Shown: positions 1-64,000 of the stretch, piece by piece
Layout: the number at the start of each line of letters is the position of its first letter
How positions within the stretch are numbered: the stretch's first letter is position 1
NCBI RefSeq assembly: GCF_021869535.1
Contig: NW_026262712.1
Location: 11,780,001-11,844,000, forward strand
Length of the DNA: 64,000 bases
Reading direction: 5' to 3'
Source: Mytilus californianus
Lineage: Eukaryota
Notes under the pieces: generated by a model
Seen by the model: only the letters and a program-made list of their open reading frames with translations
What the model was told of the DNA's origin: nothing
Database searches by the model: none
Program-made: the position numbers and the translations under genes

Positions 1-962
1 CTAAATGATTATCATTTAAACCTCATGTATAATGTGTTTTTACATTTATTTTGAAAAACGATATAAGGGATAGAAGAAAAATATTATGATGAAATAATTC
101 CTTCGTCTCGAAATCGCTCACAAAAAAGAATTAAGGAAACTACAGTAAAATAGTGTTGCTAAAACAACACTATGCCCACCATGTAATTGATGAGTGACTG
201 TACTTTTGTGGTATTTTGGAGGCCATAAGGATCCCGAAAAAGTTTGTATCTTCCTGGTAAAAACAGAAATAAGAACATATTGCAAAAGACATCATGGAAA
301 CACAATAGTAAAATAAATGATGGACAAGGAATGACGGAAACATTTGTTTACAAATTGGTAAATAAATTAGCAACCAATAAAAGATGAATGTTTCCTCATA
401 CTCCATGCCCTACCCTTTGGAGAAAAAAAAACCAAACGTTTGAAATTCAAATTAATTTTTTTACAACTATAGGGTTATTGAAATTCAACTATTGAGAGAG
501 ATGAAATAAATGTTGGAAATAAAAACAGAGCATCAAATTCTAAAGTAAATATTTTATTTTTTACAGTCGCTCCTCTCTAGTATGCTTGAAGAAATCTAGG
601 TGACTAATGTATTTACTCCAACTAACATTTTTGGTGAATAAAATGTATTTTTCGACAAGTTGGAGAAAAACAGATAATTTTCGTCCGGTAAAAACAGAAA
701 AAAACTTTATAAATTGCATACGTCCGGATCGCATTTACTTGCACCAGGAACGTTCAAAGGTGAATTTTAAAAATAAAGGTCATTTTGTTTTCTTGTTTTA
801 TTGCTTCTGTTATATAGCAAAACAAAAGCACTACATATTTAATAATCCAAGTATCCTAAATTCTCATAGAAGAGGCAAGTCTAGATTTTTTTAGATATAC
901 AATAACTGAGGTTATTCATGCAGGAATGGCCTATGGTCAGAACTGTTACTGACAACGAGGTT

Positions 963-1048
963 ACCTATAGTTATTAATTTCTGTGTCATTTTGGTCTCTT
1001 GTGGAGAGTTGTCTCATTGGCAATCATACCACATCTTCTTTTTTATAT
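963..1048 (-). repeat. Interspersed repeat family R1 (…gtggtatgattgccaatgagacaactctccacaagagacc…); other copies ~33930-34250 (+), ~36950-37060 (-), ~41375-41540 (+)
   Basis: The same motif recurs at four places in both orientations; boundaries approximate. Confidence 0.7.
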
Positions 1049-3757
1049 TAACCATGTGAAACTATACACGTGCTTTTAACACATATCTTTAAGTTGCTAA
1101 AGTAAATTTCTGCGCTTACCCAGCATATTCTCTTTGTTCACTACTGGATTCAGTACCTTGTCCTAAATTGTTGCATAAAGGAAACGTTTTTTATTGTTAT
1201 GGTTTCATGGAAACCTGTGATGGATTCTCTTTTTGTTTTTGTTATTCTTTTTGATAAAATACCTCAGATGATGTTCAGACATTTTGTGTTTTCCTACAGT
1301 TTTTTTTTCACTTAAAAAAACGAATATCTGAAGATGTATATCGTTGACACTATTCCTCTGTAGTATTTTGAAAGACGGCTGTTATAAAGTGTTTAGAAAC
1401 TTTAAAGACGTTTTGGGTATCAACGAGTGTTAGGTCAAACCGCATTAGCAAAAGACTTGTAAATAACTCAGTAGTTATTGGATAAGACGACTTTCTATTA
1501 TGACACGTTGATTTTTATTCGGTGTGTTTCAAACGGCATCACATGTACTATGTGAACGTATATGCGAGAGAAAAAAAAAGACGGGAGCGTTTGAAATAAT
1601 TCACAATTAATTAAACTGCTTTTTTACAGAATAGAGAGTAGCAAATTTATTTGGTTACAAATAATGCGCTAAAACAGATTGTTTTTAAATTAAAGTTCAG
1701 TATACACGTAGTTCATTTGACCATCAATAAGTTTTACAAAAAAAATTATAGGTAACGATCCGTCCTTCACTGATAAAATATTTATGAAATGGCTGATCCT
1801 TTAGTCCAGATATCAAGATCAAATGTTGGATACTTTGAATATTTAATTTAAAATATAATTTTAATCTTCTGTTTTGCCATTAGCAATTTTTAAATAACCC
1901 TCTATTTCGGTCAATGACACTTACGGTGTACGATGAAATAACGGACGCGTATAGGACATATATGATTTATACATCACTTTTCATTGAAATGCATGTGCTT
2001 TAAAATTGTGTTGTTATGAATTAACGCCGAGTCCGTTGTACTCGACAAGTAATTTATTACAACCATTTAGATTGGCAAAGTGAAAAACTAACATTTAAAT
2101 GGAGTTCCTTATTTTTTATGTTTCTGTATGTTGTTATCAAATCGCAAGTAATATCGATTGGATATTATTAAGGAAACGTCCGAGCACATATAATTACTAT
2201 AAATTGTGTGGGTTTCTTTTTGCCATTTGAATATGGACTTTCCGTTTTGAATTTACCTCGGAGTTCGGTATTTTTGTTATTATACTTCTATGAAGTGTTT
2301 TACTTTGGGTCTTTTTTGGGGTGGGGGGTCAAAACGCTCCAAAACAATTTGGGAAAAACAGTTATCAATACATCGTAGAAGACTATGTCACGAGGTAAAA
2401 TACACCCTTAACACCATGGTGTACAAACAACAATAACCTCACCTTGTGTCAACCAAAAGGAAGGGAAGTCGAATTATAAGTATTTAAATTTGATAATATT
2501 CTCGAATAACACGCAAATCTTGTTGAACATAAATTCAAGAACAAAACAACTAAATAGACGGGTACATTGTGTAGGCATCTGGGCAAAAGAGACATTAGAT
2601 TGAATACACATAAAATATAATTCATGTTTTATCCTTAACTACTCAAACATAAATGATTTTTATTATCCAAATTTTTCCAAGACAGCTAAAAAGTCTTCGT
2701 CTGGAAATATGAAATAAACGGAGAGACTTTTCGTTTCTTTGCAATCAATTTAAAATCGAAAGTTAATTTGATAAACTAAAGCTTTACAACCAAAGCAATC
2801 TCATATTAATCCAAGTAACAATAACAGACATATAGGCAACATGTTGACCAATATATAAAATGGTCAACCATTTTGTTTTTCTTTGTTGATATACATAGTT
2901 GTTTGTTTTTTTAGTGATTAAGATTATAACACAATGATGACTAAATAACATCCATTTTTTACATTTTGTTATCTATTATGCCTGTTTGTTTTGCTAACAC
3001 ATTGTTGTCAACATTATGGAATTCTATTAGACTATCATACATGTGAGAGGTTTAGCTAGCTTTTAAACCAGGTTCATAGAAAGGGATGAAACGAAACGAA
3101 ATTTACCAAAACAGAACAAAACGATATGAAATAAATATCTTTTGAAAAACTAAATATAACACAAAACAAGACGCTAACTTGTTTGATCTATAAGAAGAAA
3201 ATGAGTAATATATTTCTTTAGATTGAACAATTAATTAGTAAAACCTTATTTTGACACTTTGATTGTAAAGTATGTTCTTGATAAGTGATTGTCCTATTAT
3301 TTTGACCTATTATAGCTGGAATGGATTACAATTTATGATTGAAATGGATTAAATAGTTAAACCAACAAAAATCATAATACTTTGAAGTTTACTGATGCAG
3401 TAAAAATTGATATCGTTTAAGTGTCATATGAATATGAATAAAATTGCTTTAAAAATAAACAATATCAAAACGTTGCAAAAGGAAAGAAAGGAAAAATCCT
3501 TTGAACTAAATCTTAAAGCTAATAGACTTATATACAACAACAATATTTCAGATTACTGGATGCAAGGTTGGTAAGAATAGTATTTACATATATGGGTTGA
3601 AACAAGTTTATCTATTTTATTCTATTTTAAAGCATTTAATTCTTTTTTTTATATAAAACAAAAGTTAATAGTAAAAAGATCCGTATCATTGAACTGTAAA
3701 ATCCTTTATGCATAAAACAAGATTATAATACTATTTAACAGGACACGATTTTACGCC

Positions 3758-3793
3758 TATATAAGTTAACGCAAAGTTTATTCAGTTTCAATT
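3758..3793 (+). promoter_or_regulatory. TATA box plus initiator of secreted-protein gene A
   Basis: TATATAAG at 3758 and TCAATT with its A at 3790. The paralog has the same 32-nt spacing (TATATAAA 60414, TCAATT A at 60446). Confidence 0.6.
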
Positions 3794-3825
3794 AGACCAT
3801 TGAAAAATTACAAGACTGAATCAAG
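3790..3825 (+). other. Predicted non-coding first exon of gene A
   Basis: Ends at AAG|GTAAAT (GT at 3826). Matching acceptor TTTCAG| at 4163. Both sites are conserved in the paralog (60481/60482; 60827 and 61889). Confidence 0.55.
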
Positions 3826-4184
3826 GTAAATATTTCGCAACATTATTTCTATTAACACTTTAAAAGGTCTTCAACTCATTTAAACAAACCAGATACAAAG
3901 GTATGCTAACATAACAGTCTAGTAAATTATTATTATTAGCATTGTTATATTCCTTTTTTTGGGGGGAGGGGTACGAATTTTTTCTGTGTGTGAACTAACT
4001 TTTGTGACGAGCTATTCTTATTTGAAAGAAAAGACTGATTGAACAGACTACATCATATTCGTTGGCATGTTTCAGATAAAGGATTTTAGATCAGTCGAAT
4101 AGAAACGTTTTATGACAAAAACTATACAGCAGATCTTAAAAAAAACCATTATAACTGTTTCAGGAAATTTCGCCCTTCAGGAAG

Positions 4185-4266
4185 ATGTTACAAAAGAAAC
4201 CACAAATACTGTTGTTGATATGTTGTATAATGTTTGTTGATGTTGGGGCTTGGTTTAGAGGGAGAG
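4185..4266 (+). CDS. Gene A coding exon 1: signal peptide MLQKKPQILLLICCIMFVDVGA-WFRGR
   Basis: ATG, short basic n-region, hydrophobic core, small-residue cleavage site; donor GAG|GTAAGT at 4267 (phase 1); conserved in paralog. Confidence 0.85.
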
Positions 4267-5441
4267 GTAAGTCTTCTTATTGCCGGTTTCCTAGTTTTTG
4301 TAAATTAAAATATAAATCGTGTGTTTCATCGATTTACTATTGTCGAGCTCTATTCATTTATTGTTGTATACCTCATGTGATAAACTAAAACATAATAATA
4401 CTTATATGATTTGCAAATACGGAATACGTTGATATGATTGGTCGAGAGCACTTCCGGTAGTTGTTTTTGACGTTGTTTATTTTTCGAGAAACGACATTGA
4501 CAGAACTTTTTTTTGTAACCAATGAAAAAAAGATTGCAGCGATAAAAGCACATTTCAGTTTGACGTTAAAAACATGTTTTTTTTTCACTTCGCGTTATAA
4601 TCGTTAAATTAGATAATAAACACAAAACATTCATTTCAATGATAATAAGAGTTTAAGTTTATTATTTATTAGAAAGCAAATTTCATGGTGTACATATTTT
4701 TGCGTTTACCAACAAATATATTCATGCGCCAGACCAATTCAATGACACAAATATACAATTTACGTATGATACTGGTTACTAGTGTGGTAAAGTAAATTCA
4801 TTATCTCTAATCTTAATGAATTATAAGGATTAAACGCCTTTTGAAATAAATATATTGGTGTATAAACTGAACCAAGTCAATCACAAACATATCATAAAAG
4901 TCCTTCGGACGTCCATTTGTTCAGCGGAGAAGGAGCAACAATCAATTTCTACGTCTTTGTTTTAAGTCTTCTAGAAATATAGCATTCCCACTTCATAACA
5001 TCTTGAAATGTCAATATCTATAATGAAATTGGGTACTATTAGTTGCATTGTGTACTAGTGACCTCATACGACATATATGGGGACAGTTATTTCCATATTA
5101 GATGAGAGCAAAGCTCAAATCCCTAGATGGAATTTTATGACCTTACATATTGTATTAAGTCACTAGCATACTATGTAACAAATTTATCTTACCGACTATC
5201 TTAACATGTGGTTTTTATACTAGTGACCGATCAAAGTGACCAAGTCTTCAATACCGTTAGTATAAGTCTAAAAAAAACAAATGCCAATTAAAACAACTTG
5301 AAAAAATTATTTATAAAGACGGTACAACATACTCATATCAAGTAAAGATAAAGATGATTTAGTAATCAGATACTTCTGTCTAAAATGAAGACTCAAACGA
5401 GGAGTTTTAATATTATTTTTAATCATTGTTTTTCATTACAG

Positions 5442-5737
5442 CTTACCATCTCACGCATATTGCTAACGGAACACGTAATACCATAAAGATTGAATTGGTG
5501 CAGGGTACAAATACTTATACACGAGAAATCGAACCTAACACATACGTAAGGATCAGAACTGGAATCGGTCGCCAAACCTTGTGTGTTTTTGCTGTCGATG
5601 ATATTACGAGGGACAATGAAGTCTGTCGAAGTGAAAGAACTGATCGTAGTTTTGTAATCAGAACAAGTGGTGGACAACCCAAAATTTACAGAGCAATTTA
5701 TGGGAAGATTTGGAAGATCGACAAGAAAAATCCGTAA
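5442..5737 (+). CDS. Gene A coding exon 2: mature part of an uncharacterised small secreted cationic protein (AYHLTHIANGTRNTIKIEL…YRAIYGKIWKIDKKNP)
   Basis: Acceptor TTACAG| at 5441 is phase 1, matching the previous exon. 81/94 aa identical to the 63.5-63.8 kb paralog, with 13 purely synonymous codon differences (hand count), indicating coding constraint. Confidence 0.85.
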
Positions 5738-5857
5738 ATTCAATGATGTCTGATGTTGAAAAGACAGTATAAAATTGTTTTAAAACTACATTCTTTCAAA
5801 AAATTGTTCTTTTAAATTTTGTATTGTTTCAGAATAAATATTTCTCTTATCGCAATG

Positions 5858-5863
5858 AATAAA
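5858..5863 (+). promoter_or_regulatory. Polyadenylation signal of gene A
   Basis: AATAAA in a 3' UTR conserved with the paralog (AATAAA at 63948-63953). Confidence 0.55.
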
Positions 5864-5879
5864 AAATATATTTTATTAT

Positions 5880-6480
5880 AAAAAGTTAAATCACAAAAAT
5901 ACTGAACTCCGAGGAAAATTAATACGGAAGGTTCCTAATCAAATGGCAAAATCAAAAGCTCAAACATATCAATTGAATGGACAAAAGCTGTCATATTCCT
6001 GACTTGGTATAGACATTTTCTTATGTAGGAAATGGTGGATTAAACCTGGTTGTATAGCTAGCTAAACCTCTCACTTGTATGGCATTTGCATTAAATTCAT
6101 TATATTGACAACGACGTGTGAACAAAACAAACAGACATAATAGGTAAAGATGTCAAAAATAGGGGTACATCAGTCAACATTGTTTTATAACCTAATCAAT
6201 ATAAACACAAACAAATATGTAAACAAACATTTACCGTGGCACAATGACACAATGACGGGATTTATAGGCACAGAGCCACGTCACATGCAGCAAGGAAACA
6301 CAAAAAGGTATACAGGCAAAGCAAAATTAGCAAGAATGAAAGACAAGAATACAAAACATTTTATAAAACAATTACACAATGCATGACGGTATGTATAAGT
6401 ACAAAGCCACGTCATGTTTAACAAAGAAACACAAAAAAGGCATATAAACAAAGGATATTAGCAAAAATAGAAGACAAGAC
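5880..6480 (-). repeat. Interspersed repeat family R3 (…gactgtcatacaagtgagaggtttagctagctataaaaccagg…); related copies near 2900-3075, 8030-8270, 9620-9840, 27690-27930, 37170-37340, 43020-43380, 58530-59040
   Basis: Shared motifs recur many times in both orientations; boundaries approximate. Confidence 0.7.
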
Positions 6481-6523
6481 GGGTATATTATCACGTCGTG
6501 ATTGGTTTAACGCCTTCACGTGG

Positions 6524-6717
6524 TGACCCCCTATGGAACCGTACAGGGTTCGTAAATTTTATAGGTGTTCATGACATCACGTCTACTGTTAATGGTGACG
6601 TCATCTATTACTGTGGTTGTGTTTCATTGTTTATTTTTCAAAAAACGCAGCAGAAAAAGACCTCCGGCCTCACCCCTTATGGATTTTACTAATCCTCTAT
6701 GGCTACATAGGGGGTCA
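6524..6717. mobile_element. Possible ~194-bp MITE-like insertion
   Basis: Perfect 12-bp inverted repeat TGACCCCCTATG / CATAGGGGGTCA interrupting an R3-associated subrepeat; no clear TSD. Confidence 0.35.
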
Positions 6718-9700
6718 GTAGCGAACCATATAACTTATAGTATAAGTACAGAGCCACGTCATATGTAACAAAGAAACACAAAAAGCCCCATGACAAGAAA
6801 CATCTTCAAATCAACAAACATTCCTCAAGACAGGTGTTCCAACAATATGTCAGGCTCTACTTAAAAAAATAAAATATTATAAAGAAACATCTTGTTTAGA
6901 TTTGAAACCTTCACCTTTCACCTTTTAGTTTGAAAACTTTCACCTCCCTGATTTAATATTGACCAGTGGACTTACGTAAGATCTTTCATCGAGAAAATCA
7001 TAAAATCCTTGTACGGTCAGTACTTAGTTCTATAAAAGCGGAATGATACAAAACAAACAACAAACATAGTCATAGGCACATCATAACACTTTATCAAGGC
7101 TTTTAATTTCATAGAAGAGAAGTCTAGAGATGGCACTTTGTCTACACAACAATCAAGCCGTAAAGTGCTTCAAACTATAAATCTAATTGAATATTGATGA
7201 TTATCTTTTGCTTATTCATTGCATCTATTATCTAAACTATTCTTGAAACGTCTTTTTAGAACCATAGATCTTTCATTACTTATGTGTTATTATCAGTGAG
7301 TTCAAATGACGACAAAAGTATCTTGTAAACAAAATCGTCTGCACTTGCAATATACTGTACTGAAATTCCCATTGAATAATCAAAAATCTGCAAAAAATAT
7401 ATGGATCCAACAAAGAAAATAAACAAGCATCTTGATAATGTCAGTTTCAGAGAATTTTTCGTTTATATAAGAGTGGTGTATAACAATGTATGGGTTATTG
7501 GTGCCTATAACAAAATATGTGTATCTACAATTTGGAAATTCCCTAAATGAAACTGCTGATATATCCTGTCAATGTAGGACCAATACTCTTGAACTGTATA
7601 AATGAAAATCGTCATTGTCGTACTTGACCTCCATTTGTCATAAGTAACCCAACTTTATTATTTGAAAAATAGGCAATATTTTGTCAGTTGACATAGGAAA
7701 CACACGGAACTGTGTGGCCGCATACCTCCCGTACTACCCATAATCAATTACCGGATTTACATCAGAAATATCAGTCGAAAAGCTTAAATAAAATTTGAAA
7801 AGTTCAACACCAAAACTTGTAAGTTGTAACAGCTGGTGTCCTGGTGTACTGTCGTAAATGCATGGGACATGTTCATTGTTATTCTGTGGTTTACATATTG
7901 AAATTTCCTATTATAAATTTATGTATTTGTCTGTCCTGAGTGTCCTTACGTTTATTTAAATTGCATTCCAGTTATGTAATTTTGTCATTTTAGCGGAATG
8001 TTTTACATTGCCATATAAATTGGAGGTTTGACTAGTAATAAAAATAGGTTCAATTCACCATTTTTCTTTTACTATCCTGTACAGATTCAGGAATATAGCT
8101 GTTGTTAGCAAATGGTCGGTTTCTATGTATGTTCGCGTTTGTTTTTTCTTGCAGTTTAGTGTTTCTGTTGTTCCGTTGTTTCCTCTTATAGTTGATGTGT
8201 TTGTTTATGTCTATTCATTTCATGCATATTGAACAGCGGTAAACTACTGTTGTCTTTATTTACTAATGATCGTATGTTTTGTTTTGCAGGTTGTTTCTCT
8301 TTCAATTGTCTTAACATAATCCAAGCAAAAACTTTTTCTTGTAAAACAGTCTGAAACATTCTAACTTAATGTAGAATTTATGAATACTACACAGAATCCT
8401 ATGAGACCGACATTACAGGGCCTTTTTTCAGAAAAAAAATTGGAGGGGTCACCACATTCACAAATTCACCGAACATACTAAAACTAATCAGAAAATCATC
8501 TGGTACTATCCACACTTATCTGATACTTTCTGATTATTGGAGAAGCCCAAATCGAAAACAACAGTGATATTTCCCTTGTGATGAGTACAAAATCGGACTT
8601 AAATAAGACTGCATGTTTTGTTTGCTACAAGCTAAAATTTAGTGTCTATCATTGTGTGCAAAGATCTTCCTCACTATCTCATGTATAACTTGTGATGCTT
8701 GATCTTTAAGGTAACTAAATAGATAATCTGGTCAATCAAGAAACCTGGTTGTCATTATAATAAATGTAGCATGAAAGATGTCTTTATGATATGAAGCAAT
8801 AGTTTTAATGTTCAAAATATATTTACTCTTTATTTCATTTCACAACAATTATAGAAAGCTCCTTATAGAAGTTATTGTTACTTAAAATTGAGATTTTGTT
8901 CTACCAATGTAAACCTTTCATATTATCAGCTAAAAAACTGTGATAATGTATCTGATGATTATGAAATCAAAGTACAGGGTGCATTAAAAGCCTTATTTAG
9001 ACTGATATATGAGCTTTTAATTGAGGACTTAAATTAATGTCTGTTTTGAAGGTTGATTTTAAAAATTTAAAGTTTAATCTCTACGTCAAGGAAAAGGCCT
9101 TCTAAGTTATGTAAGTGTTTTGGTGAAAGATTTTCCTGGTTTTATGGTTAGTGTTTGGACCCGCAAATGTAGAAATTTCATGAACGTTCATTTGTGATCC
9201 TTGCATGTGTTCAATATTTTCTATTAAAAAAGATGTCGGTAAAAGTATGCAAATAATGTTCTTTTCTTTTTTAAATAAATGAACTTTGCTATATTTATAC
9301 TATAATATCTCTGTCAACATTTGTGATTTTGATAAAACTGTAATCTTTTCTACATAATACTTAAAGATAAGTCTAAATCTAAACTCAATTTTGTTATACT
9401 TCCCCTTTGTATGCAGGAAAGTACCCTTAGCGGATCTTCAAAAAATTTCATTAATATGTTAGGCTTACTACATGTATGCAACTTTCCTTGACAGTAGTAC
9501 AAGGTACATAAATAACATTGACTAAGGTGTCAAAAGTGGAATTACAATCATTTAAAAAAACGCTATTTTATCAACTAAAAAACTAAACTCTTAATGCTTG
9601 CTTAACAATTTTTTGTTAAAATGTCCTGTACTAAGTCACGAATATGGCAGTTGTTATCAAATAGTCCGGTTCTATGTATGTTAGCGTTAGTTTTTGTTGC

Positions 9701-9869
9701 AGTTCAGTGTTTCTGATGTTTCGTTGTTTTCCTCTTATATCTGATGTGTTTCTTTCGGTTTTAACTTGTAACACGGGTTTGTTTTCTCTTAATCGATTTA
9801 TGACTTTTGAACAGCGGTTTACTACTGTTGTATTTATTTAACGCCAAAGGCAAATTCATTGCACATAAA

Positions 9870-10000
9870 ACAATCGTCATAGATACCAGGATTTAAAATG
9901 TGTACGACAGGCGCGCGTTCCGTCTACAAAAGACTCATCAGTGATGATCCATCAAAAACTTAAAGCGTACACAAAGTACGAAGTTGAAAAACATTGGGAC
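9870..10000 (+). repeat. Interspersed repeat family R4 (catagataccaggatt…acgcgcgtttcgtctacaaaagactcatc…); second copy ~38815-38970
   Basis: Two clearly alignable copies. Confidence 0.65.
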
Positions 10001-10384
10001 CGGTAGAAACGACATGTATTTGTCATGTAAGTTGCGTGCTTACGAGAGAAAGGAGCCAAAAAAATACGCTACGCGACACACAAAAGTGCATTATTTACGA
10101 TTGAAATTGAAATTAAACAGCGATTAGATCTTACAGGATAAATAGCTTGTTATTGCTGGCATATTCTATATGGGTATGAGCTTTTGATTTAGCCATTTGA
10201 TAAGAGACTTTCCGATTTGAATTTTTCGTGGAGTTTGGTATTTTTGTTATTTTCCTTTGTTCACTAAGGTTCATAATTTAACTTTACTCTATAGACGCTT
10301 TCATGACAGTGTCAAAGAGAAAAAATAAAAGAAACGAAATAAATTTTCATTACCTCTTGTCGCCTTATACAAACGTTGACTTTT

Positions 10385-11765
10385 GTTACACTCTGGTCAC
10401 CTTACACAGATATTGACCTTGACCACCTCTGATCACCATACACAGATACTGACTAAGAAATTGACTTCGGTTTCCTCTGGTCCTCATCCACAGATATTTT
10501 GTTCTTTTGACACAGATATTGACTTTGGTTACCTCCTGTCAACTTACACTGATGTTCTGATAACTTTACACAAATATTTAATTTTTTTACCTCTGGTCAC
10601 CTTTCACATTTATTGATTTTAATTCCATCTAGTCACTTGACACAGATATTGACCTCTCTTCACCTGACATTAGGTTCTGGTCACATTACCAAATTATTCA
10701 ATTTGGTATACTTAGGTCACCTTACACAGATATTCACTTTGGTTAAATCTGGTATCTTTGCACATATATGGACTATGTTTATCCATGGACATCTAACAAC
10801 CATGTTGTTCTTTTGAAACAGATATTGACTGTGGTAACCTCTGGCCACCTTACTTACACATATGTTGATTTTTTAGCTACCCAATAGTGCCTAGCACAGA
10901 TATAACATCTAACAACCATGTTGTTCTTTTGAAACAGATATTGACTGTGGTAACCTCTGGCCACCTTACTTACACATATGTTGATTTTTTAGCTACCCAA
11001 TAGTGCCTAGCACAGATATTGGTTTCTTTACCTTTGATCATCAGACACATATATTGACTATGGTTATCTCTGGTGACCTTACACAGATATTGACTATTGT
11101 TACATCAGGTAACCTTACACAATTGTTCTGGTCACCTTATACATATATTTAATTTGGTTACGACTGGTCACCTTGGAAAGATTTTGACTATGTTTACCTC
11201 TGGTCACTTACAATGATGCTCTGGTCGCAACAAACAATTATTCAATTTTGTTATCTTTGGTAACCTCAAAAATATACTAACTACGATTACCTCTAGTCAT
11301 CTTACACAGATATTGACTATTGTTATCTCAAGTAACCTTACACCAAATGTCTTCACTTTTCACATTAATTTCATTTTGTTGCCTCTGGTCACCTTCCAAT
11401 GACGTTCTGGTCACATTACACAGTTATTCAATTTGTTAACCTCAATTCTCCTAGCACAAATATTGACGTTGGTCAACTCTGATCATCTTACAAAGATATT
11501 CACTTCGGTTACCTCTGGTCAAATTACACAGCTATTGACTTTGTTTTCCTCTGTGCACATTATCTACTCATATGTTGACTTTGTTTACCTCTGGTTTCAC
11601 ACAAACATATAGACTTTGATTACCTCTGGCCACCTTACACACACATTGATATTGGTGACCTTTGGTCACCTTGAGCATACATTGGCTATAGTTACCACTT
11701 GTCACCTAACAGATATTTTGATTGTTTATCTCTAGTCACTTAATACGGATATTGACATGGGTACA
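10385..11765. repeat. Degenerate ~36-bp minisatellite (consensus ~GGTCACCTTACACAGATATTGACTTTGGTTACCTCT) with an exact 116-bp higher-order duplication (10789 and 10905)
   Basis: Recurrent acctctggtcaccttacacagatattgact motif; many indels between units. Confidence 0.9.
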
Positions 11766-12256
11766 ACAAGCAAACAAAATCCCGTTAATATAACGTTATT
11801 CCAACGTAAATTTTAAGAAGTATTACAATTCATAGCATTTGCATATGCATATAGTAACAAGAAAAGGCAAAGCTACTGCTCCAGAAATGCTACTAATTTA
11901 ACTTATACTGGAAACCATACTATAATTAGAATGATTGTTTTTGTAAAAGTTGTAAAAGTTATAAATGAAAATCAGAGAATGGAACTTCTACACAAATGAG
12001 TATAATATACAGAAAGACTGTAGTATTTTAATTTTGGTATTTGTGAATTACAATTAACAACAGACAAAGAGAGACAACTCTAGCACAATTTTTAATCACT
12101 TTGTGATTAAAGGAAGGACTTCAACATAGTTCAGAAAATACGTCAACAACTCTTGATCGTTGTTCTTCATCTCATTGTTATTCGTTCAGTATTAATATAG
12201 GGTCTTCTTCTATGAGTATTGCAATTAATTGATTTCCATTGAAGTACATAAACTTA

Positions 12257-13914
12257 GGCCGTGTTCACATTGACATAAACTCGGTGTTGTGTTAGTTTAA
12301 TTCACACGTAAACTAAACACAATTCATTCCCATTGATAAAACTTAATGTTTACATGTAGTTTAAATCATGTTTTATCTACATGCAGTCGATAGTCAACGT
12401 AGGCCTTGTGTGGGTTAAGTGTACACAAAACAAGGTATTTAGAACATGAATTTTACCATGTATATTTAAAGAAAAAACGTTTTTTGAATACAATTGATAT
12501 TTATAACAATTATTAATAAAGTTCTTTATCGATTATTTTGTCTTAACTCGATATGTTGCTTTGTTATAAAGAAAAACTTTAGTTAGCTTTAATAACCCCT
12601 TATCAAGACTCAAAGCATCATCATTGCAAAACATATAATTCATTTGAAAATGTGTACCCGAATGGACTAGACTTACACAGAAATATTTGTCACTGGTCTT
12701 TACTCAATCAACGATTCACTCATAAATGCATTAGTAAAAAGAGTGTGCAGTGAATTGTACCCGGTAAATTGAACTTAGAAATAAAAAGCATTAATTTGCA
12801 ATGCACGAACTGTTATTTTTAAGCCAAAGTCGTAGTTGTTAAGAAGTATCTGCATGATAGTATTTGGTCATTGCTCTTGGTCCAAACTCGTGACCGTTTT
12901 ATTCAAGCAAAACTAATGAATTGAGAAAAATGCAAATATGTTTCACCAAATCATTAATTTGCAATAATTTATAAATTTTGAAATATTGCATCTATCTGAA
13001 TGTATGCATTTATATGCCAAATTTGCCCCGCCTACTTGTGAAAAACCTTTGATTCGTCGAAAATCTCTTATATTATTAATAAGTCTTTGACCTCAAGGTA
13101 TACGTATTCGGCTTTAAATGATCCGTCATAATTCTACAAGTTTCATTTGTAATTGTGCAAAACGTCGACCGCCCATCAGCAAACATTCACAACATGTTCC
13201 AACCAGCTGTTACTCCTTTGTTTTTGCCAAATACTCCTTGGAGGAGAAATGCCATTTTAAACAAACAGAAAAGATGGAAATGCAGTAATCCTTCGTTGCT
13301 GCAATATCCTTAACATCTCAATCCATTTTCTGAGTCTGTAAGCACGATGCTGCAGCCAACGTTTTTTTTTGCGTAATCGATACATTTTAAGGGAGCTACC
13401 ATTTGATTTTTAGGGGGCTAGGATGACAAATGTAGTCCTGCATTTTTTTTAGTTGTAATCTCTGTCCTGCTTTTTTTTCACTCTATGCGGTCCTGCCTTT
13501 TTTATTAGTTTATCCTGACTTTTCTAACAAAAATTTTCATCTTGCCTTTTTTTGCCAAGTTACTCATCTTGCCTTTTTATTACTCGAAACTCCTGTTTTG
13601 CCTTTTTTTTAAATTTCATCCTAGCTCCCACCCCCTCTAAAAATCAAATGATAGCTCCTTTAGTATCTTTAAAGTAGTGCAAATCATCAAAATGGCTTTC
13701 ATAACTGCTACAAAAGTTGAACGAGAAATTTGAATTCGATTCTATGTAATGAGCATTAAAATGACATATAGTTTACAAGTGTGAACAAATCTCATGTACT
13801 GGTAGTTAAACCAGGTGTATAGATGTGGACAAATTTAATGTGAAACCAGTGAACATCACATTAAACAAATTGTAAACACGTTTACTGTACATGGCGTTTG
13901 GTGTGAACACGGCC
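12257..13914. mobile_element. Non-autonomous PIF/Harbinger DNA transposon (1658 bp)
   Basis: Perfect 13-bp TIR GGCCGTGTTCACA / TGTGAACACGGCC flanked by TTA on both sides (12254-56, 13915-17). A decayed transposase N-terminus-like segment (PRSIWQKQRSNSWLEHVV…RSTF) lies on the minus strand at ~13090-13260. Confidence 0.8.
13390..13660. mobile_element. MITE nested in the Harbinger element
   Basis: Imperfect TIR AGGGAGCTACCATTTGATTTT… / …AAAATCAAATGATAGCTCCTT, TA on both flanks (context TTAA/TTAG), T-rich internal subrepeats. Confidence 0.7.
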
Positions 13915-14175
13915 TTAGAGTATTTTATCTATTTTAATTGATAAACAATTTATAGAGGTTCACGAAGTCAGAAACAAATTAGAAATAAGATTATATGACA
14001 TCGACGTGCAATGCAGTCAAAACAGCACGCTAGTATTATCTTTTTGATGTTTTTATTCCCAATGCAATGTAGACTTTGCGCTACGCTAAAATATAAGTAT
14101 CAACAAGGTGTTGGTCCACAGTATTCATTCCAAATGCAGTTTGAATGTGGAAATTCAGTACGAGAACATTAATAT

Positions 14176-15621
14176 GAACCCGACTTTGTACTAGACCGAC
14201 ACTCTGATTCATTTTTTTCCACGTGCAATTCACAAGATAACAGTTCACATGGCGACATCATACTCGGAACATTATTATGTCTCCCGACCGACCAATCATT
14301 GCTCTTACTCCTAGATATTGAGCGGATTGATTTTAAAAGGAACGGAACAGATGAACGGACGGAAACAAAAAAACTCAAAAGTATGATATTCCTTTGCTAT
14401 CATAAATAAGCTAACCATTATAATAAATGCCGCTCTAACGTTTAATTACATATTAAAGCTTGTCCTAGAATCAATGCATCTTTGTCATGATAACAAAAAA
14501 AAAAAAAAAAATAAGTGAGTACCAAATTAGATTTATCACCGGGTTTGTACTAACATGAGCAACAAGACGGGTGCACATTGTGGAGCAGGATATGTTTAAC
14601 ATTCCGGAACACCTTAGATACCCGGTTTTTGGTATTGTTGCCCAGTCTTTAGTTTCTATGTTGTGTTTTGTTGTACTATTGTTTGTCTGTTTGTGTTTTA
14701 CTTGTTCAACCATGGCATTGTCAGTGTAACCTTTGCGGATTGGTTTACGTATGTGAAACGAAAGGAAGGCTAAACAAACGTATGTGCAGCCATAGATCAG
14801 ATATCAACCTCAATGCAATCGACATTCTGTACCAGCATTTTAATCAGCCTGATCATTCCATCGTTTCTATGACAGTTCGTATTATCGAAAAAATATACCA
14901 CAAGACTAACAATCCTCAACTTGCAACGCCTCTCCGTAGACAAAAAGAGGACTACTGGATTCGACAATTGGGAACTGCGACACCATATGGTTGCAATGAC
15001 AAAATTGATGGTATAGGTTTTTTTTTATCTAGTCCTTCCTGAAGCTCGGTGAATGTGATGAATATTTTAAACTCTACTCCTCGACGTAGACGCAGTCATG
15101 GTCATCGTCATTATACATCACCTACTTTGCATGATATCTCTATTAATGACTTACTGCCATTTATACAAAAGCCGTTAGGTATTCATCACATTCGAACGAA
15201 ACTTTATTCATTACCCCTTTCAAAACTTCATTGTCTGTTCAATTTATGTTTGGAAACCACTGTTACAAACTCTCATTCAAACCAATACAAACTTACAGCT
15301 ATCATTTCGGATATTGCAAGTCACAGACTTTTCAAACCAGTTTGCATTGGAAAAGATGAAAAAGAGAAAAGATCTTTTCTTAAACTTTCCTTTGCCAACA
15401 AAGGTCTCGATGGCGTCAACTTAGTCAATATCCTTCATCATAAATTAGTTCAGTCGAAAATACCTCCTTATTTTAAAGATCAGTCTGTACCAATAATTTC
15501 TTATAATAAAATTGAGAATGGAAATGGGGAATATGTCAAAGAGACAACAACCCGACCATAGAGCAGACAACAGCCGAAGGCCACCAATTGGTCTTCAATG
15601 CAGCGAGAAACTCCCTCACCC
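14176..15621 (+). repeat. Upstream unit of a tandem duplication (partner 15622-19186) carrying internal deletions
   Basis: 14176-14324 = 15622-15770; 14328-14725 = 16010-16403; 14726-15516 = 18396-19186, all near-identical. Confidence 0.9.
14726..15505 (+). pseudogene. Duplicated fragment of the Naiad-type PLE GIY-YIG endonuclease/linker region
   Basis: CNLCGLVYVCETKGRLNKRMCSHR… GIY-YIG-like motif; near-identical to 18396-19175. Confidence 0.85.
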
Positions 15622-15860
15622 GAACCCGACTTTGTACTAGACCGACACTCTGATTCATTTTTTTCCACGTGCAATTCACAAGATAACAGTTCACATGGCG
15701 ACATCATACTCGGAACATTATTATGTCTCCCGACCGACCAATCATTGCTCTAACTCCTAGATATTGAGCGCTTAGTAAAGAGATTGTCAATCTCTAAGTT
15801 GAACCCGCCGATGATCAAACTCAAGACTTGACACACTCGAGGCGAGCAAGATACAGAATA
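15622..15860 (-). mobile_element. Decayed tRNA-headed SINE (partial copy 14176-14324; possible diverged copy ~63060-63250)
   Basis: The minus strand reads ttgctcgcctcgagtg…gagtttgatc (A/B-box-like head), then a body ending ggtctagtacaaag, resembling a common bivalve SINE from memory. Confidence 0.5.
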
Positions 15861-17022
15861 ACCACCGATTTTGAAGAGAGTTGTATGTAGATATATATTA
15901 AAACATTTTAAACAAGAACATATGCATAATATCACACCGTGTTCCCTCACATTCTCACATCTCCATGTTTAGCAAATCACATAATACGGGAAAGTCTTTA
16001 TTAAGTGTATGATTTTAAAAGGAACGGAACAGATGAACGGACGGAAACAAAAAAACTCAAAAGTATGATATTCCTTTGCTATCATAAATAAGCTAACCAT
16101 TATAATAAATGCCGCTCTAACGTTTAATTACATATTAAAGCTTGTCCTAGAATCAATGCATCTTTGTCATGATAACAAAAAAAAAAAAAAAAGTGAGTAC
16201 CAAATTAGATTTATCACCGGGTTTGTACTAACATGAGCAACAAGACGGGTGCACATTGTGGAGCAGGATATGTTTAACATTCCGGAACATCTTAGATACC
16301 CGGTTTTTGGTATTGTTGCCCAGTCTTTAGTTTCTATGTTGTGTTTTGTTGTACTATTGTTTGTCTGTTTGTGTTTTACTTGTTCAACCATGGCATTGTC
16401 AGTCTATAATTTCTTGTTAAGTTAAAATGTCTCAACACAGATAATCCATCCATTAACGAATACTTCATGATTCAATCGTGCTTGATGTATCAGGAAATCA
16501 ATTATTAGACGAGGAGTTTCGAAATCATCTGCAGATTTCATTATCGCATCTCAAAAACCATCTAAATTCAAATAATGCAGTATTTCATCAGCGAAATGTT
16601 AAGCTTCAGCTTTCTGATATTTGATCAAACATTACTCATGAGGTAAAATTTTTAAGTAAGTTTTATAACAATGATAGGCACAATTCAGTCGATAATGCTT
16701 TTGTACGAATTTTCAGTTTGCATATTTACTTTGAACAAGCTACCTTACTACGCATGCCTTCGAACATATTTCAGATGCGCAGGATAAAGGTCATTCTTAA
16801 AATGTAAGCCTCGAAAGATATAGAAATCCTAGTGGTAGTCAGACAGACACACCATTTTAGTTTTGGACTATTTTGGTTGACACAAACTTGCTTCAGTTAT
16901 GGCAGACTTGTATTGAACAGGTGTTCAAATGCAATGGTCAAGGTTACTATAGATCTATGTTCTAGTGGTTCAATTTTGTTGTTTGAAACGATAATACTAC
17001 CTTAAATTGAGAATGGAAATGG

Positions 17023-17830
17023 GGAATATGTCAAAGAGACAACAACCCGACCAAAGAACAGATAACAGCCGAAGGCCAACCAATGGGTATTCAACGCAGC
17101 GAGAAAACCTCGCATCCGGAGGCGTGCTCCAGCTGGTCCCTAAATACAATGATGCACTTGTTCAGTGAAAATGGACATCATACTAAACTCTTAAACGTAT
17201 AAATAAACTAAGATTAAAAAACATACAACACCAATTAAGGTCAGAGGCTTCTGACTTGGGACAGGCGCAAAATTCGGTGGGTTAAACATGTTTAGTGAGA
17301 TCTCAACCCTTCCCTTATACCTCTAGCCAATGTAGATTAAAGAAACACACAGCAATACGCATAGTAAAACTCAGTTAAAAAAGTCCGAGTCCGATGTCAG
17401 AATAGGTAACAAAAGATACTAAGCAAAATGACAATGATACATAAATTAACAAAGGACTGCTAGCAGTAACTAACATGCCAGCTCCAGACCTCAATTAAAC
17501 TGACTGAAAAATTATGTCTTCATCATATGAAAATCAAGCATAATCCCTCCCGTTAGGTATTTAGTATCATACGATCATAAAATGTATGAGAAGAACATAA
17601 CTCGTATCTTGCCAACAACTGGTTTTAGAATAAATGTGTTTATTTCCGATGCAAAGACCCTATGAGTGAATCGATATTAATACCAAAATGTGCAATCCTT
17701 AATTTTCCGACAAAAGTAACGTAACTATATCCCTTCTGAATAGGTCTATTTAAAGGTTTGGTTAGCTTTTGAGGTGAATGCCGACATTTTTATGTATAAT
17801 TCACCAATCACAAATAACTCAAATTATTTT
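17023..17830 (-). mobile_element. 3' fragment of a second PLE subfamily; its 3' UTR is the abundant R2 repeat (aaattgagaatggaaatgggg…), also at 15509-15621, ~34420-34545, ~40940-41045
   Basis: Minus-strand remnant KCRHSPQKLTKPLNRPIQKGYSY…FGINIDSLIGSLHRK* (~17640-17790) resembles a PLE ORF C-terminus and is followed by the R2 sequence. Confidence 0.55.
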
Positions 17831-17844
17831 GATAGCTTTGCTAT

Positions 17845-20800
17845 ACTGTCCCTCTGGTATCTTTTGTCCCTCTTTCATAACCACTTGGTCGATGTCTCTG
17901 CTAGTGAACATTTTGTCCCTGAGAACATCATCCGCCTAGTAGCAAAATTGCATGAATTTACGAAGATCTAACAGGATACTGGCTCGGACGTCGCCCAGTA
18001 GCAAAATTGCATGAATTTACGAAGATCTAACAGGATACTGGCTCGGACGTCGCCCAGTATAAAAAGGTCCGAAACAGACGTCAGTCCATGGTGTCCCCTC
18101 ATCTCCAGACATGACAAATATCACAAACATGACTCATTCAGATCATCATACTAGTGACAATAGCAATAGTACACATACACAGCCATGTTCAGTTCTTCTT
18201 AAAGACATTTAGGATTTTGATGACTCTGAACAGCACTGTCTCATTTCGAAATGTGGAACAAATGGCTGCAAAACTTGTGAAATTTTAATAACAGATGCTC
18301 AATTCACTAGCAATTTAACTGAAAAGTCTTATTTTACTAAAAGTTACGATGATATGAATTGTGTAAATCTATAAATGTCGTCTACGGATTAGAGTGTAAC
18401 CTTTGCGGATTGGTTTACGTATGTGAAACGAAAGGAAGGCTAAACAAACGTATGTGCAGCCATAGATCAGATATCAACCTCAATGCAATCGACATTCTGT
18501 ACCAGCATTTTAATCAGCCTGATCATTCCATCGTTTCTATGACAGTTCGTATTATCGAAAAAACATACCACAAGACTAACAATCCTCAACTTGCAACGCC
18601 TCTCCGTAGACAAAAAGAGGACTACTGGATTCGACAATTGGGAACTGCGACACCATATGGTTGCAATGACAAAATTGATGGTATAGGTTTTTTTTTATCT
18701 AGTCCTTCCTGAAGCTCGGTGAATGTGATGAATATTTTAAACTCTACTCCTCGACGTAGACGCAGTCATGGTCATCGTCATTATACATCACCTACTTTGC
18801 ATGATATCTCTATTAATGACTTACTGCCATTTATACAAAAGCCGTTAGGTATTCATCACATTCGAACGAAACTTTATTCATTACCCCTTTCAAAACTTCA
18901 TTGTCTGTTCAATTTATGTTTGGAAACCACTGTTACAAACCCTCATTAAAACCAATACAAACTTACAGCTATCATTTCGGATATTGCAAGTCACAGACTT
19001 TTCAAACCAGTTTGCATTGGAAAAGATGAAAAAGAGAAAAGATCTTTTCTTAAACTTTCCTTTGCCAACAAAGGTCTCGATGGGGTCAACTTAGTCAATA
19101 TCCTTCATCATAAATTAGTTCAGTCGAAAATACCTCCTTATTTTAAAGATCAGTCTGTACCAATAATTTCTTACAATAAAATTGAGGATTATGCCAGGCA
19201 ATGGGCTAAACGCGAGAAAGAAGAAGTAGATACTCTTTCCGAATGGATTAAGGCTGTTAGGTCGTTGATACAAATCCGAATTAAGAAACTAAATGGGTCT
19301 ATCAATACCCACGCTACGTCAATTTTTAAAGACCCAAATGTTTAAAAACACTTGGCCTACCTCGATGACAAATATGTTGTTTGCCCCGCAGATAAAACCC
19401 CAAACAACATCGTTTTTGTGTGTAAATATCATTACATAAACTGCTTGATAAATGAATTAGGTATTGACAATTCATTTGGAAAATCAACATATACCCTCAC
19501 GACACTTACCAATGAGGAAATCCTAGATAATCATAGGTCTGTTCTATGTTCCTTTCGAATTTCAACCAAAGATGAAGAACTGGATCTTCCATCACTGTAT
19601 TGGATACCTAAACTACATAAGTGTCCTTACAAACAACGGTATATTGCTGGATCTTCCCAGTGCTCCACGAAACCTCTTTCTAAATTATTAACATCTATTT
19701 TATCAGCAATCAAATCCGGGCTCCAAAGTTATTGTGAAACTGCCTATTCTAGAGGTGGCATGAATCAGATGTGGATACTAAAAAATTCCAAAGATCGTTT
19801 AGAGTACATAAAATATAAGACTCTCTCATCTTGCAATAGTATTAAAACATTTGACTTTTCTACACTTTACACAAGTATTTCCCATTCCAAACTAAAAGAC
19901 AAATTGAAAGAGTTGGTATTACTTTGTTTCATTAAAAAGAATGGCGAACGTAGATACAATTATCTTGTCTTGGGGAGGGATAAATACTACTTTGAAAAGA
20001 ATCACTCTGATTCAAACAACAAATTCTCTGAAACTGACATTATCAAGATGCTTGATTTCTTGATTGACAACATATTTGTTACGTTTGAAGGACGTGTTTT
20101 TCAACAGACTGTCGGAATTCCAATGGAAACCAATTGTACCCCTCTTCTTGCCGACTTGTTTCTTTATTATTATGAGGCTGACTTTATACAGGAACTTCTT
20201 AGGAAGAAAGATAAGAAGTTAGCAATATCCTTTAACTTTACGTTCCGCTATATAATGTTCTCTCACTAAATAATACAAAATTTTGTGACTATGTTGAACG
20301 AATCTATCCTATCGAACTAGAGATAAAGAATACTACAGATACAGTTAAGTCTGCCTCATATCTTGACTTACATCTAAAAATTGACAATGAGGGTCGGTTG
20401 AAAACAAAACGTTACAACAAAAGAAATGATTTCAGCTGCCCAATTGTGAATTTTCCATTTCTATGTAGCAACATTCCAGCAGCGCCTGCATACGGAGTAT
20501 ATATCTCCCAATTGATACGATATTCCCGGGCTTGTATTTCCTATCATGATTTCCTTGATAGAGGATTGCTGCTCACAAGGAAGCTATTAAAACAAGAGTT
20601 CCAAATGGTGAAGTTGAAATCATCCCTTCGTAAATTTTACAGACGCCATCACAAGTTGGTTGACCGTCATGGAATAACCGTTTCGCAGATGATATCGGAT
20701 ATGCTCCTTATGTCGTAACTACAATATCCTTCCCTTTTCACGAATGTGACCTACCGAAGTAGACTATTTACCAGATTTGTAATAACATAAGCAACACAAC

Positions 20801-21018
20801 GGGTGCTACATGTGGAGCAGGACCTGCTTACCCTTCCGGAGCACCTGAGATCACCCCCAGTTTTGGAGGGGTTCGTGTTGCTTAGTCTTTAGTTTTCTAT
20901 GTTGTGTCATCTGTACTATTATTTGTCTGTTTGTCTTTTTACTTTTGGCCATGGCGTTGTCAGTTTGTTTTCGATCTATGAGTTTGACTGTCCCTCTGGT
21001 ATCTTTCGTCCCTCTTTT
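17845..21018 (+). mobile_element. Decayed, near full-length Penelope-like retroelement with permuted order (N-terminal GIY-YIG, C-terminal RT; Naiad type)
   Basis: Cys-rich CGTNGCKTC and VVYGLECNLCGLVYV endonuclease motifs precede RT motifs (YWIPKLHK, FDFSTLYT, GIPMETNCTPLLADLF). A 31-bp direct repeat at both ends (17845-75, 20987-21017; 1 mismatch) is pseudo-LTR-like. Several stops and frameshifts. Confidence 0.88.
17938..18059 (+). repeat. Perfect 59-bp tandem duplication in the PLE 5' region
   Basis: agtagcaaaattgcatg…gacgtcgccc occurs twice with period 59. Confidence 0.95.
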
Positions 21019-22788
21019 GCTACTTAGGCTCGTATGCTATGAATGACCTTCATCTTGCACGTGGGATTTTAGATCAATGAAGATTCAGAAAACATCTTTT
21101 CAAATATAATGTTAAAATAAAAAACAAATAATGTTTTTATATGCATATTTTATTTTTCTATTTTTTAATTTATAATTTTGATAGGACAAAAAAATTAGAT
21201 ATTATATTAAGTAGTATATATAGACATTAAAGAAGTAAGAAAGAAGGACAATAGGTCGAGATTGTGGCTGTTTATTCATTATTAATGGTGAATATGCATG
21301 ATATAAAACAACAACAAAAAAACAATTTATAAAATCTGGCAAATGTTATAACCAAAAACAAATCCTTCAATCGTAACTCTTCACTTGAATTACATAAAAA
21401 AAATCCATCATTAACACTGTATAAGCAACATAAATATATTCATTTTCAAGCATCATTCAAACATCACTTAAATAATAAATTTATCTTTTTAACATTGTAT
21501 AATCGATCCATATATGATCTCTAATCCCAGTAGATATAAAAAAATAATCTTAGTATGTTAACAATATAAATGGGAAGACGTGATGACAATGAGACAACAA
21601 TCCAACAAATTCCTAGTGGAGTTCATTTAATAGTTGTAATAAGCAATTCTAATAGAACAAATAAATTTGTTGTTCTCTCAATACATTCTTCGAATGATGT
21701 AAACTTTCTCTTTATACCATACATGATTGCACCATAACATTATCTTTCCCCAAACAGCATGCACTATACACCGTTCCCCCTTCCGTTTCCTATTTCAATC
21801 ATTCGCAATTCCCAACATTAAAATCATTTATCATAATGTAAAGTTTATGAGAGAATCCAAAGTTTAGTAGAATAAATATAATATAATATAAAATTAAAAA
21901 AATGCAATATTCAACATGCACTATACGCTATTCCCAATGGAACATACACAATACATCATGACACTATGGTACCATAAACATCCTTTTTAAGTTTACATCT
22001 GTATTTCTGGAATATTTACCAAAACATTTGCTTCAGTATTAAAATTTCTTTTCCGTTTAACAGCAAACCTATATACGAAATGGAATGCCTAGTTGTTTGA
22101 TGTTCAACGAATATTTTTTTTCCTTTTCCTTTATTAAAAAAAAAATTATTAATAACTTAAAATATGTTATTTTTTCCAGGAGTGTTTCAATAACTAGAGT
22201 GCCAATTCATCTCAACATGGAGTTCGATATTGTTCTTCATATATTGAATGGGTTAAATGGATAAAAGTTAAGATAATGATGTGTATCTGTTTCTTGTAAT
22301 AGATATCTGATTATACCTTTATTGCAAATACTTTCACCAAAATATATAACAAACAGTTCACTTTTATTTACTCCCTTGGTAATTGGAGGCATGGGACGAT
22401 GAAGCTAAAATATTTTCCAAATATTCACGTTGAATTACTTGAAATTAAGATTATTTTTTTTCCATTTCGTCGTGCATCGTCAGTTTGCATATGATTGAGT
22501 CTCCAGTGTTCCCATTGCAGATCTCTGAAATTGACAATATTGTTCAATCAAAACAAAACATATTTTCTGTATGTTAATGATTCTAGTATGAATCTAACTT
22601 TAAATCTAATAAACTAATGATTTGCGAATGTATGCATAAATCCTCGTAGCATCAAAACCGATAAAAAAAAATATCTCCCTAAATATCAATTGACACGATA
22701 TTTTATCTGTATTCATTTTAGTTCGTAATGTTTAGTTTCGTGTGTATATAACTGTATATCCTACAACTCATTTATTATAGACACTATG

Positions 22789-25700
22789 TCATGGTGACCC
22801 CTTTTGACCAATTTCACAAGCCAATAAAAGAGGGTACTCACAACCAATGTCACATGCAGTATAATCTGCGCCTGTGTCTACCAACATTCTTACTATCTGT
22901 GCACGATTCATTCTAAAAGCCATCATTACAGGTGTATTTCCATAAATATCACATTTATTGTAATCTGATCCTATTTCCAGCAACATCCTGACTATTTCTG
23001 TATGTCCATATCTACTAGCCATTAATAAAGATGACTGACCCCAGATGTCACATTTATTATAATCTGATCCGTTTTCTAACAACATCCTTACTAATTGTAT
23101 ATGTCCATATAAACAGGACATCAGCAAAAGTGATTGATCCCGACTCTCACATTTATTATAGTCGCCTTCTATGTCTATTAACATCTTAAGTATTTCTTTT
23201 TTGCCATATTCACAAGCTGTCATGACAGGTGACTTATCAATATTGTTACGCTTAGTTACATCTGCTCCAATTTCTAACAAAAATCTTACTATTTCTTTGT
23301 GTCCAAAGCAACAACTAATCATAACAGATGAATTTCCATCATTGTCACATTTATTATAATCTGCTCCTTTGTCTATCAAAATCCTTACTATTTTTGTGTG
23401 TCCATATCTACAAGCCATCATCAGAGGTGATTGTCCATTATTGTCACATTCATCAAAATCTGCACCTTTGTCTAACAACATTCTAACTATTTCTGTATGA
23501 CCGAATATAGCAGCATTCATGATAGGGGACTGACCTAAATTGTTACATTTCCTATAACCTACTCCTTTGTCTATCAACATTTTAACTATTGTTATATGTC
23601 CATTTCTACAAGCCATCATCACAGGTGATTGACCCCAACTCCCACATTTATTAAAATCTCCTCCTCTATCCAAAAGCATCCTGGCTATGTCTGACTGACC
23701 TTTTTCACATGCAATCATTATAGACGACTGATCCCACTTTATACATTTATTGCAATCTGCTCCTTTGTCTAGTAATATTTTCACTATTTCTGCATGACCA
23801 TACCCCGAAGCCTTCATTAAAATAGAATTTCCCATATTATCACATTTATTACAATCTACTCCCTTTTCACACAACATCTTCACTATTTCATTTTGTCCAT
23901 ACATACTAGCTAACATAACTGATGACTGGCCATATATGTCACACTTATCATAATATGTATCTTTGTTTAACAACATTCGTACTATTTCTGTATGACCAAG
24001 TCCAGCAGCAATCATTACAGGTGACTGACCAAATTTGTCACATTTATTATAATCTGATCCTTTTTTAACAGCATTCTTACTAGTTCTGTATGACCACCTC
24101 TACAACTCATCATCACATGTGACTCACCAGTACTGCACCATTTGTTAAAATCATCTCCGTTGTCTATCAACATCCGTACTATTTCTGCATGCCCATGTCC
24201 AGTAGCAGCCATTAAAGGTGAATTCCCGAGATTGTCACATTTATCATAATCTGCTCCTTTTTCTAACAACTTCCTCACTATATCTGTATAACCACATGTA
24301 GAGGCCATCATTAGAGGTGATTGACCATAATTATTACATCGCTTAACGTCGACACCAAAATTGCAACACCATTTAAACAATGCAATATCTCCTATAAAAC
24401 AACAATGTTGCATGACAGTGTCAAATGCAACACCCATATAAACATCACTCATAGTCCATAATGTTTTATCCTCACAAGTATGCGCTAGTTGCTTCTGGTA
24501 AGATTTATCCAATGTTTTCAAATAATATAGGAGTTTCTGTCTAAACTGATGTATCGTGATATTGATATTTTTAAATACAACTTGTAATTTTCACTTTGAC
24601 CAGTCTTCAGTTATTCTCTGTATGTACATTTCATGATACTCGGTAGGCACAATAGTAATTAAATGATCTATGTCGTCTTTTCTTTCGAATAAAAATCGTG
24701 TCTTGATCAAATGACTGTCAGCATTCTGGATTAAGCAATGGATTATTTTTTGTCCAAAGTAGTAAACAAGAAATTCAAATATTTTAATGAAATTAGTACC
24801 GTTTATGTTATAATCATCTGTTGTTCTATAAAAGCTCAAAACAATATTTTCTGTATTATTGGTATAACATGGGTCAGTTACTTTCGATAAAAATATATTC
24901 AAGAGTGAATCAAACGCTTCCTTTAAAATAAGTCGTGATGTCCCTCTGTCCAATTTACATGCCTTGCAAGTGTTCTCAATAATGGTTTTTGTTTCTTCGT
25001 TAAACTCTTTAGTCAATATTTCTTCATACACCTTGTTATTGAATACAACACATAATGCCAACGCACAGTATTTAGATTTATTATTTTCTACAATTTTGTC
25101 TATTAACATCATTACTATTTCTGTATAACCTTGTTTGCATGCAATAAATAAAGGTTTTTTATGATGTAAACTATCATATTTATCATAGTCTGCACCTTCC
25201 TGTAACAACATTCTAACTATTTCTTTATAACCTCTAATACAAGCAATCAAAACTGGTGACTCACCAACCGTGTTACAATTATCATAATCTGCTCCTTTGT
25301 CTATCAATATTCGTGCTATTTCTGTATGACCATGTTTACAAGCCATAATTAAAGGTGACCTTCCATAAGATCCACATTGATTAATATCAATATCATGATT
25401 ACAACACTACTTGACCATTTGAATGTCTCCAATCGAACAACAATGTATCATGACAGTGTCACAAATATCTATTTTATTCCAACTCTTCCTAGCTTTATTT
25501 TCATCAATATCACATGTATTTACTAGTTTGTGCTGGTAACATAGATCAAATGTATTAAGATAATAAAGGAATTTCAGTCTGAACTGCCTTATCTTCATGT
25601 TTATGTTATTAAAAACATCTTGTAACTTCCCCTTTGACCAGTCATCAATAATTCTCTGCATGTATAGTTGATGATACTTGGTTGGCACAAAAGTAAATAA

Positions 25701-26769
25701 CTGATCTATGCTATCTTTCCTGTTTAACAAAAATCTTTCACGGATCAAACGGCTTTGTGCATTTTTAATCAAGCAATAAATAATTTTCTGTCCAAAAAGT
25801 GAGCTAGAATGTCGAAAAGTTTGTCATGTATAGTAGTATAGAAGTTTTGTGTTCCTGTTGTGAGTGTATTGTTTTCTGTCGTTTCATTCACTTTTTCCTC
25901 CTTCTTTAAGAATGTAAATAAAAGCGAATCAAGTTCATCTTTTAAAATAAGTCTTGATGTTCCTCTGTCAAGTTTACAAGCTTCACAAGTGTTCTCAATT
26001 ATGCTTCTTGTTTCTTCATCAATCTCTTCCGTAAATATTTCTTCATTCACTTTGTTATCGAAAACGATACATAAAGCTAAGGCACAGTATTTACCCAAAA
26101 ATCCCTTCGTTTGTAGCTGTTCAACCTGTTCTTCATAAACCGAAAAAGGATTCTGGAAAAAATATTTAATATCAACCGCCGGGTTTTCATGATATAATTT
26201 ACACAAGAGTGGGAAACAATCATAAAGATCATAAAAATTTGTAATTTGAGAGGCTTTTTCATCAAGATAAAGCTCGGCAATCGATTGCTTTTCAGCTTTT
26301 GATAAGCACATATTTTCTGACAACAAATTACACACACATGACGTAAAAACTGATAATGTTTCAAATTTTTCATCTTGGTACACTTGTAATCTACATGCTA
26401 CAATTATCTTTATTTTTTTATTATCAAGAAGGTCTTTAATACGCTCAATAACGGGTTCCCAAATTTTTAGATCAGACAGGTTTAAAGAAAAATTTCCACA
26501 TAAATCATCAATTACAAACAATGTCTTCTTATTTGGATTGTGAAACTGGACAATGTCCCCTGGATCTGTTACTAAAAGTATGTCGAATCCATCTACACCC
26601 ATTTGTAAAGCAACATGTTGGAGAGTTACCGTTTTCCCAACACCGGAACTAGCCGTTATAGTAACACAGCTGTTCTCTTTTAAATACTTCAGTACTTGAG
26701 TTGCAGCTCTTGTGTTAACAAACATCTGATCTCTCTCCTTCCATTTTCCCAGTATTTTGTTAATCTGAG
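22789..26769 (-). pseudogene. Exon 4 of HEPN-STAND-ankyrin gene: nSTAND3-like NTPase, helical region, 3 ANK, second helical region, ~15 ANK
   Basis: Acceptor TTTCAG| at 26770 (phase 1). Walker A ASSGVGKT (26630-53), Walker B LFVIDD (~26505-26522), 33-aa ankyrin repeats. Five ORFs join through -1 shifts in homopolymers (25794-98, 24061-66) and in-frame stops (25407-09, 24591-93). Confidence 0.9.
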
Positions 26770-27986
26770 CTGAAATATAAACCAATCCTTTTACTACAAA
26801 CACGTTTTTTATGCTGTATTTTGAACCATGCAATAAAATATGCTATATAACACTGATTTAAAGCATTTCCAAGTTTCTCAGTTGTCTTCATTAGGAACTA
26901 CTTCTTAAAATATTTTCTCGTCCTACTACTTGTGTATTAAAAGCATTATTTAAAAAGGTTTAAATATTAATGCATCTAAAATATCTAAATCGTGAACACG
27001 GTGACAAAGTAAAAAGTTAATGATAATGAATTTAGAACGTTATATACAGTTCATGTACATAGTTACATATTAGAAATCTCAAACGTATTTCCAATTCTTT
27101 CATGGATAACATTTCAAACTTTTATCCTAATGTTCCTTTGAAATAATTTACCATTATAATCTGACCTCAAAGCCTCAGAACGCTTTAAAAATTCGTAACT
27201 ATTTAGAACTTGATGTATCATGTCATACTGTATGGAAACCCACCTATCTCATTGAGGTTTATCTAACATCTCATTTTACAAGTAAAAAAAAATATTTAGC
27301 CGTCACAACTTGTCTATGTTTTATAACTGAAATTATAAATTTTAACCTCACATATTCCAGCGTTTCATAATAACGCACAACCTTCCAGGTACCAACATCT
27401 AACATGTCGAGTTAAAATTAGCCCGCCTTTCAAATTCCCACATTCTTAGTTAACCTCTGAGATTTCAATGGAACAGTCATATATCCTCAAGTTAAAGAAC
27501 TCATTTCAACAATAGACACTTACTTTTAGTTTTAACCTTCAAGATCCTATCTTATTAATCTGACTTTAGCATCTCTCATGTTCTGAACATAATAGTTACT
27601 TTACAGGGCTTGGTTTTCACATATTAAGCTTTGAACGTTCCTAATGAAAGTAAATCCAGAAAAGCACCCCAATTTTGACATGTTTACCTATTATAACTGT
27701 TTGTTTTGCTCACACATTGTTGTCAACATAATGGAGTTCAATTCGACTGTCATACAAGTGAGAGGTTAAGCAAGCTATGAAACCACGCTTAATCCACCAT
27801 CTTTTACATAAGGAAATGTATGTTCCAAGTTAGGAATATGATGTGAATTACCTTTTGGTTTAGCCATTTGGGAAAGGACTTTCTGTTTAGAATTTTCCTT
27901 GGAGTTCGATATTTTTGTAATTTTACTTTGACGGACGCATGGGTTGTTTTCATTTTTTTTACAAGTTTGATATTCAAACTGTTTAC

Positions 27987-28138
27987 CTCTAACATTCCAT
28001 TTAACTGTATCCTCCGTCAAACTTTTCAATGACTCTTTCAATGCTTTTATTTCATCATCACACCGTATGATTTCTTTGCTTGTTTTTCAGCTGATCGCAT
28101 TCGTCTTTCATTGTACATCCTCCTAATCTATCAATGGC
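27987..28138 (-). pseudogene. Exon 3 of HEPN-STAND-ankyrin gene (AIDRLGGCTMKDECDQLK…/EIIRCDDEIKALKESLKSLTEDTVKWNVR), helical linker, frameshifted
   Basis: TTTCAG|GCC acceptor (phase 0) and AGAG|GTAAAC donor (phase 1) match the flanking exons; 152 nt is not 3n+1, so it contains a frameshift. Confidence 0.8.
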
Positions 28139-30292
28139 CTGAAATGAAATAATGGGGACTGGGAAATATGATTTTTTTTTATTAAAATTCGCATTTTAGC
28201 AAAAAGTATTATTGTAAATAAATAATATAATGTGACAGTTATATAAAGTTTTTAAGCAGATATATCCATTCTTCCATCTTCACAATAACTATTGAAAGAA
28301 TCTCAAGGAACCATTCCATCGGGTGAATAATATTGCCAAATTGTACTCATAAATAGTAGTGACCTTAAAGGGTACACATCGTCCTTGATTTCCGCTTTGG
28401 ACCACACAGATCTCTATATTCCCTTCACTTGAAACTAGAACAATCAGCACAATCCTCTGGCATTATACCTAAATATAACCAACAGTTTGCCTACCATTCA
28501 TGTCCCAACCATGTTCAAACAAGTAAGACAACCGGCGGATCAACAAAATTGTGAGAAACTCAAAAAGAAAATTGATAGCACCTTTACAGTTCGGAGTTCA
28601 AGACAAACGTTGTCGAGCAACACGCAGTAAGCTCCTCATTGTGCCAATACATTAGACCTCAGCTTTAGTAGAAACTTGGAAAAAACGGGAACATATTTTC
28701 TCATTTATGAGTATAAATCTTGATAAAAAAACACGCAAAACTCGCTCCTTTGTTGAACAGAAATAAAGTGTATTAACCGATATTCGTGTCTATCACCCTA
28801 AAACGAAACGATTTGATCAGATTGTGTTCAATTCGTACGCCAAATGAATGAGGTCTCACTAAGCTGTTTTCGGCAAAGCCTTTTGGATTTTGGTTTGTCC
28901 TCAATGATCCTCAACTTTATACTGTATTTGGCTTTTTACTTTTTTGTTTATTTAAGCGTCATTGATAGGTATTTTGTTGATATGATCATTATCATAAATT
29001 AACATTGAATTATTTAACATAAATAGAATTTCTATTCTCGTATGGTTGTGGCCTGTTATCTATTTCTTGCATGAATAGATATTTCTTGTATCACACTGCA
29101 TGGAGTGTGATACGAAAAAGTTATTCGAATATCTGTGTTAATCTGATTGGCTTACCCAGCATCATAAGACGATACTACAGCATTCCTATTGGCTATTCGT
29201 TAGGTCATTAATGACTTTCAAAGGTTACGACGATGTACATTTCGTCCATGGCAACGGACATATGTGTTTTCATCAATAAATATACAAAATACTCACACTC
29301 ACTCACACCAGACTATCTTCTTTCTTACCAATTTTATTACATTCTGAAGCGTACAAAAAGTCTTAAAATGTCTGATATTAAAGTTTTACACCGGAAAAGG
29401 ACATATGACGTCATACTGGAATGTGCAAAAGACTTGATCAACGATTCGCGGTATTTTTAATTAAACACAACAAGAGTGTTGATCATAAGAGAAATAGGTT
29501 GAACAACTTGTGATAATGAGATATTGCTTGATATCAGCTCTCATTATTTAATTTAAATATATTGAAATTAAATAACTCCAGTTGATATCAAGCGATATCC
29601 CATTCTCACTTGTTATGAAACCTATAATTCCCCAAATATATTACCTTTGATGTTTTTGACCAAACCTTTCTGAATTCTGTGTCCCAAATGTTCTTCAACT
29701 TTGTTTTTCATTGAATCTTTTTACCAGTTTTTTTATTCCATAGTCACTGATAAGTCTTTTGTAGACAAAACTCGAGTCTGATGATGAGTTTATTCCCTTA
29801 ACAGTGTCCTACTAACAGACCCAACATATTCAATGATCTCTTGTTAAAATTCTTACGTTTAACACATGTTTCACTCTTAAGAAAAGACCATAAAAATTAT
29901 TCAAGTTTTCTACGGTATAAAGACAACAATTTTAACGAGAACAGTGTCGAGTACTGAAAAAGAATTCATGTTTTTAAACAAAGTGCGATACCTGCCGTCA
30001 TGAAAAGTTTTGTAGTCACGTAACAAACTGTATGACAAAAAACTGCTATGTCTACAACGGTCTTACGTCATGCACAACAAAAGAGGAAGTATTCAAACTT
30101 ATGATGACACCCAAAAAGCATTAGCCAGCCTTTCTGCAAAAGATTACCATCTATTTTTTTTTAGCTTGATCAATTCATAACTCATCCAAAATTCCAATTA
30201 ATTTTTATTTTGTTTATTCTTCGCTATCATGTGTAGTGTCATACATATGTACAAATCTACTGACCAAAACGAACTCAAAGCAGTAACTTGAA

Positions 30293-31286
30293 AAGTCTAA
30301 ATTGAAAACAACGTTCAAACCTATGATTGCGTTGGAGAAAAACCGCAATTTTTATACGTGTGCATGCAAAACAAATTTCTTGTTAGAGGGGCCTAAATAC
30401 AGCACTAAGATAAGATAAGATCAAAAAAGTGAAAAAGTATATTTAAACAAAACGCATTTGATTAACAGGTCGAACAACGGATATTCTTAAACCATGCTGA
30501 CTGCCAATGGTGTTTGCCAAATAAACGGATCACAAGATGTAACAAAATGGATCTTTATTATTAATTTAATACCAAACAGAAAAAAACCAATACACTTGCG
30601 GAAAAGATGGTATACCGCAAACATGAGGTGCACAAATTGGTACACCTTATCCGGATTTCGACAATTAATGTCTCTTCAGTGATGTTAGGAATCGAAACGG
30701 TATTTGGAAGGACATATAATTTACCTCAATTTAGGATATACTCTTGAAATTTGAAGAGTCGAAATAGGATGAACGGATTATATAAACCAGAAGGCAAATA
30801 GAATACAAGCCCAAACGAAAAAATATAAACAAGTCTAAATTGAAAACAACGTTCAAACCTATGATTGTGTTGGATAAAAACCGCAATTTTTATTCGTGTG
30901 CCTGCAAAACAAATGTCTTGGTAGAGGGGTCTAAATACAGCACAAACAACATTTTTCAAAAGACCAAAAATTTGAAAAAGTATATTTTACCAAAACGCAT
31001 CTGACTAGCACGTCGAACAACGGATGTTCTTAAACACTGCTGACTGCCATGGCGATTGCCAAATAAACGGATCATCAGATGTAACAAAATGGATCTTAAA
31101 TGATAAATTAAAACCAAACAGAAAACAATAAATTTGCGGAAAAGATGGCATACCGCAAACATGAAGTGCACAAATTGGTACATCATATCCGGATTTCAAC
31201 AATGAACGTCTTTTCAGTGATGTTAGGAATCGAAACGGTATTTGGAAGGCCATATAATTTACCTCAATTTAGAATAGACTCTTGAA
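30293..31286 (+). repeat. Two diverged tandem copies of a 456-bp repeat (period 538)
   Basis: 30293-30748 aligns with 30831-31286. Confidence 0.9.
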
Positions 31287-34200
31287 TATAAAAAATATAA
31301 ATGTAGTGTACAAATAATAGTGAATCCACAGTAGATCATCACAGAGAGTGAAAAAAGATACGATTGATTAGATCTGTATGAATCTGGATTGTTGGAGGGA
31401 ACGCTTGATCTCCCCCATAATTCAGATGTGTGACATGACGCAAACTTTCAAGAAAAACCGAGTGTTAAATCATGTATGATTTGGCGGAGGACTGTCTTAA
31501 ACCTCCTCCTCAGTTAACTATCGTTGGAGTGGTTTCCTATGAACCATCGGCAATTATTTCACTTCAACCCGTTGTAGATAAGCTTGACAAATGTAAATAC
31601 ATTTGTCAAATGATAAGTGCTGTACATATTGAATATTCGAATGTACAAAACTCATACTGCATAGTAAGCTATAAAGGTGTAATACCACCAAATATTAGTA
31701 CGTCACATCCGGTTGCATTTGACAGTTGTAGGAAATCAATCCTACATTTCGTTGCAGTAAAAAAATTCTGAGTCGTTAACAAATATCTTGGGTGATTCAC
31801 AGCACCATTCTATTTTTATTTGGTGTTTCTATAGAAAATTGTGAAAACTTCAGGTTACATGGTTACTAAAGCTTGTACACAGCATAACACATTTGATTGT
31901 TTAACTTCCAGTGATGGTTATTATCTTATGCAATGAAATATTGTATAAAATTGTGTTTGTAGTACTGGACAGGATAAAACTTTACTCATGTCAAGTATTT
32001 CTTTACTTGAAACAAAGATAAATTCTGCACATTTTTTTGAAAAGTGCAGATTTAGCAAAGACTAGTACAGTAAGAGAAAAACAATGGTGGTATTACACCT
32101 ATTAAAGGTCTCTTAATAATAATGTAAAAAAAAATCAGACGAGAAAACTAACAGCCTGGTTTTTGTACAATACAATAAAAACAAATATGATATACAGCAA
32201 CGAACAGCACCACTTAAGAACAGTCACCTGATTTGGGATAGGCACATACAAAATATGGGAAGGGTTAAACATGTTTGCGGGCGCGATCCCCCTAACCTTG
32301 TACAGTGGTTTAACAGCACAACAGAAGAACAAACTATTAAAATTAGCTGAAAAGGGATTAACTCATAAAATCGATATAAAGTTCAAGAGCAACTAACAAA
32401 AACTTAATGACGGAAACGCCATACGTTATGTTTCTTAGACTAAAGTAGTATCAATAATAAAAGTAAGATAAAAAATATCGAACTCCAAGGAAAATAAAAA
32501 AAAACAAACGGAAAGTCTTTTCTCAAATGGCGAAACAAGAATACGTGTCCATAAGACATCGTCCCCCCTCATAGTATCACATTTCCATGTTCATTGAAAA
32601 AGGGTCATATTCTAATTTGGTATATCATTTTTTATATCTTTAATGTGGTGAAGAACGGATGAACGGACGAATACACACACCAGAAAATATAACATTCCTC
32701 TCATAGAATAAGTTGGAAATAAAAGTAAAAGGGTCCTACTGAACAAAACTGCAATGAAATATTTGTCTAATTAAAACGTCAAACATTTCATAAAAACAAT
32801 TTGTAAACAATGACGTTACATAATACACACAGACTCTTCTTTGAACCCATGCATCATCATAATTAGAAACAAGAAATAAAATATCCCCTGATTTGTTAAA
32901 GTATAATAATTTGTTTCTTGAAGATGCATTATCATAAACACATTTTTATAAAATTCTACGAAAAGATGACAAAGTACTATCTGGTAAATGCATTGATGAT
33001 CTAATTTTTTGCGTCTTAAAAAAGTGTCTTGAAATTAGTTATAGAAATATAAAAAAAGAAACAAGTCGACTATACATTTTACTTATGGATCTGTTTGAAA
33101 CGCCTGGTCTAACATTATGATTCATAAATCACAAAATGAATTAGAATATCATCTCGCTTAGAACTCATTTTTAAAACCTTAATCTCCCTTTTGAGAAGAA
33201 CTAGATATATGGGTGAAATAAAAAGCCCATTAATGAAGGTGCATTTGATTTTACGTATCTAGATTAATTATTCCCTAAAAAGGTTTTGTCAATAAAATAA
33301 TCCTGTATTTAATTACAAAATATGAAAAGCTTTAAAAAAAAAGTAGATTGGGTTAATTTTAAAATTGATTCGATTCCAAAAAAATATGTGTACTCAACGA
33401 ACAAACTATTTATTCAGTTTATGCATCCTTCCGTCATGCTTCAATGCAATAAGCCGAGATAGGTTTAGACATGTTGGTTATGTCTAGTAATATCATTTTA
33501 TTGGAAATCTCTATAAGAAGAGGAAATACATGTAACACTGGTGCCTTTTTCAAGGAATATACAATTGTGCAATATATATATATATATCAAAAACGACAGT
33601 TCAAATACATATTTCTTTATCATGTATTTAGTGATAAATGTATATATTTTTTTGAAATTGCATACTTAGTATGTTCAATAAAACTCTTCGTTATTTATAT
33701 ATGACTGTACTATTGATATTTTAGATTAGCCTCGGAAACACGTAATACAATTTAAAGCGACAGCCATGTTTAAAAGTTTGGGATCATCAGTTCTGTTTTT
33801 GTTTTCATTTTAAGGATAACTACTGCATACACATTCAATGATACGGTACAATTTAGGATTTTTTAATTGAAAGTTTGGTGATTTTACCTTTACGCTTAAT
33901 TTTAGTCACAAGAGTTATATAAAAATAAGCAGATGTGGTATGAATGCCAATGAGACAACTATCCACCAAAGTTTTAATGAAATTGATGTAAGCAATCATA
34001 GGCAACCGTACGGCCTTCAGCAATGAGAAAACCCCATATCGTCTGGTCGGCTATAGAAATGTGAAACAATTCAATTGAGAAAACATAACGGCATAATTTA
34101 TAACAAAACAATTTACGAAAAACCACTATGTCAGACATGCACCACTGAACTACATGCTCCTGACTTAGGACAAGTACATAAAGAATGTGGCAGGTTTAAT

Positions 34201-35211
34201 CATGTTTGTGAGCGCCCAACCCTTCCCTAACATGGGACAGTAGTGTAACAGTACAACATATGAACAAACTATAAAAATCAGTTGAAAAAGGCTTAGGCGC
34301 CTCTGGCCTTTGTTAGTCTTGTATGATTTTAGTTTCAGTTCATTTATATGTTTTGGAGTTTAGTATGACTTCAAATATTCCCTGAACTATAACACATATT
34401 TGTTTAAGTGCCAGCTCAAGCCCCGACTCCGGGTACGGGATTTTCTCGCTGTGTTTTGGTGGCCTTCAGCTGTTTTCTGCTCCTTGGTCGGCGTGTTGTC
34501 TCTTTGACACATTCCCCATTTCCATTCTCAATTTTATTGACCCATCAGATGGATTCAAATAGAAATACATCTAACAAAAACAGTGTGGACGTGGACGGGT
34601 ACTTATTCATCCCAAAAAACAAAAAGACACTAAGAACAGATCAGAGAGTGCTTGCAGTTGCTGACAGCTAGTTCAAAGCAAATAACAACTAATGAAATCA
34701 GTCATGCATCTAAGACTAAATTACCAATTAGTACACATCCAACATCCAATGGATTAAATGTGTAAAGACGTTATTAACAATCAGAGGAAACACGACCTTG
34801 TGCGATGCAAAACTATAGGTATCGACAGATTGTAGTACCGTGAAAGCATATATGTGTAATGTTTAGTATGGGATTCTTCTTTAAACATATTAAAGTTCTG
34901 TTAGGTGTTCTATAAATAAACGTATTCTGAAAGGTTACCGATTCAACACTGTAATACAGTCTTTGAATATGATGATGTTAAGATGCAATATACACACTGA
35001 ATTGTGACACGTGTGAGAGGATTCTTGGATGTTCGATTGTATTAACGGCTATGTTATTGGACATAACTTTTCAAGTGAAGCCCAATGAATACATGCCGGG
35101 TTTGATGGGTGTGGACTCCGTGATTTAAGAGAATGTTTTTGTTTTAAGCATGAACAAGTTCTCGACTGACGGACGTAAGACGGTCCTTAAAGAAAATGAA
35201 ACTTTACATAC

Positions 35212-35441
35212 ACCAGTTATATCAGTTCAGGCAGTACTGAAGAATGTTGTGTCTATTTTACTATCATCCAAATGAGCCAAGTAGTTCCTGTAATACTTTA
35301 TTCTTGCCAAATCAGCACCTGGTGTGGTCTCCGTAGCTGCTGGTAATTTTTCATACCCAGCATTAGGAGCCATCATTGGAGTCAGATTTCTAAGTAAAGT
35401 TATCATCAAAGTGAGGTCAAATGTTTTTGAATCAGGAACAC
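35212..35441 (-). pseudogene. Exon 2 of HEPN-STAND-ankyrin gene: DZIP3-type HEPN core (VPDSKTFDLTLMITLLRNL…DLARIKYYRNYLAH…TA*TDITG)
   Basis: TTTCAG| acceptor (phase 1), GTATGT donor (phase 0), HEPN RxxxxH motif RNYLAH at 35272-89, in-frame TGA at 35227-29 where Trp is expected. Confidence 0.85.
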
Positions 35442-36156
35442 CTGAAAATTTAAAAATATGTAATGAAAGATAATGCTATGTGTTCGTATGCATTAAAGAC
35501 CGTTGTTAGATTGTTCAGAAGAGGTTTTATAGATTTTCCTTTAACATCAAAATGATTTACCAAGCCATTGCGTTGTTAGTTTATTTGCGACTTATGGGAT
35601 TGAATGTCATTTTGGTATCCTTCGTCTCTCTTTATGTAACTGTTATATACTGAATGCTATAGTCGAAATATTGGCGGTTTTTAACGCAGCATAAAGCAAT
35701 GGTCAATCAACCAATCAGTGCAAAAACAACGCTTTTAGAATACATACATATAAGACGCTTGTGACCAAAAGCCAAACATATAATCTTATGTATAATAAAA
35801 ACAAAATAGGAAGTCTGCCTATCTGTAAATGTGTTAGCAATTCATGAATCCGTTAGTGTTTTATTTTATGTGTTCAATTAAGAGATTTAACTCAACGTTA
35901 TACTGCTGGGTCTTCCAAGTGCTAATGTTTTAACGCTCGGACGAAAGAAGTCCAGAGATGACTTATGTATACAAAAAAATATTAACAAAAATACCGAACT
36001 CCAAGGTAAACTCGTAAAGGGGATGTTCGTAAAAAGGCATTTTCCGAAGCAAATTGCGGGTTTACCCTGATTGTATAGCTAGCTAAATTACCACCTGTAT
36101 GACAGATGTTTAAATAACGTTACATTGACAAAAATAACAAGAATCTGTAAACTTAC

Positions 36157-36362
36157 CAGGAGTTCTCGGATGAAGGAGATTCCACTGGAATGGGTTTATT
36201 ATCTTTTTTATCTTAAGTTCACTTAGTGTTTTGAACTCTTGCTTTATTGAGGCACCAAGGCATGATGGGACAAATTCACGATCAATCAATGCTCTTACTC
36301 CACGTGGAGAAATCCCAGTAAGTAGCAAGCTCATCCTCACATAATTTGTACCCGTCACTAAC
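36157..36362 (-). pseudogene. Exon 1 (or first recognisable exon) of HEPN-STAND-ankyrin gene (NYVRMSLLLTGISPRGVRALIDREF…QWNLLHP)
   Basis: Typical DZIP3-HEPN N-terminal helix; donor G|GTAAGT at 36156 (phase 1) matches exon 2; 5' boundary uncertain. Confidence 0.8.
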
Positions 36363-38103
36363 CTAGAAGTCTGACTCGACCAGGATGAAACAGTCTAAAC
36401 TCTTTCACGCCCTGTGCTTATTTCATTCTTAATTTGTTTTTATCATTTGAACCATACGCCACCAAAGGTTTGAACCGTACTCGTTAAACTCTTAATAACA
36501 CTCGAACACTTTAAATCTATTCAATCAATCATGATAGTGTAACTTACAACTGTACAAGTACAAGTTAACATAATTTGTATTTGTCCTCAAATTTGTGACT
36601 TTATACGAATAATTTTCTGCGGATTTTGAAGAAAACAACATAATACATTATTAAATATTAAAACTATGCAAAATAATCTTTAATTTTCAAAATGATACCG
36701 CCTAGTATAAAAAGGTGCTCATCACAATGTTATTAACAATGAAACAATCCCCTAAAAGACAAACGTCGATGAAATTTTAACTAATTTTGATATACCTTCA
36801 TAATAAAGTAATAAAATTGCAAACTACTTATCAAATACAATTTTATTGCAAATAAGAATTAATCCGCATTTTTAATATGCCTGTCTCAAAGTTGTTTCAT
36901 ATTTTTCATGTCGGTGCCTTATGCAGCAGACTATACGGTAAGGACTTTTTTCATTGTTTGTGACCGTACGATTGCCTATAATTGTTTACATCGTCTTCAT
37001 TTGAACTCTTGGTGGATAGTTGTCTCATTGGCATTCATAACATATCTCCTTATCTTTATATTTAGATAGGAATTTTCAAGTTAAATCTTTAACAAAAAAC
37101 TAAAGTTATTACATCTAGAATTGTTTAGTCCTTAATCATTATTGAATAAAACTATTTTCACGAATACGAATAATGTTTGTTGGCGTTTTTGTGTTGTTGC
37201 AGTTCAGTGTTCTGTTGTTCCGTTGTTTTTCTCTGATAGTTGATATGTTTCCCTCGGTTTTAGTTTGTAACCCGGATTTGTTTTCCCTTCATCGATTTGT
37301 GACGATTGAACAGGGGGTATACTTCTGTTGCCTTTATGCTTAAAATTAATCAGAAATTTATTTTACAAATAATAATATGTAGACTCTTATCATTTCACTA
37401 AAATCTAATAAGTTACTAGATTTTTTTCTAGAAAAAAAGATGCACTATTTTGCTTTTCGTTTACTTAACAATACTGTCACAAATAATTATGGACTCATAT
37501 TATAGATTAGATTTTTTTTGTGTTATAAACTCTGCGATGTTGAAATTAGGTTTTGGATTTTCAAATATTACGGACTCGGGCATCAATGAAGAGACACTCA
37601 TTATCAAAATCTTCATCTGCTGTATTTTTGTTACCGTTACATTTTGTAATGCAATAACTACGACACTGTCGATATTTTGTATTTCGTCATGTTTTATGCC
37701 TCAAATAGCAAGTAGGGAATGATATTACACTTTAAAGAAATTTGGGTCATGAATTTTAAAGTAAAGTAGTGATTTGGTCCAGCTGCAAAAGGTTAAAAAT
37801 TAGCACTTTGGAAGCTGTCAAAAGATTTCAAGACCCCCTTAACATGAAATTGTCCATATTTTGAGTTAGAGCCGATGAAGTTTTCTATAATTTTGATATA
37901 ATTTGTCCCAAAAGTAATACAACACACTGTAAATATATTATTAAGAAAACGCAGGTGGGATTTTTTTTATTTTCATTTTTTTTCTAATAGAAATGCACAA
38001 CGAAATAACTGTGTACACGGACCTACATGTTACCGAGACTATACAAATAACTATTCATTCCCAGATAATGGAGCAGAGGCTCATAGGGCGAACTCACATT
38101 AGT

Positions 38104-38740
38104 TCAAACGAATGAACAGTTCTTCGGACTTTTGCAAACTTGAAATACACTTAAAATTTTGAAGAATTTATTTAATTTTGCAATGGTTTTCATGTCATAT
38201 TTCCCGATTTGTTTCCAATAAACCGTTGATCCAATGGAACCATGGAATACAGGCATTTGTTGAACAGTGTCAAAGTTGCTCAATAACTCAGTAAAGTGTA
38301 TATATGTACCAGAGTGTTGATTTCTAAACTGTATCATTTGCGTTACTTGTGAAGATGACACCATTGTTGAGGATCTAGCCGTAATGAAAGTTGTTGATTT
38401 GGAGCAGGCAAGGCTTTTGCATCAACATCTCTACCATTCATTGTAGCATCAATCATTTTTCCCATTTGAAATTTTACCGTGTCGGAAGTTCTGTGATAGA
38501 TTGCCAAACTCGAGACACTTTTGTTGCCAGTGACAGACATGATTTGAGCATCAGCAAAGTAGCTGCTTTTTGTGAGAATAGTTGTACCGGTTTCTCGGAT
38601 TGAATGGTTAATGTAAACTTGTGATAAGCAACAAAGTTTATTAACTTATTCATAAATTGAGAGTCAAGTGTCACGACCAACGGGAGAATTGCAATACCAA
38701 ATTCAGAAACTTCATAAAAGGATTTATATTTCCACTTTAT
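38104..38740 (-). pseudogene. Unidentified decayed reading frame (~210-220 aa across two frameshifts)
   Basis: Three overlapping minus-strand ORFs join into one protein-like sequence with two single frameshifts; no family recognised. Confidence 0.4.
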
Positions 38741-41700
38741 CATAACAATAAATAAGTAAAAATAGCTCAAATTAATTTGATAACTTTTTTCACTTAAAGA
38801 TTGCGTGTTATAGATAAACTCATCATAGATACCAGGATTGAAATTTTATATTTGCGCCGGACGCGCGTTTCGATTACAAAAGACTTATCATTGACGCTCT
38901 AATAAAAAAATGTTAAAAGGCCAAATAATTTACGACGTTGAAGAACATTGAGGACCAAAATTTCCTAAGAAATAATTTTTTCAATTGTTATTTAGTACAT
39001 TTATAATTCTTCATGATTAATCAATTGTACTCTGCCATATGCTTTTATACGAGTCTCAGATAACATTCCGTGCAAACTGAAAGGATGTTTCATTGTTCCC
39101 TATTATTTAATAGGAAACAGTAAAGTTTTTTTAAGAAAATTCCCCATGATTACAAACATTTCTGGACCAGTCTTGTTTGTGTTTCATCTTCCATCAAAAT
39201 TTGCTTTTAATTTTATTTAAACATTTAAAGACCAATTGTGCGTGTGCATTGACGATAAAAATGCAGTATTTGTCACTGAACATATAACAAGAACATAGAA
39301 TGAATTACATTAATTTATGTAATGTGTATCTGCCGAAAATTGAATATAAACCGCACTTAATATTTAAAAGAATCCCTATTAAAATTTGATTCCTAAATAT
39401 GATCTCTTAGAAATTGAAATTATAACAATTTTAACATATTAATAATACTGAATGCGCCATTTTGACCATTTCAGTTTTTATACTATTTATTTCAACCACA
39501 ACAGTATTGTAGAACCTACATTACTTGTATCTAGTAACGATAAAAAGTATTAATATTGTATCATGTTCACTCACAGCGTAACACTTCTAATTTAACGGAA
39601 TATTTTTAAATGCAACAAACGCTGTTTTGTTTTTTGTTTTAGAAAAGTAAAATACATTTTTCATTTCAATGAGATGATATCTTAAACGGTTAAATTAAAA
39701 CAAATAGTGTCCGGCTGAGATCGTGTCTTTTCTCGAGTATATCGGTCCACTTGTAACGAGTGATAGACATGCGATCAGATCGACTTACTACTATTTCTTT
39801 CGCCAGTACAATAGATTTATTCGTGACTGTTCATTTTATTCTAAATGCTATACATGTTTTGAGCACAAACGACATATTTCCTTGTAGTTCACTTACAATT
39901 CAGTGTTTTATATTTTCCGTTTTTTTTTTTTGGAGCAACTTTTAAAACGTACGGGTTTTTCAACAAATGGTCTGGGTTTTTTTAAGAAAATGTAGATATG
40001 AAAGAAGACATTCTTTGGCTTAAAAATTTCTAGTTTGTTGCTGTAATTTAGCAAAGGACCATATTATATATTCTTATAAAGTAAAAAAAAACCATATTAC
40101 TATGTTGATCTAATTCAAACCTTTTCAATTTAATGATAACTTTCTGTTCTGAACACATTTAACCATAACCCTGCAGTGTTACAATACATAAGAAATCGAT
40201 GGATCCTTTTTAAACTGTCTTAAGAACCGAGTATACAGGGACTCATTATCATAATTTCATTTCATGCTACCTTCGAATTAACAGTCAATAATATTTTATG
40301 ATAGATATATACTACAGTGACAAAAAAGGAGCAAGAAAACTAAGGAAAAGGAGAACAAAAATCAGAAAAAAATGCAATATAAACCCAAATAGCCCCCGCC
40401 CTCAAGTAAAAATCTAAATGAAAAAAATTACATTACAATATCATTTGTATTGAATGGAATATCTAATAATAAAATGAAAATAACATTTTATAAATTGTAT
40501 GCCATATTACAAAAAGAACATAAACAACAAGGTGTCTTAACGTGCAGTGAGCGTGTCACTCTCTCAACTATCGTGCAAGACCCTCGGGGGTAGTCAATGT
40601 CGTTAAAAAAACCTCGTCGTCGGCGCACTCTCTCTATACGCTCCATTCTGAAGGGACGTAGCTGCGTACTTGAACATCGCGCACAGCCAAACAGACGTCC
40701 GACTTTGCCAAGGGTTTTACTGTTGGTCGTAGGAGGACCAAAGACACCACCTAACCCTTGGGGGTAAACGATGAAAGATTGGTTTGTTATTAATCATGTC
40801 AGTGCCAAAGTACTGACTACTGCGCTGATGATAAACTCGGGGAATTATACAATGTATTTAAAAAAAATCAACAAGATAAATAATATGTAAGCTTTAATAC
40901 GATCTTTTTAAACATAATAATAATATAATAAGAATACATGCGAGTTTCTCGCTGCATTGAAGACCCATTGGTGGCCTTCGGCTGTTGTCTGCTCTATGGT
41001 CGGGTTGTTGTCTCTTTGACACATTCCTCATTTCCATTCTCAAATTTATTTGTATATGATATGTGTTCGCCGCATAATTATACATTATCATTTTTTATAC
41101 TTGTAATTTCTGATGGAAAGGAACCTATAATGGTGATTTCTGACTGTGTGATCAAGCATAGCAGACGCTTGATCAAACTCCTCTTCACAGTAAGAGTATT
41201 TGAGCATTGTTCTTGATTTTCGTTTTTAGAACGATAAAATATATTACCATCAGGACAAATATAAAATGAAACATTTATGATCTATTTTCTGTTAAAAAAA
41301 AACCAAATTAACCCGCTTTACAAACTATGTGTACGTACGTCTCAATCCAACATGTCTGATAATAAGAAAAATTAGAAGATGTGTTATGATTGCAAATGAG
41401 AAAACACTCCACAAGAGACCAAATGCCAAAGAAATTAACAACTATAGGTCACCATTCGACTACTATCAATGAGCAAAGCCCATATCACATAGTCAGCTAT
41501 AAAAGGCCCCGAAACGACACATGTAAAACAAGAAAACTAAAGCTCATTTAAAGATTGTTTACATCACGAAATATTTACTGCATGAAATCCACTTTATTTG
41601 AACCTTTTCATTATTTTTTTTAAACAAAATGCACTGACATACTAAATTTTATGCCATGGGAATTTTTCTTTTTCACTCGATAAAGCAAGGACGTACTCGA

Positions 41701-44172
41701 AAAAACACGGACTGCTCTCGAAAAAATACGGACATATAAAAATGAATTTACTCTCCAAAATGTCCTGATCAATGTTAAATCAAGAATGTTTGTAAAGTGT
41801 CTGTATATCTAAGTATATATAGATTCCATGTACGCATTTCCGTTAACATTTGCATTTGTACGTGTATAAAAATGGCTTTAATCTATATTTTGGAATAAAT
41901 CATTGTGAGGCCAAATTAAACGGGTTTAAAATAAAATTATATAGGGTTGATAATATGTTTTTATAAAAAAATTCCATTTTACCTTTTATGATCTTGTGTG
42001 TAATGTTTTAGCATCTTTTTTCACGTCTTACCAGATGTTTATATTTTGATAATAGTCTTTCGAAAAAAAATTATCACACTCGAAAAAAAACCGATTAAAT
42101 TACTCGAAAAACCATGATCACAGTCGGACACTATACCTACCGTGTATTTGTTCTCTAAGTTTAATTATTGAATTATGTTAACATGCTCAGTATTACAAAG
42201 GATATCAATTGAGTAAATGCAGTTAATTTTTTGTAGATGCACAGATAGGAGTGGATGATATCCGTTTGTATCCTTTAGGATACCCTCTATGACAGAAATG
42301 TAATAGAAAAACAGACTTCAGATATTCTTGTAGAATTTTCGTGAATACGATACTATATTCTATATGATGGAATTACGACTCAAATAAGCTGTTTGTTGAT
42401 AATGGGATATTTGGTGTTCATTGTATAACAACATTGTCATTTCTCCATCCGGACGATCCCGCCTTAATAAAATACAATATTAGCCGTTTTAGTCAGTTTC
42501 TTCTTCACCCAATATCGTGTTACGTTCTTTAGAAATATTTCCATGGAGGATCACTTTTTAAGAAAGTGACCATGGAAATTTCAAAAGGCAAAACTTTCAG
42601 ATGAGTAAAGCAATACAATAAAAATAACTCTCAATGTATGTTTCAATGTGTCTTACCTTATTTGAATACTTCATGTGGTTTAATCGTTTTTAAAGTTATC
42701 CCTCGCCTGCTCGTTCGAATTTTAAGTATTTGCTTACTAAATTCCTTCGTTAAGTTAAGATAAAAATCTAATATAGGTTTTGTTGCTCGCAGCTACTTGT
42801 TCTTGAAATTTGCATCATTATATGTAAATGAACTTAAACTCTATATGATTTATATCAATAAATATGACAATAAACGGTAAATTGTACGTTGAAGCTACTG
42901 TGAGCACCTTCGATTAACTGACGGCTCAACAATTTCTTTATATAATATAACGGAACCCCACCCTTTAAATAGCCAAAGGATTTCACGTGCATATATAAGC
43001 AATATATCTAAATCCAAAATAACAATAAACAAAGGCAACATTAGTATACCGCTGTTCAATAGTCATAAATCTATTAAGCGAAAACAAATCCGGGTCACAA
43101 ACCAAAACCGAGGGAGACACATCAACTATAAGAGGAAAACAACGGAACAAGAGAAACACTGAACTGTTTCAAAAACAAACGCCAACATACATAGAAATAG
43201 AACTGCCATATTCTTGACTTGGTACAGGACATTTGAAGACAAAATGGTGGGTTGAACCTGGTTTTCTGGCTAGCCAAACCTCCCACTAATATGACAATGT
43301 TAAAGATACCGCTAAAATGACAAAAGTGCGTGACAGGAATACAGTACAAATAAACGCAAGAACACTCAGGACAGAGAAATACATAAATAAATTAAAAACC
43401 AATTGTTCTCTGTCTTTTCACATCAATTTTCTAAGTTATTGATAAGATGCTTCTTCCGGTTTACTCAAAGTTACTATTGGCGTCCATTGATAGGTTTCTG
43501 CATACTTATTAAAAAAAACATATGTTTTCTATATACTTTTGTGTAAAATAAGGTTGATAATTTGCTACATCCGGTTTAGAAAATTTCACCGCCGGTCTTA
43601 TATGATAGCTTTATTCACACAAATTCCAAAAATATATGGTTTTATCTAATTTTGTCAGACAAAAAGAGATAAGAGTCAATGCAAATCACCTTTATATTGC
43701 CGATATTCGTCCGTAAGTGAAACCACTGGGGCATGGATTTTTTTTCTGTTTTCTTAGTGTTTAAATTACAATTTTAGAAACAAAATTTCTTCTTATTTCT
43801 ACTTATTTTCATCAAATTTATGTGTTCTTGCTCCTATTTATACGATCTTACTGTCATTGTAAAATCGTATGAAAAGGAGCAAGAACACATGAACAGATTT
43901 ACTAAAAATAATAAGAAATTTTTAAGAAATTACAATTTAATAAAAAAGAAAAAAAATTTAAACAACAAAATAAATTTTAAAAAGAAAAGATGGAGGGTTC
44001 AATGACCAAAGTACCTGTGAGTTAAGCAATTTATTTATTGTTTAACAGTTCATTTACTCTATCAAATTAATCATGTAAAAATGACTACCATATGATTGAA
44101 TAAGTCAAAATTTCATTTTTTTTAAATTCTTAATTTATGTGACACCTTTTCAACGTTCATCGTGTCAATTAA

Positions 44173-44260
44173 CCGGACTATACGCGTATGGTCGGACCAT
44201 GTGAGTATATACGCAGATGGTCATGACCATACGCGTACGGTCCAAATACTCACATGGTCC
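44173..44260. repeat. Palindrome-rich short element
   Basis: Perfect 15-bp inverted repeat GGACCATGTGAGTAT (44194) / ATACTCACATGGTCC (44246) plus repeated ATACGCGTA palindromes. Confidence 0.7.
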
Positions 44261-44429
44261 GGAACATATAATGGTTTCTATATAGTTTTGCTTATAATAA
44301 GGGAGATAATTAGGTGCTTTCGGTTTATTGAAGGTCACATCAGGTCTCAAATGATAGGTTTCTATATGCCAATTTAAAACATATATGGTTTCTATGTACT
44401 TTTCCATGAAAAAAGTACAAAAATGGTTT

Positions 44430-47400
44430 TTTCCGGTTTCCTAAGGTTGACATTTTAAAGTTCATATGTCACCCAACATTTTGCAAAAGACCCTAAGTTG
44501 AAGTAATAATCAATTAACCTTATATTAAAATATTTCAGGGGCAATAACTCTTATAAGATGTCATTAGATTGTTTCAGACCAAATGTTTCATATCTTCATC
44601 ACATTGAAGAAAACATTTTGCACTAGTTCTTTTATATATATTTTTTTAAAAGTGTAAGAGAAAATGCAAAAGCAAGCAAAAGTAAAAATTGAGAACACGA
44701 CCTTGACCATTGACCTTTGCCCTTATTTTGTAAGTTAAGACTCAAAGACCTCAAATAAAAATATTTCAGGTTTATACGGCTTACGGTTTATGAGTTACAA
44801 AAACATACCGACAAATTTATTTGGTAAAGGTGGATAACTCCTATAAATTTCACTGCATCGCTTCGATCCAAATTAGCCAAAAATTCCTGAGGATGTAAAG
44901 AACAATTAAGAAAAAGAATTTTGTCGATATCTTTTTTTTACGAAGGAGATGCACACAAAAGATAAACAGTGAATGGGGAGGTAAATTGTTCGTCTCAGCA
45001 GGTTGAAATTTGAAAGCGCATAAACTGTATAATACATTATAAGAAATATCGAAGCAACATATTGCGAAACAAAAATTTAACGCAAGAACAAAATTTGGCG
45101 GAAGAAAAAAAAATTAAAATTAAAAGCCAATTGTTCAGAGAACAATTGACAGTCTTTCCATCCTAAATAGACATATCTATACAGGAAAATATTAAATTTT
45201 GGTTAAAAATGTCAATTCTGGTGTAAGATAACAGCTTAATTTCTGCTGATTACAAAAATATATGGTTTTATTATAGTTTTGAGAAAAATAAGAAGGCACT
45301 TCCGGTTTACAAAATGATACTTCCGATTAGATTTGAACCTTATTTCACATTGATTCCAAAAAATATAAAGTTCTAGCAAATTGTACATGAAGTAAGGCAA
45401 ACATGGCTACTTCCGGTTTACAATTATTTTTGTCGATATCATTTACGGTTACAGAGAAATAAAGATAACAAGAAAAAGGGGTCGCAGTGATAACTCTTAT
45501 AAGATAAAGTGTTTGGTCACGCAGGTTGAATGGTAAAATCGAAATCACTGTACAATATCATAGGCTAAACATCCTTCGATATGTCAAGTAACAAAAAAAA
45601 AAACATCTCAGACGGCAGAAAAAAAAATATTCAGAAAAAAAGTAAAAGGTCTTAAAGACTTAATTCAGAGAACAATTGAAGGTCTTTCCACCTCAACTTC
45701 GATAGTAAAGAATGAAATTTAAAAAACGGTGTTAGAAGATGTCACTTCTGGCTCACATAATTTATTATTTCAAACAGGTTCTAAAAATGTAAGATTTCTA
45801 GGTACTTTTTCATTAAATTAGTATAAATAGGCTACTTCCGGTTAAAATAATGTCATTTCCTGTTGACCTTTTAAAATGTCATATGTCTACCAACCAAATG
45901 CAAAGACATAACGGTTTTATAATGAACCAGTATGAATTTTTAGCAAAGGTCAAAAACTAGAACGTCAAATTGACCTCTGACTTTGACCTCAATTTCAAGG
46001 TTATAGGTCAGTGATCTCAAATCGAAAGATACCGGATCATTCACTTGTATGGTTGAGGAGTAATAATGATTTCAAATACATAAGGGGAGAAAACTCCTAG
46101 AAAGGATGACCGAAACACTTCGACTTAACGGATTGAAGTTGCGCCATGTCGTGAACAATTATTTGGCAGAAACATTTTATCATTAACTGTTACGGTCTCT
46201 GGAATAAAGATAACAAGCAAAGTTCAAAATTAAGAACATGACCTAGACCTATTACCTTGACCTCAATTTTCTCAAAATGAACCAAGGACTTTATGTTAAA
46301 AGACTTTAGGTCTCCATGACCTATGGTATATGAACTTATTCAACAAATCACATTTTCTGAATTTGAAAAGGGAGATAACTCCCATAAGATGTCATTGTAT
46401 CAATTCGGTTAAACTTAACCTAAACATCCTTCAGAGTGGACGAACAATTTGAAAAAAATATTTTTTGTCAATATCATTTACGGTTACAGAGAAGTAAAAA
46501 CAACAAGAAAACGGGGTCGCAGGAGATAACTCTTATAAATAAAAGTTTTTGGTCACGCAGGGTGAATGGTTCAATCGAAATCACTGTACAATATCATGGG
46601 CAAAACATCCTTTCGATATGTCAAGACACAAAAAAAATCTCAGACGGCAGAGAACAATTGAAGGTCTTTCCACCTCAACTTTCATTATTAAAGGATTACA
46701 TTAACAAATGGAAGAAGATGTCACTTCGTGTTCATATGATTGGTGACTTCAAACTGATTCTAAAAATATAAGGTTTCTAGGTACTTTTTCATAAAATTAG
46801 TGTGAAAATGACTACTTCCGGTTAAAATAATGTCACTTCCGGTTGACTTTTTTGAAGGTCATCTGTCTACCAACCTCATGCAAAAGACTTGATGGTTTTA
46901 TAATGAATCAGTATAAATTTTTAGCAAAGGTAAAATCTAGAACATCAAATTGACCTTTGATCTTGACCTCAATTTCAAGGTCATAGGTCAATAATCTTAA
47001 ATCAAAAGATCCCCGGTCATTCACTTGTATGGTAATACTGATTTTGAATACATAAGGGGAGAAAAATACTATAAAGGTTGACCGAAACACTTCGACTTAA
47101 ATGAACTGAAGTTGCGCCATGGCGTAAACAATTATCTGGCAAACGCATCATATAGTTAACTGTTACGGTTTCTTTGGAATAAAAATAGCAAGCAAAGTTC
47201 AAAATTTAGAACATGACCTCAATTTCCTCCAAATGGAGGACTTCATATCAAAAGACTTTAGGCCTCTTTGACTTATGGTGTATGAATTTATTCAACATAT
47301 CACCAATGTTAATTTTTTAAAGGGAAATAACTCCCATAAGATGTCATTGAATCACTTCGGTTAAACTTAACAAAAACATTCTTAAGATGAGACGAGCAAT

Positions 47401-47770
47401 TTGGAAAAAAAGTTTGTTGATATCTGTTACGGTTTCAGAGAAATAAAGATAACAAGAAAAAGGGGACGCGGGGAGATAACTCCTATAAAAAAAGTGTCCG
47501 GTGACACAGGGTGAATTGGGAAATCCCTATCACTATATGACATCATTGGCCAAAAATCCTTTCAATATGTCGTGAAACAAAAAAACATCTCAGATGGCAG
47601 AAGAAAAAAGAAAAGAAAAAAAAAAGCAAAAGGTCTTTCCACGAACAGTGGAAATACCTAAAAAAAATAATCAGAACAAAAACAAAAGGTCTTTCAACGA
47701 AAAGTGGAAAGACCTAATAAGAAAAAATACAATAGGTCTTTCCACAGAAAAGTGGAAAGACCTTATAATA
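44430..47770. mobile_element. Array of about three diverged ~1-kb units ending in three hairpins; Helentron-associated (HINE/DINE-like) repeat
   Basis: Aligned anchors at ~45441, ~46477, ~47424; recurring gaccttgacc, ataactcc and cacttccggtt motifs; three AGGTCTTTCCAC…GTGGAAAGACCT-type stems at 47630-47765. Confidence 0.55.
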
Positions 47771-50700
47771 TAATAGTGCATTACAACATGTAAACCACAG
47801 AATAACAACGGACACATCCCGTGAATCTACGACAGTACACCACAATAGAATTATGAACTGTAAGTTACACGAATGTATCAATGCCACAAAAAGTGACGTA
47901 TTTTCAATAACCCGTTTTACAACTTCTCTTACCAGTTTAAATATATATAATTATATTCACGGCAGGGGAAATTCCTATAGTCAACCTATTGTCAAACGAA
48001 AAGAAATATATAAAATCTGTTTAAATTCTTTATCATGTTTATAAAATGAACTACGTATACGTTCATAAAAAATCAGATAAAATGGACAACTTCCTTCTTA
48101 TGTTTCATATGTTAATTTGTTCTTTAAGTATTTACACCACAGATGCAATCGTGTGAATACAACGTTGTACACAATGTATTTGGTACACAATTGTTTTTTA
48201 ATGCTAGACTGTGTGGTTGATAGGACTTATTGTATCAATTATGTTCTGATACAAAACATGCATTTAAATTGAACTGAGGTGTTTCAATAGGACAATCAAA
48301 TTGTTTGATATACATAGGAAACGTGTTTTGTTTTAAAAAAAACTTAATTACTTTAAAAACTTCTAGAATAAATATGGCGTTTATAGACCTTTATTATATT
48401 TCACTGAATGTATAAATTATTGAAGTTAACCCCTTACTTATCCTCAAAATAAGGTCTTCAAACAAACAAAAACAAGTCTCTGTGAAGAAAGACTTTTATA
48501 TTCCCTGGAATATAGCAAGAAAAAAGAAAATACACAACAGGAAATGAGCTGTCAAAAAGCACCAAATCGGGTTTTCTGTATTTTTGAAGTACTCATTGTT
48601 GAACCTAAAACGTAGCTAGCACAAATTAAATTGGTGAATCAAAATATTTTCGCTTTCATGCTTGTTTGACCTGTCCCGTTCTGTTTTATTTTTTAATGTA
48701 TCTACGGTAAAAGTGACAATAGTCAATATCAAACACGACCTTCATTATTGTCACCGGTAGTGAAATTTGAGAAGTGTTGGTTGAATGTTTCATTAGTTTT
48801 TCTCAAGGACCATAACTCCTGAAAAGCAAAAGCAATAGTCGTCATTATTGAAGAAGACCTCCATTTTGTCATCAGAAACAACAGATCAAAACTAAAAATA
48901 AACGTTGGTTGAACGGTTCTCAGTTATTGGACGGAAATATCATAAAGTGCAATTATTCAATCTATCAAGGACAATAACTGTTGAACGATACAAGAGAAAA
49001 TCGTTAATATCAAACTTTATCTTAATTTTGTTATCAGTTATAACACATTTACCTTTGAAAAGCATTTGCTTATAAGATATTGCATAGAAACTATTGGCAG
49101 TAATTTTCGCAATTTCAGAACCTTATGTGTAATGCATATATTGAGTTTGTGAATGTTGTCGCGGTCTTATTCCATCAGATATCAGAATAGACGTCTGAAC
49201 TGTAAAACAAGTGTTTAATATTTCCTTTTGTGATATTTCTCACTGTGAATACATTGCGGGTAGTGCATGCGAAACAGGTTTCGTTCGTTTAGATTTCAAC
49301 CATTATAAAAAGGAGGTTCTTCCTTTGATTGAGTATCCCACATCTTAATGATTGTTTTTAGTCTGAGAACAACCACAATCAAATGTAAAAATATGTTTGA
49401 ACTTATAAGCTAATTCAACCAATGAAAGTTCTAAATGTTTTAGTACAAATTATTGAAAAATCGTTCAATATCAAGGGACTCGATAAATACAAATGATACG
49501 TGATGAATTCTTTGCTTACTTATGACACCCTGTGATGAGTATTCGGTAAATAGGAAGTAATTAATAAGAATATACGTTCAAATGCATCATATGGTAAAAC
49601 ACGCTCACATAGTATTTTTGTGGGAGTCTTTTTGTTTTATGCATTACCAATTAATAACACTTCTGCCTATGATCGAGGTTATTAACCGTCTATTTGATCT
49701 TTGTTAGAGGTTGTTGCATAAAAATGTCTTTTATTTGTATCCTCCAAATCGGTTGATCTATTTTCGTAAACATACACAACAATGATAAATTCGCATTTTC
49801 CAGAATTTTTCCGATTTGCTATCTACGTGACAAATGCGTTGCTATTTGACCAGTACATAGTACAGCTCTTTCCATTTTGATAAAAAGATTATCAAACTGA
49901 TAATGTTTAGTTGTGATTGTTAAAAAACAAAGGGGTCGACCTACTTCGAAATTGGCCAAATTATTTTCTGCTTAAATTTTTTATTTCAGATTAATAGAAC
50001 TTTTTTCTTACTAATATTTGATTCTTGCATGCTTTACCCCAGTATCTATTATTGTATGCTTATTCAGGACTAGAAATCATTAACAATTGATACAAAAAGT
50101 ATGTAATGTAAGCTAAACCGACTGATATGAAAGGTTGTAATTTTGAACTTAAACTGGAAGTAAGGTTCTAGTAGATAGGGGATAAAAATAAAATTAACGG
50201 TACCAATTCTATTGCACCGGATGCGAATTTCGACAATCAACTCAGTCTTCTAGCAGAAGTTTTAAATTTAGCCTTGGAAAAAACATTTACGAACCCCTCA
50301 AACGTTTATTGCCGTGGTTTTGTTACGTGCAAAATGTGCCGCTCTCTCTCTTTCTATTTATAAGGCAGGGAAATTAACATCCCCTTTCTGACCGGATGTA
50401 AATGTGTGTTTATACATCCCGAACAGCCAAACGAACCCCACTGGAACAAGGGTTTTGCTGTCGATAGAAGTCTTTTCATTACTGAGTTTACTGACTATTG
50501 TTTAAAGATTGTATATCGTTATTGTATTTGTATTAAATCATTTCCTTTGTACTTCTTTGAAAATGCTTTTATTCCCTCGAAACGAAGTCATACTTATTTA
50601 AACTTTGAAACAGTTGATTGTTTTGCATAAATATATTTCATAGTTTTAGCAATGTTTCATTATTTATATTTTTTACTGCTTGACTGCATTACAATTTAAT

Positions 50701-51619
50701 ATTACGTTTACCTTTGATAGTGTCAGTATCAACATTATTCCTGCTTGGCTTGTCAACTATAAGGCCATATTGGTTTCTTTCATATTACTATTTTTAGTGT
50801 GAAAAGATTTTGAAGTTGTCATGCTAACGCTGTCAGAAAATATAGTCAGTTTCAAAAGAATTGGTTAGTTAACTGTTAAATTACACCACCTATGAAGCTC
50901 CCGACCGTGCGAGGATTTACAGCCAGTCAAGGTCGTTAAAAACCCCCTAGTAGTAACTTTGAAGCAAATGAAAAATGAAGATAAATGTAACAAATATTTT
51001 ATTCTTTTATTAATCTGTCACTGCTTAAAACATGAGTATTATAAGAAGTCAACATATTGACTGAAATGTAAAATATGTTTTGAGATTATACGGATCCTCG
51101 CAACTTGCTGAAACTTTTACCCTGTTCCAGTATTTGAGAGAAAACCTTTTTTTCTGAACCTTTCTAGCAACATTTTAATTATTTTTATCACATATACGTA
51201 GGTCTAGATTTAATTTTTCGCCAAGAAATTTAAAATCTGCATACCTATAAATTCATGTTGCTGCATCCTTTGTCTGATATTCATTTACGCATTATTTAAA
51301 AAAAAATATTGGAATATGTATTTGAATATGCAATTCGAAATCAGAAGTTATCAAAGAATCCAGGCTTATACCAAATAAGACTTATCAGTTTGACAGTTGG
51401 AAGGCCAAAACGAAATACGAAGCTGAAGTGCCTTAAAAACCTATATATACCTTGGGGTACAAAAACCTTATTGTTTCGAATGATTCAGAGAGTAAACAAC
51501 TGATTTTGACCATTGAACATGCGAAGAGCTTTGTGGCAAAAAAGGTTTCTTAAAACAATAGAAATATCAATCTAAGGTCAAGTTTCCCTGAAGGTGTTGG
51601 AATATTAAATCGTACTTTG

Positions 51620-52634
51620 TAAAAACTCACTCTGATTCAAACAGAAAATTCTCTAAAACTGACATTATCTAGATGCTTGATTTTTTGATTGACAACATAT
51701 TTGTTACGTTTGGAGGACGTGTTTTTCAACAAACAATCGGTATTCCCATTGAACTAACTTTGCTCCTCTTCTTGCGAACTTGTTCCTTTATTCATATGAG
51801 GCTGACTTCATACAGGAACTTCTTAGGAAGAAAAAAAAAGAAGTTAGCAGTAGCCTTTAATCTCACTTTCCGCTATTTAGATGATGTTCTCTCACTAAAT
51901 AATTCAAAACTTGGTGACTATGTTGAAGCATCTATCCCATCGAACTTTAGATAAAGGATACAAGTACAGTTAATTCTGCCTGATATCTTGACTTACATCT
52001 AGAAATTGACAATGAGGGTCGGTTGAAAACAAAACAAAAGAGATGATTTCAGCTTCCCAGTGGTGAATTTCCATTTCTATATAGCAAGATTCAAGCAGCG
52101 CCTGCATACGGAGTATATATCTCCCAGTTGATACGATATTCCAGGGCTTGTCTTTCCTATCCTGATTTCTTTGATAGACGGTTGCTGCTCACAAGGAAAC
52201 TATTAACCAATAGTTCCAAGTTGTGAAGTTGAAATCATCCTTTCGTAAATTTTACAGACGCCATCACGAGTTGGTTGACCGCAATGGAATATCTGTTTCA
52301 CAGATGACGACGAATATGTTCCAATTGTCGTAACTAAAATCTCGCCCGTTTCCCCCGAATTCGACCTACCAAATAAGACATATCACCGGGTTTGTACTAC
52401 AATGAGCAACACGACGGGTGCCACATGTGGAACAATATATGCATACCATTCCGTAGCACCTGAGATCACCGCCAGTTTTTGGTGGGGTTCGTGTTGCTCA
52501 GTCTTTGGTATTTTATGTTGTTTTGTGTACTGTTGTTTGTCAGTTTGTCTTTTTCTTTTTTAGCCATGGCGTTGTCAGTATATTTTCGACTTATGAGTTT
52601 GAATGTCCTTTTGGTACCCTTTACCTCTCTTTTT
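51620..52634 (+). mobile_element. 5'-truncated Naiad-type PLE (RT C-terminal half plus 3' UTR)
   Basis: MLDFLIDNIFVTFGGRVFQQTIGIP and RYLDDVLSLNN; aligns with ~19990-21018; frameshifted. Confidence 0.85.
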
Positions 52635-53523
52635 AATTTCTAAATATTTATTTGATTATCCAATAAAAAGTTCCATTTCTTTTGTTTAATTTCAACTTGT
52701 ATCAGCCTGTATTATCATGTCAGTACCAAAAAAAAAAACAAAACTGGCTAACAGTCCATTAGCTGAGGTATCGACCCAGTGGTGGTAATAAAATAAACGG
52801 TACCAATTTTTTTACACTAAATAAGCAGTTCTATGTCTCTTCAGAGATGGTAGAGGCCAAAATATTTGAAAATCCAAAACCTTTTATAACACAATATCCG
52901 TATTTTCATGCCAGTACTGAAGTACTGGATACTGAACTGGTAATACCATCGCGAACAAGAAGTCTGCTAGCAGAGGTATCGCTTAAATGTACACGCAAGA
53001 ACACGCATATCTAATTGAACATCAAACTCGTGAATAACAAAACAACTAAATAAATGGGTACATTGTGAGCAAAAAAGACATTAAATTGAATTCACAAATG
53101 CCGCACTTTTCATTGGATGTAATTCATGATTTGATTTCTAACCTTAATTACTAAAACATAAATTCTTTTTATTATCCAATTTTACCAAGGCAGCTAGCAG
53201 GTACTCGTCTGAAATTATGGAATAAATAGAGATACCTTTCGTTTCTTTACATTCAATTCAACATTGAAAGTAAATTTGATAAGAAACCAAAGCAATATCA
53301 AATTAATCGAGGTAAGTATAACAGACATATAGGCAACATGTAGACAATTATAGAAAAGGGCTACCATTTTTTTTCTTTGTTGACATAGTTGTTTGTTTTA
53401 TAGTGATAAAGATTATAGCACAATGTTGACTGATGTGCCCCAATTTTTGACATTTTTATCTATTTTATCTATTATGTCTTATGTTTGTTTTGCTCACACA
53501 TTGTTGTCAATATAATGGAATCT

Positions 53524-53950
53524 CAGTACCAGAATCTATGACAAACGAGACGATTTTAATTTTGAAATTATCAATTTCCCCCACCTTAGTAGCAATTTAC
53601 CAACTTCACCTGCATATGGGCAGATACATATATATATATGTATTTATATGTCTCTGATATGGGATATACATTTCCCAACTTATTAGGTATTCAAGAGCTT
53701 GCAGCTCCTACTCAGACTTTGTAAAACGTCACCAGTGTCTGAGCAGAAAGTTGATGAACCAGGGGTATGTCAAAGAACGTCTTGTTCTTTTTCTAAAAAA
53801 GTTCATCAGATGGTACCAATAACTTGTTGATAAATATTCCGTATCAACTTCAAAAATAATACACGATGGTCTTGAAGTATAGATTTTGCGTACTGACGTT
53901 GTTTATCATCTTAATAACGTGTTATAGTATTCTTTTATTTGTCTTTATCA
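53524..53950 (+). mobile_element. 3' fragment of another PLE subfamily (RT thumb region)
   Basis: Translates as TRIYDKRDDFNFEIINFPHLSSNLPTSPAYG/IYISQLIRYSRACSSYSDFV…; homologous to 20398-20718. Confidence 0.8.
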
Positions 53951-54209
53951 ATATTACTTTTACTGGTTAGTCTGTTTTTTTAGATATCCATTTGACGTGA
54001 CTCTGTGCTTATGTATCCCGTCATACTTTGAACGACAAAATTATTTTATTTATTAATATTACTTTTACTGTTAAGTCTGTTTTTTGTGATATACATTTGA
54101 CGTGACTCTGTACTTATGTATCCCGTCATATTTTGAACCACACAATTATTTTATTTATTAATATTACTTTTACTGTTAAGTCTGTTTTTTGTGATATCCA
54201 TTTTACGTG
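53950..54209 (+). repeat. 105-bp tandem repeat (2.5 units); the third unit resumes at 58332-58370 after the Gypsy insertion
   Basis: Unit starts at 53950, 54055, 54160. Confidence 0.9.
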
Positions 54210-57200
54210 CGCCAGGTAGTTTCATATTCCGGAAACGGTTTTCCGATGTGTGTTTGACATTTAACATAAACTCCCTGTCTTCCTGTTTTACGATAATATA
54301 ACTTGGCATTTTACTGTGTTAGTCAATAAATAGACAATATCTCAAGTCGTACATTTGTGTAGTGATTTTCCTTATTGGCGTGGTTGCAGCGAGATTACGT
54401 CCCACGTTCTTCGTACAAATGTGTGTAAGTCATTCCGTAATAAAAACATAACTGTGAACGCAAGTGAACGACAACCTAAATATTATCCTAAACATGGCTA
54501 GTTCCACCCGGGCACCGAAGCAGTGGTGCTTAACAAAGATTGAAACTGTGAACACTTTTGAAAACTGGCGCCAGATCCTTGTATATACATTATCTTTAGA
54601 CAAAAACTTTGCTCCTTTTCTTGTGTCTGGAACCAAATGGGAAAAGAAAACAAAAACAACAACTCACATGGGGTTTGCAAATGATGGGGAAGAAGTCCCA
54701 GAAGCCTACAGAAAAACCCGAGAGCAAAAAGTTAGCATGCTTGAGCTTATGTTAGGACAGATTGCCAACTACTGCCCAATAATTTCTAGGAACACCATTG
54801 TCAAAAACTCCACATCGATCGACAGCATTTGGCAAACCATCCGCCTCCACTATCGTTTTCAGATTACTGGTGCGCATTTTGTTGACTTTGATGCTATTCA
54901 CTATGATCCAGGTGAGAGACCTGAAAATTTGTACCAACGGTTAATGGCCTTTATTGAAGACAGTCTGCTAAGAAAAGATATGGGTATAACTCACCACGAT
55001 GAAGACATAGAGGACGACGAGGAACTATCACCTACATTAGAAAACCTCTTAATATTGACATGGCTTCGTCTCATCCACCCTGAGCTACCTAAACATATAA
55101 AACAGAGATATGGTACAGAGCTTCGTGCGAGAACACTAGCATCTATAAAACAAGAAATAGCACAAGCTCTAGAATCACTTCTAGAAGAGTTACGTACAAC
55201 AGAGGATGCCAAATCCATGAGAGCAGCCGTCAAGTGCTTTCCAAAGACAAAACAATCTTCGTTTGTGCCCCGCTCAAACTTCAAATCATGCCCACTGTGC
55301 AAATCAGCAGGACGACCAGACCGTCATTTTCTTTGTCAATGCACATACTTACCACAACAAGATCGACAATTTATGGATAAAGCTCGTGCTGTATCTGAAA
55401 TTCATGATGTTGACGAATGCGATTCAGATAACCACGATAACACTGATTCAACCTTTCAAGACCAGTTCCCTGAAGTATCTAACAGAGTTCAGATTCAACA
55501 ATCACCTTATATTGACGTTTATTATGGCCACAATCCTACAAGACTTACCATTGACAGTGGTGATACTGGAAATATGATACGTGCCTCCGCCGCTACCAAA
55601 CTTAACGCAAAAATAACCAGCAGCTCACAGTCAGCCCATCAAGCAGATGGATCATCACCTCTTACCGTTGTGGGAGAAACTAGACTCACATTTACGAGAG
55701 ATAAACACCAATTGTATTTTGAGGGACTAGTAGTTGAGAACTTAGATTCTGACATATTAGCTGGTATCCCATTTATGGAGAAAAACGATACATCTATTCG
55801 TCCTGCACGCCGACAGGTACTTATAGGGAATGATTGTGTTTATAAGTATGGTTCATCCGCTAATGGAACTTCTAATTGCGCTGTGCGTAGAGCACATGTG
55901 GCACGAGCACCATCTGACGCCACAACTTTATGACCAGGAGACTACATAGATGTAAAAATACCTACAGACATGGTTTCAACTGATGACATATTTTTCATCG
56001 AACCTCACAAAAATGAAAATCTCAATTCTTGGCCTGAACCCAGTCTAGTTTCTAGCGTTGCAGGAAACCTACGAATACCTAACCTCACTGATGAACCTCT
56101 CGTTTTCAAACGTAATGAACATTTCTGCAATGAACGTTCTAAATATTCACCGGAGAATAATGAAATTAAAAGCCCGGATCATGCAGTTGCTACTAAATCT
56201 CAACTCAATAAGGCTCAAGTACTACATTCCGATCTTGTACGAGTTGACCCTGATGGTCTATTACAACCATGTATTAAGGAAAAATTTAAATCTTTACTTA
56301 GACAGTACGACAATGTTTTCAGTCCAACGTTTAAAGGCTACAATGGAGCAGTTGGAGCTCTAGAAACAAAAGTTAACATGGGACCAGTTCAACCACCACA
56401 AATAAAGGAACGGATACCTCAATATTCAAAAACCTCAACCCTCATTAATGCCAGACGTAGATTCTACACTACGACAAATTGCTCAGTGGAAACATATTGT
56501 GATTTCTGATTTGACTAAAGATTTTTATCAAATTCCGTTACATAGGGACTCGATGAAGTACTGTGGTGTCTCATCCCCATTCTGTGGTGTAAGAGTATAT
56601 GTGAGGTCTGCAATGGGGATGCCTGGATCTAAGACAGCATTAGAGGAACTTACTTGCCGTGTACTAGGCCACCTAGTACAAGAAGGAGTCGTAGCGAAAA
56701 TTGCCGACGATCTATATTGCGGCGGCAATTCACCAGAAGAACTTCTTACTAACTGGGAAAGAGTGTTACAAGCCTTACAGAAGTGTAGCCTTAATTTATC
56801 AGCTACAAAAACAATCATTGCACCTAAACAAGCTACAATTCTCGGCTGGATTTGGGAACTCGGATCAATCCGTGCAAGCCCTCACCGCATTGCTACACTT
56901 TCTAACTGTCAGCCTCCAAAGATCGTACGTGCACTTAGATCATTTGTTGGTGCCTACAAAGTGTTGTCTCGTGTAATTAAGAACTCTTCTGGACTTCTGT
57001 CACTACTTGAAAACGCAGTAGCTGGATCTGAGTCAAAAGACACAATATTATGGACTGAAGCTTAACTCAGCCTTTACTAGTGCACAAAACGCACTTTCTA
57101 CTAATCGTTCGATTGCTCTCCCTCGTCCAAACGACCAACTCTGGATTGTTTCAGACGGAGCTTTAAAAACATGCGGACTTGGAGCTACGTTGTACATAAA

Positions 57201-58333
57201 CAGAAACGACAAACTTCTTCTTGCGGGATTCTTCAGTGCGAAACTTAGACAAACTCTTCGCCAGTGGTTACCATGTGAAATTGAGGCCTTATCAATTGCG
57301 GCTTCTATCAAACATTTTAGTTCGTACATTATTCAATCTTTATCTACAGCATTTGTTCTAACTGATAGTAAACCGTGTGTTCAAGCCTTTGAAAAGTTAT
57401 GTAGAGGTTGATTTTCATCAAGCTCTCGGGCTTCTACTTTTCTGTCGACTGCAAATCGCTTCCAAGTATCTATCAGACATGTTTCTGGATTAGCAATACT
57501 ACCATCTGACTATTCAAGCCGTACAGCACCCAATTGTGACAATCCCGCCTGTCAAATTTACAATTTTATACATCTTCAGGAGGAATGCGTTGTGCGTCAC
57601 GTAACAACTGCAGATATTCTAAACGGAACAGTAAAGCTTCCCTTTACAAGCAGGGCAGCATGGCTTTCAAACCAGAATGAAATGCAATTTGAAAACGTTC
57701 AACTACTACCGCATTCCGATGATGACGACGATGAAAGAGTGAACGACAGCTCCTCACCTCAATCTGTGCCGGTAATTCCTAAAGCTATATCCGACCTTCC
57801 AACATTTCCGTCAGTAATACCGCATCAAATTACTCAATTAGAAAATGTTGAACATCCGCTTAGTACAAAGAGTCCGGACATGAATTTAAGTAACGATAAT
57901 TTTGAAATGGACACACCAGAGGAAACATATATTGACTCTCAAGAAAATGAAAAAAATTTCTCATCATCCGAATTAATAAGTCGACCGGATCGCAAGCGCT
58001 CACTTCCAAAGAAATTCAATGACTATGTTATGTACTGAGTGAGTGTAATGGAGAAATTCCTAAATGTATATAGAACAGTTCATTTTTATTTTTGTTTTTA
58101 ATTATTGTATTAAAGGGGCAGAATAATCCCGAACACCAGAAGGCAATCTACTCTGTGAAGGTGGTTATAATTGTGTAACAAAAAAGAGAAAAAAAGCGAT
58201 AACGCCAGGTAGTTTCATATTCCGGAAACGGTTTTCCGATGTGTGTTAGACATTAAACATAAACTCCCTCTCTTCCTGTTTTAAGATAGTATAACTTGGC
58301 ATTTTACTGTGTTAGTCAATAAATAGACAATAT
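54210..58333 (+). mobile_element. Ty3/Gypsy LTR retrotransposon copy, internally deleted, with truncated terminal repeats
   Basis: 131-bp direct repeats at 54210-54340 and 58203-58333 (5 mismatches) enclose gag-protease-RT-RNase H. Confidence 0.9.
54494..58038 (+). pseudogene. gag-pol pseudogene: Gag with CCHC knuckle, aspartic protease, RT, RNase H; integrase not seen
   Basis: [18 protein letters not shown]; LTIDSGDTG; [19 protein letters not shown]; IVSDGA, EIEAL, LTDSKP. In-frame stops at 55931 and 57409, frameshifts at ~56425 and ~57060. Confidence 0.88.
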
Positions 58334-58529
58334 GTATCCCTTCATACTTTGAACGACAAAATCATTGTATGTCTCCCTGTGCGAATTTCAAACGCGCGAT
58401 TTTACGCAAGTACTTAAAACCTTTCATCCTTTATGGGTGGATTTTACATAGATAAATAAACTCGTATAATATAAGCAAAATGAGGATGTTAAATTTGATG
58501 TATGCCTTTTTGTGCTTCTTCGTTACATT

Positions 58530-59040
58530 TGTTTGTTTGTTTGTACTGATGTACCCCTATTTTTGACATTTTTACCTATTGTGTCTGTTTGTTTTGTTCA
58601 GGCATCGTTGTCAATATAATGGAATTTGATGCGACTGTCATACAAGTGAGAGGTTTAGCTAGCTATAAAACCAGGTTCAATCCACTATTTTCTACATAAG
58701 AAAATGCCTGTACCAAGTCAGGAATATGACAGTTGTTATCCATTCGTTTGATGTGTTTGAACTTTTGATTTTGATTTTGCCATTTGATTGGGGACTTTCC
58801 TTTTTGAATATTCCTCGAAGTTCAGTATTTTTGTGATTTTACTTTTTATTCTATGCGACTGTCATACAAGTGAGAGGTTTAGCTAGCTTTTAAACCAGGT
58901 TTTAAGAAATGACTGTACCAAATCAGGAATATGACAGTTGTTCTCCATTCGTTTGATGTGTTTGAGCTTTTGATTTTGCCATTTGATAAGGGAATTTCCG
59001 TTTTGAATTTTCCTTGGAGTTCGGTATTTTTGTTATTTTG
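58530..59040 (+). repeat. R3 repeat with tandemly duplicated 3' part (period ~224)
   Basis: atgcgactgtcatacaag starts at 58629 and 58853. Confidence 0.8.
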
Positions 59041-60413
59041 ATTCTGTCTGCTATCACTCTTTATAACACTCTTTTTCAGCTTATTTTCGACTAAAGAGTT
59101 CGAATGTCCCTTTGGTATCTTTCGCCTCTCTTTAATAGCTAATTATTATCAAGTTGATCACAAAACAATGAGATCACCTCGGTAATGTCATTTACTTAAA
59201 GGAGAGGTGGCGTTGAAAGGTTTAATAATATTTTAACTTTTAATAGTTTCAGTGTATAAAGTCAGACTATTTAATCATTTTTATTTTTACATTAAAGCCT
59301 TTTCCTTTTCTTTGGTAGACAAAATAAGGAAAATTGATGACGCACAAGATCCTTTTGAGTCCGTGTAACACTTAACAATTCCAAATTTAAAAACGTTTTC
59401 AAATCTATTTTTTTCCATCAAATTTTAAAATTCAACATTCCAATTATTCAACTTTTTTTAATTTTGAAAATTTTACCAAATAATCGAAATTTTAAAATAT
59501 TAAAATTCGTTTTAAAATTTAATAGTTCAGATATTAATCAAATTTAAAAACAATAAACTTAACGTGCAGTTTTGATCTTTTCGCTTTTCGCTTTTGTTTT
59601 AATTTTAATTTTTATTTTGATAAGAAATTTTAGAAAGGACTGAAAAAGTGGGTACCTTTAAAGAACGAAACGGAACAGAATGAAACGAAACGAAATTTAC
59701 CAAAACGGAACAAAACGAAACGAAATGAATATTTTTTGAAAAACTAAATATAATATAAAACAAGAGGCTAACTTGTTTGAACTACAGGGAGAAAATGAGG
59801 AATATATTTCTTTAAATCGGAAAATTAATTAGTAAGAATTGATATTGACACACTTCGATTGTAAATAATGTTCTTAGTAAGTGATTGTCTTATTGTTTTG
59901 GTCTACTACAAGTTCAAAGTATAACATTTCAATAAATGAGTTATAACTGCCCGAAGCACATTTATCAGCTGGAATGAATAACATTTTATTATTGAAATTG
60001 ATTAAATAGTTAAACAAACAAAAATCAAAATACTTTGAACTTTACTTGTGCAGTAAAAATTGATACCGTTTAAGTTATAATTGGAATATTATTAAAATTG
60101 CTATAAAAATTAAACATTATCAAAGCGATGCAAAAGGAAAGAAAGGAAAAAATCCTTTGAACTAAATCTAAAAGCTGATAGACTTACAAATTACAGCATA
60201 TCAGATTAATGGATCCACGGTTGTTAAGAATATTATATACATATATGAGTTGAATCAAGTTGATCCTTTAAATTTTATTTTAAGGGCATTTGATGTTTTT
60301 ATATTTATAAAAAAGTTCACTGTACAGTAAGAAGATCCGTGTCATTGAACTGTTAAATCCTTTATGTACAAAACAAGATTAAAATATAATTTAACAGGAC
60401 ACAATTTTACGAC

Positions 60414-60481
60414 TATATAAATGAATGCAATGAACATGCAATATCAATTAGACCATTGAAAAATCACAAGACTGAATCAAG
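60414..60481 (+). promoter_or_regulatory. TATA/Inr and non-coding first exon (60446-60481) of the paralogous secreted-protein gene
   Basis: Aligns with 3758-3825; donor AAG|GTAAAT at 60482. Confidence 0.55.
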
Positions 60482-60845
60482 GTAAATGCTTTATGTAACA
60501 ATATATCTATTTACACTTTCAACGGTCTTCAACTCATTGAAACAGACCAGATGCATAGGCATGCTAACATTACAGTCGAGGAAATTATCATTATTATCAT
60601 TGTTATATTCTTTGTTCTGTTTTGAGGGGAGGAGGAATTATGTTTTATGTGTTTGAAATAACTTTTGACAAGTGACGAACTATTCCACTTTGAAAGAGGA
60701 GACTGAGGGTACAGGCTCCTCCATACTCGTTGGCATATTTCAAATAAAAAGTTTGTAAGATGATTCTAATAAAAACGTTTATAACAAAAGCTATACAATA
60801 GATCTAAAAACATCACTGCTGTTTCAGGAAATATCGCCTTCAAGG

Positions 60846-61180
60846 ATGATGTCTCGAAAGAAACCACAAATACTTTTCTTGATATGAGCTGCGTCGGATA
60901 GAAATCGACCTTATCCAACTGCACGGATACATGTACATGTATAAAACTTTTGATTGATTTTGGAACATTCAAATACGAAATAAAAGATAAAATTGCTCTT
61001 TCTTGTAGGGTTCTTATATGAGCTTTATATCAACTCAATTTCAAACAGTTACAGACTTTGCATAGAAATTTTTCAACTCGAAATAAATTAACAAATGTAT
61101 TGATATTCATTTGCATAAGGTCGATTTCTATCCGACGCAGCTCATATGTTGTATAATGTTTGTTGGGGCTTGGTTTAGAG
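60846..61180 (+). pseudogene. Signal-peptide exon copy B, disrupted by a MITE
   Basis: MMSRKKPQILFLI followed by TGA at 60885 from the MITE end; CCIMFVGAWFR resumes at 61147; donor GTAAGT at 61181. Confidence 0.9.
60885..61144. mobile_element. 260-bp MITE with perfect 30-bp TIRs and TA target duplication (Tc1/mariner-like signature)
   Basis: TGAGCTGCGTCGGATAGAAATCGACCTTAT / ATAAGGTCGATTTCTATCCGACGCAGCTCA; TA at 60883-84 and 61145-46. Gene A shows the empty site (ttgaTAtgttg). Confidence 0.92.
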
Positions 61181-61321
61181 GTAAGTCGTTTTATCGAAAG
61201 TTTCCTAGTTTTTGTAAATTAAAATGTAATTCGTGTGCTCAATCGATTTACTATTATGAGGTCTATTTATTTAGTGTTGTATACTTCATGTGGTAAACTT
61301 ACACCTGACATTGTAATGTGT

Positions 61322-61795
61322 GTCCATTAGCTGAGGTATCGACCCAGTGGTGGTAATAAAATAAACGGTACTAATTTTTTTACACTAAATAAGCATTTCT
61401 ATGTCTCTTCAGAGATGGTAGAGACCAAAATATTTGAAAATCCAAAACCTTTAATAACACAATATCCGTATTTTCATGCCAGTACTGAAGTACTGGATAC
61501 TGAACTGGTAATACCATCGCGAACAAGAAGTCTGCTAGCAGAGGTATCGCTTAAATTTACACGCAAGAACACGCAATTCTAATTGAACATCAAACTCGTG
61601 AATAACAAAACAACTAAATAAATGGGTACATTGTGAGAAAAAAGACATTAAATTGAATTCACAAATGCCGCACTTTTCATTGGATGTAATTCATGATTTG
61701 ATTTCTAACCTTAACTACTAAAACATAAGTCCTTTTTATTATCCAATTTTACCAAGGCAGCTAGCAGGTCCTCGTCTGAAAATATGAAAGTAAAT
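61322..61795 (+). repeat. ~470-bp near-identical copy of 52754-53227 placed between the duplicated exons
   Basis: Direct alignment from gtccattagctgagg… to …ctcgtctgaaa. Confidence 0.9.
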
Positions 61796-61907
61796 CATAT
61801 TTCAAATAAAAAGTTTGTAAGATGATTCTAATAAAAACGTTTATAACAAAAGCTATACAATAGATCTAAAAACATCACTGCTGTTTCAGGAAATATCGCC
61901 TTCAAGG

Positions 61908-61986
61908 ATGATGTCTCGAAAGAAACCACAAATACTTTTCTTGATAATTTTATGTTGTATAATGTTTGTTGGGGCTTGGTTTAGAG
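61908..61986 (+). CDS. Signal-peptide exon copy C (MMSRKKPQILFLIILCCIMFVGA-WFR), intact
   Basis: Acceptor at 61889, ATG 61908, donor G|GTAAGT at 61987 (phase 1); lies in 61796-62129, a duplicate of 60734-61323 without the MITE. Confidence 0.8.
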
Positions 61987-63533
61987 GTAAGTCGTTTTAT
62001 CGAAAGTTTCCTAGTTTTTGTAAATTAAAATGTAATTCGTGTGCTCAATCGATTTACCATTATGAGGTCTATTTATTTAGTGTTGTATACTTCATGTGGT
62101 AAACTAACACCTGACATTGTAATGTGTGTAATAGGATAAATCTAAATTATGTTCCATACCAACAATTGTGTCATCATTTCCTGTCAACCTTATGAACTAC
62201 TTCCAAATAACACTGATAAATGATACAAGTTTTATCTTTTTATTTAGTACGTCAATCGTGCGTGTCGTTTAAACAAGACTCATTCGAATTAAAATCGTTT
62301 GAAGGTAAAATAAAAAAAAAACATAATTTGAAAAGCATTGCAACCCAATATTTCCGAATATTCCTTCGAAAAAAACGACATATATCCCATATCCTTTGAT
62401 TTTCAATAAAGCTATATGTGAGTTGGGGCGGATTGGAGGTAGAAAACACGAATAAGAACAACATTCTAACAACAAAAAAATTAACATTTAAATGATATTT
62501 CATGTCAACAGTACTACTCGGCCGGTAACCACATGAGCCACATTTAATGTACTCCAATGGTTGTAACGCAATGTGTCAATTATCACGAAATGCCACAATT
62601 TGTGGCAAAACCATGTCGATCAGGAGAAAAATATGCATGTAGTAATTGAGGATTTTATTAATAATGACGATATATTTATTTCTGATATAACTAACATTCT
62701 TAAATTTGATTTTAATTCGATCTTCTCCGGCTGAATAACTGAAAAAAAGAACTAATTTAAAATGTGCAAAAATTTCATATCTTTTTTAAAGATTTTTCGA
62801 AGATAAGCAAAATGATACAGATATTTCAAAATAAGAATAAAATAAAAGTCAGTCGGATTAACTGCTTTATGTCATATTCATAATCGACTTGCCTAAAGCT
62901 AGCCCTTGTGACTTCCTGTTTACTCTCTGAATCCCAAATACTAAAGGATCGGGCTATCCAAGTTAAACATATGAAAGTCCTTTTCATTTTCTGATTTTAC
63001 AGACATGATGATGATTAATTGGTGTTAAACAAAAAGTGACAAGAGAAGCATGCATATCAGGATGAAATCGCGTTAATATGAAGGTGATCCTGATTTGTTC
63101 AAGACCTATACGCTTGTACATATATAGTCTACAAGAAGACATGTCACCCTAGACATTATGTCAACGAATAACGAGTCTTTGCTAAGCGAAGAAGGAGCAA
63201 CTATCAATATATTTTGTTTAAGTCGTCTAAGAATATAGCACTCAAACTTCCTTATATAATGAAATGTGAATATCTGTAATAAACAGAAATGAAATTTGGT
63301 ACATAATAACATTTACGATACCAATACTACTGCACCAATTACGCATTTCAACCATTAATGTCTCATCAGTAATGCTTGAGCCAAAAATCTTGAGAAAAAA
63401 AATCATTTGTAAAGAAGGTCTATCACTACTTATTCATGTCAGGTCGAAAGAGAGAAACGATACTTCTGTCCACATCGAAGACTTACATGAAGAGTTTTAA
63501 CATCCTTTTCAATCATTTTTTTTTTCATTACAG

Positions 63534-63828
63534 CTTACATTACACGCATATTGCTAACGGAACAGGTAACACCATAAAGATTGAGCAAGTGCAGGGTAAA
63601 ACTACCTATACACGGGAAACCGCACTTAACAAATACGTTAGAATTAAAACTGGAATTGGTCGCCAAACCTTGTGTGTTTTCGCTGTTGATGATAGTACTA
63701 GGGCTAATGAGGTCTGTCGAAGTGAAAGAACTGATCGTAGTTTTGTAATCAGACAAAGTGGTGGACAACCCAAAATTTACAGAGCAATATATGGGAAGAT
63801 TTGGAAGATCGAAAAGAAAAATCCGTAA
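63534..63828 (+). pseudogene. Last coding exon of the paralog, with a 1-nt deletion just after the acceptor (frameshifted allele, sequencing error, or rescued by an alternative acceptor)
   Basis: cag|cttacattacacg (13 nt) versus cag|cttaccatctcacg (14 nt) in gene A. Splicing at 63533 reaches TAA after 14 codons; the downstream frame is otherwise open and 86% identical to gene A. Confidence 0.75.
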
Positions 63829-64000
63829 ATTTTATGATTTCTGATGTTTAAAAGACAGTATAGAATTGTTTTAAAACAGCCTTCTTCCCGAATTTTTTCA
63901 TTTAATTTTTGTTTTGTTTCGGAATGAATATTTCTCTTATCAAAATGAATAAAAATATTTATAAATATAATTATATATATTTATATTATAAACCCCATGA

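Follow-up and report, generated by a model that had tools for sequence, protein, structure and literature searches.

The question raised by this locus is what kind of protein is encoded at positions 3758-5863 of the window (the whole 64-kb stretch of Mytilus californianus DNA analysed here), where an initial annotation described a small secreted cationic protein, present in two copies, to which it could not assign a family. We refer to the gene at this position as copy 1, and to its counterpart near the far end of the window as copy 2. The gene model that had been claimed for copy 1 can be read from the sequence in its entirety: a TATA box, with an Inr-like site ~32 nt downstream of it, a non-coding exon, a signal exon, a mature exon and AATAAA signals. 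Its features are as follows:

3758..3765, plus strand: TATA box of copy 1, read directly from the sequence
3790..3825, plus strand: exon 1 of copy 1, non-coding and without an ATG; 5′ end inferred from the Inr-like site; donor GT at 3826
4164..4266, plus strand: exon 2 of copy 1, signal peptide; 21 nt of 5′UTR, then, from the ATG at 4185, 27 codons and one base (phase 1)
5442..5863, plus strand: exon 3 of copy 1, mature domain; two bases finish the split codon, followed by 97 codons (5444-5734) and the stop (5735-5737)

The introns are of the GT-AG type, that between exons 2 and 3 being ~1.2 kb in length, and the 3′UTR contains two AATAAA signals, at 5833 and 5858. From its sequence, copy 1 is an intact three-exon Mytilus gene and the orthologue of M. 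trossulus LOC134684201. The M. trossulus protein (XP_063399546.1, 125 residues) maps piecewise to exons 2 and 3, with residues 1-28 corresponding to 4185-4268 and residues 28-125 to 5441-5734 (89% in both cases), and it has the same split codon, which supports the splice junction of copy 1. Moreover, gene models from M. galloprovincialis and M. edulis have upstream exons spliced to the same exon-2 acceptor, and the 441 nt around the TATA box are 89.6% identical to the orthologous M. trossulus locus, which is collinear with about 5.6 kb of the window. The orthologues, annotated as uncharacterized or hypothetical in all three genomes (LOC134684201 in M. trossulus, VDI16430-16432 in M. galloprovincialis and CAG2185277.1 in M. 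edulis), are 89% identical to copy 1 over the mature exon and share its signal exon, split codon, Cys pair and C-terminal motif; they differ from it in the manner of other species or a divergent haplotype (dS 0.27). Copy 1 is under purifying selection, the dN/dS values relative to M. trossulus being 0.20-0.22. No further exons of the protein family were found by tblastn in the 64-kb window beyond the copy 1 and copy 2 loci, and the window gave no match in Rfam.

The copy 1 product would comprise ~125 residues, of which a signal peptide would be cut after V-G-A at residue 22 to leave a mature protein of ~103 residues with a pI of ~9.8. The previously reported composition of this mature protein (19 K/R, 10 D/E and two Cys) was reproduced, counting the 97 codons together with the six residues left after the predicted cleavage; excluding the N-terminal signal, the net charge is about +9 and the Tyr content 5%, and values of 9.8-10.0 for the pI of the mussel protein compare with a median of 7.0 for the family described below. 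The signal was assessed by a rule of thumb that calls for a basic n-region, 7-15 apolar residues in the h-region, and small side chains at -3 and -1. Of the first six residues, 2-3 are K/R, the h-region has a mean Kyte-Doolittle hydropathy of 3.5 over 11 residues (the apolar core spanning 11-17 residues), and a V-x-A precedes residue 23. The orthologues have kept these features, as have two mussel paralogues that are more distant; indeed, a V-x-A or T-x-A motif, followed by a conserved W-[FW]-x-G, is found in all three mussel lineages. Taken with this conservation, the basic n-region, the apolar core and the small residues at -3 and -1 indicate that the product is probably secreted, as had been claimed, with a cleavable signal peptide. 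The Cys pair flanks the most length-variable loop of the family, with a spacing of 13 in the copy 1 protein, and probably forms a disulfide staple, the proximity of the two Cys being judged from strand order alone. The protein also contains an N-G-T site.

In agreement with the initial annotation, no named family fits this protein. Neither of the two mature exons gave a Pfam match at E-values up to 10, nor did nine distant relatives, and across 56 family members there was no consistent Pfam match and none to a cadherin. Searches of PDB sequences, with a single protein and with a profile, found nothing, and literature searches by accession, locus tag and peptide motif found no paper on the mussel protein or its relatives, the motif having matched nothing but a surname. 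The cadherin domain (PF00028) had come under consideration through a 14-repeat cadherin protein that scored 3.8e-14 against a mussel-only profile; it was rejected, the hhalign probability with the family-wide profile being 0.06%.

Sequence searches nevertheless show that the predicted mature domain belongs to a metazoan family of ~104-residue stand-alone all-β proteins that has no Pfam entry, referred to here as the 'MG.QHN' family. When 1.84 billion representatives were searched with a profile, 13 matches were returned, and the mussel-only profile matched family members at E-values of 1e-7 to 4e-4. An alignment-based word search gave 66 proteins (E-values down to 1e-47), all called hypothetical, and including entries from Clytia, Desmophyllum, Saccostrea and Gymnothorax. 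In the opposite direction, a profile of the whole family detects the mussel proteins at 1e-38, and tblastn with four non-mussel members matched both copies of exon 3 at 1e-9 to 1e-12. The relatives from Clytia hemisphaerica (EP00111 P015285), Desmophyllum pertusum (OS493_000157), Saccostrea cucullata (XP_062567799.1) and Gymnothorax javanicus (KAJ8278532.1) comprise the same domain as the mussel protein over its whole length, with 30-40% identity and common motifs in the first strand, the strand 6-7 loop and the strand 8-9 turn. They differ from it in that most have Gly at position 2, none has Cys at the two columns where the mussel pair lies, and two loops are rich in Asp/Asn, most of which the mussel protein has exchanged for other sequence. 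The conserved columns of the family consist of two His and an Asn-x-Thr in and after strand 1, a Thr/Gly after strand 4, an [ST]-D-x-S-F loop, and an Arg and a Gly near the C-terminus: copy 1 keeps H2, H5, N8, T10, T39, G42, D67, S69, F70, R83 and G87, but N3 is lost and S66 is replaced by Thr. To date, members have been found in Cnidaria, Mollusca and one teleost, and also on many environmental contigs; no prokaryotic or viral relatives emerged when GTDB species genomes and IMG/VR were scanned by pattern.

The typical family gene has a direct Met-Gly start, no signal peptide and a single ORF. The MG.QH start is present in 66 of 124 members, and in further members it lies within over-extended ORF calls, which is what the longer family 'members' look like; single-ORF genes were seen at two loci (L003 and L004), and, with a 285-residue triple-repeat member as the query, no fusions with known domains came to light. 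Members without a signal peptide are presumably cytosolic; the existence of such relatives in other animal phyla had escaped the initial annotation. The mussel gene departs from this pattern in its separate signal exon and the intron that follows it, and so would stand apart from the typical members as a secreted subfamily of derived character.

The expectation of a β-rich protein was borne out by AlphaFold, which models the copy 1 protein as an all-β, nine-strand β-sandwich (pLDDT 93.2, pTM 0.85); a family member lacking a signal peptide is predicted to have the same nine strands (pLDDT 91.4, pTM 0.81). The loops of this sandwich alternate in their conservation: the mean share of the commonest residue is 0.57, 0.62, 0.93 and 0.86 for the loops after strands 2, 4, 6 and 8, respectively, as against 0.47, 0.35, 0.35 and 0.46 for those after strands 1, 3, 5 and 7. 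Going by strand order alone, the conserved alternate loops would share one pole of the modelled sandwich. Foldseek searches (two confident models against the PDB, and one against BFVD) gave no match at E < 1e-3. The best TM-scores normalized to the query were 0.5-0.65, and the neighbours were generic β-sandwiches: transthyretin-like proteins/5-hydroxyisourate hydrolase, the extracellular domain of PepT1/2, TssJ/IglE, the VHL β domain and domain 4 of the cytolysins. These resemble the models as all-β, two-sheet sandwiches of similar size, but they differ by rmsd values of 3-8 Å, with identities of 4-18%, and have neither shared motifs nor a sequence-level match; at most, the comparison of models suggests a shared fold class, not homology. 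The transthyretin/5-hydroxyisourate hydrolase family was rejected as an assignment (Foldseek E-value 2.5e-3 or worse, query TM-score <=0.65, and no sequence match in Pfam or the PDB). Such generic neighbours neither support nor contradict a role in binding.

Within Mytilus, the protein has secreted paralogues, LOC134684203 (XP_063399547.1/VDI23585.1) and a third gene (L001:3613-5119), which in M. trossulus are no more than about 20 kb away from LOC134684201. They share the domain, the layout of two coding exons, the Cys pair and a signal-like N-terminus ending in A and followed by W-W-G, but are only ~35% identical to the copy 1 protein, are not cationic and have lost both conserved His residues of the first strand; additionally, the loop flanked by the Cys pair is much shorter, with spacings of 6 and 4 compared with 13. 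No genes of this type were found in the window by tblastn. Since one paralogue (P0011) lacks both the charge and the first-strand His motif, neither is essential to all secreted members. The likely course of events is that, in the small tandem cluster of mussels, a signal-peptide exon replaced the ancestral M-G-x-Q-H-N start and the Cys pair was gained around the length-variable loop, with the LOC134684201 lineage additionally turning strongly cationic.

As the conserved pole of the family (the first strand, the strand 6-7 loop and the strand 8-9 turn) is kept in the mussel protein, we infer a small extracellular binding module. Our best guess is, therefore, that copy 1 encodes an extracellular binding protein that uses this loop pole, its secretion, disulfide and binding role all being deduced from the features described above, whereas gene structure, orthology, membership of the family, fold class and purifying selection have been shown. 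Overall, it is likely that the locus holds an intact gene for a secreted, cationic β-sandwich, recruited from a signal-less family and acting as an extracellular binding module through its conserved pole; the positive charge would favour anionic targets, such as microbial surfaces, mucus or the extracellular matrix. A toxin, antimicrobial, lectin or gamete-recognition protein had been proposed, and nothing we found supports any of these roles specifically.

A direct antimicrobial or membrane-damaging effector, killing through its positive charge or by forming pores, would be in keeping with the net charge and secretion signal of the mature protein, with a lineage-specific tandem cluster of the kind to which many mussel defence genes belong, and with the presence of domain 4 of a cholesterol-dependent cytolysin among the weak Foldseek neighbours. 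We consider it unlikely, as the cytolysin matches are to generic sandwiches (E-values of 5e-3 or worse, query TM-scores <=0.57 and rmsd values of 6-8 Å), members of the parent family lack a signal peptide and have a neutral median pI, paralogue P0011 is itself about neutral, and the protein has no amphipathic helix, no Cys array of the known mussel antimicrobial peptides and no match in Pfam or the PDB. A cholesterol-dependent cytolysin or other pore-forming toxin was likewise rejected, this being a single domain of ~100 residues with only weak, generic matches to domain 4. Known mussel antimicrobial peptides are either small with an array of 6-12 Cys, or Cys-free, linear and rich in Pro/Arg; a β-sandwich of ~103 residues with two Cys and no Pfam match belongs to none of the known families (defensin, mytilin, myticin, mytimycin, big defensin, myticalin and CRP-I). 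Quite improbable, too, is a structural component of the byssus, shell matrix or mucus in place of a recognition molecule: tissue-specific secretory products with high expression typically come from TATA-driven genes with a short 5′UTR, the positive charge is accompanied by a Tyr content of 5%, and mussels have many lineage-specific secreted matrix proteins, but the composition is neither repetitive nor of low complexity, and the compact, conserved globular domain carries conserved loops inherited from signal-less relatives. Finally, the hydrophobic N-terminus might be a membrane anchor, or the protein might be intracellular like its non-mussel relatives, which have no signal peptide. This is very hard to reconcile with an apolar core that is short for a membrane span, with the cleavage-like motif and W-[FW]-x-G that follow this core in every mussel lineage, and with a Cys pair gained only by the signal-bearing lineages.

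Mussels are known for extensive, lineage-specific repertoires of secreted proteins for defence and for matrices, most of those described being Cys-rich peptides. To these, an extracellular binding module encoded by copy 1 would add another kind, a globular β-sandwich from a family that lacks a signal peptide in other phyla. Found without a name, Pfam model, structure or paper, the 'MG.QHN' family is a defined candidate entry for domain databases, and the mussel branch offers a tractable example of how a signal-less protein comes to be secreted, by way of a signal exon, a disulfide and a shift in charge. The copy 1 gene itself is a candidate whose expression could be studied in the context of immunity or matrix biology in mussels. 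A bolder, and in our view doubtful, proposal is that an intracellular family, possibly N-myristoylated at its conserved Gly 2, was made secreted in mussels by these three changes, such that an undescribed animal β-sandwich, with a conserved binding pole and an opposite variable pole, came to serve mussels as a novel class of protein for recognition or defence outside the cell. To the specialist, the copy 1 gene itself is less of a surprise than a new system would be.

The status of copy 2 is a separate matter. It had been placed 58 kb from copy 1; measured from start to start, the spacing is about 56.6 kb. Its features are as follows:

60414..63953, plus strand: copy 2, damaged paralogue, from the TATA box through its sole AATAAA
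60887..61143, no strand assigned: MITE-like element of 257 nt with terminal inverted repeats, nested in copy 2; read directly, as a collinearity gap and an inverted repeat

The two loci are collinear (3086-5869 with 59680-63958), with identities of 89% for the CDS versus 77-84% for promoter, intron and UTR (84% between the two exons 1), and the copy 2 TATA box, at 60414, is the same as that of copy 1. The assertion that a complete gene model is conserved in both copies holds for copy 1 but fails for copy 2: here, one frameshift separates the signal exon from the mature ORF (frames being judged from the splice sites of the orthologues), the signal exon is duplicated once internally, with a transposon (the 257-nt insertion) in one of the two copies, and the distal AATAAA alone is kept, the proximal signal having gone. 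The mature ORF (63535-63825) is open over 97 codons. The earlier codon counts were reproduced exactly (13 amino-acid and 13 synonymous-only differences over 94 aligned codons), as was the location of 9 of the 13 replacements within the first 35 aligned codons, and the constraint deduced from them is upheld by a dN/dS of 0.21 between the copies (Fisher p = 6e-5). When resolved by lineage, dN/dS is about 0.34 for copy 2 versus 0.14 for copy 1, and the non-synonymous branch of copy 2 is about five times as long. Judged by these traits, copy 2 is a paralogue with structural damage and a higher rate of evolution, which arose no later than the divergence from M. trossulus. The N-terminal excess of replacements belongs to copy 2; between copy 1 and M. 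trossulus, replacements are evenly spread (4 in 35 codons and 7 in 62). The 'variable N-terminal face' is not a property of the family, few parts of which are as conserved as the N-terminal strand.

It is quite conceivable, if not the reading that we favour, that copy 2 is still a working gene, in which the frameshift reflects an assembly indel error, a null allele or an alternative in-frame acceptor, and the two signal exons are alleles, one with the transposon and one lacking it, assembled in tandem. The ORF has stayed open even though stops would be expected at ~7-8% of codons with its base composition; the TATA box, the exon-1 donor, and one intact signal exon with its ATG and GT donor are present; the lineage dN/dS is still <1; and the signal-exon segments are 99-100% identical, as expected of alleles or of a very recent event. 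Against this, the coding exons fall in different frames with the orthologous splice sites, the non-synonymous branch is long, the proximal AATAAA is missing, and an alternative acceptor would delete the first strand, which the family so strongly conserves. The arrangement of copies 1 and 2 in the window differs from that in the M. trossulus stretch examined, which has one intact gene and, downstream of it, a repeated promoter-like segment.

Copy 1, at 3758–5863, can be read as a continuous gene from TATA box to AATAAA in a window that is AT-rich (G+C ~32%).

Elements of copy 1, all on the + strand (sequence readings, with the reading frame of exon 3)
3758–3765, +: TATA box
~32 nt 3' of the TATA box, +: Inr-like site
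end at 3825, +: exon 1, short and without an ATG, followed by a donor GT at 3826
4164–4266, +: exon 2, with its first ATG at 4185, 27 codons plus one base and a GTAAGT donor
from 5442, +: exon 3, with a pyrimidine-rich acceptor, 97 codons (5444–5734) and a stop codon at 5735–5737
5833 and 5858, +: AATAAA

This model is backed by independent annotation, because the 125-aa Mytilus trossulus protein XP_063399546.1, the product of LOC134684201, maps onto it piecewise (residues 1–28 at 4185–4268 and residues 28–125 at 5441–5734, the split codon being common to both pieces), and because three M. galloprovincialis and M. edulis models, with differing upstream exons, use the same exon-2 acceptor. The copy 1 protein is 89% identical to the M. 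galloprovincialis, M. edulis and M. trossulus proteins, and ~5.6 kb around the gene is collinear with the M. trossulus chromosome record CM071710.1 at 78–90% identity, which together mark the window as DNA of a Mytilus-like mussel. Copy 1 is an intact, constrained gene, and its orthology, family membership and fold class are likewise established. The initial annotation had described it as unannotated, but orthologues already stand in the public annotation of the genus as an uncharacterized protein; copy 1 encodes a lineage-specific, presumptively secreted single-domain protein.

The same annotation held that a complete gene model exists at both loci, which is correct for copy 1, but not for the paralogue at 60414–63953 (copy 2). 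By blastn, 3086–5869 is collinear with 59680–63958. When the orthologous splice sites are used in copy 2, however, the phase-1 signal exon and the 97-codon ORF of the last exon fall in different frames, amounting to one frameshift. Furthermore, the signal exon and its flanks are present twice (60734–62129, 99–100% identity between the two), and the proximal AATAAA is missing.

Insertions and repeats at the copy 2 signal exons
60887–61143: 257-nt element with terminal inverted repeats, inside one of the two signal exons
61322–61621: 300-nt repeat between the two signal exons, 98% identical to 52754–53053

The other signal exon is uninterrupted and begins with ATG; in this element-free segment, a few extra in-frame bases occupy the place of the element. 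The tandem segments may stem from a duplication of very recent date that carries an excision footprint, or the assembly may have placed two alleles one after the other. Copy 2 retains an open mature ORF, something improbable by chance at the base composition of the window; therefore, the copy has been disabled recently, or is used via another junction, or the frame discrepancy is an assembly error, and we consider it about equally probable that it is dead or alive. Inverted copies of one interspersed repeat family (81–91% complementary) lie just 3' of copy 1 (5915–6193) and just 5' of copy 2 (58545–59010), with further copies at about 2950–3130 and 27670–27925; those flanking the genes may bear on the origin of the duplication. 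In M. trossulus, a promoter-like segment of LOC134684201 (8696–9064 and beyond in L001, a stretch of CM071710.1) recurs ~8.9 kb downstream at L001:17559–18106. No coding exons were found beside it within the stretch examined, and the repeated segment could be what is left of a copy 2 counterpart.

Recounting the differences between the copies gave the same figures as before: 13 replacements and 13 synonymous-only codons over 94 aligned codons, with nine of the replacements in the first 35. The constraint proposed from them is upheld by a significant deficit of replacements (p = 6e-5), with a Nei-Gojobori dN/dS of 0.21 (dS 0.32) over these codons and of 0.27 (dS 0.31) over all 97, and the coding sequences are 89% identical, versus 77–84% in the promoter, exon 1, intron and 3'UTR. 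Branch values derived from the three pairwise distances between copy 1, copy 2 and M. trossulus are dN 0.013 and dS 0.10 for copy 1 (ratio ~0.14), and dN 0.07 and dS 0.21 for copy 2 (ratio ~0.34). Copy 1 differs less from M. trossulus (dS 0.27) than from copy 2 (dS 0.31); hence the duplication occurred no later than the species split, and it is copy 1 that is orthologous.

That no family could be assigned from the sequence is confirmed in part by Pfam and PDB sequence searches with the copy 1 protein, neither of which gave a match, and a word-index search found Mytilus proteins only. An exhaustive profile search yielded 13 matches, among them a second presumptively secreted Mytilus protein (P0011, encoded by LOC134684203) and a set of ~100–150-aa proteins that start M-G-Q-Q-H-N and are without a signal peptide. 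A 2218-aa cadherin-repeat protein, also among the 13, was rejected as spurious (hhalign probability 0.06% against the family-wide profile). A further search, with an alignment of the distant matches as query, retrieved 66 proteins (lowest E 1e-47). Named sources of family members are Clytia hemisphaerica, the coral Desmophyllum pertusum, the oyster Saccostrea cucullata and the moray eel Gymnothorax javanicus; all proteins from these four are labelled 'hypothetical' or 'uncharacterized', and the others come from ENA, JGI or Logan contigs. On two long, gene-poor contigs (L003 and L004), the family gene is one unbroken ORF. MG.QH stands at the very start in 66 of the 124 collected members, and is internal to an over-extended ORF call in many others. 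No consistent Pfam match was obtained for any member, nor was any member seen fused to a known domain. GTDB species genomes and IMG/VR yielded no relatives, and literature searches returned no papers mentioning family accessions or motifs. The family is without name, model, structure or literature. In the alignments, most members without a signal peptide start Met-Gly, and some Met-Ser or Met-Pro; the residues that follow Met-Gly may fit the general N-myristoylation pattern of PROSITE, and, were that so, the parent family would be membrane-attached.

Within this family, the mussel genes form a derived branch with predicted secretion, a conversion not previously noted in the sources searched. 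Secretion of the copy 1 product is suggested by the exon 2 peptide, in which two lysines near its start precede an apolar core 11 residues long (mean hydropathy 3.5), and V-G-A occupies −3 to −1, ahead of residue 23. M. trossulus has three genes of this type inside ~20 kb, namely, LOC134684203, a gene at L001:3613–5119 and LOC134684201; in each, a separate first coding exon encodes a signal-like peptide ending in Ala, then W-[FW]-x-G, and a Cys pair flanks the strand 5–6 loop. This loop, the most length-variable stretch of the family alignment, spans 13 residues between the cysteines in the copy 1 protein, six in P0011 and four in the third gene, whereas non-mussel members have no Cys in either column. 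The strand register in the model would set the cysteines opposite each other across a hairpin, and the natural reading is of a disulfide staple acquired when the protein moved outside the cell. The third gene, which lies ~5 kb upstream of LOC134684201, combines a signal-like first exon with an open second exon and with its Cys pair four residues apart; it may be unannotated, because no protein search returned it, and its counterpart would lie just beyond the left end of the window.

AlphaFold, given a 56-sequence alignment, models the copy 1 mature exon confidently as all-beta with nine strands (pLDDT 93.2, pTM 0.85), in agreement with the beta-rich protein first predicted, and a member without a signal peptide has the same strand pattern (pLDDT 91.4). 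No Foldseek match in PDB or BFVD had E < 1e-3. Query-normalised TM is at most 0.65 for the best neighbours, which are transthyretin-like hydrolases, the PepT extracellular domain, TssJ/IglE, the VHL beta domain and cytolysin domain 4, generic sandwiches that imply no homology; the modelled fold class is an ordinary beta-sandwich. Family-wide, with near-identical mussel rows left out, conservation is highest in strand 1, in the strand 6–7 loop and in the turn joining strands 8 and 9.

Loops of the fold (mean share of the commonest residue in the family)
After strands 2, 4, 6 and 8: 0.57, 0.62, 0.93 and 0.86; one copy 1/copy 2 difference in all
After strands 1, 3, 5 and 7: 0.47, 0.35, 0.35 and 0.46; five copy 1/copy 2 differences in all

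Were the strands to alternate up and down, as their order suggests, the family would have one conserved and one variable pole, of which the mussel protein would retain the former. The 'variable N-terminal face' proposed earlier is better described as copy-2-specific change, mostly in variable-pole loops; the N-terminal excess of replacements is absent between copy 1 and M. trossulus (4 in 35 codons versus 7 in 62).

We tentatively favour, at well below even odds, a binding or recognition role for the copy 1 product: once secreted and stapled by its single disulfide, it would act extracellularly as a small binding module via the inherited conserved pole. The mature protein, including the six residues remaining after the predicted signal cleavage, carries 19 K/R versus 10 D/E and two Cys, as originally counted, and such positive charge would favour anionic targets. 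The LOC134684201 lineage is strongly basic (pI 9.8–10.0 versus a family median of 7.0), and P0011 is roughly neutral. A direct membrane-active antimicrobial role ranks below binding and seems unlikely, and a matrix or structural role, likewise ranked below it, is slightly less probable still. A toxin or gamete-recognition protein, also suggested initially, is pointed to by none of the analyses run.

Between the two copies, long ORFs on the − strand at 22789–26833 encode a STAND NTPase (Pfam nSTAND3, E = 7e-25) with numerous ankyrin repeats behind it (E = 8e-85), the repeats being visible as a 99-nt tandem array at 22848–24289; they probably represent a member of the large bivalve NTPase-ankyrin gene family. 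On the + strand, 54464–57065 has higher G+C (~0.40) and several successive ORFs, one with a weak RVT_1 match (E = 1.5e-7), and looks like a retroelement remnant with its coding region divided among several ORFs. The region 14328–18692, whose ORFs have no Pfam match, represents either a mobile element that inserted recently or a segment duplicated locally, with perfect 300-nt direct repeats (14723–15022 and 18393–18692) and 98–99% repeats (14328–14728 and 16010–16406). Finally, a degenerate array of 36-nt period (at least 16 units, 60–75% identity) occupies 10345–11724, and a perfect 116-nt tandem pair lies in the same region at 10789–11019.

Follow-up and report, generated by a model that had tools for sequence, protein, structure and literature searches.

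A disabled four-exon copy of an NLR-like HEPN-nSTAND3-ankyrin gene in Mytilus californianus

The window analysed here is a stretch of 64,000 nucleotides from Mytilus californianus, in which a first-pass annotation had proposed four exons joining a HEPN domain, a STAND NTPase and ankyrin repeats. This raises the question of whether these pieces belong to one gene, what that gene would do, and whether it still can. We consider that they form a single four-exon HEPN, nSTAND3 and ankyrin gene, disabled in the assembled haplotype, and that intact members of its family may work by the mechanism set out below; we give this whole explanation a probability of roughly 80%. The gene is an unannotated, disabled copy within a large, already catalogued family, expanded in mussels, in which a DZIP3-type HEPN domain is combined with an nSTAND3-type STAND NTPase and ankyrin repeats. 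Its layout is NLR-like, with a HEPN head, a STAND switch and an ankyrin sensor.

Exon chain and domain order

All four proposed exons were found on the minus strand, each with an AG acceptor and a GT donor. The features of the locus are as follows.

36157-36358, minus strand: exon 1, encoding the first half of the DZIP3-type HEPN (tblastn, homologue alignment, GT donor)
35212-35441, minus strand: exon 2, C-terminal half of HEPN, with RNYLAH and an in-frame TGA (Pfam HEPN_DZIP3, AG/GT borders)
27987-28138, minus strand: exon 3, helical or coiled-coil linker ending in DTVKWNVR, with a +1 frameshift (tblastn in two frames)
27544-27931, no strand assigned: high-copy dispersed repeat within intron 3 (word depth)
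26769-22789, minus strand: exon 4, nSTAND3 followed by winged-helix/helical modules and ankyrin blocks (AG acceptor, Pfam)
26264-26769, minus strand: nSTAND3 nucleotide-binding domain at the start of exon 4, with Walker A GVGKT at 26644-26630 and Walker B LFVIDD at 26521-26504 (Pfam PF20720)
25410-26093, minus strand: winged-helix and helical module, copy 1, with a -1 frameshift at 25793/25794, ending at TAG 25409-25407 (frame reading)
25089-25367, minus strand: ankyrin block 1, in which two complete repeats are followed by a third that is truncated at the border with module copy 2 (own HMM; Pfam Ank_2, E 2e-23)
24330-25074, minus strand: winged-helix and helical module, copy 2, joined in frame and holding TGA 24593-24591 (blastn self-match)
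22792-24329, minus strand: ankyrin block 2, 15 full repeats and a C-terminal cap, with a -1 frameshift at 24060/24061 (own HMM; Ank_2, E 1e-94)
22760-22791, minus strand: stop codon TGA at 22791-22789, then AATAAA (sequence read)

The gene pieces were searched separately, with X placed at the breaks in the scripts, and no mended or read-through protein was built. Exon 2 alone matches HEPN_DZIP3 (PF18738) at E 2.2e-18 over profile positions 39-107, scoring 66.8 bits where the cut-off is 27. Exon 1 alone has no match in a Pfam search, and its identity was therefore taken from homologue alignment: it matches residues 6-73 of the relatives P0005 and P0008 by tblastn and aligns with the N-terminal HEPN part of the homologues, MASLS..EEENYVRMSLLLTGISPR. 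Exon 3 is matched by P0008, P0010 and P0016 in two frames; the linker is variable in length among relatives, and the present copy is shorter than most. The start of exon 4 matches nSTAND3 at E 6.2e-25 with both Walker motifs intact. Thus the Pfam search returned all three of the domains that had been expected, a DZIP3-like HEPN, nSTAND3 and Ank, and the HEPN motif RNYLAH (35289-35272) and the two Walker motifs lie where they had been placed.

Annotated Mytilus HEPN and nSTAND3 proteins match all four exons in order by tblastn, and this collinearity, together with shared exon borders, supports a spliced gene of effector-STAND-repeat layout. It could be argued that two genes have been wrongly joined, one encoding HEPN only (exons 1-3) and the other STAND and ankyrin (exon 4), and 74 of the 223 fetched relatives are indeed database models with STAND-ANK but without HEPN, while other models are without the ankyrin part. 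However, the loci of P0006 (M. californianus) and P0097 (M. coruscus) are annotated with this four-exon chain and identical borders, HEPN and STAND lie within one protein in 67 relatives, and the exon phases fit. A false joining is thus extremely improbable. The proposed phases 1, 0, 1 hold along the chain of the single gene, but only if the frameshift in exon 3 is crossed. No second paralogue was found by tblastn in the window outside 22.8-36.4 kb. The repeat within intron 3 has a word depth of 129,000-157,000 in contig set X9, against about 55 in its flanks; a tRNA-derived origin of this repeat was rejected, as ARAGORN finds no tRNA-like gene.

STAND switch and doubled sensor module

At E <= 0.01, Pfam matches in the NTPase region are limited to nSTAND3, nSTAND_NTPase5 and AAA_22, with no NACHT (PF05729) or NB-ARC. 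Among 73 relatives, the Walker residues G44 and K45 are invariant and D87 and D88 nearly so. The AlphaFold model of the window's own 332-residue STAND piece has a pLDDT of 91. Foldseek matches this model to Avs5, Apaf-1, ZAR1, Dark, NLRP3/7/14, NOD2, CED-4 and SAMD9 at E values of 1e-6 to 1e-4, with a probability of 1.00 for Avs5, Apaf-1, ZAR1, Dark, NLRP3, NOD2 and CED-4 and TM scores up to 0.52. The STAND piece is thus predicted to fold like the nucleotide-binding, helical and winged-helix domains of the Apaf-1, plant NLR, NLRP and Avs5 NTPases.

Exon 4 also contains a doubled module behind the NTPase. The segment 26093-25203 is repeated at 25074-24165 with 69.7% DNA identity over 930 nucleotides (blastn self-match), and the module copies are 55% identical in protein. 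The C-terminal repeats are ankyrin only, with no leucine-rich-repeat sensor by Pfam or our own HMM. About 18 ankyrin repeats had been proposed, and hmmsearch with our own HMM counts 17-18 full repeats plus partial caps. When the doubled helical module was sought in the relatives, two copies were found only in P0150, where the double copy is probably a merged gene model.

HEPN head, relatives and proposed mechanism

The representative search returned 972 relatives. HEPN-STAND-ANK is present in 30 of the 223 fetched ones, among them P0097 (M. coruscus), P0105 and P0106, confirmed by Pfam. These three Mytilus models share with the present gene the order of the three domains, the giant last exon and the linker border, whereas they do not contain its doubled module. 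STAND-piece identity to the Mytilus HEPN-nSTAND3-ankyrin models is 49-63%, and no protein more than about 72% identical to the present gene was found. P0097, P0105 and P0106 are paralogues of the gene and not its orthologues.

An NLR-like receptor headed by a HEPN RNase is not a new proposal. A 2013 paper (Anantharaman 2013, PMC3710099) already tabulated animal fusions of DZIP3-HEPN with NACHT, ankyrin and CARD, expanded in oyster, and an NLR-like, putative RNase role has since been discussed for HEPN fusions in the pearl oyster (Takeuchi 2022, PMC9646362), in cnidarians (PMC8260672) and in corals (PMC10236652). Like the bivalve and cnidarian proteins that join a DZIP3/hRUL138-like HEPN to NACHT or STAND, the present gene has the same N-terminal Pfam HEPN, a STAND NTPase, C-terminal repeats and a conserved Rx4H, and both belong to large lineage-specific expansions for which an NLR-like putative RNase role has been proposed. 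The present gene differs in having nSTAND3 instead of NACHT and ankyrin instead of LRR, TPR or WD40 repeats, in being disabled, and in its doubled winged-helix/helical/ankyrin module. In contrast to a canonical animal NLR, neither a NACHT NTPase nor a leucine-rich-repeat sensor was found in it.

Relatives keep the RxxxxH motif to a high degree. Across 34 complete HEPN domains the asparagine of the motif never varies, and 90% or more retain R and H. RNxxxH was found in 51 of 67 HEPN hits among relatives, the remainder being mostly partial domains, and H is lost in a few (RNYFAY in P0106 and RNYLAQ in P0057). The HEPN model of the close homologue P0068 is all helical (pLDDT 95). VIA-align ranks the HEPN domain of Csm6 first for it (Z 8.0, rmsd 3.1, 111 aligned), a borderline score for a helical bundle, as helical models often give Z values up to 8. 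About ten other HEPN proteins, AbiF, sacsin, Cas13, RnlA and LsoA among them, score Z 5-7 amid unrelated helical bundles, and Foldseek gave no match of this model to the PDB at E <= 0.001.

The likeliest mechanism in intact family members would have the ankyrin arm bind a ligand or shed an inhibitor, upon which the STAND module would swap its nucleotide and oligomerise. The N-terminal HEPN domains, carried on the coiled-coil linker, would thereby be paired as dimers, and the paired R-N-x3-H sites could then cut RNA, as in RNase L, Ire1, Csm6 and Cas13. A family of sensor-activated RNases had been proposed from the locus; the R/H motif, the STAND fold and the layout are consistent with it, while the chain leading from ligand through oligomerisation and HEPN dimerisation to RNase activity is what we infer.

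Several known systems follow a comparable logic. RNase L and Ire1 (with KEN-type HEPN), Csm6 and Cas13 have Rx4-6H HEPN RNases activated by dimerisation or higher-order assembly, and RNase L in addition senses through an ankyrin arm; in contrast to the present gene, they have no STAND, the switch being a pseudokinase, a CARF domain or a crRNA, and their HEPN belong to other families. Bacterial Avs proteins such as the SIR2-STAND protein EfAvs5 (PDB 9jap) resemble it in placing an enzymatic effector at the N-terminus, ahead of a STAND switch, and a sensor at the C-terminus, and the NTPase fold matches EfAvs5 at E 5e-6 and TM 0.49 (Foldseek), but effector (SIR2 or other nucleases in Avs), sensor type and kingdom differ, and the link at sequence level is limited to STAND. 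SAMD9/SAMD9L carry a nuclease effector on a STAND-type NTPase and use it in antiviral defence. This animal STAND-type NTPase (PDB 9zjz) is a fold match at E 8e-5, but it differs in its domain set and sensor and carries an effector other than HEPN. With its expansion in sessile marine invertebrates, the family is a plausible animal counterpart of the bacterial Avs and RNase L logic, a STAND switch arming an RNase.

DZIP3/hRUL138, which gave the HEPN family its name, is an RNA-binding ubiquitin ligase. This fits a different role for the head, in which HEPN, instead of being a nuclease, would serve as an adaptor for RNA binding or protein docking, with the receptor signalling through recruitment in the manner of CARD. 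Among 56 N-terminal extensions of relatives, HEPN_DZIP3 is found in 35 and CARD in 6, and in some relatives CARD, an adaptor, occupies the HEPN position. Some family members are without H, as noted above, and neither an RNase assay on any DZIP3-type HEPN nor a bench test of the family turned up in the papers searched. However, despite an overall identity of about 40-75%, almost all complete domains retain R-N-x3-H, whose asparagine is typical of active HEPN RNases, and Rx4-6H is kept in 194 of 202 pearl oyster domains (PMC9646362). We therefore regard a purely adaptor role as unlikely and favour a putative RNase. Because the present copy is broken, it adds little to this question, and its use is as a pointer to intact paralogues for work on RNase activity and oligomerisation.

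Lesions and allele status

The assembled copy carries seven lesions: the start codon is missing, three stops interrupt the frame, and the frame is shifted by one base at three sites. Upstream of the HEPN domain, as far back as the preceding stop, there is no in-frame ATG. In exon 2, TGA (35229-35227) replaces a tryptophan invariant across the family, and exon 3 has its +1 frameshift in an A-run (28087-28083). The remaining four are in exon 4, namely the -1 at 25793/4, the TAG, the TGA and the -1 at 24060/1, both frameshifts being in A/T runs. In contigs of X9 and X1, which are from other individuals of the same species, one extra base follows 25793, TGG stands in place of TAG at 25408, and one extra base follows 24060, after which both sides are in one frame. 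Both exon-4 frameshifts and the TAG are thus not fixed in the species. The copy had been described as looking dead, which is right for the assembled haplotype, but contigs of other individuals lack three of the four lesions in exon 4. With at least three lesions lacking in other individuals, the locus is a null allele, young or still segregating, or else partly the product of homopolymer errors in the assembly, and not an ancient relic.

Assembly error could in principle account for all of the lesions, the gene being intact and working in the animal. All three frameshifts lie within A/T runs of 5-6 bases, the shorter run is the window's in every 1-base indel relative to X9, and the frame is restored at both exon-4 sites in X9 and X1. 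Three stop-making base substitutions and a missing ATG are, however, atypical of homopolymer errors; the exon-3 shift is an extra base and not a missing one, and all sampled exon-2 words are contained in short-read contig sets X21-X23, which are marked as a possible source. A fully intact gene is therefore very unlikely.

An old, fixed pseudogene without any working allele, with the RNA-like matches coming from paralogues or DNA carry-over, is a stronger contender, though still the less probable account. One copy holds seven lesions and a scrambled, doubled module, and a purifying signal is absent between alleles: among the differences listed between the two exon-4 alleles, 24 are nonsynonymous and 9 synonymous (p = 0.18), indistinguishable from neutral. 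Nor do the true RNA reads (X12) contain a real match, with 12 partial reads in about 10 million and none spanning a junction. On the other hand, both exon-4 indels and one substitution in X9 and X1 hit the exact lesion sites and remove them, which is unexpected under independent decay of both alleles. Furthermore, in X1 and X2, which are small contig sets, exon 4 has a depth of 2-5 while the adjoining intron is uncovered, and exon-2 words are found in X27, a run recorded as RNA (0.53), and in X6 (1.00).

A recent or segregating null thus agrees better with these contigs, and the present copy illustrates fast allelic turnover of such mussel genes along with an odd doubled sensor module. One might go further and suppose that some haplotypes have an open, transcribed HEPN-STAND receptor with a naturally doubled sensor arm (WHD-helical-ANK x3, then WHD-helical-ANK x15), the sequenced haplotype being a fresh null. 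We consider this improbable; if true, function would be polymorphic for presence and absence, and an NLR-like RNase receptor with an unusual two-arm sensor would have been caught in birth-and-death turnover. Contigs 18 and 19 of X9 are collinear across module copy 2.

Exon structure and domain composition

The four minus-strand segments that the first-pass annotation had proposed as one gene are real exons, as judged from their AG and GT borders, their Pfam domains, collinear homologues and the exon borders of relatives. Five annotated Mytilus proteins with HEPN and nSTAND3 domains (P0005, P0006, P0008, P0010 and P0016) are collinear with exons 1-4 in protein alignments, and every close protein match comes from a Mytilus species, which points to a Mytilus-type mussel as the source.

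Exons of the window gene with aligned homologue residues, and the motifs they contain
36358-36157, minus strand: exon 1, DZIP3-type HEPN, residues 6-73
35441-35212, minus strand: exon 2, DZIP3-type HEPN, residues 74-149
35289-35272, minus strand: RNYLAH, HEPN motif in exon 2
28138-27987, minus strand: exon 3, linker, residues 150 to about 240
26769-22789, minus strand: exon 4, nSTAND3 NTPase and ankyrin repeats, residues about 239 onward
26644-26630, minus strand: GVGKT, Walker A motif in exon 4
26521-26504, minus strand: LFVIDD, in exon 4

At the M. californianus locus of P0006, four coding exons extend over 25 kb and the ATG lies within the first HEPN exon. At the M. coruscus locus of P0097, the second HEPN exon is 231 nt long and a single giant last exon starts directly after ..PWNIR. 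The exon borders at both loci are those of the window gene. All three expected domain types were recovered with Pfam: exon 2 matches HEPN_DZIP3 (E 2e-18), the start of exon 4 matches nSTAND3 (E 6e-25), and ankyrin families follow downstream. The RNYLAH, P-loop and LFVIDD motifs of the first-pass annotation are present, and its estimate of about 18 full ankyrin repeats agrees with our count of 17-18 full repeats plus caps. The linker between HEPN and STAND is coiled-coil-like and varies in length among relatives. In Pfam, the window gene matches neither the NACHT nor the NB-ARC profile and shows no LRRs; by its sequence, it is not a canonical NLR. The window is AT-rich (GC about 0.32); GC is 0.40 at 54000-58000 versus 0.31-0.34 in the remaining window.

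The window's own 332-residue STAND piece, modeled with 73 aligned relatives (pLDDT 91), is predicted to form a P-loop domain, a helical domain and a winged helix. In Foldseek the model matches ORC/Cdc6, EfAvs5, Apaf-1, Dark, MalT, CED-4 and SAMD9, and also NLRP3/7/14, NOD2 and the plant NLRs WRR4A, ZAR1 and NRC2 (E 1e-6 to 1e-4, TM up to 0.52). The HEPN domain of a close relative, P0068, was modeled as all helical (pLDDT 95). This model had no match in Foldseek; its top match in VIA is the Csm6 HEPN domain (Z 8.0, rmsd 3.1, 111 aligned), and Csm6, Roquin, AbiF, AF_0298, Cas13, sacsin, LsoA, RnlA and a HEPN toxin appear at Z 5-7 amid unrelated helical bundles. These fold matches are consistent with HEPN, short of proof by themselves, and the assignment rests on the profile match and the motif.

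Family members and a possible mode of action

In a search of representative proteins, the STAND piece has 972 relatives at E ≤ 0.001. Our own HMMs sorted 223 fetched proteins, including many clearly partial gene models, into 30 HEPN-STAND-ANK, 37 HEPN-STAND, 74 STAND-ANK and 82 STAND-only proteins. Pfam confirmed the three-part layout in P0096, P0097, P0100, P0105 and P0106, and identified P0113 as CARD-nSTAND3-ANK. Among 56 relatives that have an N-terminal extension, HEPN_DZIP3 is found in 35 and CARD in six; these six (P0113 and five others) are CARD-nSTAND3-ankyrin proteins in which CARD stands where HEPN would be. The head position is therefore one at which effectors or adaptors can be exchanged, as happens in NLRs. 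One further relative, P0112, has a neurotransmitter-gated ion-channel ligand-binding domain ahead of nSTAND3-ANK; this fusion most likely reflects the merging of gene models. Conservation of RxxxxH in paralogues, a point raised by the first-pass annotation, is borne out by 34 complete HEPN domains, in which R-N-x3-H has its N without exception and retains R and H in 90% or more, the exceptions including RNYFAY and RNYLAQ.

The domain order, the intact nucleotide-binding motifs, the conserved HEPN motif, the coiled-coil-like variable linker and the STAND fold are observed; how intact members of the family most likely act is drawn from what is known of STAND proteins and HEPN RNases. By analogy with STAND proteins, the ankyrin repeat arm would sense a ligand; the STAND NTPase would then oligomerise, as do Apaf-1, NLRs and Avs; and the HEPN heads would be drawn together, their paired Rx4H sites cutting RNA in the manner of RNase L, Ire1, Csm6 and Cas13. 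We give this chain of events a probability of about 0.45. A head that is non-catalytic and serves in RNA binding or docking is the main rival; we consider it rather unlikely, and the presence of CARD at the HEPN position supports it equally well.

The first-pass interpretation is right in outline, with a putative mechanism, but the HEPN-STAND-repeat combination is already known from the literature. Table 1 of Anantharaman et al. (PMC3710099) covers DZIP3-type HEPN fusions. In the pearl oyster, more than 50 NACHT proteins have a DZIP3-type HEPN at the N-terminus, Rx4-6H is found in 194 of 202 HEPN domains, and NLR-like sensing and RNA degradation have been proposed (Takeuchi et al. 2022, PMC9646362). 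The DZIP3-type HEPN fusion is the commonest non-LRR one among cnidarian NLRs (PMC8260672) and has also been noted in corals (PMC10236652). nSTAND3 is an existing Pfam family. The literature searched yielded no bench test of HEPN-STAND proteins.

Doubled module and lesions of the assembled copy

A module of winged helix, helical region and first ankyrin repeats at 26093-25203 (copy 1) recurs at 25074-24165 (copy 2) with an in-frame junction. The two copies share 70% DNA identity and 55% protein identity, a divergence about equal to that between different paralogues; the doubling may stem from an old duplication within the gene, or two paralogues may have formed a chimera. No convincing case was found among the 223 fetched proteins. 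The doubled module is real, because the contigs of X9, a set with the same species label as the window, about 1% different and outside the runs marked as a possible source, are collinear across it.

The assembled sequence is unable to encode the protein and carries seven lesions. Its pieces were searched separately in this unrepaired form, with X at the breaks.

Lesions of the assembled copy
Exon 1, minus strand: missing start, no in-frame ATG where relatives begin MASLS..EEENYVRM
35229-35227, minus strand: in-frame TGA in exon 2, replacing a tryptophan invariant in the family
28087-28083, minus strand: frame change in an A-run of exon 3
25793/4, minus strand: frame change in exon 4
25409-25407, minus strand: in-frame TAG in exon 4
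24593-24591, minus strand: in-frame TGA in exon 4
24060/1, minus strand: second frame change in exon 4

We compared alleles over 22500-28300 by placing on the window the contigs of X9 and of X1, which has another species label. Both sets have one extra base behind 25793 and one behind 24060, each bringing the flanking exon-4 segments into a single frame. Both also have C at 25408, T in the window, which turns TAG into TGG, the tryptophan codon found at the corresponding position in copy 2. Therefore, of the four exon-4 lesions, three either occur in the assembled haplotype alone or are assembly errors. Among the differences listed, every 1-base indel that separates the window from X9 falls within an A/T run, and the window run is always shorter, a pattern that fits homopolymer under-calling and natural slippage equally. 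The stop codons are substitutions and less likely to be assembly errors. The 33 exon-4 differences listed comprise 24 nonsynonymous and 9 synonymous changes, a nonsynonymous share that does not depart from the 80% expected under neutrality (p = 0.18). This pattern is compatible with relaxed constraint, and also with the diversification usual for immune receptors. The first-pass view that this copy looks dead thus holds for the assembled haplotype, but three exon-4 lesions are absent from the X9 and X1 contigs. The copy is a disabled, unusually rearranged family member, probably a recent or segregating null allele, and its inactivation is not uniform across the species. In the family, truncated or decaying members seem to be common, as the annotated P0006 model meets a TGA after 551 residues (L002 31509-31512, M. 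californianus) and is without the ankyrin part. In intron 3, the X9 allele differs from the window by +AAA at 26906, a 27-base deletion at 27067 and +A at 27283, which is ordinary allelic variation at about 1% between individuals.

Possible transcription, and intronic repeats

In X1 and X2, small contig sets with no library type on record, exon 4 is covered at depth 2-5 and the adjoining intron is uncovered, which looks like a low-level transcript. Exon 2 words are found at a share of 0.53 in X27, which is recorded as an RNA run, and in full in X6. These observations are suggestive of transcription of the locus, short of proof. Among true RNA raw reads of X12 (10 million records, about 6% of the run), 12 fitted partly and no splice joint was seen.

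A repeat inside intron 3 (27544-27931) has an X9 word depth of 129,000-157,000 versus about 55 in its flanks, and hence thousands of copies. It is abundant in RNA-like contig sets too; a tRNA-like nature was not supported by ARAGORN. In the 7-kb intron 2, the minus-strand ORF fragments at 30487-30645 and 30956-31186 have near-identical starts (MYQFVHLMFAVYHLFRK.. and MMYQFVHFMFAVCHLFRK..) and are probably copies of a dispersed element.
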